Origin: an uncultured Methanosarcinales archaeon
GTDB taxonomy: Archaea; Nanobdellota; Nanobdellia; Woesearchaeales; GW2011-AR15
Length of the DNA stretch: 64,000 nt
Direction of reading: 5' to 3'
Assembly: GCA_964512765.1 (NCBI GenBank)
Contig: CAZEKF010000003.1
Coordinates: 5,249 to 69,248, forward strand
Positions 1 through 64,000 of this stretch are shown here, in pieces (the first letter of the stretch is position 1; each line of letters opens with the position of its first letter). The notes under the pieces are model-generated. The model was not told the origin of the DNA and made no database searches. It saw only the letters and a list, made by a program, of their open reading frames with translations. The translations under genes and the position numbers were made by a program.

Positions 1-547
1 TTATAGTAACTATGTCTCTGATTACGGGATTGTTACTTCTAATGACTTGTTTAAATATGGATTACCTTCTCCGAGACATTTTGATTATGAACTTGACAGG
101 ATAACAAGCACAATTGTTAATAACACTGATAAACATAATTCATCAATTTTAATCATACCAAACTCTGAACTGTTAGATGCTTTATACCATAAAATATTGT
201 TAAAAAGATTATCATACACTATAGATAGAGGCATTTTTTGCATTGGTTCAGGAGGTAGTACAAACTGTGACCCATTGGATAATACTCAATATAGAAATAA
301 AGAATATATTTGTAACCAAGATTTCGTGATTGATTACGATGGCAAATTTAGCTATGACAAGTATAGTGTAATCTTTCTTCCTAAAGAATCAGAAGTGCAT
401 ACTCAAATTATTCAGCCGTTGATAACAAACTGGAACATGTGCAAAGGTAATTTCAAAATTATTGAAAAGATTGAAAATAAAACTGATACAACCACTCGGT
501 ACAGAGTTAATATTAACATCCACAAAAAAGTAAATCCGTATGACTAA
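1..547 (+). CDS. hypothetical protein, probably 5'-truncated by the window edge
   Basis: The reading frame is open from base 2 to the TAA at 545-547. The track start at 47 is only a TTG. No recognisable catalytic motif. Confidence 0.4.
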   Translation, partial: YSNYVSDYGIVTSNDLFKYGLPSPRHFDYELDRITSTIVNNTDKHNSSILIIPNSELLDALYHKILLKRLSYTIDRGIFCIGSGGSTNCDPLDNTQYRNKEYICNQDFVIDYDGKFSYDKYSVIFLPKESEVHTQIIQPLITNWNMCKGNFKIIEKIENKTDTTTRYRVNINIHKKVNPYD

Positions 548-597
548 ATAGAATGTTAATCAAGATTATTGCAAAAAGATTACTTTTTTGGGATCCC

Positions 598-668
598 AGA
601 AATCCAATTATACATTGTAAGGAACAAGCATAAAATGAACAAAAGAAATCCTAATTTATTGGATTTCT
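598..668. promoter_or_regulatory. perfect 11-bp inverted repeat AGAAATCCAAT (598-608) / ATTGGATTTCT (658-668) with a third direct AGAAATCC copy at 644-651, upstream of the gene starting at 682
   Basis: Read directly from the sequence. It lies in the 134-nt spacer between the stop at 547 and the ATG at 682. Confidence 0.3.
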
Positions 669-681
669 ATGATATACAAGA

Positions 682-2169
682 ATGAAAAAATTTAAGATAA
701 TAAGTATAATTTTATTAATTGCGTTTGTTACCAGACTATATTTTCTAACAACAACTGAAAACTATTACAATGAAGAATCTCCTGCATATGTCAGAGATGC
801 AATGAGAATTGTTAAAACTAAACATTTTCCTGTCTGGCACAACCATCCGGGTGGTTATCAGTACATACTTGCGTTCTTACTATTTATGTTCAAACCAATA
901 ATTAGCGCTGTTTTAATGCCTAGATTGTTTAACTTTATTCTTGGCATGTTTACTATCTATTTCTATTTCCTATTGTCTAGGAAATTGTTTGGAAAAACAA
1001 CAGCGATTGTTTCAAGTGTAATACTCTCTTTGAGCATACAACATATTATGCTAAGTATTAACACTTTAAGTTATGGTCCTATGTATTTTGGATTGATAGC
1101 AGGATTGTATTATTTTATTAGTTATTTGGGTTCTAACAAAAACAAACAGTTTGTTTTGTCAATGATTTTCATTGCTTTTGCTAGTATGATGAGACAGGAA
1201 GCATGGTTAATAATTCCTGTGTTAGCCCTTGTTTTATTATTAAGAAAAAAATTGATCCGACTAATCTGGTTCATAATTTTAACATCAAGTTTTCCAGTTT
1301 ACTATATGACAAAACTATTTTTCATGTATAAAAACCCGTTTGAATTTTATTATGTAGGCGGTGGGTTTGATTCATTAGTAAATTATTTTGACTGGAAAAT
1401 GTTTTTAACTTTCACTAAATATTTGATAGCAAACTACCCGTTGTTTTTGTTTGTTGCTGGATTATTAGGGATGTTACTGTGTTTTAAACATATAAAAAAG
1501 TACAAGCACAAATACCTAATGATTGCTTTTTTTGTTCTGAACTATATTTTTTATCAAATAATGGTCATGAGCCATAACTTTATCTTTATTAGTTCCTACG
1601 GTGATGAATATACAAGGTATAGTGTAATTTTTATTATTTTTTTAATTCCATTTACTGTTGATTTTTTTAACAAGAGTTTTACAAAAATAACTAAAAATAA
1701 AATTGTAGCAACAGTTTTAATAACTCTTCTCATGATTCCTTTTTTAACAGTTACTTACAACAATTATAGCAAATATAAACAAACCAAATTTATACCACCT
1801 GGTGAATATTACGAACTAAGAGATTTCTTAGTAAACAACATTCCAGAAGATACTAAATTATACATTGCCACAGATCTTCCACAAAGAATATCATTCGCTG
1901 TCACTGAATCAAACAATGCTTACCAATTAAGTTATTTTATTACGCCTGAAATTTTTAACCAATTGAATAATTTTAATGCTAAGTCCTTGTATGAAATCGC
2001 AGAGGATCACATTAAAGAAGACACTTATTCAGGAGATTATATATTAATAATTGACCAAGCTGTTACAAGATTAATCAATATGGAACAATATGAACAGTAT
2101 TATGATGATACTAAGTTTGAAAAAACTAAGATAAACCGTGTATTAATTCTTAAACCTGTAAAAGAATAG
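682..2169 (+). CDS. polytopic membrane protein, GT-C-fold glycosyltransferase-like (ArnT/PMT-like architecture)
   Basis: Hydrophobic helices span roughly the first 360 aa and are followed by a soluble C-terminal domain of about 130 aa. The gene sits next to a polyprenyl-phosphate-sugar-type GT2. No exact family motif is claimed. Confidence 0.45.
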   Translation: MKKFKIISIILLIAFVTRLYFLTTTENYYNEESPAYVRDAMRIVKTKHFPVWHNHPGGYQYILAFLLFMFKPIISAVLMPRLFNFILGMFTIYFYFLLSRKLFGKTTAIVSSVILSLSIQHIMLSINTLSYGPMYFGLIAGLYYFISYLGSNKNKQFVLSMIFIAFASMMRQEAWLIIPVLALVLLLRKKLIRLIWFIILTSSFPVYYMTKLFFMYKNPFEFYYVGGGFDSLVNYFDWKMFLTFTKYLIANYPLFLFVAGLLGMLLCFKHIKKYKHKYLMIAFFVLNYIFYQIMVMSHNFIFISSYGDEYTRYSVIFIIFLIPFTVDFFNKSFTKITKNKIVATVLITLLMIPFLTVTYNNYSKYKQTKFIPPGEYYELRDFLVNNIPEDTKLYIATDLPQRISFAVTESNNAYQLSYFITPEIFNQLNNFNAKSLYEIAEDHIKEDTYSGDYILIIDQAVTRLINMEQYEQYYDDTKFEKTKINRVLILKPVKE

Positions 2170-2823
2170 TTTTGACAACATAACAAATCCATCTTTCAAT
2201 CTAATTTTTTTACCTTGTTTTCTAGACCGTGGTTTAAATGTTATTGGAATTTCTTTTATCTTGAAATTATTCTTACAAACATAATTTGTAAATTCTGTTT
2301 CAAAACCAAAACCTTTCTCTTTTAAACAAAGTTTTTGTTTTACTTTTTTAGTAAACGCTTTGTAACATGTTGTAACATCTGTAAATTTTCTATTATAAAG
2401 TAAATTCGCTGTTTGTGTTATTATTTGGTTTCCAAAATAATAAATTATATTATGTTGGTTACATTTTATAAATCTTGTACCAAAAACCACATCACATTGG
2501 TTTTTTATTAAATGTTTTATTAATTTAGGAATCTCTTTTGGATCATATTCAAAATCTGCGTCTTGTATAATAAAAAAGTCTGCTTTAGCAAGTTTTAACC
2601 CTTGTTGAATTGCATAACCTTTGCCAATGTTTTTAGTGTAAGAAATTACTTTGATTTTATTTGATTTTACTTTTTTTATTTCGTCTAGTGAACCGTCTGT
2701 TGATCCGTCATTAACAACAATGATCTCATATGTAACAGGAAATTTAACTTTTAAAATAGATTCAAGAACTTTCTTAATATGGTTCTCTTCATTATAAACT
2801 GGTACAAGAATTGATAATTTCAT
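2143..2823 (-). CDS. GT2 glycosyltransferase, polyprenyl-phosphate sugar synthase-like (DPM1/GtrB/ArnC type)
   Basis: Motifs LSILVPVYNEE, IVVNDGSTDGS and the DxD-type QDADFEYDP. Soluble, 226 aa. Confidence 0.85.
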   Translation of the reverse strand: MKLSILVPVYNEENHIKKVLESILKVKFPVTYEIIVVNDGSTDGSLDEIKKVKSNKIKVISYTKNIGKGYAIQQGLKLAKADFFIIQDADFEYDPKEIPKLIKHLIKNQCDVVFGTRFIKCNQHNIIYYFGNQIITQTANLLYNRKFTDVTTCYKAFTKKVKQKLCLKEKGFGFETEFTNYVCKNNFKIKEIPITFKPRSRKQGKKIRLKDGFVMLSKLFFYRFKN

Positions 2824-3923
2824 TTTTCAATAATTTCTATTAACGCATTATACAAAACATCTCCAATAATTGCATGTCCTTTATTGTTCAAATGTGAATA
2901 ATCATCAGGTGCAAGTCTTATAGATTCCCAGTCTACATCTTTTTCATCTATTAAAGGATATAGATCAATAGTTGTTATGTTATATTCTGATTCAGGGTAA
3001 GTCAAAATCCATTCATCATTAACATTACTATCTTTAATTAAATTTGGGAATGAAACTATTATTAATTTAAATCCGTGTTTCTGAGACAATGAATGAAATT
3101 TACCTATTGAATCTCTATTATAATCTATATTTGTATTGCCACCAATCAATTTGTATATCTCTGACGGATATTTGATTGGATCGATTCGTGAAAGCATATT
3201 GTATATTCTTAGATTTATAAACCTGTAGAACGCAGAATATCTTAGTAAAAACATATTTATTTTTTTAGAAACAGGAAAAACACTTGGCATGTTAACACTG
3301 AACAATTCATACTTGTTTGTTACAGGTTTGCTGCCTTCTGACCCGTCTTTTGAATATTTTAACACATTTGTAGGTCCATAATCATCTTGCACAAAGTTCA
3401 CCAAGACCATGTCTGGTTTATATTCAATTAACTTTGTTTCAAGAAAAATGTATTTTTGTACTAAGTTATATGCACTAACTCCTGCATTCATAACTTCATA
3501 TTCACTATCAAAATTGTTATTAAGTTTTGATTCAAGTATTTTTAAAAATGTATCATTAAGCAAAGTTGCTTGACCAAAAGTAACAGAATCTCCAAGAGCA
3601 ATTATCCTGTAAGAATTTTCTGGTTTATTTTTTGAAAATTCTCTATCACGAATGCCGAACGAGTTAATATTAATATCAATGTTTTGCCAGTCTAGATTTA
3701 CTCCTGAATTTAATTCATAGCTTAACCCTGGTATGTCTGAATGAACGTGCACTCTTTTTCTTAGATCACCTTTGTATTGGTTCTCAGAATCAATTGTGTA
3801 ACCTGTACTTGAATAAAAATCAATGTCTTCTATCAATAAAAATATAATTTCAAAAAAAATTATCAGAAAAAGAACAGTGAAAATTAATAACATTATATTT
3901 TTCAGTCTTTTTTTTAACTTCAT
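2820..3923 (-). CDS. membrane-anchored SGNH/GDSL-family hydrolase
   Basis: N-terminal TM helix. Block I is IIALGDSVTFG and block V-like is DDYSHLNNKGH. 4-nt overlap with the downstream GT2. Confidence 0.65.
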   Translation of the reverse strand: MKLKKRLKNIMLLIFTVLFLIIFFEIIFLLIEDIDFYSSTGYTIDSENQYKGDLRKRVHVHSDIPGLSYELNSGVNLDWQNIDININSFGIRDREFSKNKPENSYRIIALGDSVTFGQATLLNDTFLKILESKLNNNFDSEYEVMNAGVSAYNLVQKYIFLETKLIEYKPDMVLVNFVQDDYGPTNVLKYSKDGSEGSKPVTNKYELFSVNMPSVFPVSKKINMFLLRYSAFYRFINLRIYNMLSRIDPIKYPSEIYKLIGGNTNIDYNRDSIGKFHSLSQKHGFKLIIVSFPNLIKDSNVNDEWILTYPESEYNITTIDLYPLIDEKDVDWESIRLAPDDYSHLNNKGHAIIGDVLYNALIEIIEK

Positions 3924-3995
3924 GATCTCCTAATATACAACTCCCTTTATATTTTTTCTGTCACATGTTTTTAAATTAACTTTTACGTGTAAACA

Positions 3996-4003
3996 TTTAT
4001 ATA
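3996..4003 (+). promoter_or_regulatory. TATA-box-like element TTTATATA about 30 nt upstream of the ATG at 4033
   Basis: Sequence and spacing fit an archaeal TATA box with a short leader. In DNA this AT-rich such matches also arise by chance. Confidence 0.2.
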
Positions 4004-4032
4004 GTATAATTTCAATAGAAAAAAATATAAAA

Positions 4033-5784
4033 ATGCGTTTAACAAAGTATGAGCATGTTATTCTTATTGGAGTTATTTGTGTATTCTTGACTGGATTATT
4101 TTTAAGTGTCAAAAATACTGTCTATACAGGAAAGGTTACAGATGATATTCTTAAAAAAGCATCTGTAGTATATTCTAAAGGAGAGTATAAAGATGCAGAA
4201 AAAATGTATGTTTCTATCCAAAAAAAGAATCCTAAGATTGATATTGTTTATTCTCATTTATTCTGGATATATTACCAAAATCCGCTCAAAGACCATGAAG
4301 ATGCTCAAGATGTTATTGACAAATACTTATCCCATTTTCCTGACAGCGTAAAAGCGCATAGTTACCAAGTAATACTGTTCTTAGATTTAAATGAGCTTGA
4401 TAAAGCAAAAAATCATATCAAACATATCAAAGGTTTAGATTATTCAGTAAGTCACTGGGCACAAGCATATTATTACAGCAAAATTGGTAAAGAATTAAAA
4501 ACAATGGAAATGCTACGAAAATATCTTAACTCAGAAAAAACTTATCACCTTGATCACTTGGAAAGAAATATATTTATTACTCTCTTACATCATCTTAAGT
4601 TCAATCATGATGTTAATGATGTTAAATGGTTTTTTGATTATTTGATTAATGAGCAGAACAATACTTATTATATTTCTGAAGCAAAACAAGCACTGTCCAA
4701 GATGTATTTAGCCAAAGGTGATTATGAAAAAGCTGAAAGAATAATAATGGATATTAACAACGCATGCTCGTATCAAGCTCTCGGTGTTTTATATTCAAAA
4801 ATGAATCAGTTTGACGATGCATTAGAGTTCTATAAAGAATCTGCTGACAAAAAGCCAGAAGATCATGGATATCAGTCAAGAACAGCTCTGAAATGTTTCA
4901 ATTACGGTGATTATGACTGTGCATTAAAATATGTTAATAATGCTATTAACCTGAAACAAGACGCTATTGTTTATAGCGAACTCAAAGGATATGTTTTTCT
5001 TGCTCTTAATAGAAGAGATGATGCCGAACAAATTTTTAATGAGTTAAAGAATAACCAAGCAAGTATCATGTCAAAAATTGGGTTAGCTCATATTCATATA
5101 ATTGACAAAGACTACTCATTGGCAATTGAATTACTGAATAAAGGTTTAAAAGAATTAAAAACAATTGAGGGTCATGAATATGAAAAAAAATATTTGATAC
5201 CTTACATTGGCTCATTTAAGGAAATTTCAGAGGACATGGCTAATCTCGGACTAGGTTGGGTACATGCTAACCAGAATCTGCATGATAATGCAATTGAATA
5301 TTATAATAAGATCCTAAACATAGATTCTAAACATTTGTTAGCAATAACCAGCAAAGCCAACTCATTAATGGCTCTTGGTAGAACAAAAGAAGCTTCGCAG
5401 TTATTACATGGCGCTTTAGAAATCTACCCCGACAACATTTATTTGATCGAGGCCAGCGGACTAGTTGATTACAATCTGGGCCAGTATGACGAAGCTGAAC
5501 AAAAGTTTAAGAAAGCACTTACTTTTAACAATGAAACATACACTTGTCCATACGAAGGTCTTGGCATGATTTATTATAAGACAGGTGACTATGACCAAGC
5601 AAAAAAGAATTTGTTAAAATCCATTGAAATTAATCCTGATATTGAATACAGGAAATATAACACCTTAGCCAAGATCTATATTAATGAAGGAAAAATAGAT
5701 GAAGCAAAAAAATTATTAGAAAAATCAATAGAAAATTTTCCGTATGATAATGAAGCTAGTGAGTTCTTAAATAACCTAAAATGA
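4033..5784 (+). CDS. membrane-anchored TPR repeat protein, CPY-GLG family
   Basis: N-terminal TM helix (VILIGVICVFLTGLFL) and many 34-aa TPR-like repeats. The C-terminal module is ETYTCPYEGLGMIYYKTGDYDQAKKNL...YNTLAKIYINEGKIDEAKKLLEKSIE, shared with six other genes in the window. Confidence 0.85.
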   Translation: MRLTKYEHVILIGVICVFLTGLFLSVKNTVYTGKVTDDILKKASVVYSKGEYKDAEKMYVSIQKKNPKIDIVYSHLFWIYYQNPLKDHEDAQDVIDKYLSHFPDSVKAHSYQVILFLDLNELDKAKNHIKHIKGLDYSVSHWAQAYYYSKIGKELKTMEMLRKYLNSEKTYHLDHLERNIFITLLHHLKFNHDVNDVKWFFDYLINEQNNTYYISEAKQALSKMYLAKGDYEKAERIIMDINNACSYQALGVLYSKMNQFDDALEFYKESADKKPEDHGYQSRTALKCFNYGDYDCALKYVNNAINLKQDAIVYSELKGYVFLALNRRDDAEQIFNELKNNQASIMSKIGLAHIHIIDKDYSLAIELLNKGLKELKTIEGHEYEKKYLIPYIGSFKEISEDMANLGLGWVHANQNLHDNAIEYYNKILNIDSKHLLAITSKANSLMALGRTKEASQLLHGALEIYPDNIYLIEASGLVDYNLGQYDEAEQKFKKALTFNNETYTCPYEGLGMIYYKTGDYDQAKKNLLKSIEINPDIEYRKYNTLAKIYINEGKIDEAKKLLEKSIENFPYDNEASEFLNNLK

Positions 5785-6485
5785 AAAAAAGATTATTTCA
5801 TGTTTTCATAATTCTTGTTTTCTTATCTTCAAGTTATTTTTTCTTTAAAACATATTTGGTCTGGGAATGTCCTTCTGATATGGTCTACGTTCCTGCTGGA
5901 AAGTTTTTAATGAGATGGACAGGTGAAAGATACAACGGATCCACTGAAAACAGTGTTTACACAAACCATTATTGTATTGACATTTATGAATTTCCAAACA
6001 TAATAGGTGAATATCCAAGATCAGCAAACTGGACAGACGCAAAAAAAATGTGCAAAGAACATAAAAAGAAATTATGCACAGAATATGAATGGCAGAAAGC
6101 TTGTCAAGGACCTAACAATTATTTATATCCTTACGGGAATGAGTTTGACGAATATAAATGTAACACACACACCAATAATACTCCAAGAAAACCTGTACCA
6201 ATTGGTTCATTTCCTGAATGTGTAAGCGGTTACGGTGTTCATGATATGAGTGGAAGTCTAAGTGAATGGGTTTTTAACACCTGGCACAATGATCCTAACA
6301 TAAAAACAATAAAAGGAGGGTCATATAATATCAATATTAATAATATGCAAAAATGGTTTAATAACACCTGGGTTTTTGTATTATATTCCAATGCCTGTGA
6401 CTCGATTCATCATCATACTATAAATAACTGGATTGCTGACGACGGGTTCAGATGTTGTAAAAATCCAAATATTAGAATTAATTAA
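5781..6485 (+). CDS. membrane-anchored FGE-sulfatase (SUMF1-like) domain protein
   Basis: N-terminal TM helix. Motifs YCIDIYEFPN, WTDAKKMC, LCTEYEWQKAC and GVHDMSGSLSEW are typical of the formylglycine-generating-enzyme fold. ATGA start/stop overlap with the upstream TPR gene. Confidence 0.7.
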   Translation: MKKRLFHVFIILVFLSSSYFFFKTYLVWECPSDMVYVPAGKFLMRWTGERYNGSTENSVYTNHYCIDIYEFPNIIGEYPRSANWTDAKKMCKEHKKKLCTEYEWQKACQGPNNYLYPYGNEFDEYKCNTHTNNTPRKPVPIGSFPECVSGYGVHDMSGSLSEWVFNTWHNDPNIKTIKGGSYNININNMQKWFNNTWVFVLYSNACDSIHHHTINNWIADDGFRCCKNPNIRIN

Positions 6486-6494
6486 AAATTAGCT

Positions 6495-7901
6495 CTACTT
6501 GTTAAAATACATTGATAATCCTGCCTTAGCATACCTTCTCAATTCTTTAAATGATTTAATGTTTGACAATGTGTTAACAATAAACCTTGGTCTAAAGTAA
6601 AATTCTTTGTACGCTTTTTTAATCCATTTATTAAGTTCCTTATCACTTAAGTTACAGTTTATCCTTGGAAGTGGTTTAACATGAGTTTTATCTTTTACAT
6701 ACTCCTGCCAATAATCATAACCTATTATTTCTTTAAGATCATCATAATTTCCTGTCCCTGGTAAATTACTGAACCTGTTAAACTGCGCATAATCCAATGG
6801 CAATGATTTTGCTAAATTAATTGTTCTTCTTATGGAAGATCTAGTTTCGCCAGGGCAACCGAACATGAAATAGCCGAACGCTAGTATCTTATGTTTTTTT
6901 GTTAAATAAATTGATTTCCTGATTTGTTCAATTTTTGTGAATTTTTTTATGTTTTTCAGTATTGTTTCATCGCCTGATTCTATGCCGTAATAAATCCTGT
7001 AACACCCTGCTTTTTTCATTTCAATTAACATTTCTTCATCAATTGTATCGACTCTTGACCTGCAAGACCACGCTAACTTAAATTTTCTTTTTTGGATTTC
7101 ATTACAAATTTCAATAACACGTTTTTTGTTAATAGTGAACAACGGATCAAAAATATCTATCTCACGAACCTTGTATCTATGGTAACACTCATCAATTTCT
7201 TTAACAACATTACCAGCTGACCTATACCTTATATCTCCTGTGCGTTGTTCACAAAAACTGCAAGAAAATGTGCAACCTCGACTTGTTATCATGATTGCAT
7301 AATTTTTATACTTAGAAATAAACGAATAATATTTCTTCATTGGTAAAAGGTTTCTGGCTGGGAATGGTATTTTATCAAGATTTTTAATTTTAGGCCTTGG
7401 TTTTGTTATTATGATTTTATTCTTATTTTTGTACACCATTCCTTGTACTTTTGACAAATCATTATTATTTTCTAACGCATCTAATAACTCAACAACAGTT
7501 TCTTCAGCTTCGCCAATTATTCCAAAGTCAATATCATCATATTCCAAAGTTTCTTTAGAAAATAAACCAACGTGCTGCCCGCCAATGATAACTTTTGCTT
7601 TTACTTGATTTTTAAAATATCTAATAACTTGAATTGTCTCATGAAACAAATAAGTTGTAATTGTAAACATCATGATGTCTGGCTGGAACTTCTTAACAAT
7701 CCTTACCATATCATTTAATGAATACCCAGACGCCATTGCGTCAAGAAAAATAATATCATGATTTGCTCCCTGTAACGCACCTGCAACGTATGCAAGGCTC
7801 ATGTTAGGATAAACACCGTAATTATCTGCAACAGCTTTAATGTTTGGCTGGTTAACCTTAGAAACAACTCCAAACGAAGGATAGATAATAGCTATTTTCA
7901 T
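6495..7901 (-). CDS. B12-binding-domain radical SAM protein (class B type)
   Basis: N-terminal Rossmann-like B12-binding region (KIAIIYPSFG...LDAMASG), then ITSRGCTFSCSFCEQ (CX3CX2C). 468 aa. Confidence 0.85.
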   Translation of the reverse strand: MKIAIIYPSFGVVSKVNQPNIKAVADNYGVYPNMSLAYVAGALQGANHDIIFLDAMASGYSLNDMVRIVKKFQPDIMMFTITTYLFHETIQVIRYFKNQVKAKVIIGGQHVGLFSKETLEYDDIDFGIIGEAEETVVELLDALENNNDLSKVQGMVYKNKNKIIITKPRPKIKNLDKIPFPARNLLPMKKYYSFISKYKNYAIMITSRGCTFSCSFCEQRTGDIRYRSAGNVVKEIDECYHRYKVREIDIFDPLFTINKKRVIEICNEIQKRKFKLAWSCRSRVDTIDEEMLIEMKKAGCYRIYYGIESGDETILKNIKKFTKIEQIRKSIYLTKKHKILAFGYFMFGCPGETRSSIRRTINLAKSLPLDYAQFNRFSNLPGTGNYDDLKEIIGYDYWQEYVKDKTHVKPLPRINCNLSDKELNKWIKKAYKEFYFRPRFIVNTLSNIKSFKELRRYAKAGLSMYFNK

Positions 7902-7934
7902 TTATTTAATTGATTATTTCTATTATTATAAAGA

Positions 7935-8756
7935 TTATGTGTGTTTTATGAAATAATTAAGATCAAAGAACTGATTATAAAAAAAAGTAAGAGTTGTAAT
8001 TAAAACTAAACTCAGTTTAAAGTTAAGGATATCTTTGATTAAATAATTAACAAACAAATAAGGATTATATAAAACAATTCGTTTTACTAAGTTAATAAAA
8101 TTGTTTGGAAGGTCATAACTAAAAAAACTCCAGTTTCTTGCAGTTTTAATAACAGAAATAAGAATGTCTTTTTTAAGATGATAACATACTGCTTTTGGTT
8201 CATATACTAAATGATAACCAGATTTTTTGAGTTTATTAGAAATGTCAACGTCTTCATAGTTAGTTTTGTATTTTTCATTGTAACCATTAACTTTTTTCAA
8301 TGCCGAAATTTTGAATATTGTGTTTGAACCAAACAAGAACTCTGGGTTTTTGATTAAGTTATTTCCCCAGTGTTGTTTTAAGTGAAATGAACGCCATTTA
8401 TCTGGTAGTGACTTTGTGTTTTTTTCAATTAACTTGCCACCAACTCCAACAACATTTCTTTTGTTAAAATGCTTTGTAATATGCTTAAACCAGTCTTTGG
8501 AAACAAGAACATCTGCGTCAATAAAACCAATAAACTCAGTTTTACAATGGTTTAAAGCAATATTTCTTGCGTTTGCCAGGTGTTTAGCTTTTTTGTTAAG
8601 AATTTTTATTTTATATTTTTTAACAAGGTTCAAAGTATTATCTGTTGACCCAGAATCTATCACATAAACATTTTTACTAATTTCAAGAACACTACTTATA
8701 CATTGTTCAATAGTTTTCTCAGCATTTAATGTTGGTATATAAATATTAAATTTCAT
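7935..8756 (-). CDS. GT2 family glycosyltransferase
   Basis: Motifs [29 protein letters not shown] and FIDADV (DxD). Confidence 0.8.
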
Positions 8757-9798
8757 ATGCTTTAACTAATTCTTTTAATATCATGTCAATATCATACTTG
8801 TATTTCCACTCAGGATAATGTTTCTGGAATTTTCTAACATCTGATATGTACCAGATATGGTCACCTGTTCTATGATTGTCATCAGTGGTTATTATTGCTT
8901 TTTTATTACTTAGCTTTTCAATCTTATCAACGGCTTCAAGTATGGATATGTTTGAATATCGTGACCCGCCCATGTTATAAACTTCTCCTTGTTTAGGATC
9001 TTTTGAAAATTCTTCAAATGCATTAACTAGATCATACGAATGTATGTTATCACGTACTTGTTTACCTTTATAACCCAGTATTTTGTATTCTTTGTCTTGG
9101 ACAATACATTTAACTAAATATGATAAAAATCCATGGAGTTTAGCACCTGAATGCATTGGCCCTGTTATACAACCGCATCTAAAAATTCCAGTTTTCAAAC
9201 CAAAATATTTTGCATATTCCTGTGCCATTATATCTGCAGATAATTTAGAAGCACCCATTAAACTATGCTTTGAATTATCTATCTGCATTGACTCGTCAAT
9301 ACCATGTTCAGAAAACTTATGCCCTGAATCAAGTTCAAACCTGGTTTCCTTTTCAACAATTGGCAATTTGTTAGGCGTATCTCCATAAACCTTGTTAGTT
9401 GATAAATGTATAAAAACAGCATTTGGCGAAAACTGTCTAGTGTTTTCTAATAAAACAAGAGTGCCGTTTGCATTCACACTAAAATCTGTCTGCGGTTCTT
9501 TAGCAGCCCAATCATGAGACGGTTGTGCAGCTGCATGAACTATTAAATCAAACGGAGCATGTTCTTCAAATATTTGTTTGATTGTATCTTTATCCCTTAT
9601 ATCTTCTGAATAATGTTTGTAATTGTTTAAAGATTCTAGTTGTTGTCTAACTTTACTGGTACTAGCTTCTTTACCAAAGAAATAAGCTCTCATATCATTA
9701 TCTATACCAATAACTTCACAACCTTTATCTGCATAAAACCTTACAGTTTCAGAACCAACTAATCCTGTTGAACCTGTTACCAATACTTTCTTAACCAA
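8746..9798 (-). CDS. NAD-dependent sugar epimerase/dehydratase (extended SDR, CDP-paratose-2-epimerase-like)
   Basis: Motifs [12 protein letters not shown] (Rossmann), STNKVYGD and GKQVRD. The expected Y-x3-K site reads LMGASK (see findings). Confidence 0.8.
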
Positions 9799-9839
9799 AT
9801 TAAACCCCCTTATAATACAGTAAGATTAAGGAATTTGAT

Positions 9840-10994
9840 TTAAAGATTTCGATTCAGAGAATAAGTATTAAGAATATTTTGTGCTGTTCTATCCCATGTA
9901 AAATACTTCTCAGCTCTTTTCCTAGCTTTTTTTTCAAGTGATTTTCTTAGTTTGTTATCTTTCAACAATTGTACAACAGCCTCTGCAATCGCTGTACTAT
10001 TCCCTGGCTCAACTAAGACACCAGCATCACCAATCATTCGTTTAACTTCGCCAACATCACTGGCAACAATTGCTTTTCCACTTCCTAGATATTCTACAAT
10101 CTTAAGAGGTGACTTACACTCAGTGATTTTATTTTTTTCAAAACTAGCAACTGCAACGTCTGCACATGCAATATATTTAGGAATATCCTGCTTTTTAACA
10201 AAACCTGTGAATACAACACTATCTGAAATCTCAAGTTTCTCAGACAATTTAATAAGTTCTTTTAAATTAGAACCTCCACCAACAATTAACAATGAAACTT
10301 CCTTTTTTTTCTTTAAAACATCTTTAAACGCCCTAAGAACAAGTTCAACATACTGGCCACCGTGTAACTGTCCTAAATACAATACAACATTTTTCTTGAG
10401 TTTATACTTTTTCTTTACCCTATCTCCTTTTAGTTTATGACTAAACATGTCAAGGTTAACACCAACAGGTGCCATAACTATTTTATTGCGATCAAAACCT
10501 GATTTAACAGCTAATTCTCTTAACTTAAAACTCGCAACAGAAATACTATCAATAAGTTTAGGAATGCTTTGTTCCATTGTATTAATGTAAAACCCGAACA
10601 GTTTTGACGGAGGATCATGGTTATATATTTCATACTCCCAATCATCCCAGTCATAATGAACAGGTTTATTATACAAATACGCGCCAAACAATGCAGGAAA
10701 GATCGCGTTTGGAAAACATTTCTGGACATGGATAATGTCCGCCCATCTAGCATATTTTCTGAACCTTAACATGTTCTTAAAAATATGATAATTTCTCCTA
10801 CTAAACGGTATTGTTTCAAACTCTATTATCTTACCAAAACTTAAACTACCACGTTCTTTTTTTGGCAATGGAAAATATATTAGTTTAACATCGTGACCTA
10901 ATCTAGTAAAAACCTTAGCAAGTTCAATTATCCGTATTGTCCAGGGTTCTTTTAAAGAATAAATATCGTGCGGGTGTACCATTACAATTTTCAT
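9840..10994 (-). CDS. GT4-type (GT-B fold, Glycos_transf_1) glycosyltransferase
   Basis: 384 aa. The C-terminal half carries LLIVGGGSN...VVFTGFV...PLKIVEYLGSGKAIVASDVGE, an EX7E-like motif. Confidence 0.8.
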   Translation of the reverse strand: MKIVMVHPHDIYSLKEPWTIRIIELAKVFTRLGHDVKLIYFPLPKKERGSLSFGKIIEFETIPFSRRNYHIFKNMLRFRKYARWADIIHVQKCFPNAIFPALFGAYLYNKPVHYDWDDWEYEIYNHDPPSKLFGFYINTMEQSIPKLIDSISVASFKLRELAVKSGFDRNKIVMAPVGVNLDMFSHKLKGDRVKKKYKLKKNVVLYLGQLHGGQYVELVLRAFKDVLKKKKEVSLLIVGGGSNLKELIKLSEKLEISDSVVFTGFVKKQDIPKYIACADVAVASFEKNKITECKSPLKIVEYLGSGKAIVASDVGEVKRMIGDAGVLVEPGNSTAIAEAVVQLLKDNKLRKSLEKKARKRAEKYFTWDRTAQNILNTYSLNRNL

Positions 10995-11240
10995 TTTTAC
11001 TATTAACCGCCTGGCAAAAGTTTATAGCCCATTACCTTGTTCCAAAAATACAAAAATAAATCAATGCAAAGTGTAAAAATTAACAAGTAAAAGAGTAAGA
11101 TTAATCTAAGGAAAGTTTTCATGATTATTGTTCAGAATTAAACTAAATTTAAAAAAACTATGTGAACAGGAAAAACCTTATAAATGATTTTTTATTTTAG
11201 AATGGTAAAATATCGGGGGACTTAATTATAATACATAAAA

Positions 11241-11513
11241 ATGGCATCTGAGACATTAGAATCATTAAAAATAAAATCTGAATTTTACGAAAAATTGGTT
11301 CATGAAAAAAAACTGAAAAATGATTCCATGAACAAAATATTGTATGAAAAAAATAAACATATAATAGAACTTAACAGAAAAATTGAGTATCTTCTTCAGG
11401 AACAAAAATATGAAATCATAGAAATATTACAATCACTTAGAAAAAACGGTTTTGACGAGAACTTACTTTCACATTTCATTGAAAAATATGACATATCCGA
11501 AATTGACAAATGA
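11241..11513 (+). CDS. small K/E-rich coiled-coil protein, first gene of the rSAM operon
   Basis: 90 aa with heptad-like charged composition and no Cys. The stop overlaps the next start (ATGA). Confidence 0.5.
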   Translation: MASETLESLKIKSEFYEKLVHEKKLKNDSMNKILYEKNKHIIELNRKIEYLLQEQKYEIIEILQSLRKNGFDENLLSHFIEKYDISEIDK

Positions 11514-12004
11514 GAAAAAAACAATCATCAAAAATAGAAAAAGAAAGAGTATTAGAAAAAATCCAATTGTATAAAGAGACCATAAACGAACAAGATGATT
11601 ATTCTGGTCATTTAAACAAATTAATACTTGACAAAGATAAAGAAATTCAGAAGTTAGAAAGTAAGATACAGACTTTGATTAATAAACAAGAAAAAGAGTT
11701 GTACACTATTTTGAACCCTGTACTAAAAAAATTTTTAAAAGACCGTACTGCTGTTAAAGAAAAAGAACATGAAATGCAAGAGTTACATCTTAAAATTGAG
11801 TCAATTGAAGAAACACATAAGGAAATGATCCAGTCGCTTGAAGAAGAACATAAAAAAGAAATTGAAAAATATGAAAATATATTACGTAAAGAAAGAAAAA
11901 CTATTGGTGAGTTTAAATCATCAATATCTTACCCAATATACCAAATGTCTAGTTCTATGGGAAGAACTCAACTCGGGAAGGTTCTTCAGAAACTTTTAAA
12001 ATAG
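11510..12004 (+). CDS. K/E-rich coiled-coil protein
   Basis: 164 aa with long predicted coiled-coil segments (KEIQKLESKIQTLINKQEKEL, EEEHKKEIEKYENILRKERK) and no Cys. Confidence 0.5.
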   Translation: MRKKQSSKIEKERVLEKIQLYKETINEQDDYSGHLNKLILDKDKEIQKLESKIQTLINKQEKELYTILNPVLKKFLKDRTAVKEKEHEMQELHLKIESIEETHKEMIQSLEEEHKKEIEKYENILRKERKTIGEFKSSISYPIYQMSSSMGRTQLGKVLQKLLK

Positions 12005-12056
12005 TCAATAATATTTATAAATCATCAGAATTGATTTAGTCAGGGGGAGATATGTT

Positions 12057-13601
12057 TTGTTAAAGAAATTAGTGTATAAAACTAGTAAGAATAAAGAGTC
12101 TCTTGTTATACTTGGACATAATGCTGAACTGCACGATAGAATTTGTAAAACACAAGGTGATTTTGAATCTAAACTTGAAAATTTAAAAACAACATTATCT
12201 CAACCAATAACAATAGGAATTACAAGACATAATTTCTTTCTATTAGGAGAAATAATTGACTTCATTAACAAGTTCTATTATCAAGAAACTATGTTCAGGA
12301 AAGTTAAAATAACACTTTTCCCTGTGCAAGAACTAAAAACTAATTTCCTCGCATATCTAAAATACCTTAAACAAAAGTCTGGAGATAAGTTCGAGTTCAA
12401 GATAATGGACTCAAAATTGATTGAGTTGTTTGAAACTTTAGGAAATAATTCAACAGGTGATAAATATCAAGACAGAGAACTAATTAGACTGCTCGGAATT
12501 ATATCAGAACATACGTTCATTGGCCCTGAACAAATTGTAATAGATCCATTTCATAAATGTAATACTAATTGTGTACATTGTTGGAACCATGCGCCTACAT
12601 TAGATCTTACAAAAGAATGGAAAGATCAAATATTGAAACCTGATTTTTTAAAACGTTTAATAGACGACGCTGCCAGGTTAAAAGTTGATCTGTTAGTGTT
12701 CGGCGGTGCAGGTGAACCATTAATGTATCCGAAAATAATCGAAATATTTGAATACGCGTCTCAACAAGGGTTAAAGATTATTGTGTCTACCAATGGTATT
12801 AACTTAACAAAAACCATGACAAACAGGTTGTTAAATTGTAACCTGTCAGAGTTAATATGCAGTCTGCCTGCTGCTTCTAATGCAACATATGAAAAAGTTA
12901 ATCCCATGCATAAAAGTAAAAAAACTTTTGAAACAGTAGTTAAGAATCTTAAATATTTCACCAAACAAAAAACATTACTTAGCAAAAAATCAAAACTTAG
13001 CATGTACCATGTAATACATAACCTTAACTACCATGAGATTAAAAACATGGCAAAGCTTGACCTTGATATAGGTGTTGACATTGTTAGATTTAATTTAATT
13101 AGATTACAAAAAGAATTCATGCACTTGAAACTTAACAAAGCTCAATTGAATTCAATAAAAAACAGTATTGATTTTGTTAAAGCATATTACACAAATAAAC
13201 CAATAATATTACAAAACAATATACATTTCCAGATCAAGAATTTCAAGCCAGAAACAGGTGAATGGTCAGGTTCAATATTAAATGACTGGGGTTGTAAGCT
13301 TGGCTGGTTTTTTTCGTTAGTATTAGCGTCCGGCCAGTTAAGCTTGTGCTGCCATGTTAGAGAGATTGAAAATTTGAAAAATAACAATAGTTTCAAAGAA
13401 GCATGGCTTTCAAAACAATACTCAGATTACAGGTTCAAAGCTAAATATATTAAAAATCATAAAAATACAGAGTTTAAAAATAAAGTAAAGTTGTATGATG
13501 ATAAATGTGAAAATTGTGATAATCATGTTACTTTAATAAAAATTGAAGAAAAAATAAAAAAATACAATCTTGGAGAATTTTTTGAGTATAATGGCAGCTA
13601 A
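12057..13601 (+). CDS. radical SAM protein with an N-terminal extension of about 165 aa (array head gene, outlier)
   Basis: TTG start preceded by GGGGGAG. Motifs DPFHKCNTNCVHCWNH, FGGAGEPLMYP and STNG. C-terminal GCKLGWFFSLVLASGQLSLCC (Cx12Gx4C) and CENC. Confidence 0.8.
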   Translation: MLKKLVYKTSKNKESLVILGHNAELHDRICKTQGDFESKLENLKTTLSQPITIGITRHNFFLLGEIIDFINKFYYQETMFRKVKITLFPVQELKTNFLAYLKYLKQKSGDKFEFKIMDSKLIELFETLGNNSTGDKYQDRELIRLLGIISEHTFIGPEQIVIDPFHKCNTNCVHCWNHAPTLDLTKEWKDQILKPDFLKRLIDDAARLKVDLLVFGGAGEPLMYPKIIEIFEYASQQGLKIIVSTNGINLTKTMTNRLLNCNLSELICSLPAASNATYEKVNPMHKSKKTFETVVKNLKYFTKQKTLLSKKSKLSMYHVIHNLNYHEIKNMAKLDLDIGVDIVRFNLIRLQKEFMHLKLNKAQLNSIKNSIDFVKAYYTNKPIILQNNIHFQIKNFKPETGEWSGSILNDWGCKLGWFFSLVLASGQLSLCCHVREIENLKNNNSFKEAWLSKQYSDYRFKAKYIKNHKNTEFKNKVKLYDDKCENCDNHVTLIKIEEKIKKYNLGEFFEYNGS

Positions 13602-15759
13602 GACCGAAATTAATGCGCATGTAATATCTAAGCTTTTAGATAGAATTAATAATAATACAAAACAAAACTTTGTTTTGCCAAAAAAATACGTGTTTTGTAT
13701 AAATGATTCATGTTCATTCAGGTGCAAAATGTGTTTCAACTGGACTAATAAACCCCACCCTGAGTTAACATATGATGACTGGATAAGGAAACTCGAAGAA
13801 ATAAATGAATATGGTTCTGAAAATGTTGAGATTAACATTATTGGTGGTGAACCTTTAGAAATACCTTGGGTGATTGATTTAATAAAACACGCGAAACAAC
13901 TAGGTTTTATTGTAAGTTTGTCAACAAACGGGTATCATCTTAATAAAACAATGGTTAAGAAATTGTGTAACTCTGGTCTTGATGATATATCCATCTCATT
14001 AGACGGGTTTAAAGCGTCCACGCATGACTATGTAAGAGGCATAAATGGATCTTATGATAAACTTATGGAAGGTATGAAACTGTTACAATTGTATTCAAAC
14101 AGGCCTAGAATAAACATTCAAACTTTAATCATGGGATATAACATAGATGAAATTATAGATTTAACAAAGTTTGTTTCAAAATCAAAATTAGTTGATAAGG
14201 GAATAACGTTCATGGCTGTAATGAAACCTAATGATAATGTTTCTGGTAACTGGAGAACGAATTCTGAACTATGGCCAAAAGATATACCTAAAACACTAAA
14301 GACAATTAAAAAATTAATAGAGTTGAAGAAGAAAGGTTACAGAATCCTTAACTCAAATAAACAGTTAAAGGGATTTTATAATTATTTTAAAGAGCCTGAT
14401 TTGTTTGTTAAAAACAAACCATGTAATGTTAAAGATTTTGGCGCGTTCCTTGAAACAACCGGAAATGTATACATATGCCGAGAACTAGGTGAATTAGGAA
14501 ATATTAAACAAGAAAACATAATTGATGTTCTTAATTCTGACATTTCAGATATTACAAGACTAAGCATGGAAAAATGCACAGAAAATTGTAATTATCTAAT
14601 AAACTGTTTTTACCAGGACGAAGATGAAAATAATGATCCTGTTGTAAGTGTAACAAAACCTGTTAGTAAATCTGTATTACTACAACCAGACAAAAAAATT
14701 AAGTTACATACTAACCTGAAAAACGAATTACTCAATAAAAGTTACAAACCTAATTTCTGCTTGTTAATTATATCTAGGGGGTGTCATTACAAGTGTAAGA
14801 TGTGCAATTATTGGAAAGAAGATAAAAAAACTACTCCAACGTTAACTTATGACGAAATAACTACTATTGTTGATGATCTCAAAAGAATAACTGACGAAGA
14901 TATTGTTGTTCATTTAATAGGCGGTGAGTCAATGCTGTTCCCAAGGTTTGTTGATGTTGTAAAATACATACGGTCAAAAGGGTTCAGGTGTTCAGTTTCT
15001 ACTAACGCAAGTTTATTAACAAAGTCAATGGCTAAAAAATTAATAGACGCTGACATGACAGGAATTTTTGTATCCTTGGACAGTCTTGATGAAAAAAAGC
15101 ATGATTATTTACGAGGTACAAAAGGCGCGTATAAAAAAGTAATGAACGCTATTGATAACTTGTACGAGTACAAGGAAAAGGTGAAATCAAAGTTATGCAT
15201 TGGCGTAACTGTTACTATTATGCAACACAATCTCCATGATGTTATCCCAATTGTTGACTGGGCAAATGATAACCCTAAGATAAATGATGTTTTTTTTAAC
15301 GCTGTCATGCAACCGTTTGAAAATCAAGACCAGTCAAAAGACTGGTATAAAAAAGAACAGTATGAAATGATCTGGCCGCAAGATCTTAACGAAGTTCAAG
15401 AAGTTATTGAACAATTAAGAGAGCGTAAGAAAAAAGGTTGGAAAATATCTAACCCTTCATCTCAATTAAAAGTTGTTAAACAATATTTCAAAACACCGTG
15501 GAGTTATGTGAAAAATCTTGGTATTAAATGTCCGAGGGGTGATTTAGCATTAGAAGTTGACGCTTGTGGTAATATTAACATGTGTTTTTATGACGACCCA
15601 ATCGGTAACATTAGAGAAACTAACCTGTACAATGCATGGTATTCACAAAAAATGTTAGAAATCAGGGAAAGGATTAACACTTGCAGTAAAGACTGTGATC
15701 TTGCAGTGAACTGCTTTTACATGTTAAAAAATATTACAGATTATATTAGTGAGGATTGA
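13570..15759 (+). CDS. fused double radical SAM protein (two complete family modules, subgroup D)
   Basis: Module 1 has INDSCSFRCKMCFNW, IIGGEPLE and CTENCNYLINC. Module 2 has ISRGCHYKCKMCNYW, LIGGESML and CSKDCDLAVNC. The ATG at 13591 is a more likely start than the TTG at 13570. Confidence 0.85.
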   Translation: MENFLSIMAAKTEINAHVISKLLDRINNNTKQNFVLPKKYVFCINDSCSFRCKMCFNWTNKPHPELTYDDWIRKLEEINEYGSENVEINIIGGEPLEIPWVIDLIKHAKQLGFIVSLSTNGYHLNKTMVKKLCNSGLDDISISLDGFKASTHDYVRGINGSYDKLMEGMKLLQLYSNRPRINIQTLIMGYNIDEIIDLTKFVSKSKLVDKGITFMAVMKPNDNVSGNWRTNSELWPKDIPKTLKTIKKLIELKKKGYRILNSNKQLKGFYNYFKEPDLFVKNKPCNVKDFGAFLETTGNVYICRELGELGNIKQENIIDVLNSDISDITRLSMEKCTENCNYLINCFYQDEDENNDPVVSVTKPVSKSVLLQPDKKIKLHTNLKNELLNKSYKPNFCLLIISRGCHYKCKMCNYWKEDKKTTPTLTYDEITTIVDDLKRITDEDIVVHLIGGESMLFPRFVDVVKYIRSKGFRCSVSTNASLLTKSMAKKLIDADMTGIFVSLDSLDEKKHDYLRGTKGAYKKVMNAIDNLYEYKEKVKSKLCIGVTVTIMQHNLHDVIPIVDWANDNPKINDVFFNAVMQPFENQDQSKDWYKKEQYEMIWPQDLNEVQEVIEQLRERKKKGWKISNPSSQLKVVKQYFKTPWSYVKNLGIKCPRGDLALEVDACGNINMCFYDDPIGNIRETNLYNAWYSQKMLEIRERINTCSKDCDLAVNCFYMLKNITDYISED

Positions 15760-15765
15760 AAACTT

Positions 15766-16746
15766 ATGAAACAATTATTAAAATCTCCTGAACTAGTTGA
15801 GATAGTCCTTAACTATAACTGTAATTTAAAGTGTAGAATGTGTTATATTTGGAAAAGTAAAGCATTGGCAAATATTTCAATAGCTAGTTTAAAAAAAGTG
15901 ATTGACCAGATTTCTTTGTTCAAAAATAAACCAAAAATTCAGTTCTTAGGCGGTGAAACATTATTATATAAAGACCTGGTAACTGCAATTAAACATGCAT
16001 CTTATAATAAAATAAAAACTTCTGTAATAACAAACGGATTTCTACTAACAAAAGAAAAAATAATTGAGTTATCAGAAGCTGGGTTGTCAGAGATTATTCT
16101 GTCACTGGACTCGACTGATGAAAAAGTACATAATTATTTAAGGGGAAATTCGAAAAGTTATGAAAAAGTTATGAATGCTCTTACCCTGTTAAAAAAGCAC
16201 GGGCCTAGCATTAATGTGTCAATAAACTCAGTTATTACTGCTGTGAATTTGTACAATTTGATAGATTTGCACAAGTATGTTCTAAAAAAGGATCATATAT
16301 CACAGAATTATTTTGTTGTGCTTGAAAAACCGTACAATTCTAATTACAAACATAACTGGAGACATTCAAGCCCTGTTTCATATCTATGGCCGGATGATAT
16401 AAACTTGGTTAACCAGGTGTTTAACGAATTAATAAAGCTAAAACAAGAAACTAATAAAATAGGTAACACTAAATCACAGTTAAAGAAATACAAATCATAC
16501 TATCTTAACCCAGATAATTTCATTAAAAAATCTGGGTGTATGTTTGGTCATGACCATGTACTAATTAACAACAAAGGTGAAGTTTCGTTATGCGGCGGAA
16601 GCAAAGAAATTGGTAAAATTAATTCAGAAAACATTATTGAGTTATGGAACTCTGACAAAGCAAAAGTACGTAGAAAAGAAATGTTAAACTGTAAACAAAA
16701 CTGTGTCCAGATTTTAAGTTGCGTGTATAAAGATGAAGATGCTTAA
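15766..16746 (+). CDS. radical SAM / partial-SPASM paralog, subgroup A
   Basis: Motifs NYNCNLKCRMCYIW, LGGETLLYKDL, ITNG, LEKPYNSNYKHNW...YLWP, GCMFGHDHVLINNKGEVSLC and CKQNCVQILSC. Confidence 0.88.
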   Translation: MKQLLKSPELVEIVLNYNCNLKCRMCYIWKSKALANISIASLKKVIDQISLFKNKPKIQFLGGETLLYKDLVTAIKHASYNKIKTSVITNGFLLTKEKIIELSEAGLSEIILSLDSTDEKVHNYLRGNSKSYEKVMNALTLLKKHGPSINVSINSVITAVNLYNLIDLHKYVLKKDHISQNYFVVLEKPYNSNYKHNWRHSSPVSYLWPDDINLVNQVFNELIKLKQETNKIGNTKSQLKKYKSYYLNPDNFIKKSGCMFGHDHVLINNKGEVSLCGGSKEIGKINSENIIELWNSDKAKVRRKEMLNCKQNCVQILSCVYKDEDA

Positions 16747-17761
16747 CAAATTAATAGGAAAAACCAAGAAAAAGATAATCCAAATAGAACCGCATCTTGA
16801 AAGTGTATCTATTGTAGTCACTAACATGTGCAATTTTAAGTGTAAGATATGCAATTTCTGGAAAAATACTAACAAAGAAGAAATATCTATTACTGATTTA
16901 AAGAAAATTCTTGACAGTGTAGAAAAATTAAATAACGATAAGTTAGTTGTACAGTTCCACGGCGGTGAAACATTATTATATAAAGATTTGATCAAAGCTG
17001 TCCAGTACGCTACGTCTAAAGGTATAAAAACGTCTATTGTTACAAACGGATATTTTCTTAATGAGGAAAAAATTAACCAGTTAAGCAATGCAGGATTGCA
17101 TGATTTAAACATATCTCTTGATTCTATTAACAAGAACCATCATACTTTTCTTAGAGGAATACCGAACAGTCATGATAAAATAATGGATTGTATTAATTAT
17201 ATGAATAATCATCCAGAGAAACTTAATGCTAACATCAACACAGTTATTACCTCTGTTAATATAAAGAGTATTATTGCAACTTCTAGGTTTGTAAATCATC
17301 AAAAAGGTCTGAAAAACATTTATTTTATAGCTTTAGAAAAACCGTATCTAACAAATTATGACAAGAACTGGAGAAAAACAAAACAAGTTGGTTATCTCTG
17401 GCCAAAAGATAAGAAACTAATTAAGAACGTGTTCAAAAATCTTATTACTGAAAAAAAACAAAACAATAAAATCAGTAACTCTATCACACAATTAAAAAAA
17501 TATTGTTCGTATTACTTAAACCCAAGCAAGAACCTGGCAACTCATGACTGTATTTTCGGATACCTTCATTTACATATAAACAGTCTAGGCCAGTTCAGGT
17601 TATGTGCAAACAGGCATGATCTTGATCCAATCGGATTTTTGCCAGAATCTAATATTTACGACGCATGGAAGTCTGGTAAAGCGCAATGGATCAGGAAAAG
17701 AATGCAAGAATGCAAACAAAATTGTGTGTTAAATTTAAGTTGTGTGTATAAAGATGAGTAA
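16733..17761 (+). CDS. radical SAM / partial-SPASM paralog, subgroup A
   Basis: Motifs TNMCNFKCKICNFW, HGGETLLYKDL, LEKPYLTNYDKNW...YLWP and CKQNCVLNLSC. Confidence 0.88.
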   Translation: MKMLNKLIGKTKKKIIQIEPHLESVSIVVTNMCNFKCKICNFWKNTNKEEISITDLKKILDSVEKLNNDKLVVQFHGGETLLYKDLIKAVQYATSKGIKTSIVTNGYFLNEEKINQLSNAGLHDLNISLDSINKNHHTFLRGIPNSHDKIMDCINYMNNHPEKLNANINTVITSVNIKSIIATSRFVNHQKGLKNIYFIALEKPYLTNYDKNWRKTKQVGYLWPKDKKLIKNVFKNLITEKKQNNKISNSITQLKKYCSYYLNPSKNLATHDCIFGYLHLHINSLGQFRLCANRHDLDPIGFLPESNIYDAWKSGKAQWIRKRMQECKQNCVLNLSCVYKDE

Positions 17762-18827
17762 CAGGTTAAAATTATTTCAAAAAATGTATAATCTTACTAA
17801 AAAACCAGATATCTTTTCACAAGATAATTTAACAGAACCATTACCTGCTCCAAGACATGTGTTAGTAGTGTTGCATAATTATTGCAATTTTAAGTGTAAG
17901 ATGTGTAAAGTATGGGACAAAAAAGATTCTGAAAAAATGTCTTTAAAAACATTGTATAAAATAATAAAAGACATTAGTAAATTCAAGAGTAAAGATTTAA
18001 TACTTCATTTTATTGGCGGTGAAACTTTGTTGTTCAAAGACCTTGATAAAGCTATCGCGTATGCTATGCGTAACAGGTTAACTGTTGATATCACTACAAA
18101 TGGGTATGCTCTTAATAAAAATAAAATAATAGCATTGTCTGAAGCAGGTTTAAGAAATATTAATCTTTCCCTTGATTCAAATGAAAAAGAAGTTCATAAT
18201 GAATTAAGAGGTGTCAAGGATAGTTATCAAAAAATTATGAAAGCTATTCCTCTTCTTGGAAAATACGGGAAAAACATTAATGTTAGCATTAATACAGTTA
18301 TTAATTCATTAAACCTTTCCACATTAATCTCGTTATGTAAATATGTTAAACAGGAAAAACATCTTAAAAATTTATATTTTATTGCAATGGAAAAACCGTT
18401 TGAATCAAATTATGATAATGATTGGAGAAAAACAAGCGATGTTGCATATCTATGGCCAGATAATCCAGATAAAATTAATTATGTTTTTGATGCATTGGTC
18501 AAAGAAACGCAAATTAATGAAAAAATTGGGAACACAGTTTCCCAGTTAAACGCGTATAAAAGTTATTACATTCACCCTGATAAATTCATAAAAAAGCTCG
18601 GGTGCAGGTCAGGTTGCACAAACCTTGAGATTAACATGCTCGGTGAAATTTTTCTTTGTGTCCCTAACCCAAAACTTGGAAGATTAGGTAACATTGATTC
18701 AGAAAACATAGTTCAGTTATGGAACTCAGAAAAGGCTTTCCTAATAAGGCAGGAAATGATGTTATGCAAGAATAATTGTTTGCAAGTGTTAAGCTGTGGC
18801 GAGTATGATGAAGAGGTGTTGACATAA
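17742..18827 (+). CDS. radical SAM / partial-SPASM paralog, subgroup A
   Basis: Motifs HNYCNFKCKMCKVW, IGGETLLFKDL, MEKPFESNYDNDW...YLWP and CKNNCLQVLSC. An alternative ATG at 17754 is in frame. Confidence 0.88.
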   Translation: MCIKMSNRLKLFQKMYNLTKKPDIFSQDNLTEPLPAPRHVLVVLHNYCNFKCKMCKVWDKKDSEKMSLKTLYKIIKDISKFKSKDLILHFIGGETLLFKDLDKAIAYAMRNRLTVDITTNGYALNKNKIIALSEAGLRNINLSLDSNEKEVHNELRGVKDSYQKIMKAIPLLGKYGKNINVSINTVINSLNLSTLISLCKYVKQEKHLKNLYFIAMEKPFESNYDNDWRKTSDVAYLWPDNPDKINYVFDALVKETQINEKIGNTVSQLNAYKSYYIHPDKFIKKLGCRSGCTNLEINMLGEIFLCVPNPKLGRLGNIDSENIVQLWNSEKAFLIRQEMMLCKNNCLQVLSCGEYDEEVLT

Positions 18828-18831
18828 AAAA

Positions 18832-19833
18832 ATGATATTAAAAAAAGGTTTAATGTCTAAACAATCTTTATCAGATAAAATTAATGTTTACATATACTTT
18901 GACAAAGCTTGTTTGTTTAAATGCAAACATTGTTTTTTATGGAAAAAAGATATTGGGTTTAACACGATAAAAACTAATGATTGGATGATGATTTTAGAAG
19001 ATATTTTTAGTTTGTTTCACAGCAATATCAGAGTCTGTTTAGGCGGAGATGGTATGTCCCTTACAGAAGAACTGTTCTTTCCAATTATTAAAAAATGTAC
19101 TGAACTTGGTTTTGAAACTGAGTTAGCATCAAATTGTTATCTAATCAATGATAAAATACTTAAGAAATTAATTGCATACGGACTTGACACACTTGTAATT
19201 TCACTTGACTATTTAACAGAAGAAAAACACGATCTTCAGAGAGGTGTCCAAGGAAGTTATCGTCATGCTATTAAGATAATTAAAAAGAGTAAAAAACTTC
19301 CTTTAAAGATTCAATCTAACTGTATCATTATGAAACCAAATCTTGATGAGATAATACCACTTGCAAAAAAAATTGCTTCAATTAATAATGAAATTACACT
19401 TCATTTCCAGGCATTAGTACAACCTTTCAATACAGAATGCAATGAAAACTGGCATGAAACGTTTAGTGATTTATGGCCAAATAACGACACAACTGTCCTT
19501 GAAGTACTTGATGAGTTAATTAAATTAAAAATGTCAGGATATAAAATAGGTAATAACACAGACCAGATCAACTCTTTTAAATCTTATTTTAAAGATCCTA
19601 GTAAAAGCATAAGAACAAAATGTAATGTTAAAGATGTTAGTTTTCACATTCATTCTAACGGAAGATTACGAAAATGTGATTATATGGAAGATATTGGTTT
19701 TATTAATAAAGACAATTCTTTTAAGGATTTAATATTTTCAAACCAGTATAAAAAAGTCACTGAAAAAATGAGGAACTGTACAAAAAATTGTATATTAATG
19801 GTGAATTGTAACTATGAAAAAGAAAAAAGTTAA
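18832..19833 (+). CDS. radical SAM / partial-SPASM paralog, subgroup B
   Basis: Motifs DKACLFKCKHCFLW, LGGDGMSL, IIMKPNLDE, QALVQPFN...LWP and CTKNCILMVNC. Confidence 0.88.
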   Translation: MILKKGLMSKQSLSDKINVYIYFDKACLFKCKHCFLWKKDIGFNTIKTNDWMMILEDIFSLFHSNIRVCLGGDGMSLTEELFFPIIKKCTELGFETELASNCYLINDKILKKLIAYGLDTLVISLDYLTEEKHDLQRGVQGSYRHAIKIIKKSKKLPLKIQSNCIIMKPNLDEIIPLAKKIASINNEITLHFQALVQPFNTECNENWHETFSDLWPNNDTTVLEVLDELIKLKMSGYKIGNNTDQINSFKSYFKDPSKSIRTKCNVKDVSFHIHSNGRLRKCDYMEDIGFINKDNSFKDLIFSNQYKKVTEKMRNCTKNCILMVNCNYEKEKS

Positions 19834-20680
19834 ACTAATTCCAACACTGGAAACTAATTGTAAAAATGTTTTGTTTATTGATAAAAAAGTAGAAAAAACT
19901 ATGTTGAAACTAAGTGACTGTGCAAGTTTATTCAAGTCACTGTCTAATCATAAAGATCAGTTTAACATTATCATTGGCGGTGGCGAACCTTTATTGCACC
20001 CAGAAATTATGGACATGGTTAAATTATGCAAAAAGAATGGCTTAAATTGTTCTTTAGAAACAAATGGGTTATTACTTAAAAAAAATATTATTGATCAGTT
20101 AATTAAACACGGTTTGGATACTCTCATCCTCCCGCTTGAATCTGTTAACCCAAGAACGCATAATTTTATCTGGAACAACCAAGATCTGTTTGAAATTATC
20201 TGGGAAGCTATAGATCATTTATCATACAAGTATGAAAACAGTGCAAAACTAATTTTTAAATGTACAATAATGAAACAGAACTTGCGTGAAATATTACCTA
20301 CTATGGGCTGGGTCATTAACTTTAATTATGCAAAAATAAAATTTTTGCCTATCTCACCAGATTCTAGCAAAGACAAGGAATGGCACACTAAAAAACCTTA
20401 CATCAGCGCCTGGCCAAAAAACAAAGAGATATTTGAAAAAACAATGGATTATTTAAATAAAACAAAACTAAATTATCCGGGTATATTAATTAATGAATTA
20501 GATGATTTTTATAGTTTCAAAAAATATTATTTTGACCATAAAAACTGGGTAATGACACCGGGTTCTTTTGAAGATGATACAATGTATGTTAATCCAGACA
20601 GTTCTGTACTATTTCAAAACAAAACTATCGGAAACATTAGTAAGGAATCATTAATAAAAATATTACAAAAAATAAAATAG
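19814..20680 (+). CDS. pseudo-radical-SAM paralog (family fold retained, all Fe-S Cys motifs absent)
   Basis: Intact 288-aa ORF with IIGGGEPLLHPE, ETNG, LPLESVNPRTHNF and EWHTKKPYISAWP. It has no CX3CX2C, no Cx12Gx4C and no C-terminal Cx3Cx5C. Confidence 0.8.
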   Translation: MKKKKVKLIPTLETNCKNVLFIDKKVEKTMLKLSDCASLFKSLSNHKDQFNIIIGGGEPLLHPEIMDMVKLCKKNGLNCSLETNGLLLKKNIIDQLIKHGLDTLILPLESVNPRTHNFIWNNQDLFEIIWEAIDHLSYKYENSAKLIFKCTIMKQNLREILPTMGWVINFNYAKIKFLPISPDSSKDKEWHTKKPYISAWPKNKEIFEKTMDYLNKTKLNYPGILINELDDFYSFKKYYFDHKNWVMTPGSFEDDTMYVNPDSSVLFQNKTIGNISKESLIKILQKIK

Positions 20681-20690
20681 TTTCATAGTT

Positions 20691-21785
20691 ATGAATTTTA
20701 CAATTAAAAAACGTTTGATAACAGAATTTGCAAAAAGAGCATATGATAGCCAAGTATACAGTCTTGATTATTTGAATGTTAATATCATTGAAGGTTGTAT
20801 TTCAAAGTGTATTATGTGTGATTTATGGAAAAATAAAGTAAAAAAACTCAGCTTTGCTGATTTTTCAAAAGCGCTCGACATTATTTCATCTCATCTTTCT
20901 TTATCAAAAGATATTATGATTAGCATTGGCGGCCACGGAGAACCAATGATGAACTCTGATATTTTTGAAATTATTAAATTATGCAAAAATAAAGGATTCT
21001 CTACTAGCTTGGTAACAAATTCATTGTTAATAACAAAAAATAGTGCGTATAGCTTGATATCAAGTGGGTTGGCACATATAAATTTCTCATTTGAAAGTAT
21101 AGACACTAAGATTAATGATCTGATTAGAAATGCCAAAGGCCATCATAAAAAAGTTTTGAAATCAATCGAACTTTTGCATAAGTTAAAGCAAAAACATAAT
21201 AAAAAATGTGATCTTGGTTTTCTAACAACTGTTTGTGCAAAAAATATCTGTTCAATTCCAGATTTAGTTAGGTATGTGAACAACAATCCAATGATATCTT
21301 CTATAAGGTTCCAAGCAATTACCCAACCTTTTGGCGCGTCGCCTGTTAAAAACTGGCACACCAACCAAAAATATGCGTTCCTATGGCCTAAAAAATCTGA
21401 TGTGGAAAAAGTGTACAATTTTTTAATTAAAATAAAAAATAGTTCAAAAATTGAAAATTCGTTAAGGTCATTAAAAACTCAGAAAACGTACTTTTTAAAT
21501 CCTGGTAAATATAACAAACATATATCCAAAACTTGTAATGTTTACCAAGGTGCTATAATGAATGTTAATGGTGATATAACAGTATGTCCTATGGGCGAAA
21601 ATATTTTTACTCCTATTGGAAAAAATGTGATTATTAATATTAATAATGAAAAACCAAACGTATACTTGATTAGGAAGAGATTGCTTAAAATTCAAAATCT
21701 TGTTAAAAAATGCAGCATGAACAATTGTCATATAATGTTAAACTGTAATTATACAGGCAAAGAACAATTTTATGATAAGATTTAA
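20691..21785 (+). CDS. radical SAM / partial-SPASM paralog, subgroup C
   Basis: Motifs IEGCISKCIMCDLW, GGHGEPMMN, VTNSLL, QAITQPFG...FLWP and CSMNNCHIMLNC. Confidence 0.88.
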   Translation: MNFTIKKRLITEFAKRAYDSQVYSLDYLNVNIIEGCISKCIMCDLWKNKVKKLSFADFSKALDIISSHLSLSKDIMISIGGHGEPMMNSDIFEIIKLCKNKGFSTSLVTNSLLITKNSAYSLISSGLAHINFSFESIDTKINDLIRNAKGHHKKVLKSIELLHKLKQKHNKKCDLGFLTTVCAKNICSIPDLVRYVNNNPMISSIRFQAITQPFGASPVKNWHTNQKYAFLWPKKSDVEKVYNFLIKIKNSSKIENSLRSLKTQKTYFLNPGKYNKHISKTCNVYQGAIMNVNGDITVCPMGENIFTPIGKNVIININNEKPNVYLIRKRLLKIQNLVKKCSMNNCHIMLNCNYTGKEQFYDKI

Positions 21786-21799
21786 CCGAGGATGGACAT

Positions 21800-22861
21800 A
21801 TGACAGTTCTTAAAACAAAAAAAGTTGTAAGGTTAGAAAATAAGTTAACAAAAAACCTTCAATCTAATACATTATTGTATAATAAAGAAGTTAAAAAAGT
21901 CACGCTTCTTTTTGGTTCGCGATGTGTTTTCAAATGTAAGCATTGTTTTAATTGGCGGTTTAAAAATAATTTTGACAGGATATCACTTGAAGAATGGATA
22001 TCTTTACTTGAAAATATTAAGAAGCTAAACAAAGGTAAGGTAAAAATCGATATTGGTGCTAGTGGTATGGCATTGTTAAGCGAATATTTAATACCTGTTG
22101 TAATGAAATGCAATCAACTTGGGTATAAAATTTTATTGAACACTAACGGTTATCTTTTTAATGAAAGAATTGTAAAAAAGCTTGTTAAATCTGGTTTAAA
22201 CAAATTTTCAATATCAATAGATTTTTTTTCTCCGAAAAAACATGATGATCAAAAAGGCATGGTGAACAGTCATAAACACGCACTTAATTTAATCAGATAC
22301 GTAAAAAAACACAGCGGTTCTAACAGGATCAGTATAAGTACGATTATTATGAAACCAAACCTTAACGAATTAGTTCCCTTGATAAAATGGACAAATTCAA
22401 TGAACATCCCAATTTTTTTTCAAGCAATTACGCAACCTTACAATACACCAGATCAAAAGTATTGGTATAAAGATAATAAGTATAAAAACCTGTGGCCAGG
22501 TGATAGCAAGAAAATGTCAACCATTCTTGATAAAATCATTGAACTCAGAAAAAAAGGTTATAACGTTGGGAATGATGTTAACCATTTACATGCTTTAAAA
22601 AAATATTTTTTATATCCTCAAAAAAGAATAATGCCAACTTGTAACATAAACAATGTTGGGTTATTGATTGACTCTTCAGGTTGCGTGAAAGCATGTCCAT
22701 ACATGGAAAATATTGATAATCTGCGCAATGTTCCAATAACTTCACTGGTTGAGTCTCAAAAATATATAAAAACTATAAATAAAATGTGTGACTGTCCAAC
22801 AAATTGTGCGCAAATGATAAACTGTAGTTATAAAGATTATCCTGTTTCATTAATAGAGTAA
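21800..22861 (+). CDS. radical SAM / partial-SPASM paralog, subgroup B
   Basis: GAGGA about 12 nt upstream of the ATG. Motifs GSRCVFKCKHCFNW, IIMKPNLNE, QAITQPYN...NLWP and CPTNCAQMINC. Confidence 0.88.
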   Translation: MTVLKTKKVVRLENKLTKNLQSNTLLYNKEVKKVTLLFGSRCVFKCKHCFNWRFKNNFDRISLEEWISLLENIKKLNKGKVKIDIGASGMALLSEYLIPVVMKCNQLGYKILLNTNGYLFNERIVKKLVKSGLNKFSISIDFFSPKKHDDQKGMVNSHKHALNLIRYVKKHSGSNRISISTIIMKPNLNELVPLIKWTNSMNIPIFFQAITQPYNTPDQKYWYKDNKYKNLWPGDSKKMSTILDKIIELRKKGYNVGNDVNHLHALKKYFLYPQKRIMPTCNINNVGLLIDSSGCVKACPYMENIDNLRNVPITSLVESQKYIKTINKMCDCPTNCAQMINCSYKDYPVSLIE

Positions 22862-22866
22862 TAAAA

Positions 22867-23886
22867 ATGCTAAGAAAATTATTAAAACATAAAAGAAAAG
22901 TAAAACCTTTAGTTCCTGCACCTCAATCTGTTGTTATTGGTTTGAATAACGCCTGTAACTTCAAATGCAAAATGTGCCATATTTGGAAAAATAAAAATGT
23001 TATTGAGATTCCTTTAAAAAAAATTATTAATATCATTGACCAAGTAAGTTTGTTTAATAATAAAGATTTAGTGTTACAGTTTCATGGTGGAGAAACTTTA
23101 CTTTATAAAGATTTAACAAAAGCAATTTCTTATGCATCAAAAAAAAATATTAAAACTGCTATTGTAACAAACGGATTTTTTCTTGACCAAAAAAAGATTA
23201 TTGAGTTAAATCAAGCAGGATTACACAGTTTGAACATTTCACTGGATTCAATTGAAAAAGATGTTCATAATGAGTTGAGAGGAATAAAGAATAGTTATCA
23301 AAAAATTATGCAAGCCATTGAATTCCTCGGTGAATATAATCACAACATGATTGTTGGAATAAACACAATTATTCATTCTTTAAACATTACAAAACTAGTT
23401 GAGATTAGTAGATTTGTAAAAGATAACCAGAATGTTTCAAACCTTTATTTCATATCACTGGAAAAACCTTATGAATCTGATTATGACAATTCGTGGTATG
23501 ATAGCAGTCCTGCATCTTATTTATGGCCTACAAATAAAGATGTAATCAATCAAGCGTTTGATGCATTGAAAATTGAGAAATTCACTAATAAAAAAATTAC
23601 TAACAAAAGCACTCAACTTGAAAAGTATAAAGAATATTATCTGAACCCAGATAATTTCATTAAAAAGTACGGGTGCAAATTTGGTCAGATTCAGATTCAC
23701 ATTAATTATTCCAATGAAGTACGATTATGTACTATCAGGCCTGAACTGGAACCAATTGGAACAATAGATGATAACCTTATCACTATCTGGAACTCTGAAA
23801 AAGCAAAACTGATCAGGCGTCAAATGACAAACTGTAAAAAAAACTGTATATTAATCTTAAGTTGTGGGTTTGAAGATGAGGAATAA
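22867..23886 (+). CDS. radical SAM / partial-SPASM paralog, subgroup A
   Basis: Motifs NNACNFKCKMCHIW, HGGETLLYKDL, LEKPYESDYDNSW...YLWP and CKKNCILILSC. Confidence 0.88.
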   Translation: MLRKLLKHKRKVKPLVPAPQSVVIGLNNACNFKCKMCHIWKNKNVIEIPLKKIINIIDQVSLFNNKDLVLQFHGGETLLYKDLTKAISYASKKNIKTAIVTNGFFLDQKKIIELNQAGLHSLNISLDSIEKDVHNELRGIKNSYQKIMQAIEFLGEYNHNMIVGINTIIHSLNITKLVEISRFVKDNQNVSNLYFISLEKPYESDYDNSWYDSSPASYLWPTNKDVINQAFDALKIEKFTNKKITNKSTQLEKYKEYYLNPDNFIKKYGCKFGQIQIHINYSNEVRLCTIRPELEPIGTIDDNLITIWNSEKAKLIRRQMTNCKKNCILILSCGFEDEE

Positions 23887-23947
23887 ATTATCAACTGAAG
23901 ATTTAAAAACAAATACCTTATCTGTTAAAAGAAGATAAAATACAAAA

Positions 23948-25051
23948 ATGAATCAAACAAAACAGTTCAAAAATAAAATAAAACCTGAGTTTGCATGTAT
24001 TGGGATAACAGATTATTGTTTTTTCAAGTGTAAAATGTGCAATAAATGGCAGGAAGATATAAAAGTTATAAAAGGCACGCCTCGTCCAACATTTGAACAA
24101 TATAAACTGTTCATAGAAGATCTTGCATATTTAGTAAGAGACGATCTAAAAGGACCAGTTGACAACAGGTTCACGTTAAACTTTGCCGGTGGTGAAGCAT
24201 TGACACATTCAATGACTCTTCCTCTTGTTGAATATGCTGCTAAATTAGGGTTTAAAACACTTATTGCTACAAACGGAAGTATGCTCACTGAACATATGAT
24301 AAAAAGACTTAACCAAGCTAAACTTACCTCTCTAAGCATATCATTAGACAGTTTAGATCCAGAAATACATGATTCATTACGAGGTTACAAAGGCGCGACA
24401 AAATTTATCATGGCTGCTCTTGAACATTTAAAAAAGTATGAATATCCAAAAGTTGGAATTTGTACAGTAATAAACAAAAAAACATACAAAGGAATTCCTG
24501 AACTTGTTAACTGGGCGAGAAAACATGAAACTGTAAAATGGCTTTATTTCATGGCAGTCATGCAGCCTAACAACACAGTTTTTGAACCAGGATGGTATAA
24601 AACTGATCAGTTTAAGTTTTTATGGGAAAACAAGTCAGAGAAAGTTATTGAAATTATTGATTATCTTATCAAAGAAAAGATTGTTGAAGATGAAGCTGTA
24701 AAAAATAATAACCTCAAACAACCTTTGTTAACAAACAACTTCTCTCAGTTAAAAGCTTTCCGGGATTATTTCGCTAATCCTGAAACGTTTGTAAAAAGCA
24801 ACTCGTGTTGTAACATGGACCTGGCAATACAAACAACTGAAGTAGGCGATATTTTCATGTGTTTTCATAAAAAAAGGATAGGTAACATACGGGAAAATAG
24901 ATTAAAAGATGTTTGGAATACTGATGGATCTGATGTGACAAGAGAAGATATTAAATCATGCACAACAAACTGTCACACTCTTTTAAACTGTTACTATGAA
25001 AATGAATATCCTTTTGAAATTATCAAAACCATAAAATCCAGTTTAAAATAA
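23948..25051 (+). CDS. radical SAM / partial-SPASM paralog, subgroup D
   Basis: Motifs TDYCFFKCKMCNKW, AGGEALTH, ATNG, MAVMQPNN...FLW and CTTNCHTLLNC. Confidence 0.88.
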   Translation: MNQTKQFKNKIKPEFACIGITDYCFFKCKMCNKWQEDIKVIKGTPRPTFEQYKLFIEDLAYLVRDDLKGPVDNRFTLNFAGGEALTHSMTLPLVEYAAKLGFKTLIATNGSMLTEHMIKRLNQAKLTSLSISLDSLDPEIHDSLRGYKGATKFIMAALEHLKKYEYPKVGICTVINKKTYKGIPELVNWARKHETVKWLYFMAVMQPNNTVFEPGWYKTDQFKFLWENKSEKVIEIIDYLIKEKIVEDEAVKNNNLKQPLLTNNFSQLKAFRDYFANPETFVKSNSCCNMDLAIQTTEVGDIFMCFHKKRIGNIRENRLKDVWNTDGSDVTREDIKSCTTNCHTLLNCYYENEYPFEIIKTIKSSLK

Positions 25052-25056
25052 AAAAA

Positions 25057-26049
25057 ATGCAAGTATTAAAACCTGTTTATTCAGATATTGGTATCATTGA
25101 ATCGTGTAATTTTAAATGCATTATGTGTAAAATGCACGAAATACCTTTTCCAAAAAAAGATGCAATGATTCCAATACAAAGATGGAAACTTTTTTTTCAA
25201 CATATGAAAGAAATAGCGGGTGAAGGGTTTGTGTTTAATATGCCAGGAGGCGAACCTTTGTTACATCCAGACGTGTTTGATATCATAAAAATCGCGTCAA
25301 CTAATGGTCTGAAACCATTGTTATCAACAAACGCGTTTTTAATTAACAAACAAATAGCTGATAAACTCATAAAAAACGGTTTATTTGGAGTTACAATTTC
25401 TTTAGACAGTTCAATTCCAGATGTACATGATCAAATAAGAGGAGTGAGAGAAAGTTTTGATAAAGTTGAACAAGCAATAAGATACCTTGATTTTCACAGT
25501 AAAATCTACAACGCAAAGGTTAGTATTGGCATCCAGTCAGTTATACAAATGTCTAACCTGGATAATATTCCTGATTTGGTTCAGTATGTTGAAAACAATC
25601 CTTTGATTGAAAGAATTAATTTAAACTTATTAATGAGACCTAACAATTCTAAGGAGGATAAGGAATGGTACAAGAACGAGTTCAAGGAATTGTGGCCTGA
25701 TGATTCTGATAAAGTTGATCAGATAATAGATGAATTAGTTGAATTAAAAGCTAAAAATAAAGTTCAAAAATTGTTGAACACAATAACACAGCTTAAATCA
25801 TACAAAGAATATTTCCGTGATCCAAAAAAAACACCAAAATTGTTAAGTTGCAATTATGACAAAGCCATCTGTACAAATAGTTCAGGCGACATTCATCTGT
25901 GCTTTCATTATGATAAGATAGGTAATATCAATACAGACAGGTTAATTGATGTCTGGAATTCAAAACAAGCAAAAACTGTTCGTGAAAAAATTAAGAATTG
26001 TCACGTAACAGACTGTTGGTTCAGATTAAATTGTTTATACAGTGATTAA
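25057..26049 (+). CDS. radical SAM / partial-SPASM paralog, subgroup D
   Basis: Motifs IESCNFKCIMCKMH, PGGEPLLHPD, STNA, LLMRPNN...ELWP and CHVTDCWFRLNC. Confidence 0.88.
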   Translation: MQVLKPVYSDIGIIESCNFKCIMCKMHEIPFPKKDAMIPIQRWKLFFQHMKEIAGEGFVFNMPGGEPLLHPDVFDIIKIASTNGLKPLLSTNAFLINKQIADKLIKNGLFGVTISLDSSIPDVHDQIRGVRESFDKVEQAIRYLDFHSKIYNAKVSIGIQSVIQMSNLDNIPDLVQYVENNPLIERINLNLLMRPNNSKEDKEWYKNEFKELWPDDSDKVDQIIDELVELKAKNKVQKLLNTITQLKSYKEYFRDPKKTPKLLSCNYDKAICTNSSGDIHLCFHYDKIGNINTDRLIDVWNSKQAKTVREKIKNCHVTDCWFRLNCLYSD

Positions 26050-27118
26050 TAAAATGTTACAATATTTACAAACAGAGGTTAATAAGTTCTTAGCAAACAT
26101 TAGAATGACAAATCAAGCTTCCGGTGTGAAAAAAGAAATTATCTTTCCCGTAAGTAACAAACCAAAACAAATTTCATTATTATTTTCGCATCGTTGTTTG
26201 TTCAAGTGCAAACAATGTTTTCTGTGGAAAAGAGAAAATAATTATGAACCGTTAAAGTTAGACACGTGGAGTACATTATTAAAAGATCTCAAAAAAATAT
26301 ATGGTTCTAACTTAAATATTCAAATTGGTGGAGACGGTATGGCAGAGATAAATGAAAAACTTATCACAATAATAAAAACCTGTTCTGAACTTGGACTTCA
26401 TACTGTATTCACTACCAATGCTTATTTAGTTAATAGAAGAATCCTAAAACGAATAGTTGATGAAGCTGGTTTGAAAAATCTGTTATTTTCACTTGATTAT
26501 ATGGTAGCTGAAAAACATGATAATCAAAGAGGAATAAAATATAGTTATAAGCATGTGCTTGATTTACTAGAACATGTTGAAAAATATGAAAATCTAGAAA
26601 TTGTTTTAAGTTGCATTATAATGAAACCTAATCTTGATGAAATATTAGATATTGTTAAATTTGTTGATCAGTTAAAACAAGTGGATAGGGTCTTTTTTCA
26701 GGTAATTTCTCAACCTATGGGCTTAAACTTTGACTATAATTGGTATAAAGATAAAAAATTCTGTTTTCTCTGGCCTGATAAAGATAAAGCTGCCCGGATC
26801 ATTGATGAACTTATTACGTTGAAGAAAAATGGTTCAAAGATAGCTAATTCACTCAATCATTTAAGATATTTTAAATATTATTTTTTGAATCCTAACAAAT
26901 ATATAAAAGACAACAGATGCAATGCTGAAGACCTTGGCATGGAAATTGGCATTGATGGCAATGTCAGTATATGTAACAAAATGAGAAATCTGGGTTCTTT
27001 AAAAAAACATTCAATTTCAGAGTTATTAGCCATGAACTATAAAAGTATTGCTGGAGAGATATCAAACTGTTCTCTAAACTGTCATCAGGTTATGAATTGC
27101 AGGTTTTCAGAAGAGTGA
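26042..27118 (+). CDS. radical SAM / partial-SPASM paralog, subgroup B (tandem duplicate copy 1)
   Basis: Motifs SHRCLFKCKQCFLW, IGGDGMAE, IIMKPNLDE and CSLNCHQVMNC. The track start is a GTG. The in-frame ATG at 26054 (MLQYLQ...) is more likely. Confidence 0.88.
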   Translation: MINKMLQYLQTEVNKFLANIRMTNQASGVKKEIIFPVSNKPKQISLLFSHRCLFKCKQCFLWKRENNYEPLKLDTWSTLLKDLKKIYGSNLNIQIGGDGMAEINEKLITIIKTCSELGLHTVFTTNAYLVNRRILKRIVDEAGLKNLLFSLDYMVAEKHDNQRGIKYSYKHVLDLLEHVEKYENLEIVLSCIIMKPNLDEILDIVKFVDQLKQVDRVFFQVISQPMGLNFDYNWYKDKKFCFLWPDKDKAARIIDELITLKKNGSKIANSLNHLRYFKYYFLNPNKYIKDNRCNAEDLGMEIGIDGNVSICNKMRNLGSLKKHSISELLAMNYKSIAGEISNCSLNCHQVMNCRFSEE

Positions 27119-28191
27119 TTAATAAAATGTTACAATATTTACAAATAGAGGTTAGTAAGTTTTTAGCAAATATTGGAGTAACAAAACCTGCTTCATTTAT
27201 TAAAAAAGAAATTATCAATCCAGTAAGCGAAAAACAAAAGCAAATTTCATTATTATTTTCGCATCGTTGTTTGTTCAAGTGCAAACAATGTTTTCTGTGG
27301 AAAAGAGAAAATAATTATGAACCGTTAAAGTTAGACACGTGGATTACATTATTAAAAGATCTTAAAAAAGTGTATGGTCATAACCTAAAAATTGAAATTG
27401 GTGGAGATGGTATGGGTGAGGTAAATGAAGGTCTTCTCACAATAATAAAAACCTGTTCTGACCTAGGATTTAATACAACGTTCACAACAAATGCTTATTT
27501 AATAAACAGGAGGATCCTAAAACGAATAATTGATGAAACAGGTTTGAAATGTCTAGTGTTCTCTCTTGACTACACGACTCCTGAAAAACATGATAATCAA
27601 AGAGGCATGAACAATAGTTATAAGCATGTGCTTGATTTACTTGAACATGTTAAAGCGTTTGAAGTACAAGAAGTTGTATTAAGTTGTATTATCATGAAAC
27701 CTAATCTTAGCGAACTAATACAAATTACAAAGTTTGTTGATCAATCAAAACAAATAACACAAGTACAGTTCCAGGCTATTGCTGAACCTCTTGGGCTTGC
27801 ATTTTCTGAACCTTGGTTCCAAGATAAAAACTACAGTTATTTATGGCCTGGCACATCAAAAGTTACAAAAGTTATTGATAATTTAATTGAAATGAAAAAA
27901 AAAGGATCAAAAATTGCTAATTCTATTAGTCAGTTAAATTATTTTAAACATTATTTTAAACATCCTTTAAAATACGCAAAAAAAAATAGTTGTAATGCTG
28001 AAAATCTTGGCATGGAAATTGATGTTGATGGTCAAGTGAGTATTTGTAACAGAATGAAAAAGTTGGGTTCATTAAAACAACATTCAATCTCTGAGTTGTT
28101 GGCAATAAATTATAAAATATTAGCTAAAGAAATATCAAACTGTTCTCTGAACTGTCACCTCATCATGAACTGCAGGTTTTCAGAAGAATAA
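27097..28191 (+). CDS. radical SAM / partial-SPASM paralog, subgroup B (tandem duplicate copy 2)
   Basis: Motifs SHRCLFKCKQCFLW, IGGDGMGE, IIMKPNLSE and CSLNCHLIMNC. By homology with copy 1 the real start is probably the ATG at 27127 (MLQYLQ...). Confidence 0.88.
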   Translation: MQVFRRVINKMLQYLQIEVSKFLANIGVTKPASFIKKEIINPVSEKQKQISLLFSHRCLFKCKQCFLWKRENNYEPLKLDTWITLLKDLKKVYGHNLKIEIGGDGMGEVNEGLLTIIKTCSDLGFNTTFTTNAYLINRRILKRIIDETGLKCLVFSLDYTTPEKHDNQRGMNNSYKHVLDLLEHVKAFEVQEVVLSCIIMKPNLSELIQITKFVDQSKQITQVQFQAIAEPLGLAFSEPWFQDKNYSYLWPGTSKVTKVIDNLIEMKKKGSKIANSISQLNYFKHYFKHPLKYAKKNSCNAENLGMEIDVDGQVSICNRMKKLGSLKQHSISELLAINYKILAKEISNCSLNCHLIMNCRFSEE

Positions 28192-28223
28192 TTATATAAA
28201 ACAATAAATAATGTACAAAAACA

Positions 28224-29231
28224 ATGATTAATCAAATCTTACAACCGGAATTTTGCAACATTAGTGTTAATGAAGAATGTTTTTTTAAGTGTAAAATGTG
28301 TTATAAATGGCAACCTGATAAGTTTATACCTAAAGATGCGCCAAAATTATCAACTGATGATCTAAAAAAATTCATATTTGGTTTAAGAAAAACTGTTGAT
28401 AAAGAATTCTTGATTAATTTTGCAGGCGGTGAAACTCTTCTTAGAAAAGATATGTTTGAAGTTATTAAATATGCTCATAACTTGGATTTCACAACAAACC
28501 TTGCGTCTAATGGTTGGTTGATTAATGAAAACATTGCTAGAGATATGATTGATTCTGGGCTAGATAGTATTAATTTCTCAATAGATGGATCAACTAAAGA
28601 AATTCATGATAACATGCGAGGTAGGAACGGTTCGTTTGACAAACTAATGACTGCTATTAATCATTTAGTGAATTATAGAGATCAGAAAGGTCTTGATAAA
28701 ATGCAGTTCAGGATAGCTGCACAGGCAGTAATCTGCGCTTTAAATCTAGAAGATATGCCGAAGTTAGTAAATATGATAGATAACCATCCTGACATCTTAT
28801 CAATTAAATTTAATGTTGTCATGGAACCCAACAATACTGGACCTAATCAGAACTGGTATAAAGAAGAATATAGTTATTTATGGCCAAATGACCTGGATCT
28901 GGTTGATGATGTTTTTGACAAACTAATAGAAATGAAAAAAAATAATTCGAAAATACCTGACAAACTATACCAGTTAGAAGCTTACAAAAGATATTTTAAA
29001 GATCCAACAACTTTTGTTAAACATGGACATTGTAACTTTGACAAAGCTATTAACTTAAGTTCAACAGGTGACATGTTCCTATGTTTTAATTATGCGTGTA
29101 TTGGTAACATTAAAAACACAGACTTTGTAACTGCATGGAACTCTGATAAAGCAAACAAAGTAAGACAAGAAATTATAAAATGCGAAAAAAATTGTCATTT
29201 TCTTATTAATTGCAACCTAGAAGAAGATTAG
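28224..29231 (+). CDS. radical SAM / partial-SPASM paralog, subgroup D (last gene of the array)
   Basis: Motifs NEECFFKCKMCYKW, AGGETLLRKD, ASNG, VVMEPNN...YLWP and CEKNCHFLINC. Confidence 0.88.
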   Translation: MINQILQPEFCNISVNEECFFKCKMCYKWQPDKFIPKDAPKLSTDDLKKFIFGLRKTVDKEFLINFAGGETLLRKDMFEVIKYAHNLDFTTNLASNGWLINENIARDMIDSGLDSINFSIDGSTKEIHDNMRGRNGSFDKLMTAINHLVNYRDQKGLDKMQFRIAAQAVICALNLEDMPKLVNMIDNHPDILSIKFNVVMEPNNTGPNQNWYKEEYSYLWPNDLDLVDDVFDKLIEMKKNNSKIPDKLYQLEAYKRYFKDPTTFVKHGHCNFDKAINLSSTGDMFLCFNYACIGNIKNTDFVTAWNSDKANKVRQEIIKCEKNCHFLINCNLEED

Positions 29232-29240
29232 ATTATTGAA

Positions 29241-31277
29241 TTAAAGTTTCTTAGTAAAAATTATTATTCCTACAATAAAATAAATAAAAAAAGATAGAAT
29301 TAATAAATAATCTAAATTCGGGATTAAAACTATTACAAAAAGTGAAAAAACTGATCCAATATAATCTATAAAAAGTGCTGGATAAATTTTTTTAGTCTTT
29401 ACTATAAGGTATCCAAAAGGAAATGTAATTATAAAACTTGTAATAATAAAAATTAAGATTATTAAAATCAAAGTAAACATTGTTCGTGTGTAAGAATAAA
29501 GTAAATTAGTCTGTAAAATAAATATAGTAATAAGAGATATAGCTAAACAAGAAATGAGTACATGCGTTTTATGTAATTTTTTTGAAACTAAATATCCAAT
29601 ACTTCCAAATAAATAATAAATAATAAGGACAATTGGCATAAGTTTAATAAAATTAGAAATAAAATAAGGTAGCCATAAAATAAGAAACAATAAAATTATT
29701 TCATAACCTAAACCAACATAAAAATATAAAGAATATTGAATGGAATTATTAAATATAATTAAAGTAGCTAACAATATAATAAGTATTAAGATTAAATTTT
29801 TATTCAGTTGTTTATTACTATATAATCCATAGTTTTGTTTTTTTGTTAAAAAAGCAGCATTAATTTGTCTGTCAATGTTTGGTTGATCTTTTTCTCGCGA
29901 AAATAAAACTTTTGTAATATTATTTTTTTCAGTTATTCCAGGATAATAATAAAACTGATGAATATTTTTATTTGATTGATAAAAGTCACTAAAACTAAAA
30001 TTCTTACTCATTAAAAACAAGAAATAATTATTATTCTCATTCAAAGTGAATATTAATAGGTTATTCTCCAAAATATCCATTCTATTTTTTATTGAATATA
30101 AATACCTTTCATATAATGAACCTCCCAGAGGCAATCCCCAAAAAATCACACCTTCATCAGTTATAGAATCTAAATATTTATCTAATGCATTCTGTGTAAA
30201 TAGTTCTCCGCTTGTGTCATAAAAATATGAGTTAATTATTTTTTCTGTCCAAGGCCTTTGAATTACAATCAAATCAAATTTTTTTTTTTTATCCCTCAAG
30301 AAAGATCCTGCACTATCAGCTACAACATTTAATCTTAGATCAAATAATAGATTATTTGAATATTCTCGAAAATCATTTTTCAATAAACTAATTCTTTGTT
30401 TATCAATCTCAAGAGCAGTTATATTTGCAGTATTATAATACAATGCAGCAACAAGATCTTGGCCACCTCCAAACCCAATAATTAATGATGTATTATAATT
30501 TTTAACTTGATACGGTATTATTACATGTTCTTGTATATTTTGTATGTTGCCTTTTATAGCTATATGAGAAGGACTTACTTTATCTGATAATGTATCTATT
30601 ATACCAGAGGGCGATTTAATAATATCAAGTATGCCATATGGACCCATCACAGTTTTAATATGTTCGTATCTATCATATGACAATGGTAAAGGATCTATTT
30701 GTCCAAAATTATGAAACTGAAAGGCTATCATTATAAAAATGATAGTGACATACAAATGGACAAATAGATATTTTTTAATAAATATTAAAGTAAATATAAG
30801 AAAAATAATTAAGTACGCTAGTGGAAAAGCCAAGTACACTAAAAAATAATTATAGAATATTGCAGAAAAAGTCGATCCAATCAATAGATAAAACAATATT
30901 TCTGAATAATCTACTTTTAATTTTTTAATACTATTTGCAAATAAAAATCCAAACAACAAAGATGGTATAAAAATCACAAGAAAACTTATAATATATTTCA
31001 GATAAGTCATATGGATTTGAACATAATTAATTAAGACTGCTAAACCAATTGAAATCATAGTAGTATTTGACAGTTTATTAATATTAAGTTTATATAAGAC
31101 CTTAGAAAGCAATAAACCTAATGAAAAACCAATAAAACTCAGTTTTAGTAATATAATAAAAGATAAAGGATATCTAAAAAACACATCTTGATAAACATAA
31201 GATATATTTTTATAAACTAATAAAAAGTATAATAAATTAAGAAATGAGACAGATATGGCACGTAATTTGTTAACCAT
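29241..31277 (-). CDS. polytopic membrane protein with an embedded spermidine-synthase-like (class I methyltransferase fold) domain
   Basis: Hydrophobic helices at both ends. The central soluble region carries LIIGFGGGQDLVAALYYNTANITALEID, which resembles the SAM/dcSAM-binding glycine motif. Confidence 0.5.
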   Translation of the reverse strand: MVNKLRAISVSFLNLLYFLLVYKNISYVYQDVFFRYPLSFIILLKLSFIGFSLGLLLSKVLYKLNINKLSNTTMISIGLAVLINYVQIHMTYLKYIISFLVIFIPSLLFGFLFANSIKKLKVDYSEILFYLLIGSTFSAIFYNYFLVYLAFPLAYLIIFLIFTLIFIKKYLFVHLYVTIIFIMIAFQFHNFGQIDPLPLSYDRYEHIKTVMGPYGILDIIKSPSGIIDTLSDKVSPSHIAIKGNIQNIQEHVIIPYQVKNYNTSLIIGFGGGQDLVAALYYNTANITALEIDKQRISLLKNDFREYSNNLLFDLRLNVVADSAGSFLRDKKKKFDLIVIQRPWTEKIINSYFYDTSGELFTQNALDKYLDSITDEGVIFWGLPLGGSLYERYLYSIKNRMDILENNLLIFTLNENNNYFLFLMSKNFSFSDFYQSNKNIHQFYYYPGITEKNNITKVLFSREKDQPNIDRQINAAFLTKKQNYGLYSNKQLNKNLILILIILLATLIIFNNSIQYSLYFYVGLGYEIILLFLILWLPYFISNFIKLMPIVLIIYYLFGSIGYLVSKKLHKTHVLISCLAISLITIFILQTNLLYSYTRTMFTLILIILIFIITSFIITFPFGYLIVKTKKIYPALFIDYIGSVFSLFVIVLIPNLDYLLILSFFIYFIVGIIIFTKKL

Positions 31278-31323
31278 TTACTTTCTAAAATAATTAGAAT
31301 TTAATAAGTTTGTTTAATTAATA

Positions 31324-32064
31324 TCAACTCCTAAAAAAATTATTCATAACCATTAAGTTTCCAATACATAATCCTATTCTTACAGAAATTAATAGAAATA
31401 ATCTCTTAAAAAAATTCAATTCCACATAGTTTATATTTTCAAGAACCCATTTATCAAAAAAGTTGTTAATTTCAACATAATCTTTGAAATATACTTTGCT
31501 TTTTCCATATTTGTTTGATTTAACAGGAAGTGAAGTGATTTTAATGTTTTGTTTGTAACATTCAAGAATAAGTTCCAGGTCAATTTCAAACTTGTTAGAT
31601 TTTAAACTGAGTTTTTTTAATGATTTAATGTCAATTGCTCTGAACCCGCAACTCACGTCTTTTATTGAAGTGATTTGATTAGCCCAGAAGTTTGTCCAGA
31701 AATTAAGAATAGTTCTAATGAATGACCGATGTTTTTTCCGTGTTCCGATGACTAAACCTTTTTTATGTTTCAACCCTTTTAATAGAACAGGAATTTCTCT
31801 TGGATCATGTTCACCATCTCCGTCCATTGTAATAACTACATCATAATTGTTTTTTATTGTATAATCAAATCCTTTTCTTATAGAATAACCTTTACCTTTA
31901 TTTTCATTGTTTTTAAGAAGTATGCAATTCCTTAGATCAAGTTTATCATCTGATCCATCATCAATAACAACAACTCTATCAACATACTTTTTTGCTATAT
32001 TCACAAAATATTGCAATTTAACAGAATTTTCATTATACGCGGGAATAATACAAATAGTGTTCAT
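31324..32064 (-). CDS. GT2 glycosyltransferase, polyprenyl-phosphate sugar synthase-like
   Basis: Motifs ICIIPAYNE, VVVIDDGSDD and MDGDGEHDP. One C-terminal hydrophobic segment. Confidence 0.8.
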   Translation of the reverse strand: MNTICIIPAYNENSVKLQYFVNIAKKYVDRVVVIDDGSDDKLDLRNCILLKNNENKGKGYSIRKGFDYTIKNNYDVVITMDGDGEHDPREIPVLLKGLKHKKGLVIGTRKKHRSFIRTILNFWTNFWANQITSIKDVSCGFRAIDIKSLKKLSLKSNKFEIDLELILECYKQNIKITSLPVKSNKYGKSKVYFKDYVEINNFFDKWVLENINYVELNFFKRLFLLISVRIGLCIGNLMVMNNFFRS

Positions 32065-32066
32065 TT

Positions 32067-32774
32067 TTAATACAGGTCAAACGAAATTTTAATATTTTTT
32101 TTATTTAAGTTAGAGATTATTCTAAAATCTTTCCTATTTCCTACAATCTCCTTAATATCTTCAATATACTTTGAAAAGATCCAGGGGTGTAACAATAACG
32201 TACCTGGATTGTTTTTCCATTCTTCAATAATTTCGTTAATTGTCATCTTATTAACAACTAACCCGTGCCAGTCAGACGGCCAGGATATGTGGTCAGAAAA
32301 CACGTTATAATGTTTCTCTGGTTCTTCATACCTGAAAAATCTGTTTGAAACATATTCAAAATTTAACTCGTCCAATATTTCATACAGTAAATCGTTCTCA
32401 GACAAAAAAGGTGATCTAAACCCCTTCAATTTGACATTAAATTTACTGAATTGTCTCAAACACTGTTTAAGTTCTCTTCTAAGCCACTGCCTATTTTTAT
32501 TCTTATACCTAACATGACTATGACCGTGGCATGCTATTTCATGGCCTTGATTCTTCAGTTGTTTAATAATCCCTGTTTTTTTGTGCAAATCATAAGTTCT
32601 AATAAAAAAGGTAAACCTTAACCTGTTTTCATTAGCAAAATCTAGAATCTTGTTAATATACTCTTTTTTATTGTAAAGCTTGTTTATTTGAATAAGATCA
32701 TATAGTAACACTCTTAACCCAAACTTTCTTTCGTATTTAATAAAGTCTGAAAACTCTTTCAGTTTAGTTATCAT
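32067..32774 (-). CDS. polysaccharide deacetylase (CE4)-like protein
   Basis: FTFFIRT...GHEIACHGHSHV matches the CE4 His-His metal motif region. 235 aa. Confidence 0.65.
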   Translation of the reverse strand: MITKLKEFSDFIKYERKFGLRVLLYDLIQINKLYNKKEYINKILDFANENRLRFTFFIRTYDLHKKTGIIKQLKNQGHEIACHGHSHVRYKNKNRQWLRRELKQCLRQFSKFNVKLKGFRSPFLSENDLLYEILDELNFEYVSNRFFRYEEPEKHYNVFSDHISWPSDWHGLVVNKMTINEIIEEWKNNPGTLLLHPWIFSKYIEDIKEIVGNRKDFRIISNLNKKNIKISFDLY

Positions 32775-32810
32775 ATATTAATATAAATATGAAATTATTA
32801 TTAAAAGTTA

Positions 32811-34112
32811 ATGAAAGTTTGGTTATTAAACCCGCCATATAAAGAAAAAGTAATTAGAGAAGGCAGATGCGAACAAGAAATTGGTTTGTTTCAAACAACA
32901 TATCCTCCACTAACTCTTTCTCAGCTTGCTTCAATACTAAAACCAAAATATGAACCTGTATTAATTGATGCTGTTGCAGAGAGTATAACAGAAACATATC
33001 TTATTAACAAAATTAACCAAGAAAAACCAAGACATGTTTTCGTAAACACTTCCACACCAACTTTTGACAATGATTTATCAATTACTAAAACCTTATTAAA
33101 GAATTCACCAGAAACTAAATTTTACATGTTTGGTGTTCATGCAAAATATTTTTCTGGAAGAATAAATTTACCTAAACATATTATATTACTTAACAAAGAA
33201 CCAGAAAAAAAAGCATTTGAACTTATTGGGAAAAAAAAGGTTAAGTTCAAAGAATATCCTATACCTTCTTGGGATCTTATTAATTTAAACAATTATAAAA
33301 TTCCGTTAAAAAACAAACCATTTTTAATTGTTCAAACCTCGAGAGGTTGTCCATATTCTTGCACATTTTGCACAGCTCCTTTCTATTATGGAAAAAAATA
33401 CCGGATGAAAACCGTTAATTATACTATAAAAGAAATACAGAACATAACAAAACTGGGCATTAATGAAATTTTGTTTTATTCTGAGACTTTTACTTTGAAT
33501 AAGGAATATGTGAAAGAAATATGTAATATAATCATCAAAAACAAATTAAACATAAACTGGATGTGTAACTCGCGTGTTGACACTGTTGACTATGAGTTAT
33601 TAAAATTAATGAAAAAATCTGGTTGCTGGCTAATTTCGTACGGTATAGAAAGCGCTTCTCAAGACATTCTTAACAAATCAAACAAGAATTATAAACTTTA
33701 TCAGGCAAAAAATGCAATTAAGTTAACAAATAAAGCAGGGATTTTATCATTAGGTCATTTTATTCTAGGATTACCAGGAGAAACTAAAGAATCATTACAA
33801 AAAACTATTAAATTGTCACGAAAAATAAATCTTGACTTTGCATTGTACTATGTTGCCACACCTTTTCCAGGGTCTCAGTTGTACGAAAAAAATAAAGATT
33901 CTGTTAAAAATGTGTCAAGTTTAAGTTATTCAAAGAATAATATTAACAAAGACCTTGATTTGGAAAAAAGTTTAAAGAACGCTTACACAAAATTTTATTT
34001 CAATCTAAACAGATTAAAAACAATTTATAAATTAACTAAAGTTACAAACATTACATCATTACCAAGTATTTTACAATCTGGAATTAAAACAGCAAAAATA
34101 TTGTTAAAATAA
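32811..34112 (+). CDS. B12-binding-domain radical SAM protein
   Basis: N-terminal KVWLLNPPY...LIDAVAE region, then QTSRGCPYSCTFCTAP. 433 aa. Confidence 0.85.
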   Translation: MKVWLLNPPYKEKVIREGRCEQEIGLFQTTYPPLTLSQLASILKPKYEPVLIDAVAESITETYLINKINQEKPRHVFVNTSTPTFDNDLSITKTLLKNSPETKFYMFGVHAKYFSGRINLPKHIILLNKEPEKKAFELIGKKKVKFKEYPIPSWDLINLNNYKIPLKNKPFLIVQTSRGCPYSCTFCTAPFYYGKKYRMKTVNYTIKEIQNITKLGINEILFYSETFTLNKEYVKEICNIIIKNKLNINWMCNSRVDTVDYELLKLMKKSGCWLISYGIESASQDILNKSNKNYKLYQAKNAIKLTNKAGILSLGHFILGLPGETKESLQKTIKLSRKINLDFALYYVATPFPGSQLYEKNKDSVKNVSSLSYSKNNINKDLDLEKSLKNAYTKFYFNLNRLKTIYKLTKVTNITSLPSILQSGIKTAKILLK

Positions 34113-34114
34113 AA

Positions 34115-35197
34115 ATGGAATATGCAACACGAGTAAAACGGCGCTTGGTAAATTCTTTAATAGAACAACATACAATTAACAAAAACTATCCAATAGAAGT
34201 TATCCAATTAAATTCTACAAGAGGTTGTAACTCAAGGTGTATCACTTGCCATCTCTGGAAAAAAAAGCTAACTAAGTTAACAATGGATAATTTTGAAAAA
34301 GGATTAGATATTATAAGTCTGTTCACCAGTAAATCAAAAAAAGTTTCTGTTAATTTTACAAGTGAAGGTGAAGCCTTATTAAATGAAAAAATATATGACA
34401 TGATGAAAGTTTGTTCAAGTAAAGGATTTGAAACATTATTAACAACAAATTCATTGTTAGTTACTGAACATAACGCTGAAAAAATATTAAAGTCTGGAGT
34501 GAAAAATGTATGTTTTTCGCTTGAAAGCACAACACCTGAAGTTAATGATAAAATAAGAGGTGTTAAAGGCCATTATGACAGTGTTATGAAATCCATACAG
34601 TCAATTGATTTGTTAAGAAAAAAATATAATATTGACTGCAACATGAGCGTTCTAACTACTGTGTCATCTTATAATATTTCTGGTCTATTAGACATTGTTA
34701 AATGGGTCAATATTAACCCTAAACTAGCATCTATAGGTATACAAGCTGTTTCTCCTATATTTGGTGCAAAAACTTCATTACCCATTAAAGATAATCCTTT
34801 ACAAAACCATTTATGGCCAAAACAACCTGAACAAGTAGAAAAAGTGTACAATGAACTAATCTCTTTAAAAAAATCATTGTCAAAGTTATCAAACACAACT
34901 AAATCATTAATGAAACATAAAGAATATTTCTTAAACTCCAAAATTCTGCCAGAACCTACAAGAATGTGCAACATATACAAATCCACTACTATGAACCCGG
35001 ACGGGCAGATTTTCCTTTGTCCAATGATAGACACCGAAAGTATGCCTTTCAAAAATATAATTTTAACTAAAGTTAGTAAAGATAATCACGATACAGAGTT
35101 ATTGAAACAAAAAATTGTGGAGATCCAAAACAAAATAAGAAGTTGCAATGCAAGTAACTGTCATGTTTTGTTAAACTGTCAAAATGAAGATGTGTAA
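34115..35197 (+). CDS. radical SAM / partial-SPASM paralog, subgroup C (satellite copy outside the array)
   Basis: Motifs TRGCNSRCITCHLW, TTNSLL, SLESTTPEVNDKIRG, HLWP and CNASNCHVLLNC. The closest relative by motifs is 20691-21785. Confidence 0.88.
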   Translation: MEYATRVKRRLVNSLIEQHTINKNYPIEVIQLNSTRGCNSRCITCHLWKKKLTKLTMDNFEKGLDIISLFTSKSKKVSVNFTSEGEALLNEKIYDMMKVCSSKGFETLLTTNSLLVTEHNAEKILKSGVKNVCFSLESTTPEVNDKIRGVKGHYDSVMKSIQSIDLLRKKYNIDCNMSVLTTVSSYNISGLLDIVKWVNINPKLASIGIQAVSPIFGAKTSLPIKDNPLQNHLWPKQPEQVEKVYNELISLKKSLSKLSNTTKSLMKHKEYFLNSKILPEPTRMCNIYKSTTMNPDGQIFLCPMIDTESMPFKNIILTKVSKDNHDTELLKQKIVEIQNKIRSCNASNCHVLLNCQNEDV

Positions 35198-36350
35198 CAT
35201 GAAAAACGCTGTTAAGATAATGGCGCTCTTTGTCTTTGCTTTTATTATAGTCAAACCTGTAACTGCGTTCATTTCTCCAGACACAATTTCACTAATAGTA
35301 CACAGTATTGGAAGTATCCTTTGGAACTTAATTATAATAGTTGCTGCAAGTGTTTTGGTTTTTGTTGTAAATACGTCAAAAAAAATAAAAAAAGTTTGGA
35401 TATTGATTATTATTTTTTTCCTTGTTGTTACGTTTGTTATTTATGTCAACAAGTTAACTGAGTTAAAACAATTAAACCTAGCTTATGAGAACAAAGAAGA
35501 CATCAACCTGTACTTAAGAACATATATGAAAGAAAGATTAATTGATTTTGAAAATATAAATAACAAAAGTATAATGAATAGAACACAAAAAATAAACATT
35601 TATAATGCGCTTGAAAATAAAAACATTACAATATTATCCTTTTTTCCGTATAATATAACTGGAACTCTTCCAATAAACCGGTTATTATTCTTTTATTATA
35701 TTGGCAACAAAACTAAGATTGACAGCTATTTATTGTCAATGAACATATCTAAAAAAGATGATCTTGTTTTATTCTGTGAGACTGGTCTGATGTCAAGCAA
35801 GATATCTATGGTATTAAATAAATACGGTTATAACACAAAATACGCAACATTATATACTGGTGAGAATGAAAATAATTTTGATTATAAAAAATATCTAGCT
35901 TATGATTTTAACTCAAACACAATCAGTACAGACATTATCATTGATGATATTAAATATAATAAAAAAAGTGATTACATTTATTTAGTATTTAACACTATGG
36001 ACTACAGCACACCCATGAATGTAAATCTGATCAAGGATATTAATAAAAAAATAATAGTTGTTAGTTATAAAGACGATTTTCCAGATTGGTTTACCAAAGG
36101 CCTGGATGATGATAGATTGTTATCTGATAATGAATTTCATAATGCCCTCTTTGATAAAGAAGTTAAAATCATATGCGAAAATATTTTACACTGTGTACTA
36201 ACCCGAGAATTTTTAGAATATAATAATCTAGATTATAACAAAATAATTTACCATGTTAGTAAAAGTGAAGAGTTATTTGGTAAAGGTGTAAAAAGTATTC
36301 CTGAACTTGATGACAAAATTTTTTATTATAAATGGAATCCAGAAGAATGA
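35184..36350 (+). CDS. membrane protein with a possible rhodanese-like domain
   Basis: Three N-terminal hydrophobic helices. DDLVLFCETGLMSSKISMVLNKYGYN resembles the rhodanese active-site loop region (C-x4-S/R followed by a helix and G-Y). The ATG at 35199, just after the upstream stop, is the likelier start. Confidence 0.4.
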   Translation: MKMCNMKNAVKIMALFVFAFIIVKPVTAFISPDTISLIVHSIGSILWNLIIIVAASVLVFVVNTSKKIKKVWILIIIFFLVVTFVIYVNKLTELKQLNLAYENKEDINLYLRTYMKERLIDFENINNKSIMNRTQKINIYNALENKNITILSFFPYNITGTLPINRLLFFYYIGNKTKIDSYLLSMNISKKDDLVLFCETGLMSSKISMVLNKYGYNTKYATLYTGENENNFDYKKYLAYDFNSNTISTDIIIDDIKYNKKSDYIYLVFNTMDYSTPMNVNLIKDINKKIIVVSYKDDFPDWFTKGLDDDRLLSDNEFHNALFDKEVKIICENILHCVLTREFLEYNNLDYNKIIYHVSKSEELFGKGVKSIPELDDKIFYYKWNPEE

Positions 36351-37756
36351 AACAAAAAGTTATGTTCATCAACCCGAACTTCCAATCTAAAATTAGATCG
36401 ATTTCACAAATTACTGTTGGTCCTCCATTAGGCATGGCATACCTGGCAGCAGTGCTTGAAAAAGATAATTTTAATGTAAAGATACTTGACGCGAACGCAT
36501 ACGGTTTAAACATAAATAACGTATTGTTTAATGTTAAGAAATTTAATCCTGATATTATTGGGTTATCGGCTGTGACACCTACAATATACACTGTCCATGA
36601 TCTTATCTTAAAGATTAAAAAAAGCCTGCCAAACGTGAAAATAATCATTGGCGGTGTTCACGCATCTATACTACCAGAAGATACTTTAAAAAGATTTCCT
36701 AGTTTTGACGTGGTTGTCTTAAACGAAGCAGAGTCAATAATTTCCAAGTTATGTAATCATTTGTTAAGTGGAACAAGATTAGACAATGTTCAAGGAATAG
36801 GTTACAGAACCAAACAAGGTAATGTTAAAGTTAACAAAAACAACACATTCATCAAAAACTTGGACAAAATACCTTTTCCTGCTCGTCATCTATTACCAAT
36901 GCACATGTACAGGTCTGTTGTTTCTGACAAGTTCACAACTATGATTGCTATGCGCGGTTGTTACGCAAACTGTAACTATTGTTCTGTCCCGTTTTTTTCT
37001 GGAAAAATTATTAGAAGAAGATCTCCTAATAATATTATTAGTGAAATGATTGAATGTTATGATACATATGGTACCAAACATTTTTCTTTTCTTGATGACA
37101 CATTCACAACAGATAAAAAATGGGTGCACAGGTTCTGTGATTCACTAAAAAAGTCAAAACTACATAAAAAAATATCGTGGATGTGTCTAACAAGAGTTGA
37201 TAACATTGACGAACATTTATTAAAAAATATGAAACAGTCAGGATGTATAAAAATCGAGTTTGGCATAGAAACCGGATCACAGAATCTGCTTGATTTTTCA
37301 AAAAAAGGCGTTAATAAAAACCAAATCAGGAACGCGTTCAGACTTGCAAAAAAAGTTGGTCTGCCAACTCTTGGCTTCGTTATATTGAACATGCCACTGG
37401 AAACTGTACAGAGTATTAAAGAAACTAAAAAGTTCGTATTAGAGCTTGATCCTGATTTTTTACAAGTATCTTTTGCCACTCCTTATCCAGGCACAGAACT
37501 TGAAAAGTACGCAAAAAAACATAACCTGAAACTAGACAAAGACTGGTCAAAATATTTATTTTTAAAGGAAGTTGTAATGGAAAATAAAAATTTATCAAAA
37601 AAAATGTTAATTAAACTAAAGAAAGAACTTGAAAGAGCGTTTTATCTAAGACCTAAATATTTTTTCAGGTTACTTAAGTTCATGATACAGTATAAAGCAT
37701 ACAACTCTATTATCTGGTCTGTTAAAAAAGGAATCATGGAAATAATTAAATTTTAA
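36332..37756 (+). CDS. B12-binding-domain radical SAM protein
   Basis: Motifs GPPLGMAYLAAVLEKDNFNVKILDANAY and AMRGCYANCNYCSVP. The ATG at 36347 forms an ATGA overlap with the upstream stop and is the likely start. Confidence 0.85.
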   Translation: MESRRMKQKVMFINPNFQSKIRSISQITVGPPLGMAYLAAVLEKDNFNVKILDANAYGLNINNVLFNVKKFNPDIIGLSAVTPTIYTVHDLILKIKKSLPNVKIIIGGVHASILPEDTLKRFPSFDVVVLNEAESIISKLCNHLLSGTRLDNVQGIGYRTKQGNVKVNKNNTFIKNLDKIPFPARHLLPMHMYRSVVSDKFTTMIAMRGCYANCNYCSVPFFSGKIIRRRSPNNIISEMIECYDTYGTKHFSFLDDTFTTDKKWVHRFCDSLKKSKLHKKISWMCLTRVDNIDEHLLKNMKQSGCIKIEFGIETGSQNLLDFSKKGVNKNQIRNAFRLAKKVGLPTLGFVILNMPLETVQSIKETKKFVLELDPDFLQVSFATPYPGTELEKYAKKHNLKLDKDWSKYLFLKEVVMENKNLSKKMLIKLKKELERAFYLRPKYFFRLLKFMIQYKAYNSIIWSVKKGIMEIIKF

Positions 37757-37771
37757 TTGTGCGTCAAAACT

Positions 37772-39097
37772 TTACAAGTTTTTTTTCTTGAAATCATAAA
37801 TACAAGTATCTTTGTAATAATACGGGAATTCATTACAATAAACTGAATCTTCAGCTGTCAAATATATTTGGTAATCAAATAAATTATTCACAAGAGTCAT
37901 ATAACAAATATCGTTTATTATTTGCTTACTATTATCGCAAGTTTTAATTGACATTAAAAAATTTCTTTTTTCAAATATTATTCCACCCATTTTTGAACCA
38001 TCTTCACAAGCTGTTCTATCCAGATTAAAGAAATTATCGCAGTTATGCAACTCAGTGTCTTTGTTTAATAATCTCGGATTTTTGAGCATTAATCCTATCT
38101 TAAAAAAACAAACATGTCTTAGTTCACCAGATAATGATGTACACAAGCCTGAAAATGCTTTAACTTCATTTGAATTTTTTGCAATGGCACCACGCAATAA
38201 CCCAATAATACATGGCTTGAAATTATCAGAAAAATAAACATTACAAATAAATAAAGAACTATCTGACAAGTTAATATTATGCCCTATAAAAGTCAGTGAC
38301 CTTCTTAAAAAATAGTTATAACTATATCTTTTTGGTATAAAAGTTCCAAAATATTTGGACATGTTTAATGACATGTAAAATGCAACATGGTGAAAACATC
38401 CATAATCCTTATTATCTGAAGATTTTGTGCATAGACCAGAAATATTACCTATGAAGTTATAATGATCAGATAAGAATACGACTTCATCTGCAAGCAAAAA
38501 ATAGCATTCTGATTTCATATCTGGTTGCACAATTGTATCACAATGGTTTGATATTAACTTAATTTTTTCTTGTGGATTTTTTTCTAATTGTGATATCAAA
38601 TAAATTGCTAAATAGTATTTACATTCATCAGCTTTTGAAACATCTAGCAATGAATCACACATCATAAGCGCAGTGTCATAATCCTCTCTTGCAATATCAA
38701 CCCCTTTCTTAAACGTGTTCAAGGCGTCGTTAAATAAAATAATATCTTCATGTGTTAATTCATCATTATCTTGTTGGCCGGAGATTTTATAAGGGCTAAT
38801 AAGTAACTCTAAAATATGTATCCTTTGGTGAATTCTCCTGCACAAATATGATTGTTCCTGATTACTAATTTCTTCACAATCTCTTAAAAAAAAGTAACAA
38901 TTATCTTTTTCTTTTTCAGATGGTATTTTTTTACATTGGTCAGGATCATTTGATGTAATCGCATTATGAAAAATGAAGCTAGAATTAATATTAATATCAG
39001 TTGAATCTGTAATTGATTTATTAGGTTTTATTGAAAAAAGCAGTCCCAACAAAACCATCAAATAAAATACTATTAATATTTGTGTTTTAAGTTTCAT
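37772..39097 (-). CDS. secreted or membrane-anchored cysteine-pair repeat protein
   Basis: N-terminal hydrophobic signal/anchor (ILIVFYLMVLLGLLF). All 20 Cys are arranged as ten C-x10-11-C pairs, most followed by aromatic/hydrophobic residues. Confidence 0.6.
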   Translation of the reverse strand: MKLKTQILIVFYLMVLLGLLFSIKPNKSITDSTDININSSFIFHNAITSNDPDQCKKIPSEKEKDNCYFFLRDCEEISNQEQSYLCRRIHQRIHILELLISPYKISGQQDNDELTHEDIILFNDALNTFKKGVDIAREDYDTALMMCDSLLDVSKADECKYYLAIYLISQLEKNPQEKIKLISNHCDTIVQPDMKSECYFLLADEVVFLSDHYNFIGNISGLCTKSSDNKDYGCFHHVAFYMSLNMSKYFGTFIPKRYSYNYFLRRSLTFIGHNINLSDSSLFICNVYFSDNFKPCIIGLLRGAIAKNSNEVKAFSGLCTSLSGELRHVCFFKIGLMLKNPRLLNKDTELHNCDNFFNLDRTACEDGSKMGGIIFEKRNFLMSIKTCDNSKQIINDICYMTLVNNLFDYQIYLTAEDSVYCNEFPYYYKDTCIYDFKKKNL

Positions 39098-39192
39098 TTT
39101 TCTACAAAATATAAACTGATTTATATGTTTATTAAAATAATAAATACGATTAAATATCTATCGAAAAAGATTTGCGATTTAAAAAAAACATA

Positions 39193-40440
39193 TTATGTCA
39201 AGAAGTCGTGCCCTGCACTTATTGTTCCATCTTCTATACTTTGAAGTATATCACTAGCTTCTGTATAGTTTGGTTCATTTTCCAGAGACTTTAATAACAA
39301 TTCTTTTGCCTCTTCCATTTTCCCTTCGTAAATGTATATTTTTGCAAGAGAACCGTAGTTTTCATAGTTAACATGAGGTCGCAAATCTATAGATTTAAGT
39401 AAATACGGTTTAGCCTCTTCAAACTTACTTTGTTTATAATATACGATACCCAACCCATTGTAAGGAGCAGGTGAAGATTTATTATTTATACTTAACACTT
39501 TCTTAAAATAAAACTCTGCATTCTCTAAGTCATCTTGTGCTAAGTAAATTCTAGCTAAAGTAATATGAGCCCATAGTTCTTTTGGACCAAGTTCAATTGC
39601 TTTATTAATATATTCAATTGACTTATCATACTCTTTTTTAACAAAGTATAAATTACCTAACTGGGTATATACACCAGGTTCGTTTTCATCAATCTCCATA
39701 GCTCTATTAAAAGTTTCTTCTGCTTTATCATATTCACCCATTCTTTCATACAACCTTCCTAGTGTTATGTATAAATCAACCCCATCTGTACTTTTTTCAA
39801 ACACAGAGTTGTTTAGTTCATAAATTTCTATTGATTTCAATATATAAGTTTCTGCTTTATCATATTCGGCCAGGTACATGTAAGCCATTCCCATTCCATT
39901 AACCGCAAAGATTTGGTTTGAGTCTACCTCAAGTGCGTTCTCATAAGCTTGTTGTGCTTGGTCAAATAGTGACACTTCAAGGTAAACATCTCCAAGATAG
40001 GTATGGTAGTCTGCGTTACCTGGATATATCTCTATTGCTTGCTTAATCAACTCTATTGACTTATTTTTGTCATAATTGTGGTAATATTCAATTCCTTTTT
40101 GATACAATTCAAAAGATTGATTAACCTCTTCTTCTGACACAAAATCTTCAGGGAGATCGACTTCTTCAATTTGTTCTTCATCAAACAGAAACATATAGCC
40201 TAGAATCACAGAAAGTAGAATGAACACTATAGCAACTGAAACAATCACGATTTTTGGATTTATCTTAGGTTTTTTTTTAACTTTTACTTCCTTAAACACT
40301 TCATCAATTAATTTTTGATTAACATTAGACTGAATTAATTTAAGCTCAATAACGTCTTTTGAAAAACCCTTTTCCAAACTGGACTTGACATAAGAAATCA
40401 GTTTCTTTTTATGTAAATTTCTAACAATTTTTTTGTCCAT
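39193..40440 (-). CDS. TPR repeat protein with an internal TM helix, CPY-GLG family (Cys replaced by Ala)
   Basis: Cytoplasmic N-terminal region of about 60 aa, then TM helix IVIVSVAIVFILLSVILGYMFL, then TPR repeats. The C-terminal module is PAPYNGLGIVYYKQ...YGSLAKIYIYEGKMEEAKELLLKSLE. Confidence 0.85.
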   Translation of the reverse strand: MDKKIVRNLHKKKLISYVKSSLEKGFSKDVIELKLIQSNVNQKLIDEVFKEVKVKKKPKINPKIVIVSVAIVFILLSVILGYMFLFDEEQIEEVDLPEDFVSEEEVNQSFELYQKGIEYYHNYDKNKSIELIKQAIEIYPGNADYHTYLGDVYLEVSLFDQAQQAYENALEVDSNQIFAVNGMGMAYMYLAEYDKAETYILKSIEIYELNNSVFEKSTDGVDLYITLGRLYERMGEYDKAEETFNRAMEIDENEPGVYTQLGNLYFVKKEYDKSIEYINKAIELGPKELWAHITLARIYLAQDDLENAEFYFKKVLSINNKSSPAPYNGLGIVYYKQSKFEEAKPYLLKSIDLRPHVNYENYGSLAKIYIYEGKMEEAKELLLKSLENEPNYTEASDILQSIEDGTISAGHDFLT

Positions 40441-40513
40441 CCCTTCATCAGTTAAGTTAATATCCTTTATTAATTTTTTTATAATGTGCTAAAAAAACAA
40501 TAAGTTATTATAA

Positions 40514-41677
40514 CTAAACATCTGATTCCAGGTTATTCAAAATATCATAAGCTTCATTTTTGTTGTATGGAACATTTTCAATTGATTTTAAAAGCAATTG
40601 CTTAGCTTCTTCAATCTTTCCTTCAGTTATATAAATTTTTGCAAGAGTGTTATACTTTTTATATTCAGCGTTAGGATTAATGTCTATGGCTTTCTGCAGA
40701 TATTTTTTAGCACTTTCGAAATTGCCCTGTTCGTAATAAAGAATACCTAAACCTTGGTAAGGACATGTAATTGTTTCATTATTGATTTTAAGGGTTTTGA
40801 TAAAAAATTCTTCAGTTTTATTAACATTTCCTGTGTCTTCATAATATTCTGCTATTGTGTTATACACCCATTCATTATCTGGTTCAATCTCAACTGCTTT
40901 ACTAAACATCTCCAATCCTTTATCATATTCTTCTTGTTCATGATAAAGCATGCCTAAATATACGTAAGGCTCGTATTCTTGATTATTTATCTCAATTACC
41001 CTATTCAATATTTTTTCTGCGTTACCATAGTCATTCATTTCAGTCAAAAGATAACCGTATCCTAAAAGTGTCCTCCAATCATCAGCATCAATTTCAAGAG
41101 CATTCTCAAACATCTTCTTTGACTCTTGGTATTTCTCCATCTTGTGAAGCTGTACTCCGTATTCCACATAAATCCATTCATCTTCTGGGTTGAGATCCAA
41201 TGCTTTTTTTAGCATCTCATTAGCATTTTCTGTTTGATTATCAACCAAAAAAAGTTTTCCCAACCCAACATATGCTCTGTAATTAAGACTGTCCAATTCA
41301 AGTGATTTTTTAAACATTTCTTCAGCATGTTTAAACATATCCCATTCAAAATAAACCCATCCTAACTCACATAGATTATCTGAATTATTAGATTCAAGGT
41401 CAACTGCATTTTTATAAGCTTCAATTGCCTCTAAATAATCACGTTGGCTAAAATGAGTAGAACCTAATTGTACATGATAAACTACATTATTCTGGTCAAG
41501 TTCAATTGCTTTTTTTAGCATCTCAATTGCTTTTTCATTTTCATTAATTGCGTGATATTCCATACCTTTTTTATAATATCTTAATGCTTGATCAGTTGGA
41601 TGACTTGGTTCTGAAAAAATAATTATTAAAACAACTATAACAAATAAGCTTAATAGAACATATTTATTCAGTTTCAT
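40514..41677 (-). CDS. membrane-anchored TPR repeat protein, CPY-GLG family
   Basis: N-terminal TM helix and TPR repeats. The C-terminal module is ETITCPYQGLGILYYEQ...YNTLAKIYITEGKIEEAKQLLLKSIE. Confidence 0.85.
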   Translation of the reverse strand: MKLNKYVLLSLFVIVVLIIIFSEPSHPTDQALRYYKKGMEYHAINENEKAIEMLKKAIELDQNNVVYHVQLGSTHFSQRDYLEAIEAYKNAVDLESNNSDNLCELGWVYFEWDMFKHAEEMFKKSLELDSLNYRAYVGLGKLFLVDNQTENANEMLKKALDLNPEDEWIYVEYGVQLHKMEKYQESKKMFENALEIDADDWRTLLGYGYLLTEMNDYGNAEKILNRVIEINNQEYEPYVYLGMLYHEQEEYDKGLEMFSKAVEIEPDNEWVYNTIAEYYEDTGNVNKTEEFFIKTLKINNETITCPYQGLGILYYEQGNFESAKKYLQKAIDINPNAEYKKYNTLAKIYITEGKIEEAKQLLLKSIENVPYNKNEAYDILNNLESDV

Positions 41678-41766
41678 ACGATATCATAAATAACTTCTAT
41701 ATTTATTAACCTTGTCAAAGTTTATTCTAATAATACTTGAATAAATACTTTTATTAATAAATTTAA

Positions 41767-42818
41767 GTTATAATAACTCTATTTGTTCCTATAAATAAAA
41801 AAAAAATATTTCAATCATTAAAAGGACCTGAAAAAGACTATTTATATGTAAAAAAACCTTCTTTTTATTCTCTCCTTGTATTATACTCATGCAATTACAA
41901 GTGTAAGATGTGTTACCTGTGGACTCATCAAAGACAACAAAACGAATTATCAATTGATGAATGGAAGAAAGTCATATTTGAAATTAAAAAATTTTCTGGT
42001 TTGCATGTGCCAATAAATATAATGGGCGGAGAACCAATGCTTAAAAAAAACATTCTTGATTTGATATCTTTTACTGTTAACAAAGGTTTTGCTGAAGTTT
42101 CTATGACAACAAATGGTTCGTTAATCACTAAAAATGTAGCTGAACAAATTGCTGCATCAGGTCTTCAGATTCTTAACATTTCCCTAGACAGTATAGATGA
42201 AAAAACTTACGAGTTTATCAGGGGAAGAAAAAATAGTTTTAAAAAAGTAATGAACGCTATTCATCACGTTCAAAAGTACAGAGATAAGATCAGATACTTT
42301 AGCATCCAGACATTAATCATGGAACAGAACATGAACGGAATTATGGAGTTGATACAATGGTCAAAAAAAAAAATATTGCTGTTTGGATCAGTGCTTTAAT
42401 GCCACCTTTAGATTCAGATGCCAAAACCGGATGGCACATTGATTCAAAGTATAGTTTTTTATGGCCAAAAAACATGAATAAACTTAGTTCATTAATTGAC
42501 CAATTAATAAAAGAAAAAGAAAATGGAACCCTGATCATTAATTCCGCAAGACAGCTTGGGTTATATAAAAAATACTACAATAATCCTATGAGTTTTGTCT
42601 TTAAAGACAGAGAATGCAATATGGTAGATATCAGGATTACGATTGGGTCAGAGGGCGAAGTGTCACTTTGTTCAGAGTTTGGACCAATAGGAAATATAAA
42701 GTCAAACACCCTTTCTGAAATATGGTATTCAAATGAAGCTCGTCGAGTCAGGCAAAAAGTTAAAAAGTGCAGGATAAATTGTTGCCAGGCGTTGCATGAA
42801 GGAGTGTTGTATGAATAA
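41767..42818 (+). pseudogene. disrupted radical SAM / partial-SPASM paralog (subgroup D): no usable start codon and a frameshift in an A11 run
   Basis: The frame is open from 41767 and encodes ...LYSCNYKCKMCYLW. The first in-frame ATG (41908) falls inside the CX3CX2C motif. Frames 41908-42399 and 42357-42818 rejoin as LIQWSKKK(K)NIAVWISALMPP...FLWP if one A is added. The C-terminal motif is degenerate (CRINCCQALHEG). Confidence 0.7.
42363..42373 (+). other. A11 homopolymer at the frameshift point of the rSAM pseudogene
   Basis: Counted directly. A12 or A9 would restore a continuous reading frame. Confidence 0.85.
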
Positions 42819-42906
42819 AACTGGTATAATTTTTGCGTTTTAAAATAAGTTGTTGCTTCTTGTTCAAGACAAAGCTTAAAAACTTATTATTCATTATAAA
42901 TTACAA

Positions 42907-43614
42907 ATGAGGAAAAACATATCACTAATGTTCTCAGGCGGAATTGATTCTACAATGACTGCTGTTCTGCTTGCTGAGAAGTATGATTGTATACATTTAT
43001 TAACATACAACAACGGTTACGGGCACATGTTCATGAAAACTGTAAAGAAAAGAGTAAACGAACTTAACAATAAGTTAGGTAACAAGTTTATTTATTCTAT
43101 AACATCAACTAAAGATTTGTTTGAAAAAATTACAGTTAACAATGTTGCAAAAGAAATTAAAGAACATAAATCAGGTTTTGTATGGTGCATGGGATGTAAA
43201 CTTGCTATGCACGCTCAAAGTATAGTTTATAATAAGAAACATAAAATCAAAGAAATGACTGACGGTTCATCTTATAGCACAAAAGAAATGGTTGAACAAA
43301 AACCGTTTAGTATCAAACTAATAAAATATTTGTATAAGAAACACGGGATTAAGTTTCACACGCCAGTGTACAATCTGCCCAGGAAAGAATCTATTAAAAA
43401 GTTAGAAAGTATGGGATTTAACATGGGCTGGTTCAAAATAATGGACCGTTTTGTTGGTATACAACCTAAATGTTTAGCTGGTGAAATATATTACTTGCCA
43501 AACATATTATTTAAAACTAAACCAAAGCATAAGAATAAAGAAATCTATAAATTTTTTAACAAGAAACTAAAATTAATTAACTCATATATTGAAAATGGGA
43601 TGCTGCAATCTTGA
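42907..43614 (+). CDS. PP-loop ATP pyrophosphatase superfamily protein (adenine nucleotide alpha-hydrolase fold)
   Basis: N-terminal SLMFSGGIDST (SGGxDS PP-loop). A CxxC follows at WCMGCKLAMH. 235 aa. Confidence 0.65.
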   Translation: MRKNISLMFSGGIDSTMTAVLLAEKYDCIHLLTYNNGYGHMFMKTVKKRVNELNNKLGNKFIYSITSTKDLFEKITVNNVAKEIKEHKSGFVWCMGCKLAMHAQSIVYNKKHKIKEMTDGSSYSTKEMVEQKPFSIKLIKYLYKKHGIKFHTPVYNLPRKESIKKLESMGFNMGWFKIMDRFVGIQPKCLAGEIYYLPNILFKTKPKHKNKEIYKFFNKKLKLINSYIENGMLQS

Positions 43615-43787
43615 ACCTAAAGCAAAGAAGTTAAACAAAAAGGAATTTTTTGTAAAAAGTATTATAATGCAGATTATCAATTTCTGTTTTAAATCTGTAA
43701 TATTATTTGTATCATTGAAAAATAAAAAATATTCAAAAATCTTAAAAGCATTTTTACTGTTTGAAGATTATAACATGAAAGATGTTT

Positions 43788-44858
43788 CTAAGTTAAAGAA
43801 GAATTAAGCTTGTTAAGTAATTGGATAGCTTCTTTATTATTAGGATCTTTGTCTAACACTTTTTCTAAATAGTCTATAGCACATGAATGTTTACCTGCTT
43901 TGAAACATGCTTGAGCAGCTTCTAACTGCGATTGTATCCTGTAAGGTGTTATATTTGCATATTTTTCATAATATTCACTTGACTTGTCATAATTCTCTGT
44001 CTGGAAATATAGTAAGCCTAAAGCTTGATACGGGCAGTCTAACCCGAACCCGCGTTCTTCTTCAAAGTTGGTTTCAAGGTCAAGCAATATTTTTTCAGCT
44101 TCGTCATACTCTCCTAGCTCCATGTGTATCTTTGCAAGGTGATGGAAAAGGGTTAAAGGAGTTCCTTGCTCAAGCGGGTACACATTGAACTCTAGTTTAT
44201 TATTTAAGATGTCTTGAATAAGTTTCTTACATTTATCATACTGTTCGTGTTCAATTAAGGTTGTTAAAATTTTATCAATTTTTTCTATTCTAAAAAACGG
44301 ATCAGGTTCTTCTAATATTAACAATTTCTTTGTTGTCATTGCACGTTCAAACATCTCGTCACCTTTTTCAAAATTATCTGTTTTATAATAATAAATGCCT
44401 TTTGCAAGGTATGTGAAATCATACGGTTCGTTTTCAATATTATTTAAATCTGATTCTATTAGGTCAAGATGATCTTGTTCAATATAAATAAAAGATCTTA
44501 GTGAGAATCCTATTTCTTTGTTAGAGGTAATATTAACATATCCATTAATTGTTTTAAGCGCATCTTCAAAGTTACGTTCAATTATGTAATAATAATGGAA
44601 TAACATTAGATACGATTTTTCAAACATTGGGTCTAACAGGATAGATTCTTTAAAGTACATCACACTTTTGTCAAAATCATTGATGTAATGTTTCTGGGCT
44701 TTAATATACAATGATTCAGCATTTGTTCCAGAAATCTGTAAAAAGATTATGACAGTAGTCAAAATAAAAAATACTAAAAAGATTATTTTTTTATGTATGT
44801 CATCCATAGATATATCTCCAGATTGCAAGCGGTCTAATGTTATCTTTTGATAGTTCAT
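43788..44858 (-). CDS. membrane-anchored TPR-like protein, divergent CPY-GLG family member
   Basis: TM helix IIFLVFFILTTVIIFL. The C-terminal module is GLDCPYQALGLLYFQTENYDKSSEYYEK. The ATG at 44807 (MDDIHKK) would reduce the overlap with the upstream gene to 8 nt. Confidence 0.75.
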   Translation of the reverse strand: MNYQKITLDRLQSGDISMDDIHKKIIFLVFFILTTVIIFLQISGTNAESLYIKAQKHYINDFDKSVMYFKESILLDPMFEKSYLMLFHYYYIIERNFEDALKTINGYVNITSNKEIGFSLRSFIYIEQDHLDLIESDLNNIENEPYDFTYLAKGIYYYKTDNFEKGDEMFERAMTTKKLLILEEPDPFFRIEKIDKILTTLIEHEQYDKCKKLIQDILNNKLEFNVYPLEQGTPLTLFHHLAKIHMELGEYDEAEKILLDLETNFEEERGFGLDCPYQALGLLYFQTENYDKSSEYYEKYANITPYRIQSQLEAAQACFKAGKHSCAIDYLEKVLDKDPNNKEAIQLLNKLNSSLT

Positions 44859-46512
44859 TTATTAAATGTTCATAACTAACAAATTTGAAGTTTGTAAAGT
44901 ATGGTATTATTGGAATCGTAGTGAGCTCGTTTTTTTGTAACTCAATCTCTTGTTGTGTTTCTTGACTTTGAAAAAATTTCAAATCCTTATGTTCAATGCC
45001 TTCATATGCCTTATGGTATGTGTTATTGTATGCTTTCGGAAATCTTTGGTACCATCGTTCATCAACAGGAACATCAACTTTTCTTGCAATGTTCATGGTA
45101 ATTATAATCAGAACAAAAATAGTTAATATTTTCCATAAATGTTTTTTATTCTTAAAAACATGGTTAATACCTGAACCCATGAAAATAAACAAAATAGGTA
45201 GTACAAGCAAAATAAACGTTGTTTTAGCAACTTCCCAGTTTTCTTGAAATAATAAGAACAACATAAAAGGCAAGAACCATAACAGTAAAAGGAACTTCTT
45301 GTTTAGTTTTTTAAACAGTCCATAAATAACAAACGGAGTAAACATTCCAAAAATCTTTATTAATAATAAAGGTAAATATAGGAAAACAGGGAATGCATAA
45401 TGCGGTGTTCTAACAATTTCTGTGTGTAAGGGATAATTGAACAATCCATTAAACTTAAACTCATGGCCAAATAAAGAATGTGTAAATTCAGGCCGGTGTC
45501 CTTCAAAATCACTGTATTGAGAAGAATGTATTAAATAATTTCCAAACGCGTAGTTGTTCCAATACAAAGTCGGGATTAACACCAAGACACAAATACTAGA
45601 AAAAATAAGAGTTTTTTTAAAAAAATCTTTTTCTCTTAATAAAATAAAACCAATTGCTAATCCAAACAACAATGCAGTATTTCTTAATGATCCATAAATT
45701 CCATAGGTTAACCCTAGTATGACCCAATTATGTTTTTTTTGAACAAGTAAATAAATCATTATTATTGTAAGAATCATGCCAAGCAGGTTCGGGTTAAGTG
45801 TGTTTATTCCAAGTACATATCCGTTCAAAAACATAAAAATAGAAGTTATCAAAGAAAGTGTTTTATTTTTTATTAAAGTGTTGATTAGTCCATACAATAG
45901 AATAAACCCAAACATTACAAACAATGCATAGTACAACCTGAACCCGAACAAACCAAAAAATAAAAACGGGATAGAAAACACAATACCTGTACCAAGCCTT
46001 TGATCCTTTGAAATAATGCCGTATGCTTCTTTGTTAACCAGGTCATCTGGTAACTGGTTCTGAAGTTCGTACTCATATAGCAGGTTATTGTTTACATCAA
46101 CAAAATCAACGTTATTACCTGTCATGATTATTGCAGGCGAAGAAATGTAAGTGTCCCAGTAACCGAGAAAAGGTCCGGAATAATTCATAAAAAAAATCAA
46201 GAAAATAATAATAGAAAAGAACATAAGTGTAATCTCTTTCCCTGATATTGCTAGTTTTTTAACTTTTTTATTATTGAGGATTGAAAATAGAGAGAGTAAA
46301 ATTACTGAACCAAACACTGTAAAATGATTGATGTTTGTTTTTAACAATATTGCAAGTGAAAATGCTATAAACGGTATGATAAAATTCACTAACAAAAAGC
46401 CAAGTGATAATGCAAATAGTTTTTTTATTGACGTGTATTTTCTAAATATATTATATCCTAGTAACGCTGTCAAAAATAAATAAACCCCTCCTAGAAACAC
46501 TGAAAATAGCAT
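44800..46512 (-). CDS. large polytopic membrane protein, possible GT-C-fold glycosyltransferase
   Basis: 570 aa with about 14 or more hydrophobic helices. Coupled to the downstream TPR gene. The functional call rests on architecture and context only. Confidence 0.4.
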   Translation of the reverse strand: MLFSVFLGGVYLFLTALLGYNIFRKYTSIKKLFALSLGFLLVNFIIPFIAFSLAILLKTNINHFTVFGSVILLSLFSILNNKKVKKLAISGKEITLMFFSIIIFLIFFMNYSGPFLGYWDTYISSPAIIMTGNNVDFVDVNNNLLYEYELQNQLPDDLVNKEAYGIISKDQRLGTGIVFSIPFLFFGLFGFRLYYALFVMFGFILLYGLINTLIKNKTLSLITSIFMFLNGYVLGINTLNPNLLGMILTIIMIYLLVQKKHNWVILGLTYGIYGSLRNTALLFGLAIGFILLREKDFFKKTLIFSSICVLVLIPTLYWNNYAFGNYLIHSSQYSDFEGHRPEFTHSLFGHEFKFNGLFNYPLHTEIVRTPHYAFPVFLYLPLLLIKIFGMFTPFVIYGLFKKLNKKFLLLLWFLPFMLFLLFQENWEVAKTTFILLVLPILFIFMGSGINHVFKNKKHLWKILTIFVLIIITMNIARKVDVPVDERWYQRFPKAYNNTYHKAYEGIEHKDLKFFQSQETQQEIELQKNELTTIPIIPYFTNFKFVSYEHLINELSKDNIRPLAIWRYIYG

Positions 46513-46555
46513 GATAAACTAGATAATTCACAGATATTAAAAGTTATTTAAAATA

Positions 46556-46565
46556 TTTTATATAT
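46556..46565 (+). promoter_or_regulatory. TATA-box-like element TTTTATATAT centred about 27 nt upstream of the ATG at 46588
   Basis: The spacing matches an archaeal TATA box with a near-leaderless transcript. A chance match is possible in AT-rich DNA. Confidence 0.2.
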
Positions 46566-46587
46566 TCCTAATACATCTAAGTTAATT

Positions 46588-47814
46588 ATGGGGGATAAAA
46601 TAAAGTTAGTATTTGCCATGTTCATGTTCAGTATTATTTCTATTTTAATAACATGGCCCTTGGTTCTTAACATGAACGGGTTTTTATTAACACCTGAATA
46701 CCCTGACATATCACATTCAGACGCGCCTGTTCATATTGAACATATGCAACAAACAAGGTTAAGTTTATTAAATAAAACAGGTATTGTAATAAACCCAGGG
46801 TTTGGGAACGCACAAACATATGCATTATCAGGTGCTTTTATTACATTCGTGTTTGATGTAAAAGATGTTATGTTTCATAATCTATATCTCCTAGGAAGCA
46901 TTTTTCTTGCAGGTATTTTCATGTTCTTGTTAGTGTATGAATTATTCAAAGATTATTACACTGCAATGTTCAGTGGCATTATTTTTATAACATCAAACTT
47001 TTTTGTACAACAATATGTCTGGGGCCATGCAAACACATGGCAAATACAATGGATACCGTTAACATTTTTATTTCTTGAAAGAACATTAAAAAATAAGAAA
47101 ATTCAAGATTCTTTGCTATTAGGCATTGCACTAGCATTACAATTATTATCATCGACACAGATTATTGTTTATCTAAGTGTTTTGATTCCCTTATATCTGT
47201 TGTCCAGATATTTGTTTGTTGAAAAGAATAAATTACTTGATAAAAAAATCATAGTCAGGTTCATTGTATCTGGTTGTATTGCTCTGGTTTTATCTGGTTT
47301 TTATTTAATCAAGAGAATATCCCTACCACATTCAATTAGACTAATTGAATCAACTTACATTTACTCATGGGGCTTAACAAAACTTCACCCTATAACTGAA
47401 TATTTATCTGTAAATTCAAACATTTACATTGGTTTAGTTCAGTTTATTCTTGTTCTTGTATCAATATGTCTTATTCTGAAAAACATTAAATCATACAGGC
47501 AATTTCTTTCTTATGTGATACTAGGCATTTGTTTAGTTGTTTTATTAATGGGTCCAGTTTACAAGTTTTTACCTTACTTTTGGTTATATCATCTATGGCC
47601 GTTCTTCAAACATTTTATTGTAATTGAATATTTTTTTCCTTATTTGTTAATGTGTATAAGCATACTCTCAGGTTTTCCATTTTATTATCTTAAACAAAAA
47701 AAAGTTAAGGAAAAACACAGAATCTTAGTCATTGTTATGATTGTTTTGTTAATAATTTCCACACAAATAATAAAATCTGTATGGTTAACACAGCATCATA
47801 TTTATTTTCCTTGA
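46588..47814 (+). CDS. polytopic membrane protein, possible GT-C/YfhO-like glycosyltransferase
   Basis: 408 aa. N-terminal helix followed by ITWPLVLNMNGFLL, a pattern common in uncharacterised GT-C-like proteins. Multiple TM helices. Confidence 0.4.
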   Translation: MGDKIKLVFAMFMFSIISILITWPLVLNMNGFLLTPEYPDISHSDAPVHIEHMQQTRLSLLNKTGIVINPGFGNAQTYALSGAFITFVFDVKDVMFHNLYLLGSIFLAGIFMFLLVYELFKDYYTAMFSGIIFITSNFFVQQYVWGHANTWQIQWIPLTFLFLERTLKNKKIQDSLLLGIALALQLLSSTQIIVYLSVLIPLYLLSRYLFVEKNKLLDKKIIVRFIVSGCIALVLSGFYLIKRISLPHSIRLIESTYIYSWGLTKLHPITEYLSVNSNIYIGLVQFILVLVSICLILKNIKSYRQFLSYVILGICLVVLLMGPVYKFLPYFWLYHLWPFFKHFIVIEYFFPYLLMCISILSGFPFYYLKQKKVKEKHRILVIVMIVLLIISTQIIKSVWLTQHHIYFP

Positions 47815-47870
47815 CCTCTTCATTAATCAAAAACAAAGAATTATAATATTTATAGCTATTTAATTTAATA

Positions 47871-48950
47871 ATGGTAGATTTGTCATTAATAAAATTCTGT
47901 TCTAATTTAATTCATAAAAAAAATAGTATGCCGTTGTTTGTAACGTTTTTTGTTACAAATAAATGTAATTTAAGTTGTACGCATTGTTTTTATTCCTCTG
48001 AATTAAATAAACCTATCAAAGAATTGACTTTAAAAGAAATTAAAAACTTAGCAAAGTCAATGGACCATTTCCCAGTTTTGTACATTGGCGGCGGTGAACC
48101 GTTCCTTAGAAAAGATCTTGTAGAGATATGTTCTTATTTTTACAATTATAATAAAATCAAATATCTAGTTATTCCAACAAATGGATCATTTCCTAATCAA
48201 ATAAGTAAAACCATGGATGAAATATCTAACCTGTGTCCGAAAACAAGTGTTTTGTTAAATGTGTCAATCGACGGTGTTGAAAAAGAACATAATAAAATAC
48301 GAGGGAATAGTAAGTCATACGATCAAGCCATCAAAACATATAACTTAGCTAAATCATTAAAACCAAAACATGATAATTTAAAAGTTGGGTTTACAGTAAC
48401 GTTTACTGCTACTAACCAAAATAATATTTTAAGATGTTACAACCAGTTAAAAAAACTTAACCCAGATAATATACAATTAAATCTTATCAGAGGTTCACCA
48501 AAAAATCCAAAAGAAAAAGTTGTAAACATAAATAAATTCAAAAAACTTACTCAACAATTTCATAAAGATGTTAAAAATAAAGTTATACCTGGTTATGATC
48601 CTATCCATGTTTCAGCAGCAAGTTACCGCCATGAAATGATAATAAAGACATACAAAGAGAATACGTTTCAAACATTATGCTATGCATCACAGTTATCATG
48701 TGTAATTTATCCAGATGGTGAAGTTTATCCCTGTGAATTACTTGACAAAAGAATTGGCAATGTTCATGATTATAACTATAATTTCAAAGAGTTATGGTAT
48801 TCTGAAAAAAATAAAAAATTGTCTAATTGGATTAAAAAAACAAAATGTTATTGTACACATGAGTGTAATGTAACTTGTAACACGTTTCTTAACCATAAAC
48901 ATTTCACAAAAATTATTTCTAAATCTTTACTTAAACAAGTAACCAAGTAA
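47871..48950 (+). CDS. radical SAM protein with SPASM/twitch-type C-terminal domain (a different family from the array)
   Basis: Motifs TNKCNLSCTHCFY, GGGEPFLRKD, PTNG, CVIYPDGEVYPC (Gx4C) and CYCTHECNVTC. Confidence 0.85.
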   Translation: MVDLSLIKFCSNLIHKKNSMPLFVTFFVTNKCNLSCTHCFYSSELNKPIKELTLKEIKNLAKSMDHFPVLYIGGGEPFLRKDLVEICSYFYNYNKIKYLVIPTNGSFPNQISKTMDEISNLCPKTSVLLNVSIDGVEKEHNKIRGNSKSYDQAIKTYNLAKSLKPKHDNLKVGFTVTFTATNQNNILRCYNQLKKLNPDNIQLNLIRGSPKNPKEKVVNINKFKKLTQQFHKDVKNKVIPGYDPIHVSAASYRHEMIIKTYKENTFQTLCYASQLSCVIYPDGEVYPCELLDKRIGNVHDYNYNFKELWYSEKNKKLSNWIKKTKCYCTHECNVTCNTFLNHKHFTKIISKSLLKQVTK

Positions 48951-49880
48951 AAAGCTGCAACCATAACTTAGGTGTGCCATGAACGCACTTAAAACAGTAA
49001 AAGGAATTTCAATTAGTCTTACTTTGATTATTGTTTCAATGGTTATTATAAAAAAATAAATACTCATTACTGCTAAAAATATTGTTCTAAACAACATTGA
49101 AAATAATGAACTAACAAACCCAGTTATGACAAAAATAAAAAACAAGCAAGGTAACACATAATATTTGTAAATAACTTTCTTATCCTTGTACAATTTGCCG
49201 TTAAACAAACCATAATTAAACATTTGATTCATAAAAGGTAAGAATGATTTTTTTCTATGATGATAAACAATAACTTTTGGTGAGTATAATATCTTATATC
49301 CATTTTTAATAATATCATAACAAAATTTAGTATCTTCGCCAGTTTCAAGAGTTTCATCAAATCTAATCTTTTCAAAAGCCTTATATCTCACAATCAAATT
49401 ACATGTAGGAAGCTCGTTAATGTACTGTTTTTTTGATTTTGTTTGTCTAATGTATCCTTTTCCAAACCCAAATTTAAGTTTCATGACATTACCAGTAATT
49501 TTTTGAAAAAAAGTATCAGTATCAGGAGTTAGGTTAGGCCCGCCTACTGCCAAGATTTTCTTGTTTTTAAACAAAGGTACTGCGTTCTTTAACCAGTTTT
49601 TATCAGGAAACGCGTCTGAGTCAATGAACGCAATATATTCAGATGTTGTTTCTTTAACTGCAATGTTTCTTTTCTCAGGTATGTTCTTTGGTCCTGTTGG
49701 TTTAATAATCAATCTAGATTGTTTTTTATATTCTATTAATCGCTGACTAGGTTTATTATCTGGAAAAATACGAATTATGTAATTAGTATAATCTAGTTTT
49801 AAGCATTTATCAAGACATTCAAATAAATACTTATTCTCTTCTTTTACTACAACTACTATATCAATCAATGGTTTCATCAT
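48927..49880 (-). CDS. GT2 family glycosyltransferase with C-terminal TM helices
   Basis: Motifs IDIVVVVKEEN, AFIDSDAFP (DxD) and GEDTKFCYD. The last roughly 90 aa are hydrophobic. Confidence 0.8.
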   Translation of the reverse strand: MMKPLIDIVVVVKEENKYLFECLDKCLKLDYTNYIIRIFPDNKPSQRLIEYKKQSRLIIKPTGPKNIPEKRNIAVKETTSEYIAFIDSDAFPDKNWLKNAVPLFKNKKILAVGGPNLTPDTDTFFQKITGNVMKLKFGFGKGYIRQTKSKKQYINELPTCNLIVRYKAFEKIRFDETLETGEDTKFCYDIIKNGYKILYSPKVIVYHHRKKSFLPFMNQMFNYGLFNGKLYKDKKVIYKYYVLPCLFFIFVITGFVSSLFSMLFRTIFLAVMSIYFFIITIETIIKVRLIEIPFTVLSAFMAHLSYGCSFLLGYLFK

Positions 49881-51217
49881 ATGCTCTTTGTTATTATTGA
49901 AAATTTTGCTAGTTTATATATGTCCCAGACAGATAATATCCTCAGTATTCTTAACATTTTCTTTGGGTTCAAGTAAAAACTGCGATATGCTTTTTTTATA
50001 AGAATTTTTATATCTGAATTGGAGATGTTTGAAAATGCGTTATGATACGCTGTTCCATAAAAATATGCTTTTTCAGCATTAAAGTTATAGTTTCTATCAA
50101 CTGACTTGATTTGGTTGTACAGCTCTGTTCCAATCATTGGTATTAACCTACTAAACTGAGCAAAATCTGTGTCAAGTCTGCACGCAAATTTGATAGTTTG
50201 CTCAATATCTTTCTTTGTTTCCCAGGGAAACCCGATCATGTAGAAAGCAAACGTGTTCAAACTCAATTTCTTGCACCAGTTTACTACTTTAAAAAACTGT
50301 TCAAGTTCAATGTTTTTTTTAATCTTTTTCTGAATTTTTTTACTTCCTGTTTCAGGAGCAATGGCTATTAACCAAAACCCTGCATTTTTCATTTTTCGTA
50401 AAAGATTATAATTAAGTCTATCTGCTCTAACACCGTTAAACGCTTGTAATCTAAGTTTAATTTTTCTTTTAATGATTAAGTCACAAATCTCTTCTACTCT
50501 ACTCATATCATGTGTAAAATTATCGTCGCTTATTGCAATTTCTTTAACACCTAGTTTTTTGGCTTGCCATTCTATCTCATCAACAACATGCTCAGGGCTT
50601 CTTGGTCTCCATACAATATCATGGAAACAAAATACACATTTCTGCGGACATCCTCGAGATGTAACTATGCTAGAAATTGGCCTTTTTTTCTTTATCGGGA
50701 CATCGTATCTTTCAATAGGTACTTTGTCAAGAGCAGGAAAAGGAAGACTGTCAAGGCCAAACATTTGTTTTCTTTGGCCAGAATATACAATCTTCCCATT
50801 TTTTTGTTTAAAACATAATCCTTTTATTGATTCAGGTTTTTTTCCTTGCAAATATTCAAACATAGACTGTTCTGCCTCCCCTATTAAAACAACATCTGCT
50901 TCACTTTGTTCTAAATGGTTTTTTGCAATATCTAATGTTATTGGTCCGCCCAGGATCACTTTTTTGTTTGGATATTTAGTCTTAATAACAGATATAGTTC
51001 TATAAGTGTTTTCAATGTTAGATACATTAATACTAAAACAATAAAAATCATATTTGTCATAATCAATGTCATTTTTCTGAACATTACCATCAAAAATATC
51101 AATATCATAACCTTTTAACTCAAGAAAAGATGCAATGCCAAGTATACCTAGAGGAGGTAAAGTACTAACATAATGCTGCGGTGTGCTAGGCGGTAAAAAT
51201 GCAATTATTCCTTTCAT
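49877..51217 (-). CDS. B12-binding-domain radical SAM protein
   Basis: Motifs PPLGILGIASFLELKGYDIDIFDGNV and VTSRGCPQKCVFCFH. 446 aa. Confidence 0.85.
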   Translation of the reverse strand: MKGIIAFLPPSTPQHYVSTLPPLGILGIASFLELKGYDIDIFDGNVQKNDIDYDKYDFYCFSINVSNIENTYRTISVIKTKYPNKKVILGGPITLDIAKNHLEQSEADVVLIGEAEQSMFEYLQGKKPESIKGLCFKQKNGKIVYSGQRKQMFGLDSLPFPALDKVPIERYDVPIKKKRPISSIVTSRGCPQKCVFCFHDIVWRPRSPEHVVDEIEWQAKKLGVKEIAISDDNFTHDMSRVEEICDLIIKRKIKLRLQAFNGVRADRLNYNLLRKMKNAGFWLIAIAPETGSKKIQKKIKKNIELEQFFKVVNWCKKLSLNTFAFYMIGFPWETKKDIEQTIKFACRLDTDFAQFSRLIPMIGTELYNQIKSVDRNYNFNAEKAYFYGTAYHNAFSNISNSDIKILIKKAYRSFYLNPKKMLRILRILSVWDIYKLAKFSIITKSI

Positions 51218-51233
51218 GTTATTTTTGATCCTA

Positions 51234-52925
51234 TTATGAATTTGTTTTCTTAAAATAATAAATTAACAAAAAGACTGTTAACATTGAAGTTATTAAACCT
51301 ATCACATAGCTTGTTGGCAAATAATAAAATTCAACTGTTGTTTCATTTGAATTTACATGAGTTGAGAATAAACCATTTGTATCAATCACATCATGTGTCT
51401 TTGACTTCCATCCTTTGTGATAATTCTGGTTTAATACCAAAACATCATCATCTGTTAAATTAATGTTTACAATAACTCTGTTCGGTGAAAAATAATCAAT
51501 TGAAGCTTGTCCATTATCATGTAAAAGATACGCTTCTCCCCTATACCAATCATTCTCCTTCGGAATCACTGCAGTATCTAATTTAAGGTTTTCATAACAA
51601 TCAACATTACCAACATTTTTCAGGAAGTTAGGATATTCTGAATTGTCATAATCATATTTAACACTTGTTTGGTAAAATTCTTTCTCAGGTTGGATTTTGA
51701 TTGGTTCTATGTCAAAGGTATTGTTAATAATTGGGTAACTAACTGTGCCAAGATCTATTAATATAATAAAGACAAATAAATAAAAAATGAATTTCATTAT
51801 ACAATTTTTTTTAATTCTTTTATGAAGTTCATTTAAAAAAAAACCAGTTGTAACTGCAAAACAAAACAAAAACATAATGTTAAACCTTGACGGTAACCTT
51901 AGCGAACTAAAAACTGGAAACATGTGCAACAATTTCCACAGTCCAAATTTAACATTACCCAAGAATAAATTAAAAAATACTGCAGTTAACAAAACAAACT
52001 TCCAGGCTTTTTTATAAAAAAAAGGCAAACATAATAAAAAAAGTATGACAGGCAGGAACCCAACATATGTACCATACTCATGCCACCAGTACGGTGTAAT
52101 ATCAGAAAATTTCATATGATTCTGATCCCTGGACAATATTGAATGGTATACCAGGTTAAGGTCAAGTTTCTGATTCAGTTCTGTTTTTCTAGGATGTTCA
52201 GACATTATTTCTAGCATTGGTAAAATTTTAACAGAACCTAGTAACAAAAAGATCAAAGTGACAAAAACCAAATTCATTACAGGCTCAATTTTCCTCTTTT
52301 CAACTGACTCAAAAACCGCATACATGAACAATAACAAAAGAGTAAATGGAAGTATTGTATAAGAACCACTGAATAACATTAGCAATAAAACTAATGAACA
52401 ATAAACAATGTTAATCTTATTTTCTTGGATCCTGAGATAAAATAACATTGCCCAAGGTATAAATACTATTGACCAATAAGATTGATGACCTTCTATTACT
52501 CGTAAAGCAAATGTACTTGAAAACATAAAAATAAAAGATGAAATTATAGAAGCTAAGTCTGATAGTTTTAATTGTTTGCATAGCACATACATTCCGAGCA
52601 AACCTGTAAAGAAATATAACAAGAGTTGCACCTTAAGTCCTAAGTCAACCCCTAACATAAGTGTAAAAACAAAAAAAGGTGATAAGGATAATGAATGAGG
52701 AAGTGCTAAATATACATTCCCTCCACAGTAATACGGGTTCCATAACGGCATTTGACGATATTCTAATATTGTTTTCCTGGGAACAGCATTAAAAAAACTT
52801 AACTGGTTCCAGTCACGGTCGCCCCATTTATCATAATTCTGAAAAACAGGTGATAAATAAAGTAACGAAACAATTGCAAAAAAATACAACATTTGTTTAG
52901 TTTTATTACGCATTTTATTAACCAA
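51234..52925 (-). CDS. polytopic membrane protein, YfhO-like/GT-C-like
   Basis: 563 aa. The N-terminal loop DRDWNQLSFFNAVPRKTILEYRQMPLWNPYYCGG resembles the conserved first loop of YfhO-type proteins. About 12 or more TM helices plus a C-terminal soluble domain and a final TM helix. Confidence 0.45.
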   Translation of the reverse strand: MVNKMRNKTKQMLYFFAIVSLLYLSPVFQNYDKWGDRDWNQLSFFNAVPRKTILEYRQMPLWNPYYCGGNVYLALPHSLSLSPFFVFTLMLGVDLGLKVQLLLYFFTGLLGMYVLCKQLKLSDLASIISSFIFMFSSTFALRVIEGHQSYWSIVFIPWAMLFYLRIQENKINIVYCSLVLLLMLFSGSYTILPFTLLLLFMYAVFESVEKRKIEPVMNLVFVTLIFLLLGSVKILPMLEIMSEHPRKTELNQKLDLNLVYHSILSRDQNHMKFSDITPYWWHEYGTYVGFLPVILFLLCLPFFYKKAWKFVLLTAVFFNLFLGNVKFGLWKLLHMFPVFSSLRLPSRFNIMFLFCFAVTTGFFLNELHKRIKKNCIMKFIFYLFVFIILIDLGTVSYPIINNTFDIEPIKIQPEKEFYQTSVKYDYDNSEYPNFLKNVGNVDCYENLKLDTAVIPKENDWYRGEAYLLHDNGQASIDYFSPNRVIVNINLTDDDVLVLNQNYHKGWKSKTHDVIDTNGLFSTHVNSNETTVEFYYLPTSYVIGLITSMLTVFLLIYYFKKTNS

Positions 52926-55407
52926 TTTCCTGAATCATCTCATGTGCCAGGTCATAATATGGACAAGTTTGAATCATGGATAAGTTTGTCATTGAAATAA
53001 AGCGCTCAGCTTTTTCATAATCTTGTTGGTTATACTCAAATAAAGCTAGCATCATGTACGTACATTCAACATCATCCTGGTTCAAATCTTCTCCTGGTGA
53101 TGAATCAGTAACATTTAGAAACATGTTAAACATATTTTTTGATTCGCTATATTTTGACTGGTTAAAATAAATTAAACCCAGGTGGTAATGTGCTATGTAA
53201 AACTCCGGGTCAATATTTAGTACTTCAACAAACATTTCTTCAGACGATTCATAGTCTCCTTCTTTAAAATAAATTAAACCTAGTCCTTCATACGGACACG
53301 TGTACGTGTTGTCACCTTTTTCAATTGCTTCAGAATATTTTTGTTCAGCGTATGTGTAATTACTCAAATGATAATTAAATTCTCCAATTTCAGCAATAAT
53401 GTACTGGTTATCTTTGTAAAGAGATTCTGCCTCATATAGCAGTAAAAGTGCTTGAGATGATTTGTTTTGATCAAAATAAAATCTTGCCAGTTCAAGATAT
53501 ACCATATAATCTTTATTTTCACTCTTGTACGCATTGTCAAAATAGATTTTAGCTTTTAAGAACTTTTCTTGACCAGTTAAGATTTTACCATAGCCAATGT
53601 TTGCTAAATAATTGTTTGGTTCTTTTTCCAGTACATTAATAAACAATTGTTCAGCATTTTTAAACTCATTATTATCATAATACACCCATGCTAAATCTGT
53701 AAGAACATTTAGGTTATCCGGGTCAAGTTCCTGTGCTTTAAGATACATACCTTTTGATTCTGGTAACCTGGCCAATTTATAGAATATTTTAGCAAGTGTA
53801 ACATAAGATTTTTTTAAAATATCAACATTATTACTCTCACCGCTCTCCGTGGAACTTGTCATAATTTCCACTGCTTTCAATAAAGAGTTTACTGCTTTAT
53901 CATATTCTTCTTGTTTATAATAAGCATGACCTAATCTGCTATGTATATCTCCTCTTCCGGGACTTATCAATAAAGCTTTCTCATACAATTCTATAGATTT
54001 ATCATAGTTACCTTCACTAAAATATATTAACCCGAGACCGTCATATGGGCATGTGTACGTATCGTCACCTTTTTCAATTGCTTCAAGATATTTTTCTTTT
54101 GCATAAGTATAATTTTCAAAATGTAAATTAAACTGACCTATCTCAGCTATAATATACTGATTATCTTCATACAGAGACTCTGCTTCATAAAGCATGTCAA
54201 ACGCGTCTTTAGTTTTGTTCTGGTTAAAATATAATCTTGCAAGTTCAAGATATATTAAAAAATCTTTATTATCATTATTATAAGCACGAGAAAAATATGT
54301 GTGTGCTTCTTTGATGTTACCTTCATTAACCAATATTTTACCATATCCAATGTTTGCCAAATAATTGTTCGGATCTTGGTTCAATGCTTCAATAAACAAT
54401 AATTTTGCATTTTTAAATTCATTATTATCATTATACACCCAACCAAGGTTTGCTAAAATTTCAGTGTTATTGGGATCAAGTTCAAGCGCTTTAAGATACA
54501 TATGTTTTGATTCACTGAATCTGGCTTGATTAAAATATATTTTTCCAAGCATAATATAAGTTTGTTCAAGACTTTTTTCATGTTTTTCTTTATGAATTAT
54601 TTCAGAAGTTAAAGCAAGTTCCAATGTTTTTTTTAAAGAAGAAACAGCATCATCATACTTTTCTAAATTAAAATAGATTTTTCCCAATTTATAATGAGCA
54701 TATTTTTGGTCAGGTTCTAATGATAAAGATTTTTTAAAATAATCTATTGCTTTATCATTGTTTTTTTGTTCATAATAAACAGATGCAAGCCCTGAATACG
54801 CATACACATTATTGTTTGTTATTTTGAGAGATCTTCTAAAAATAATTTCAGCATTTTCATAATCTTTTAACTCGTAATATGTCCAACCAAGTTCATTAAG
54901 AATTTCCTGATTGTTTGATTCAATTTCTACAGCTTTTGTAAAAATATTTTTAGCTTCATGATATTTGTCAAGTCTAAAAAGAGTAATTCCATAGTCCATG
55001 TACACCCATGCATTGTTAGGGTCTAGTTCAAAAGCTTTCTGAAAATATTTTTCTGCTTCAGTAGTGTCATTATCTAAAAGAGAAAGTTTTGCCAAGCCTA
55101 AATAACCTAAAGAATCGTTATTGTTAAGTTCCAAAGATTGAATAAACATTTTTTTTGATTCATTAAATTTATTGATTTCAAAATACGCCATTCCAAGTTC
55201 TGAATAAACCTTACTATTATTTTGGTTGATTTCAAGTTCTTTTTTGTAAAGTTCAATTGCTGTATGGATATTACCTTTGTTAAATTCTGTTAAACCCTGT
55301 CTAAAATAGCTCTTATCTGTTTTTTGATAGATTATAACCAATAAAGAACCAAATAGTACTAAACAAAGTAAAATTAACACTCTTTTCTGATAAATACTTT
55401 TTCTCAT
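52918..55407 (-). CDS. membrane-anchored giant TPR protein, CPY-GLG family, with an internal tandem duplication
   Basis: 829 aa with an N-terminal TM helix. Motifs DTYTCPYDGLGLIYF (res ~449) and NTYTCPYEGLGLIYF (res ~700), plus a degenerate QTCPYYDL near the C-terminus. Confidence 0.85.
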   Translation of the reverse strand: MRKSIYQKRVLILLCLVLFGSLLVIIYQKTDKSYFRQGLTEFNKGNIHTAIELYKKELEINQNNSKVYSELGMAYFEINKFNESKKMFIQSLELNNNDSLGYLGLAKLSLLDNDTTEAEKYFQKAFELDPNNAWVYMDYGITLFRLDKYHEAKNIFTKAVEIESNNQEILNELGWTYYELKDYENAEIIFRRSLKITNNNVYAYSGLASVYYEQKNNDKAIDYFKKSLSLEPDQKYAHYKLGKIYFNLEKYDDAVSSLKKTLELALTSEIIHKEKHEKSLEQTYIMLGKIYFNQARFSESKHMYLKALELDPNNTEILANLGWVYNDNNEFKNAKLLFIEALNQDPNNYLANIGYGKILVNEGNIKEAHTYFSRAYNNDNKDFLIYLELARLYFNQNKTKDAFDMLYEAESLYEDNQYIIAEIGQFNLHFENYTYAKEKYLEAIEKGDDTYTCPYDGLGLIYFSEGNYDKSIELYEKALLISPGRGDIHSRLGHAYYKQEEYDKAVNSLLKAVEIMTSSTESGESNNVDILKKSYVTLAKIFYKLARLPESKGMYLKAQELDPDNLNVLTDLAWVYYDNNEFKNAEQLFINVLEKEPNNYLANIGYGKILTGQEKFLKAKIYFDNAYKSENKDYMVYLELARFYFDQNKSSQALLLLYEAESLYKDNQYIIAEIGEFNYHLSNYTYAEQKYSEAIEKGDNTYTCPYEGLGLIYFKEGDYESSEEMFVEVLNIDPEFYIAHYHLGLIYFNQSKYSESKNMFNMFLNVTDSSPGEDLNQDDVECTYMMLALFEYNQQDYEKAERFISMTNLSMIQTCPYYDLAHEMIQEIG
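52993..54702 (-). repeat. intragenic tandem repeat: 753-nt (251-aa) unit, about 2.3 copies
   Basis: Residues ~236-486 align with ~487-737 at a constant 251-aa offset. For example, ATTTTACCATAGCCAATGTTTGCTAAATAATTGTTTGG at 53582 matches a near-identical string at 54335. A partial third unit follows. Confidence 0.8.
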
Positions 55408-56192
55408 GTTTGCTCAGTTTGATTTAATAAATTTAATGCTTCATTATTATAAGGATCATATCTTAACCATAACCCAAGTATTTTGTTTGCTTCATCATAA
55501 TTTTGTTCAGACATGTGAATATCATACAACAGTTTATATTTTTCATTAATAATTCCAGGTCTAAAATTTATTGAACTATTCAAATAGTACTTTGATTTTT
55601 CAAAATTGTTTTGCTTATAATAAACCATCCCCAGTCCTTCATACGGGCACGCAAACGTTTCACCTTCTTCTGCACCAGATTCAACTAATCTTAATGATTC
55701 GTTAAGATATTTTTCAGAATTTTCATAATCTCCAGTAAAATAATATACAAATCCAAGGTAATTATAAGCATATGGATCATCTGGATTATCTTTAATTATT
55801 TCTTTGAAAACAGAGATAGCTTCTGCATAGTTTTTTTTATGCATGAATAGTTTCCCGAAATCTACTCTTGTCCTTGTTTTATTAGGTTCCAAGCTATGTG
55901 CTTTAGCTAATGCTTTTTCTGCCATTTCTGGCATATTTTTTCTTAGAAATATGTCAAACAATAAATTGTAAGAGTCTGTATGTTCAGGATTTATTTCTAA
56001 TGCTTTCAATACATAAAACTCTGATTCGCTAACATTGTTAGAATCATATTGTTGCTGCGCATGAAGATATAATGATGTTACGTTCATCAATTCGTTGTCA
56101 GATTTTGATACATTCACTAAAACACCAATAAAAAGTAATAAAAAGACAAAACAAAAGCATACAACTAATATTTTTCTTACACTTTCCCCCAT
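55404..56192 (-). CDS. membrane-anchored TPR protein, CPY-GLG family
   Basis: TM helix ILVVCFCFVFLLLFIGVLV. The C-terminal module is ETFACPYEGLGMVYYKQNNFEKSKYYL. 4-nt overlap with the next TPR gene. Confidence 0.85.
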   Translation of the reverse strand: MGESVRKILVVCFCFVFLLLFIGVLVNVSKSDNELMNVTSLYLHAQQQYDSNNVSESEFYVLKALEINPEHTDSYNLLFDIFLRKNMPEMAEKALAKAHSLEPNKTRTRVDFGKLFMHKKNYAEAISVFKEIIKDNPDDPYAYNYLGFVYYFTGDYENSEKYLNESLRLVESGAEEGETFACPYEGLGMVYYKQNNFEKSKYYLNSSINFRPGIINEKYKLLYDIHMSEQNYDEANKILGLWLRYDPYNNEALNLLNQTEQT

Positions 56193-56239
56193 GTCTACAA
56201 TAAAATGATGTATATATTTAAGAATATTTATTTATGGAA

Positions 56240-56803
56240 TCACGCAATTGGACAGAGAGTTTGTTTCACAATTGACTCATAACGTTCTAAATCAACATCC
56301 AATGGTAAAAATAGTTCAATAAAATACAATCCATCATTCTCACAATATTGGAACTGTAATATGCTATTATACTTAATTAAGTCCTGTGAGCATGCTCCGT
56401 AGGTTAACCTGTCAGTTGCTTGTATTATATAATAACTATGTGGCGTGTTTTTAATCTCAATTGGTGTAAACTCGCTGCTGCATTCCACTTTATTAGATAA
56501 CAGGCCAGGGTAAGGCGAGTGAACTTCTCTATACAATGAAAAAATAAAAAACATTTTCTCAGAAATATACTCGTCAACTTTATCTTGTTGAACATTGTCA
56601 AATTTTTTAACCTTAAGAACCATGTTATTATGAGTTCCTTTATATGTGACAGAGTTATAATCGTCAGATACCTCAACTAAATCAAAATTATTAAAAAAAT
56701 CGTTTGAAGTTCTTAAATAAGTTTTATCACTCGGTGTGCAACTCATTAAAAAAAGTATGACTGTAATCATAACAACAAAATAATTTTTCATATCTTCAAA
56801 CAA
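56240..56803 (-). CDS. putative lipoprotein or secreted protein of unknown function
   Basis: Signal-like N-terminus ending in the lipobox-like LFLMSC. Four further Cys residues. Confidence 0.4.
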   Translation of the reverse strand: MFEDMKNYFVVMITVILFLMSCTPSDKTYLRTSNDFFNNFDLVEVSDDYNSVTYKGTHNNMVLKVKKFDNVQQDKVDEYISEKMFFIFSLYREVHSPYPGLLSNKVECSSEFTPIEIKNTPHSYYIIQATDRLTYGACSQDLIKYNSILQFQYCENDGLYFIELFLPLDVDLERYESIVKQTLCPIA

Positions 56804-56814
56804 TATTAAATACC

Positions 56815-57612
56815 TTAAATTGTTTTCGTATAGTCTTTAATAGATACAAACTTTTGTTTCTTAAGCAATTTTTCAAAACTATTTTTAATATTAACTGAAT
56901 AAAACAGCCATTTAGGATTTTTTATTAAATATTTTAAACTAAGAAAGTATGATTTTGACCTATAAATTTGCCACGGGTGAACAAACAAAAGATTGTATTT
57001 TCTTTTATTCATGAGAAAACCTGTGTTAAACTTTGCAAAATAACCTGAACCGTACGGAAAACCTTGTAACAAAAGGTTAAGGTTAAGGTTTCTTGGTATT
57101 TTTTTAGGATTTATTTTGTAAAACGGAAATAATGAAACAGGAATTTCATCAATACCACATAAAAAATTAGTTATTGGTTTAACATAATAAATTGAAGAAT
57201 CATATTCAAGCCCTGTTTGTTTCAACACACTAAACATTTTTTTGTTAATTATCATGAACGGTGCCCTGAATCCTTTTGGTTTGTATTTGTTAAGGAATTT
57301 TTTTGAATATTGAATTTCTTTTTTCAAATCTTTTGTATTATTCAATATTTTATGTGTATTCGTGTGGTAAGCTATTTCATGGCCTTGTTTTTTTATTTTA
57401 TCAATTAATTCAGGGTACCAATCATATATTTCTGACACAATGAAAAACGTTGCTTTATTCTTGCTCTTTTCCAACATTTCAAGTATTATTTCTGTTCCTT
57501 TTACAATGTCTCTGTTGTCAATAGTTTTACGATCTTCAGAACTCAAGTTAGGATCAAGATCAGGGTTTGCGTGTACCCATGATTCCAAGTCAATCGTAAG
57601 AATGTTTACCAT
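56815..57612 (-). CDS. polysaccharide deacetylase (CE4)-like protein
   Basis: N-terminal LTIDLESW and GHEIAYHTNTH motifs, typical of CE4/DUF3473-type deacetylases. Confidence 0.7.
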   Translation of the reverse strand: MVNILTIDLESWVHANPDLDPNLSSEDRKTIDNRDIVKGTEIILEMLEKSKNKATFFIVSEIYDWYPELIDKIKKQGHEIAYHTNTHKILNNTKDLKKEIQYSKKFLNKYKPKGFRAPFMIINKKMFSVLKQTGLEYDSSIYYVKPITNFLCGIDEIPVSLFPFYKINPKKIPRNLNLNLLLQGFPYGSGYFAKFNTGFLMNKRKYNLLFVHPWQIYRSKSYFLSLKYLIKNPKWLFYSVNIKNSFEKLLKKQKFVSIKDYTKTI

Positions 57613-58280
57613 TTTCTAACATATTTCATTTTTAATAATTTAATAAGTAATAACAATGGGTCTATTAGTTTAAACTTAGTACCTTTATTTGTTTTTAGTT
57701 TGACAGGAACTGATGTAATTTTGCACTTTTTTCTCCTAGCTTTTATCAACAGTTCAACATCAAACAACCATCTACTATGGATTAGATCTTTGAACAACAA
57801 GTCCGCAACTTTTTTATTATATCCTTTTAATCCTGAGAAACAATCATTTATGTTTAGGTTAAACAGCATATTAACAATTGTGTTAAATGATTTACCTAAC
57901 ATAAGTCTAAAATTTAATTTCCTTTTATTACTATATTTATTTCCAATTACAATATCATAATTGTTTAGTTTATCCTGGATTTTCAAAATATCAGTTAAAT
58001 AAAAAGAATCATCTGCGTCAATCCAAATTATATTTTTTCCATTAGCTTTTGAAACTGCTTTTTTAACTGCATAACCTTTACCTTTATTTTCTTTGTAAGA
58101 AATTAATTTAATGTTTTTATTAACATATTTTTTGACAATAGTTTCTGTGTTGTCAGTTGAACCGTCATTAACCAGTATTACTTCAAGATCATGTTTTTTT
58201 GAAAATTTTGATAATAATCCAAGAAATGACAAAACTCTTTTTTCTTCGTTATACATAGGAACTATTAAAGTGGTTTTCAT
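57606..58280 (-). CDS. GT2 glycosyltransferase, polyprenyl-phosphate sugar synthase-like
   Basis: Motifs TLIVPMYNEE, ILVNDGSTDNT and WIDADDS. Confidence 0.8.
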   Translation of the reverse strand: MKTTLIVPMYNEEKRVLSFLGLLSKFSKKHDLEVILVNDGSTDNTETIVKKYVNKNIKLISYKENKGKGYAVKKAVSKANGKNIIWIDADDSFYLTDILKIQDKLNNYDIVIGNKYSNKRKLNFRLMLGKSFNTIVNMLFNLNINDCFSGLKGYNKKVADLLFKDLIHSRWLFDVELLIKARRKKCKITSVPVKLKTNKGTKFKLIDPLLLLIKLLKMKYVRKW

Positions 58281-59983
58281 TTCAGTGTAACATAATAATT
58301 TCCAATAAACAAGTGTTGATTACGTGTTTTTAGCTGTGTTATAACAGCATCCTCAGGTGTGTTAACAATTGGACTTCCATGGATGTTAAAGCTTGTATTT
58401 AATACAATACCGTGACCGGTTTCTTTTTTTACTTTTTTTAGCACAGACTCATACTTTGGATTTTCTTTACCTAATATTTGTGGCCTAATAGATTTGTCAA
58501 CATTCATAACAGATCTTGCGTTCTTAACAGAATTTGGTTTCAACATGTAACCCATTGTCATATATTTGTCATAATAAACTTTATTTTCATTAATGAATTT
58601 TGATGCATCTTTTTCTAAAATAGAAGGGCAAAAAGGTTGGTACCATGACCTTTTCTTAATCTGTAAATTTAACTCATTTTTAACTTCAAGATTTGAAGCA
58701 GATGTTAATACACTTCTATTGCCTAACGCTCTTGGACCAAATTCCATCCTACCTTGGTGCCAGAACACAATTTCATTATTAGTAATAAGTTCACCTGCGT
58801 GATTAGAAACATCTTTTTCTAGCTTATAATTAAGCTTATTTTTGTATTTCTCAAGTGTTTCAAGTATTTCATTGTCACTGTATTCTGGTCCGAGATAAAC
58901 ATTTTCCATTCTGTACGGTTTTGTTCCGTATAGTTTATTAGAAACTAACAAAGCAGCACCTGCTGATAACCCTGTATCACCCATTGCAGGAAACACGTAA
59001 CATTTGTTTACGTTTTCAAGCTGTCTAATTTTCATGTTCATTTTAATGTTTGAAGCAATGCCACCTGCTAGTACAACATCTGGAATACCTGTTCTTTCTA
59101 TAGAGTTTTTAACAAATTTTGTAGTGAAATACTCTAATGCAGTTTGTGCCATGTGCGCAAAGTTTTCTGGCTTGTTCTTCCACAACAAATTCTTTAGAAA
59201 ATAATATCTTTTGTACAAAGGATAGTTTGACTTAATCCTTGTACCTCTAACAGAAAACAGTTTCAGCATTGGATTCTTACTCTTTTCATTACTGTAAGCA
59301 TAATCTGACAATGCCATTACTTTACCTTCATCTTCAAGAATTCGCATGCCCATTATTGATGTAACTTCTTGAAAAAATAATCCTAACGAATCTTGTGTTG
59401 TGTTTTTTGAAATTGTTTTGATTGAATTATTGTCACAAACACTAACTGTTGACGAATATCCGTCTCCCAGTGCGTCCATTGTTACAGAAGTTGCTCTTTT
59501 TAATCCTGAAGTATAATACGCAGACGCTGCGTGTGCTTTATGATGATCAACTAAATGCAACCTTGTCTTGTTCATGTCAAAACCAAGTTTAGAAAGGTAT
59601 TTAGTCAGAGCATATCTTGAAAATTTCCTAAAAATAGAATTAGACTTTAGTTTTCCTGTCTGGTTCAATATTTGTAAATCAATGTCCCAAGTAATAGGTT
59701 TATCTACAAGATGTCTTCTTCGTTTGTACCAAAAATCGTTTTTTAACCATGACACTCCTCTTGTTAATGTAGCTGCCCAGTCTGACGTTGAGAATGCAAT
59801 GTCTTTGATATCTTTTGGGTTTAAATTATTAGATGAAAGACAATACTTAATTGAATTGTACGGAAACAAAATTTCAAGCTTTCGTCTTGTGAACCTTTCT
59901 TCACTAACAGCTGATTTTATCTTGCCATTTTCAATTAAACAAGCGCTTGAATTATGCCCGTCCCATATGCCTAGAACCTTCAT
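58277..59983 (-). CDS. carbamoyltransferase (NodU/CmcH family)
   Basis: Motifs KVLGIWDGHNSSACLIENGKIKSAVSEERFTRRK, VDHHKAHAASAYY and NTSFNIHGSPIV. 568 aa. Confidence 0.85.
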   Translation of the reverse strand: MKVLGIWDGHNSSACLIENGKIKSAVSEERFTRRKLEILFPYNSIKYCLSSNNLNPKDIKDIAFSTSDWAATLTRGVSWLKNDFWYKRRRHLVDKPITWDIDLQILNQTGKLKSNSIFRKFSRYALTKYLSKLGFDMNKTRLHLVDHHKAHAASAYYTSGLKRATSVTMDALGDGYSSTVSVCDNNSIKTISKNTTQDSLGLFFQEVTSIMGMRILEDEGKVMALSDYAYSNEKSKNPMLKLFSVRGTRIKSNYPLYKRYYFLKNLLWKNKPENFAHMAQTALEYFTTKFVKNSIERTGIPDVVLAGGIASNIKMNMKIRQLENVNKCYVFPAMGDTGLSAGAALLVSNKLYGTKPYRMENVYLGPEYSDNEILETLEKYKNKLNYKLEKDVSNHAGELITNNEIVFWHQGRMEFGPRALGNRSVLTSASNLEVKNELNLQIKKRSWYQPFCPSILEKDASKFINENKVYYDKYMTMGYMLKPNSVKNARSVMNVDKSIRPQILGKENPKYESVLKKVKKETGHGIVLNTSFNIHGSPIVNTPEDAVITQLKTRNQHLFIGNYYVTLK

Positions 59984-60049
59984 TTTTAATTTTTTGTAAA
60001 TAAAAACCTCAATAAAACCCCTTAAAAAAGAATAAAAATAAACCTTTTA

Positions 60050-60856
60050 TTAAACTTTGTGCAAAGATTCCTGCATCCGTATAAGCTGGTCATTGTTCGG
60101 TTCAATATTTAAACCTTTTATTATTATTTTTTCTGCATCCTCTGTCCTGTTCTGACTAATGTATATCTCCACAAGTTGAATATATTGCAGAATTCCTCCG
60201 TAAGGTTGAATACTTAAAGATTCTTCCAAATATGTTTGAGATTCGTTGAATTTACCTAATTCATAATATACCATGCCTAATCCTTTGTATGGACACTCAT
60301 AATGTTCATAGTTATATCCTATTGCTAATTCTTCTGACTTTTCAAAATATTCTTTAGCCCTACTATAGTTCTTTAAATCATAATACATTTGACCTAGCAA
60401 CCAGTATGTTTCTGATTTGTCTGGAAAAGTTTTATTTAACTCATCCAAAATATCAATCATTTTTTCATGTTCCTGCAAAATTTGGTATACATGAGCAAGT
60501 TCAAAATTTGGTTCAAAGTTTGATGAATTATAAGCTATCAACAAAGTTTCAGCTTTACTGTAAGATTTCTCATCAATGAATATTTTTGATTTTAATACAA
60601 TTAAATCTTCATTATTTGGTTCTGTTTTTAACAAAGTGTTGACTATAGTAAGAGCGTCTTCGTATTTTCCAGATTCAAATTTATTAGTAGCAACAAGTTT
60701 TAAAGAAGAAAATGAAGAAATGTCTATAATTTTTTCAGGTTTATTATCATTTAATTTGAACATGTCACGGTTAAATAATTGGAAAACGAAAAATAGTGTA
60801 ATAATAAAAATGAACAAAACAAACATTGTTTTTTTAGATGTGGTTTCTTGTTCCAT
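60050..60856 (-). CDS. membrane-anchored TPR protein, CPY-GLG family
   Basis: TM helix MFVLFIFIITLFFVF. The C-terminal module is HYECPYKGLGMVYYELGKFNESQTYL. Confidence 0.85.
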   Translation of the reverse strand: MEQETTSKKTMFVLFIFIITLFFVFQLFNRDMFKLNDNKPEKIIDISSFSSLKLVATNKFESGKYEDALTIVNTLLKTEPNNEDLIVLKSKIFIDEKSYSKAETLLIAYNSSNFEPNFELAHVYQILQEHEKMIDILDELNKTFPDKSETYWLLGQMYYDLKNYSRAKEYFEKSEELAIGYNYEHYECPYKGLGMVYYELGKFNESQTYLEESLSIQPYGGILQYIQLVEIYISQNRTEDAEKIIIKGLNIEPNNDQLIRMQESLHKV

Positions 60857-61221
60857 AATGTATTATCACGGTCTTTTGCAGAGAAATATCATTTTTTCTC
60901 ATTAACTTTATCAACTAATTTATCCATTAATCTAAGAAATTCTTTCTTAGTTTTTCTTACTTCATACACTGCTAGTAAAATAGCAAGCGCTATCGGTACT
61001 TGTGTTAAGATAATAGATGTTGTTGTACTTATTTGCATTTTTCCACCTTTTTCCTGATTTTAATAAAAATCTTTTTAATAGAGATAATTTCATACAGTAA
61101 CCATACACATACCAATAAATAAGGAAAATGTGTGTAGATTAAAGCTTGAGCAGTGTTCAAATTATCACCCCAGTAACATGTTCAAATAGAGAATAATTTA
61201 TTAAGTTTTCTGAATGAAGTT

Positions 61222-61389
61222 CTAGAACAACACATAAACAAAAGGTGACACTGCACTACTTTGGCCAAAAATTATCAAAACTCCAACTAAAAGTAGCATT
61301 ATGATTATAGGTGTTAACCACCATACTTTCCTGACTTTAAGAAAGTCCCATATTTCTATTAAAATTGGTTTGTTTGATTTCATTTTCAT
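61222..61389 (-). CDS. small (55 aa) single-TM protein, DUF5989-like carbamoyltransferase companion; absent from the ORF track
   Basis: Hand translation: MKMKSNKPILIEIWDFLKVRKVWWLTPIIIMLLLVGVLIIFGQSSAVSPFVYVLF, then TAG. The start abuts the carbamoyltransferase stop. The W-F-L-K-x-R-K-x-WWL...PF-x-Y-x-LF pattern matches my recollection of DUF5989 proteins. Confidence 0.6.
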   Translation of the reverse strand: MKMKSNKPILIEIWDFLKVRKVWWLTPIIIMLLLVGVLIIFGQSSAVSPFVYVLF

Positions 61390-63126
61390 TTATGTTCTTA
61401 AGTTATGTCTTCTGTTTATTAAAAAGTTTCCCATGATTAAATAATCTATTTCAGTTTTTTTCATACATTTCATAGCGTCATTAGGTGTGCAAACAATAGG
61501 TTCTCCTCTTACGTTAAAAGAAGTGTTTATTAAAATTGGAATCCCTGAGAATCTTCCAAACTCTTTTATTAAATCATAATACAATGGATTTTGTTCTCTT
61601 TTTATTGTTTGCAATCTACCAGTACCATCAACATGCGTAACACTTGGTAATTTAGTATGATATTTTTTCTTAATAGGATATACCATTAACATGTAATCTG
61701 TAGGTTCTGGAACAGGTTTATCTGTTTCAAAATATTTACTAGCATCTTCATAACAAACCACAGGTGCAAACGGTCTAAAAGATTCCCTGTGTTTAACTTT
61801 TTCATTTAAAATGTCCCGCATCTTTTGGTTACAAGGATTTGCCAAAATGCTTCTGTTGCCCAATGCTCTAGGTCCATATTCCATTCTATCTTGGAACCAT
61901 GCAATAATTTTATTTTTATAGATTATCTCTGCTGTTGTTTTAATTAATTCTTGATCTGTTCTAAATTCTTGATATTTCACATTGTTTTTTTCTAATAAGG
62001 TTTTAATGTCATCATTGTCAAATCCCGGGCCTAAGTACGGGTTACTAAAACAAGATGTTCTCTTTTTTCCTAATATAGAATGATAAACATAAGCTGCTAC
62101 ACCAACACTAGTTCCTCCATCTCCTGGATCAGGTTGTATCCACACGTTCTTGAATGGAGTATTCTTTAGAACTTTCCCATTAGCAACACTGTTCAAGCTA
62201 CAACCTCCTGACAATACTAAGTTTTTGCATTTAGTCTTAGAATAAACATGGTTAAATATTTTAAACAAAGTTTCTTCATAAATCATTTGCAAGGCTGCTG
62301 CTAAATCTTTATGTTTTTGTTTAATTGACTCTCCAAATTTTCTTTCACATCCTAATAACTTGACTAGTTTTTTTGAATACATTGTGTCTTTGTAATGATA
62401 AACAAAATAATCCATGTTTAACCTGTAACTACCGTCATCTTTAATGTCAATAATCTTCCTTAATTTATGATAAAATTTGTTTGATTTAGTATTGTTACCA
62501 TATGCTGCTAACCCCATTACTTTGTACTCTGAATTATTAACTTTAAAACCTAAAAACGCAGTTATTGTAGAATATAATAATCCAAGTGAAGAAGGAAACT
62601 CTATCTTTTTCTTTAACTTAATATTATTTCCATCACCAATTCCGTAAACTGTTGTTGTCCATTCACCAACACCGTCTATGGATAATATTGCTGCTTTATC
62701 AAACGGACTCAATAAAAATGAAGATGCATGCGCTAAATGATGTTCAATAAAAAAAACATCTTTCTTATACTTTAATTTTTTTTTAATTGTTTTTAATATT
62801 CTTAACTTATCGTTTATCCAGGACGGCATTGAACTAACAAATGTCTTTAAACTTAACGGAAACAGTTCAAGATGTTGAAATAAAACACGCTCAAATTTTA
62901 GTAAAGGTTTTTCATAAAAGCCAATATGGTCAATTTCATTGATTGTAATATTTCGAGAATCTAAACAATATTCAATTGCATTAATTGGAAAAGAAAAATC
63001 ATGCTTTTTTCTTGTAAACCGTTCTTCCTGAGCTGCTGCTACTATTTCTCCGTTTTTCAACAATGCAGCTGACGCGTCATGATAATAGCAGCTTATCCCT
63101 AACACATACATTTTTTGTTTCCTCAA
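61390..63126 (-). CDS. carbamoyltransferase (NodU/CmcH family)
   Basis: Motifs VLGISCYYHDASAALLKNGEIVAAAQEERFTRKKHD, EHHLAHASSF, GPRALGNRSI and NTSFNVRGEPIV. 578 aa. Confidence 0.9.
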   Translation of the reverse strand: MRKQKMYVLGISCYYHDASAALLKNGEIVAAAQEERFTRKKHDFSFPINAIEYCLDSRNITINEIDHIGFYEKPLLKFERVLFQHLELFPLSLKTFVSSMPSWINDKLRILKTIKKKLKYKKDVFFIEHHLAHASSFLLSPFDKAAILSIDGVGEWTTTVYGIGDGNNIKLKKKIEFPSSLGLLYSTITAFLGFKVNNSEYKVMGLAAYGNNTKSNKFYHKLRKIIDIKDDGSYRLNMDYFVYHYKDTMYSKKLVKLLGCERKFGESIKQKHKDLAAALQMIYEETLFKIFNHVYSKTKCKNLVLSGGCSLNSVANGKVLKNTPFKNVWIQPDPGDGGTSVGVAAYVYHSILGKKRTSCFSNPYLGPGFDNDDIKTLLEKNNVKYQEFRTDQELIKTTAEIIYKNKIIAWFQDRMEYGPRALGNRSILANPCNQKMRDILNEKVKHRESFRPFAPVVCYEDASKYFETDKPVPEPTDYMLMVYPIKKKYHTKLPSVTHVDGTGRLQTIKREQNPLYYDLIKEFGRFSGIPILINTSFNVRGEPIVCTPNDAMKCMKKTEIDYLIMGNFLINRRHNLRT

Positions 63127-63356
63127 AATTGTCTATAATATGATTCTTTTTTATGCGGTTTAACATCTGACCAGTAACTTTGTTTTTTTTTGAAGATTTT
63201 ATAATCTAAAAACTGTTTCTTGAACAATTTAGCAATCAATGATGTTAAACCAATACCTAACAAATAAACAGGCAATAGTAAAACAAAGTTAACAATTTTA
63301 CTGACAAATTCTCCTAATTGTTTTATTACTTTAACAAAATCTGCAATAAATTTCAT
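63123..63356 (-). CDS. small membrane protein (possibly an SxtJ-like fragment) upstream of the carbamoyltransferase
   Basis: 77 aa with one hydrophobic helix (IVNFVLLLPVYLLGIGLTSLIA) and a basic tail. 4-nt overlap with the downstream gene. Confidence 0.4.
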   Translation of the reverse strand: MKFIADFVKVIKQLGEFVSKIVNFVLLLPVYLLGIGLTSLIAKLFKKQFLDYKIFKKKQSYWSDVKPHKKESYYRQF

Positions 63357-63359
63357 TTT

Positions 63360-64000
63360 CTAAAGATAACTTTCGGGTTCATTATATTGGAACTTAACAA
63401 CAGGTTTATTGTTTTTTAAAGTTATATGCCAACTATCAATTTTAAATGGTTGTGAATTTGCTCCGTTAACAAACCAGTTCCTGATAACAATCTTTGATTC
63501 CTTTGGAACTTTAATTGTAATTTCACTAAAATCATTAAACTGTGGAAATCCAAACATTCCTGTTTGTTTTGCAAACTCTCTTGCTTCTGGATAAAAAATA
63601 TAGTGAATAGAATTAATTTTCCTGAACCCGAATTCATCCTCACCATAACTAATAAATGAGTTCAAATCAAGATAAATTTCGTTCAAGAAAACAGTATCAG
63701 GAAAATTTGGAAATATTATTAAAGGCAACAGTTCATTTTGCCAGTCAACGTTAAACTCTTTATAATATACGTCTAACAATTCTTCTTTGTTTGACAAATC
63801 AAGGAACAAGTTATCCTCTTTATCTACTATTGAAACAGAGTTATCTAAATCAGTAACTAGTTTATCAATATTTATTTTTAAAGTGACAAATTCATTAGCA
63901 TTAATATCTGGCAATTCAGGTTTCTGTATTTTCACATTATTTTCTTCAACATAACCTAAAACACTCTGTCTGTTAAAAATATTATAAATAACTGCTTGCT
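63360..64000 (-). CDS. hypothetical protein, start possibly beyond the window end
   Basis: The track start at 63935 is a GTG. The same frame stays open on the minus strand up to base 63998, at the window edge. No recognisable motifs. Confidence 0.4.
   Translation of the reverse strand, partial: QAVIYNIFNRQSVLGYVEENNVKIQKPELPDINANEFVTLKINIDKLVTDLDNSVSIVDKEDNLFLDLSNKEELLDVYYKEFNVDWQNELLPLIIFPNFPDTVFLNEIYLDLNSFISYGEDEFGFRKINSIHYIFYPEAREFAKQTGMFGFPQFNDFSEITIKVPKESKIVIRNWFVNGANSQPFKIDSWHITLKNNKPVVKFQYNEPESYL

Follow-up and report, generated by a model that had tools for sequence, protein, structure and literature searches.

The gene examined here, one of a tandem array of radical SAM (rSAM) genes in the window (the whole stretch of 64,000 nucleotides that was analysed), encodes an rSAM homolog which, to judge from the ligands it has lost, can accommodate neither the radical SAM cluster nor auxiliary ones. 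Since the protein cannot hold a [4Fe-4S] cluster, it should not generate a 5′-deoxyadenosyl radical, and, having been retained in folded form by several uncultivated microbes that are far apart from one another, it most likely serves as a helper without catalytic activity. We consider it probable that it is a folded, non-catalytic rSAM/SPASM descendant which serves as a subunit or partner of catalytic paralogs in a system modifying surface glycans.

The focal gene and its surroundings are listed in Table 1. Apart from a 514-aa rSAM protein and a two-domain fusion of 729 aa, the array is made up of 13 single-domain paralogs, the focal one among them, and at least 22 rSAM domains are encoded in the window as a whole. 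The array itself is a more striking feature than the focal gene, and split catalytic paralogs also occur in arrays of this kind (e.g., at 4489-5520 of locus L016). Both the focal locus and its counterparts are glycan loci, encoding GT2 and GT4 enzymes, PMT_2, Wzm/Wzt, a deacetylase, and carbamoyl- and sulfotransferases. A SPASM peptide-modification cassette, the context that a sequence-only reading of this DNA had brought up, could not be recognised: no precursor-like ORF, RRE, peptidase or exporter is adjacent to the gene, the flanks consist of glycan enzymes, and the small ORFs upstream encode K/E-rich coiled-coil proteins of 90 and 164 aa that match nothing in Pfam or NCBIfam. On these grounds an interpretation as a RiPP system was rejected.

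Table 1. Coordinates, in the window, of the array, the focal gene, its neighbours and its internal features
Feature	Coordinates	Strand	Remarks
Co-directional rSAM array	12057..29231	+	15 genes, 16 rSAM domains
Upstream catalytic paralog W04	18832..19833	+	Complete, with its own SPASM C-terminus
SD-like GGTGA	19800..19804	+	9 nt 5′ of the focal ATG, within the 3′ end of the upstream paralog; read from the sequence
Pseudo-radical-SAM ORF (focal gene)	19814..20680	+	288 aa, ATG start; predicted rSAM partial-barrel fold, no Fe-S Cys motifs
Overlap of focal gene start with end of upstream catalytic paralog	19814..19833	+	Exactly 20 nt
Cluster-binding loop remnant	19847..19882	+	Residues 12-23, LETNCKNVLFID; one of three Cys left (C16)
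GGGE, the SAM amino-group 'GGE' motif	19976..19987	+	Residues 55-58; present in the focal protein
Conserved core	20111..20353	+	Residues 100-180: beta4 LPLESVNP, alpha4 FE..W..ID, beta5, alpha5-beta6 GWVINFNYAKIKF
Cys-free twitch/SPASM beta-hairpin remnant and terminal helix	20549..20677	+	Residues 246-288
Downstream catalytic paralog W06	20691..21785	+	

The coordinates of the focal ORF, its uninterrupted frame and its upstream overlap were confirmed as the sequence-only reading had given them, and a gap of 10 nt separates its stop codon from the ATG of the next paralog. As to the translational coupling proposed in the same reading, the overlap can be seen directly, as can a GGTGA that may act as an SD-like element, and from these two features coupling to the upstream paralog appears plausible rather than established. 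The translation contains all the landmarks that had been quoted for the family, namely IIGGGEPLLHPE, ETNG, LPLESVNPRTH, EWHTKKPYISAWP and FKKYYFD, and HNFIWN stands where HDxxRG would be expected.

When 13 adjacent rSAM/SPASM paralogs were aligned, the focal protein alone was found to be without two of the three CX3CX2C cysteines, the two positions being occupied by Leu and Asp in one alignment and by Leu and Val in another. It is likewise the only one to lack the two upstream SPASM/twitch cysteines as well as the C-terminal CxxxCxxxxxC; the latter is missing because the chain stops some 35 residues short, at the point where its paralogs run on into that motif; all five family-conserved SPASM/twitch Cys positions are absent or substituted. 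The Pfam Radical_SAM profile (PF04055) matches residues 31-138 with 58.4 bits, against a gathering threshold of 29.5, and the match covers profile positions 28-138, i.e., it begins past the cluster loop, while the SPASM profile (PF13186) gives no match in the protein. The claim that every Fe-S motif has been lost is thus borne out by positional alignment and by Pfam. The cysteines said to remain, in TNCKN and SDCAS, are indeed there, but they are not the only ones, five being present in total (residues 16, 36, 72, 79 and 150). An upstream extension carrying the CX3CX2C, which the earlier reading had envisaged, was searched for and not found, the upstream gene being complete at its own C-terminus, and neither a hidden triad nor a SPASM remnant was seen in the other reading frames at either end of the ORF.

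The focal gene is no recent pseudogene, as indicated by the monophyletic clade of Cys-less orthologs to which it belongs in other genomes. This small, C-terminally short clade, focal protein included, spans five metagenomic lineages, in each of which the gene is part of an rSAM array of the same type, and must be rare, because very large databases yielded just these five. In a neighbour-joining tree that took in four members, those of the window, L001, L012 and L013, they form one clade apart from all the catalytic clades, which contain their own 1:1 orthologs across genomes; the L020 member (P0106) was placed in the clade later, by its PLDSVN motif, by tblastn and by its best BLAST match. P0094 is a further member. 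A scan of genome contigs gave Spirochaetota and Clostridiaceae MAGs (L007-L009) in which nothing beyond a short stretch around GGE-TNG was matched, and a scan of metagenome contigs returned two distant loci (L010 and L011), none of them clade members. The closest relative is P0002, encoded at L001 in a Ca. Woesearchaeota MAG and 40% identical to the focal protein, with which it shares the C-terminal end point as well as LPLESVNP and GWVINFNYAKI. P0096, from L012, is full length at 261 aa and is without the triad, GGE and TNG; GGE has also been lost in the L013 and L020 orthologs, as has TNG. The erosion of GGE, TNG and HDxxRG is progressive and independent across the clade, and the C-terminal ends become progressively shorter. 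The paralogs flanking the gene vary by genome (W04 and W06, W01 and W06, or W11 and W13), so that gene order points to no constant partner, and the deduction of a particular catalytic partner in this way was rejected. A W06-type gene also lies 3′ of the ortholog in L012.

Whether such a clade is maintained by selection was to be judged by dN/dS according to the sequence-only reading. NG86 dS values were undefined or saturated in every pair, however, and were replaced by codon-position identities and by a neutral simulation of stop codons, both of which bear the signature of purifying selection. Identity is highest at position 2 (0.60-0.68), intermediate at position 1 (0.46-0.55) and lowest at position 3 (0.31-0.47) in all pairs. 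In the simulation the AT-rich focal gene acquired about three stop codons at 0.05 substitutions per site, and the probability of its having none was 0.004 at 0.1 substitutions per site. The frame is nevertheless open over 288 codons in the window, 261 in L012 and at least 231 in L001, which is all that its contig holds. The dN of the focal gene is 0.62-0.75 (with dS saturated), at the high end among the array's orthologs; against L012 it is the highest in the array (catalytic orthologs, 0.19-0.57), and against L001 it equals that of W514 (0.61). The exact focal protein was found in 24 contigs with DNA at least 99.7% identical, a figure taken from the five places that were retrieved, but these copies are uninformative on selection and on dN/dS because of that identity and because they came from an exact-sequence look-up. 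Random decay among orthologs, which had been named as the mark of a plain pseudogene, is seen in part of the clade only. In L020 some 50 N-terminal residues are gone and a TAA and a TGA stand in frame, one of the two at a Phe that is otherwise invariant in the clade, whereas 12 genes nearby are undamaged; under neutrality, two stops would accumulate in less than 0.05 substitutions per site, and the loss is therefore recent and specific to that lineage. The L013 ortholog either contains a TGA in frame close to its 5′ end or has been cut down to 175 aa. Taken with the intact ORFs, these patterns indicate that the clade has been under purifying selection since the loss of catalysis, with lineage-specific decay in L020 and possibly in L013, so that the gene is under selection and yet dispensable.

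What has been retained is predicted with confidence to be the partial (beta/alpha)6 TIM-barrel of rSAM enzymes. The AF2 model of the focal protein (pLDDT 90.7, pTM 0.89) is poor solely at residues ~11-30, and the loop remnant has both the lowest confidence in the model and the least conservation in the clade; P0096 was modelled with a pTM of 0.78 and a core above 90. In Foldseek, the top matches to the focal model are all rSAM enzymes (TM 0.65-0.71). Over the conserved core, the clade is 46-61% identical (54-61% in alpha4-beta6), which exceeds the identity of catalytic orthologs from the same genome pairs. Between the window and L012, identity rises from 0.16 in the N-terminal segment through 0.25 in beta2-beta3 to 0.54 in alpha4-beta6, whereas the catalytic W06 and W07, compared over the same segments of the same genome pair, give 0.32-0.36, 0.40-0.42 and 0.39-0.48. 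Constraint has moved, leaving the cofactor-binding N-terminal half nearly free and alpha4-beta6 tight.

It might be argued that the gene is a slowly decaying, functionless relic, which lost catalysis long ago and of which the window copy merely has had no stop codon so far. The nonsense codons and N-terminal deletion of L020, the TGA of L013, the independent erosion of the motifs, the ever shorter C-termini, the high dN and the existence of split catalytic paralogs in such arrays would all agree with this. Nevertheless we regard it as unlikely, because neutrality, at a dN of 0.6 or more and saturation of synonymous sites, would predict more than 10 stop codons where three copies are open, and because the order of codon-position identities, the confidently predicted fold, and an alpha4-beta6 segment better conserved than that of the catalytic orthologs all point to selection; the decay in L020 is recent and confined to that lineage.

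Less probable still is that the protein binds SAM or a related nucleotide without a cluster, as a sensor, a regulator or a non-radical SAM-using enzyme. The focal protein does keep GGGE, ETNG, the beta4 E-S and the beta5 Asn156, and P0002 keeps TNG, the E-S and Asn156, its GGE being cut at EP by the contig end; the barrel is predicted to be intact, and its structural neighbours BlsE, viperin, MoaA and DesII bind nucleotides or nucleotide-sugars. However, GGE and TNG have disappeared from P0096, L013 and L020, all of them otherwise conserved, and it is the N-terminal half that is least constrained in the clade. SAM in rSAM enzymes is anchored mainly via chelation of the unique iron of the cluster, and this anchor is absent from the focal protein. 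That the protein could still be a radical SAM enzyme, with a cluster held by a non-canonical set of ligands, is very improbable. It would have to draw on the five remaining cysteines, and one loop cysteine is indeed common to the focal protein (TNCKN) and P0096 (ESCKS), but no three cysteines are conserved across the clade, P0096 has just two, one of them its penultimate residue, and the loop is the region of lowest conservation and confidence. The shared loop cysteine was not relied on, the alignment of L013 being ambiguous there.

Among relatives, the catalytic rSAM/SPASM(twitch) paralogs of the array (15766-29231 in the window; families of P0003-P0008) are the natural comparison. They have the same fold as the focal protein at 20-30% identity, lie on the same strand and share the landmarks W190, W200-P201, Y238, N156 and the beta4 D/E-S, but unlike them the focal protein has no CX3CX2C, upstream SPASM Cys or CxxxCxxxxxC, falls in a clade of its own and shows an inverted pattern of constraint. 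The best structural matches outside the array, BlsE (7vob), viperin (5vsl, 9dgw), MoaA (1tv7, 2fb2) and anSME (4k36-4k39), are 14-17% identical to it, BlsE being the best PDB match by sequence, and all bind the [4Fe-4S]/SAM site for which the focal protein is without cluster ligands. A role in defence was considered and rejected, since the PADLOC pVip matches cover only the common rSAM core and the prokaryotic viperin model NF038283, whose cut-off is 180 bits, gives a score of 46.

Pseudo-rSAM homologs are known, as the sequence-only reading had stated, in the form of named pseudo-SAM families in NCBIfam; the haloarchaeal pseudo-SAM/SPASM family TIGR04347 and TIGR04150, named 'pseudo-rSAM', likewise consist of rSAM homologs that have no canonical radical SAM site and lie beside catalytic rSAM genes. 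The latter is the partner of the rSAM protein TIGR04148 in Bacteroidales GG-leader peptide cassettes (PMC4573289). The focal protein belongs to neither: all of its 48 NCBIfam matches fall far under the cut-offs, and the 25 best of them include no match to TIGR04347 or TIGR04150. Unlike both families, it has also lost the SPASM Cys, its surroundings are those of a glycan locus and not of a peptide cassette, and the lineage that carries it seems to be a DPANN-type archaeon. Our literature search, which covered rSAM pseudoenzymes and tandem arrays of rSAM genes in DPANN or glycan loci, found nothing specific; rSAM pseudoenzymes are known as annotation labels, and no described role turned up in the searchable literature. 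By analogy only, pairs such as pseudokinase and kinase have lost catalytic residues in one partner while keeping the fold and selection on other surfaces, and like such pairs the rSAM pseudo-domains are encoded with active paralogs or fused to them. Two or three fused paralog domains are present in 44 of 149 family representatives, and in the fusions P0109 and P0122 (the latter in the order GT2, coiled coil, pseudo-domain, catalytic domain) a Cys-less domain sits beside an intact one. These Cys-less domains arose independently of the focal clade and lend indirect support to a non-catalytic role as a partner.

Under the helper interpretation that we prefer, the cluster motifs would have been lost once, in the common ancestor of the clade, after which the cofactor-binding N-terminal half may have drifted, with GGE, TNG and HDxxRG eroding separately in each lineage, while the beta4-alpha4-beta5-alpha5-beta6 core and the family-specific W...WP region stayed under selection. 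The focal protein would then be a structural subunit or partner of at least one catalytic array paralog, contributing either stabilisation or the binding and hand-off of substrate; both the physical partnership and any handling of substrate are what we infer. Its function would be accessory, given that at least one lineage recently lost the gene. More tentatively, the rSAM arrays in glycan loci of DPANN-like microbes could be multi-subunit assemblies of paralogs in which repeatedly evolved pseudo-domains are obligate non-catalytic partners that position a polymeric substrate for the active domains next to them.

If pseudo-domains prove to be obligate partners, radical SAM chemistry on carbohydrates would gain its first described principle of pairing a pseudoenzyme with an enzyme. 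The clade offers a clean natural experiment, with the same fold, all three clusters removed and constraint relocated to one segment of the barrel, and it has independent parallels fused to active domains. Were the conserved alpha4-beta6 face an interface, the way in which rSAM paralogs cooperate in arrays and fusions would become visible, and there would be an entry point to an uncharacterised and unusually large system of radical chemistry linked to the surface glycans of genome-reduced archaea. Even if the role of the gene is marginal, the clade documents the stages of pseudoenzyme erosion up to gene death.

The pseudo-rSAM gene, the fifth of the 13 single-domain paralogs W01–W13, begins with an ATG preceded at 9 nt by an SD-like GGTGA, overlaps the upstream paralog W04 by 20 nt, as the sequence-only reading had noted, and stops 10 nt before the next paralog, W06. 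In a 13-way alignment it is 20–26% identical to its array neighbours and is the sole paralog lacking two of the three CX3CX2C cysteines (the triad), both upstream SPASM/twitch cysteines and the terminal CxxxCxxxxxC. The loss of Fe-S motifs described earlier therefore stands, and the family landmarks then quoted are all present, but the protein has five cysteines rather than two. Pfam Radical_SAM aligns to it from profile position 28 on only, and Pfam finds no SPASM domain. An upstream extension bearing CX3CX2C was looked for and there is no room for one; a displaced cluster motif was not found in other reading frames either. HMM matches and predicted fold thus make the protein a radical SAM homolog, but it lacks the defining marks both of catalytic radical SAM (the triad) and of SPASM/twitch proteins (the auxiliary-cluster cysteines).

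At least 24 contigs in the JGI, ENA and Logan metagenome assemblies encode the identical protein, but since the places fetched show 99.7% DNA identity or more to the window, these contigs represent one population and are uninformative on selection. A word-indexed search, combined with HMMER run exhaustively over 1.84 billion representatives, yielded only four further lineages with the signature PL[ED][ST]VN, GW.[IA]NF also being present in four of the five. P0002 (locus L001, a Ca. Woesearchaeota MAG), truncated at its 5′ end where the contig stops, is 40% identical to the window protein, has the same end point and lacks SPASM cysteines. P0096 (L012) is full length (261 aa) and without the triad, with IQPDHL at the GGE position and AEKY at the TNG position. 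P0094 (L013–L015) is called as an ORF of 173–175 aa, although a homologous open frame with one TGA inside extends 87 codons farther upstream, and P0106 (L020), the fifth lineage, is a decayed copy. When every array domain of the window, L012, L001 and L013 was placed in a neighbour-joining tree, the four cysteine-less sequences grouped as one clade apart from every catalytic clade, and catalytic paralogs pair 1:1 across genomes; the array is therefore an old paralog set in which the pseudo-rSAM is one orthogroup. Because the triad is absent from both the window protein and P0096, it was presumably lost at or before the clade ancestor. Gene order around the pseudo-rSAM varies between genomes: W04, pseudo-rSAM, W06 in the window; W01, pseudo-rSAM, W06 in L012; W11, pseudo-rSAM, W13 in L020; and pseudo-rSAM, W13 in L001.

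Could the gene be a plain pseudogene, for which decay in orthologs would be the sign? The dN/dS comparison proposed earlier is defeated by saturation of synonymous sites (NG86 dS undefined versus L001, 1.6–2.7 versus L012), but purifying selection is borne out by codon-position identity, which in all six clade pairs is 0.60–0.68 at position 2, 0.46–0.55 at position 1 and 0.31–0.47 at position 3, and by a neutral simulation of stop-codon gain in this AT-rich gene. At 0.05 substitutions per site the simulated gene had acquired about three stop codons on average (P of no stop, 0.047); at 0.1 this probability was 0.004, and at 0.2 or more no run out of 5000 remained free of stops. At such divergence, frames that are still open over 288 (window), 261 (L012) and at least 231 (L001) codons therefore need purifying selection to have acted through almost the whole period since the lineages diverged. 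The gene evolves as fast as the fastest array orthologs or faster: its dN versus L001 is 0.62 (W13, 0.23; the 514-aa protein W514, equal at 0.61), and versus L012 it is the highest, at 0.75 against 0.19–0.57 for catalytic orthologs. Decay did occur in L020, where the copy is dead: it starts at beta2 directly past the stop of the upstream gene and is interrupted by TAA (codon 112) and TGA (codon 130), the latter in place of the clade-invariant Phe177. None of its 12 neighbours is disrupted, and each ends in an ordinary stop codon. Neutral evolution would yield two stops within less than 0.05 substitutions per site, so the loss is recent. A second case may be L013, its TGA being possibly a nonsense mutation, the mark of a shortened protein or recoding. 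On this record the gene is under selection yet can be dispensed with, since at least one lineage has lost it to decay, and the earlier view of a retained, catalytically dead paralog is supported by the lost motifs, the clade elsewhere and the frames open at saturated dS. A catalytic paralog in L016 is also split, through either ordinary decay or sequencing error in such an array.

An AlphaFold2 model built on a 73-sequence alignment (pLDDT 90.7, pTM 0.89) has six beta/alpha units and a C-terminal hairpin, its sole poor stretch, residues ~11–30, being the place of the cluster loop. Foldseek against the PDB returned rSAM enzymes only, at TM ~0.7 (BlsE, also the best sequence match, viperin, MoaA, anSME, SkfB, SuiB and DesII). 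P0096, the most degenerate intact clade member, is modelled with pTM 0.78, weak at the termini but above 90 in the core. When identities between the window and L012 pseudo-rSAMs were compared by segment with those of the catalytic W06 and W07 pairs of the same genomes, the former were lower in beta1, loop and alpha1 (0.16 versus 0.32–0.36), beta2–beta3 (0.25 versus 0.40–0.42), beta4 (0.32 versus 0.44–0.60), the W..WP region (0.31 versus 0.39–0.54) and the hairpin (0.12 versus 0.21–0.31), but higher in alpha4–beta6 (0.54 versus 0.39–0.48; 0.61 between window and L001). The cofactor half has been freed from constraint, and one barrel segment is held tighter than in the enzymes. Motif survival differs by member: GGE and TNG in the window, TNG and RG in the 5′-truncated P0002, TNG and HDHIRG in L020, and none of GGE, TNG and HDxxRG in P0096 and L013. 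Such patchiness would fit independent erosion after one loss of catalysis.

Features of the window and of related loci
Feature	Position	Strand	Remarks
Small ORFs	11241-11513; 11510-12004	+	90 and 164 aa; K/E-rich coiled coil; directly before array
rSAM array	12057-29231	+	15 co-directional genes
W729	13570-15759	+	natural fusion, two rSAM domains
Pseudo-rSAM	19814-20680	+	288 aa
W11; W12	26042-27118; 27097-28191	+	recent tandem duplicate pair
678-aa protein	29241-31277	-	convergent with array end; sole match a weak spermine/spermidine-synthase domain, residues ~259-378
rSAM genes outside array	6495-7901; 32811-35197; 36332-37756; 47871-48950; 49877-51217
Carbamoyltransferases	58277-59983; 61390-63126	-	both full-length (Carbam_trans_N + Carbam_trans_C), close together
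W729, W514, W04 in population variants	L006:3749-5946; L004:2219-3753 and 9026-10020		called as split ORFs (indels)
L013 pseudo-rSAM ortholog	L013:1-830		frame open and homologous to contig start; one TGA (~nt 42); first canonical start nt 303
P0109	L016:1380-3389		N-terminal domain without triad, GGPD for GGE; start real, 27 nt past preceding gene
L016 catalytic paralog	L016:4489-5520		split: 65-aa ORF (with CMLRCKMC) and 267-aa ORF
P0122	L018:6001-10482		GT2, coiled coil of ~500 residues, pseudo-domain reading TSENNLECSLADMS, then catalytic domain
L020 pseudo-rSAM ortholog	L020:8001-8681		N-terminal ~50 codons deleted; in-frame TAA (8334) and TGA (8388)

All 15 array genes match Pfam Radical_SAM, most also SPASM; they encode the 514-aa protein, the 729-aa fusion and 13 single-domain paralogs of 288–367 aa, 16 rSAM domains in total. 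With three B12-binding and three other rSAM genes, the 64 kb, of low G+C (~29%), hold at least 22 rSAM domains, an exceptional density. No NCBIfam model reached its cut-off for any paralog tested, and a literature search of limited reach found no papers on such arrays. W11 and W12 are 79% identical in nucleotides and 72% in protein (dN 0.19, dS 0.64). The split ORFs in near-identical population variants could be true strain variants or assembly errors.

The peptide-modification cassette suggested earlier gives way to a glycan locus: nothing around the array resembles such a cassette, and the upstream small ORFs, which have no family matches, are coiled-coil proteins. P0091 (KARDEEI repeats) and P0122 likewise join coiled-coil segments to rSAM domains, and the association may be recurrent. 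The rSAM genes of the window are interleaved with genes for PMT_2, GT4, two GT2, a polysaccharide deacetylase, two carbamoyltransferases and several TPR proteins, beside a spermine-synthase-like protein; the carbamoyltransferases would fit a product that contains carbamoylated sugars. Homologous arrays in other uncultivated genomes (L001, L012, L016, L018/L019 and L020) contain 1:1 orthologs of the window paralogs (for example W13, 68–70% identity; W09, 70%; the W729 C-domain, 74%). Judged from gene context alone, the system is most plausibly glycan-modifying, because these arrays adjoin genes like those of the window: GT2 in L001, PMT_2 in L016, a Wzt-type ABC transporter with Wzt_C and a methyltransferase in L018 and L019, and Wzm/Wzt, arylsulfotransferases and GT2 in L020. 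These neighbours suggest that an exported surface glycan is modified by radical chemistry.

The pseudo-rSAM reached the cut-off of no NCBIfam model. It belongs neither to TIGR04347, the family named pseudo-SAM/SPASM, nor to TIGR04150, found beside an rSAM enzyme in peptide cassettes of Bacteroidales (PMC4573289), and comparison with NCBIfam and PADLOC showed that it is not a viperin. No papers on rSAM pseudoenzymes emerged from a literature search of limited reach.

Two- or three-domain proteins make up 44 of the 149 representatives in our representative search, W729 being one such fusion, and a triad scan of 286 domains revealed two independent cysteine-less domains, in P0109 and P0122, each adjoining an intact domain in the same polypeptide. 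That dead domains tethered to live ones have emerged repeatedly argues that the paralogs work jointly and that a copy without clusters can be of use among them. The window protein is very probably a selected non-catalytic protein, and it may well be the free-standing version of such a tethered dead domain; a physical partnership with its paralogs is our more tentative prediction. The array itself merits separate attention.
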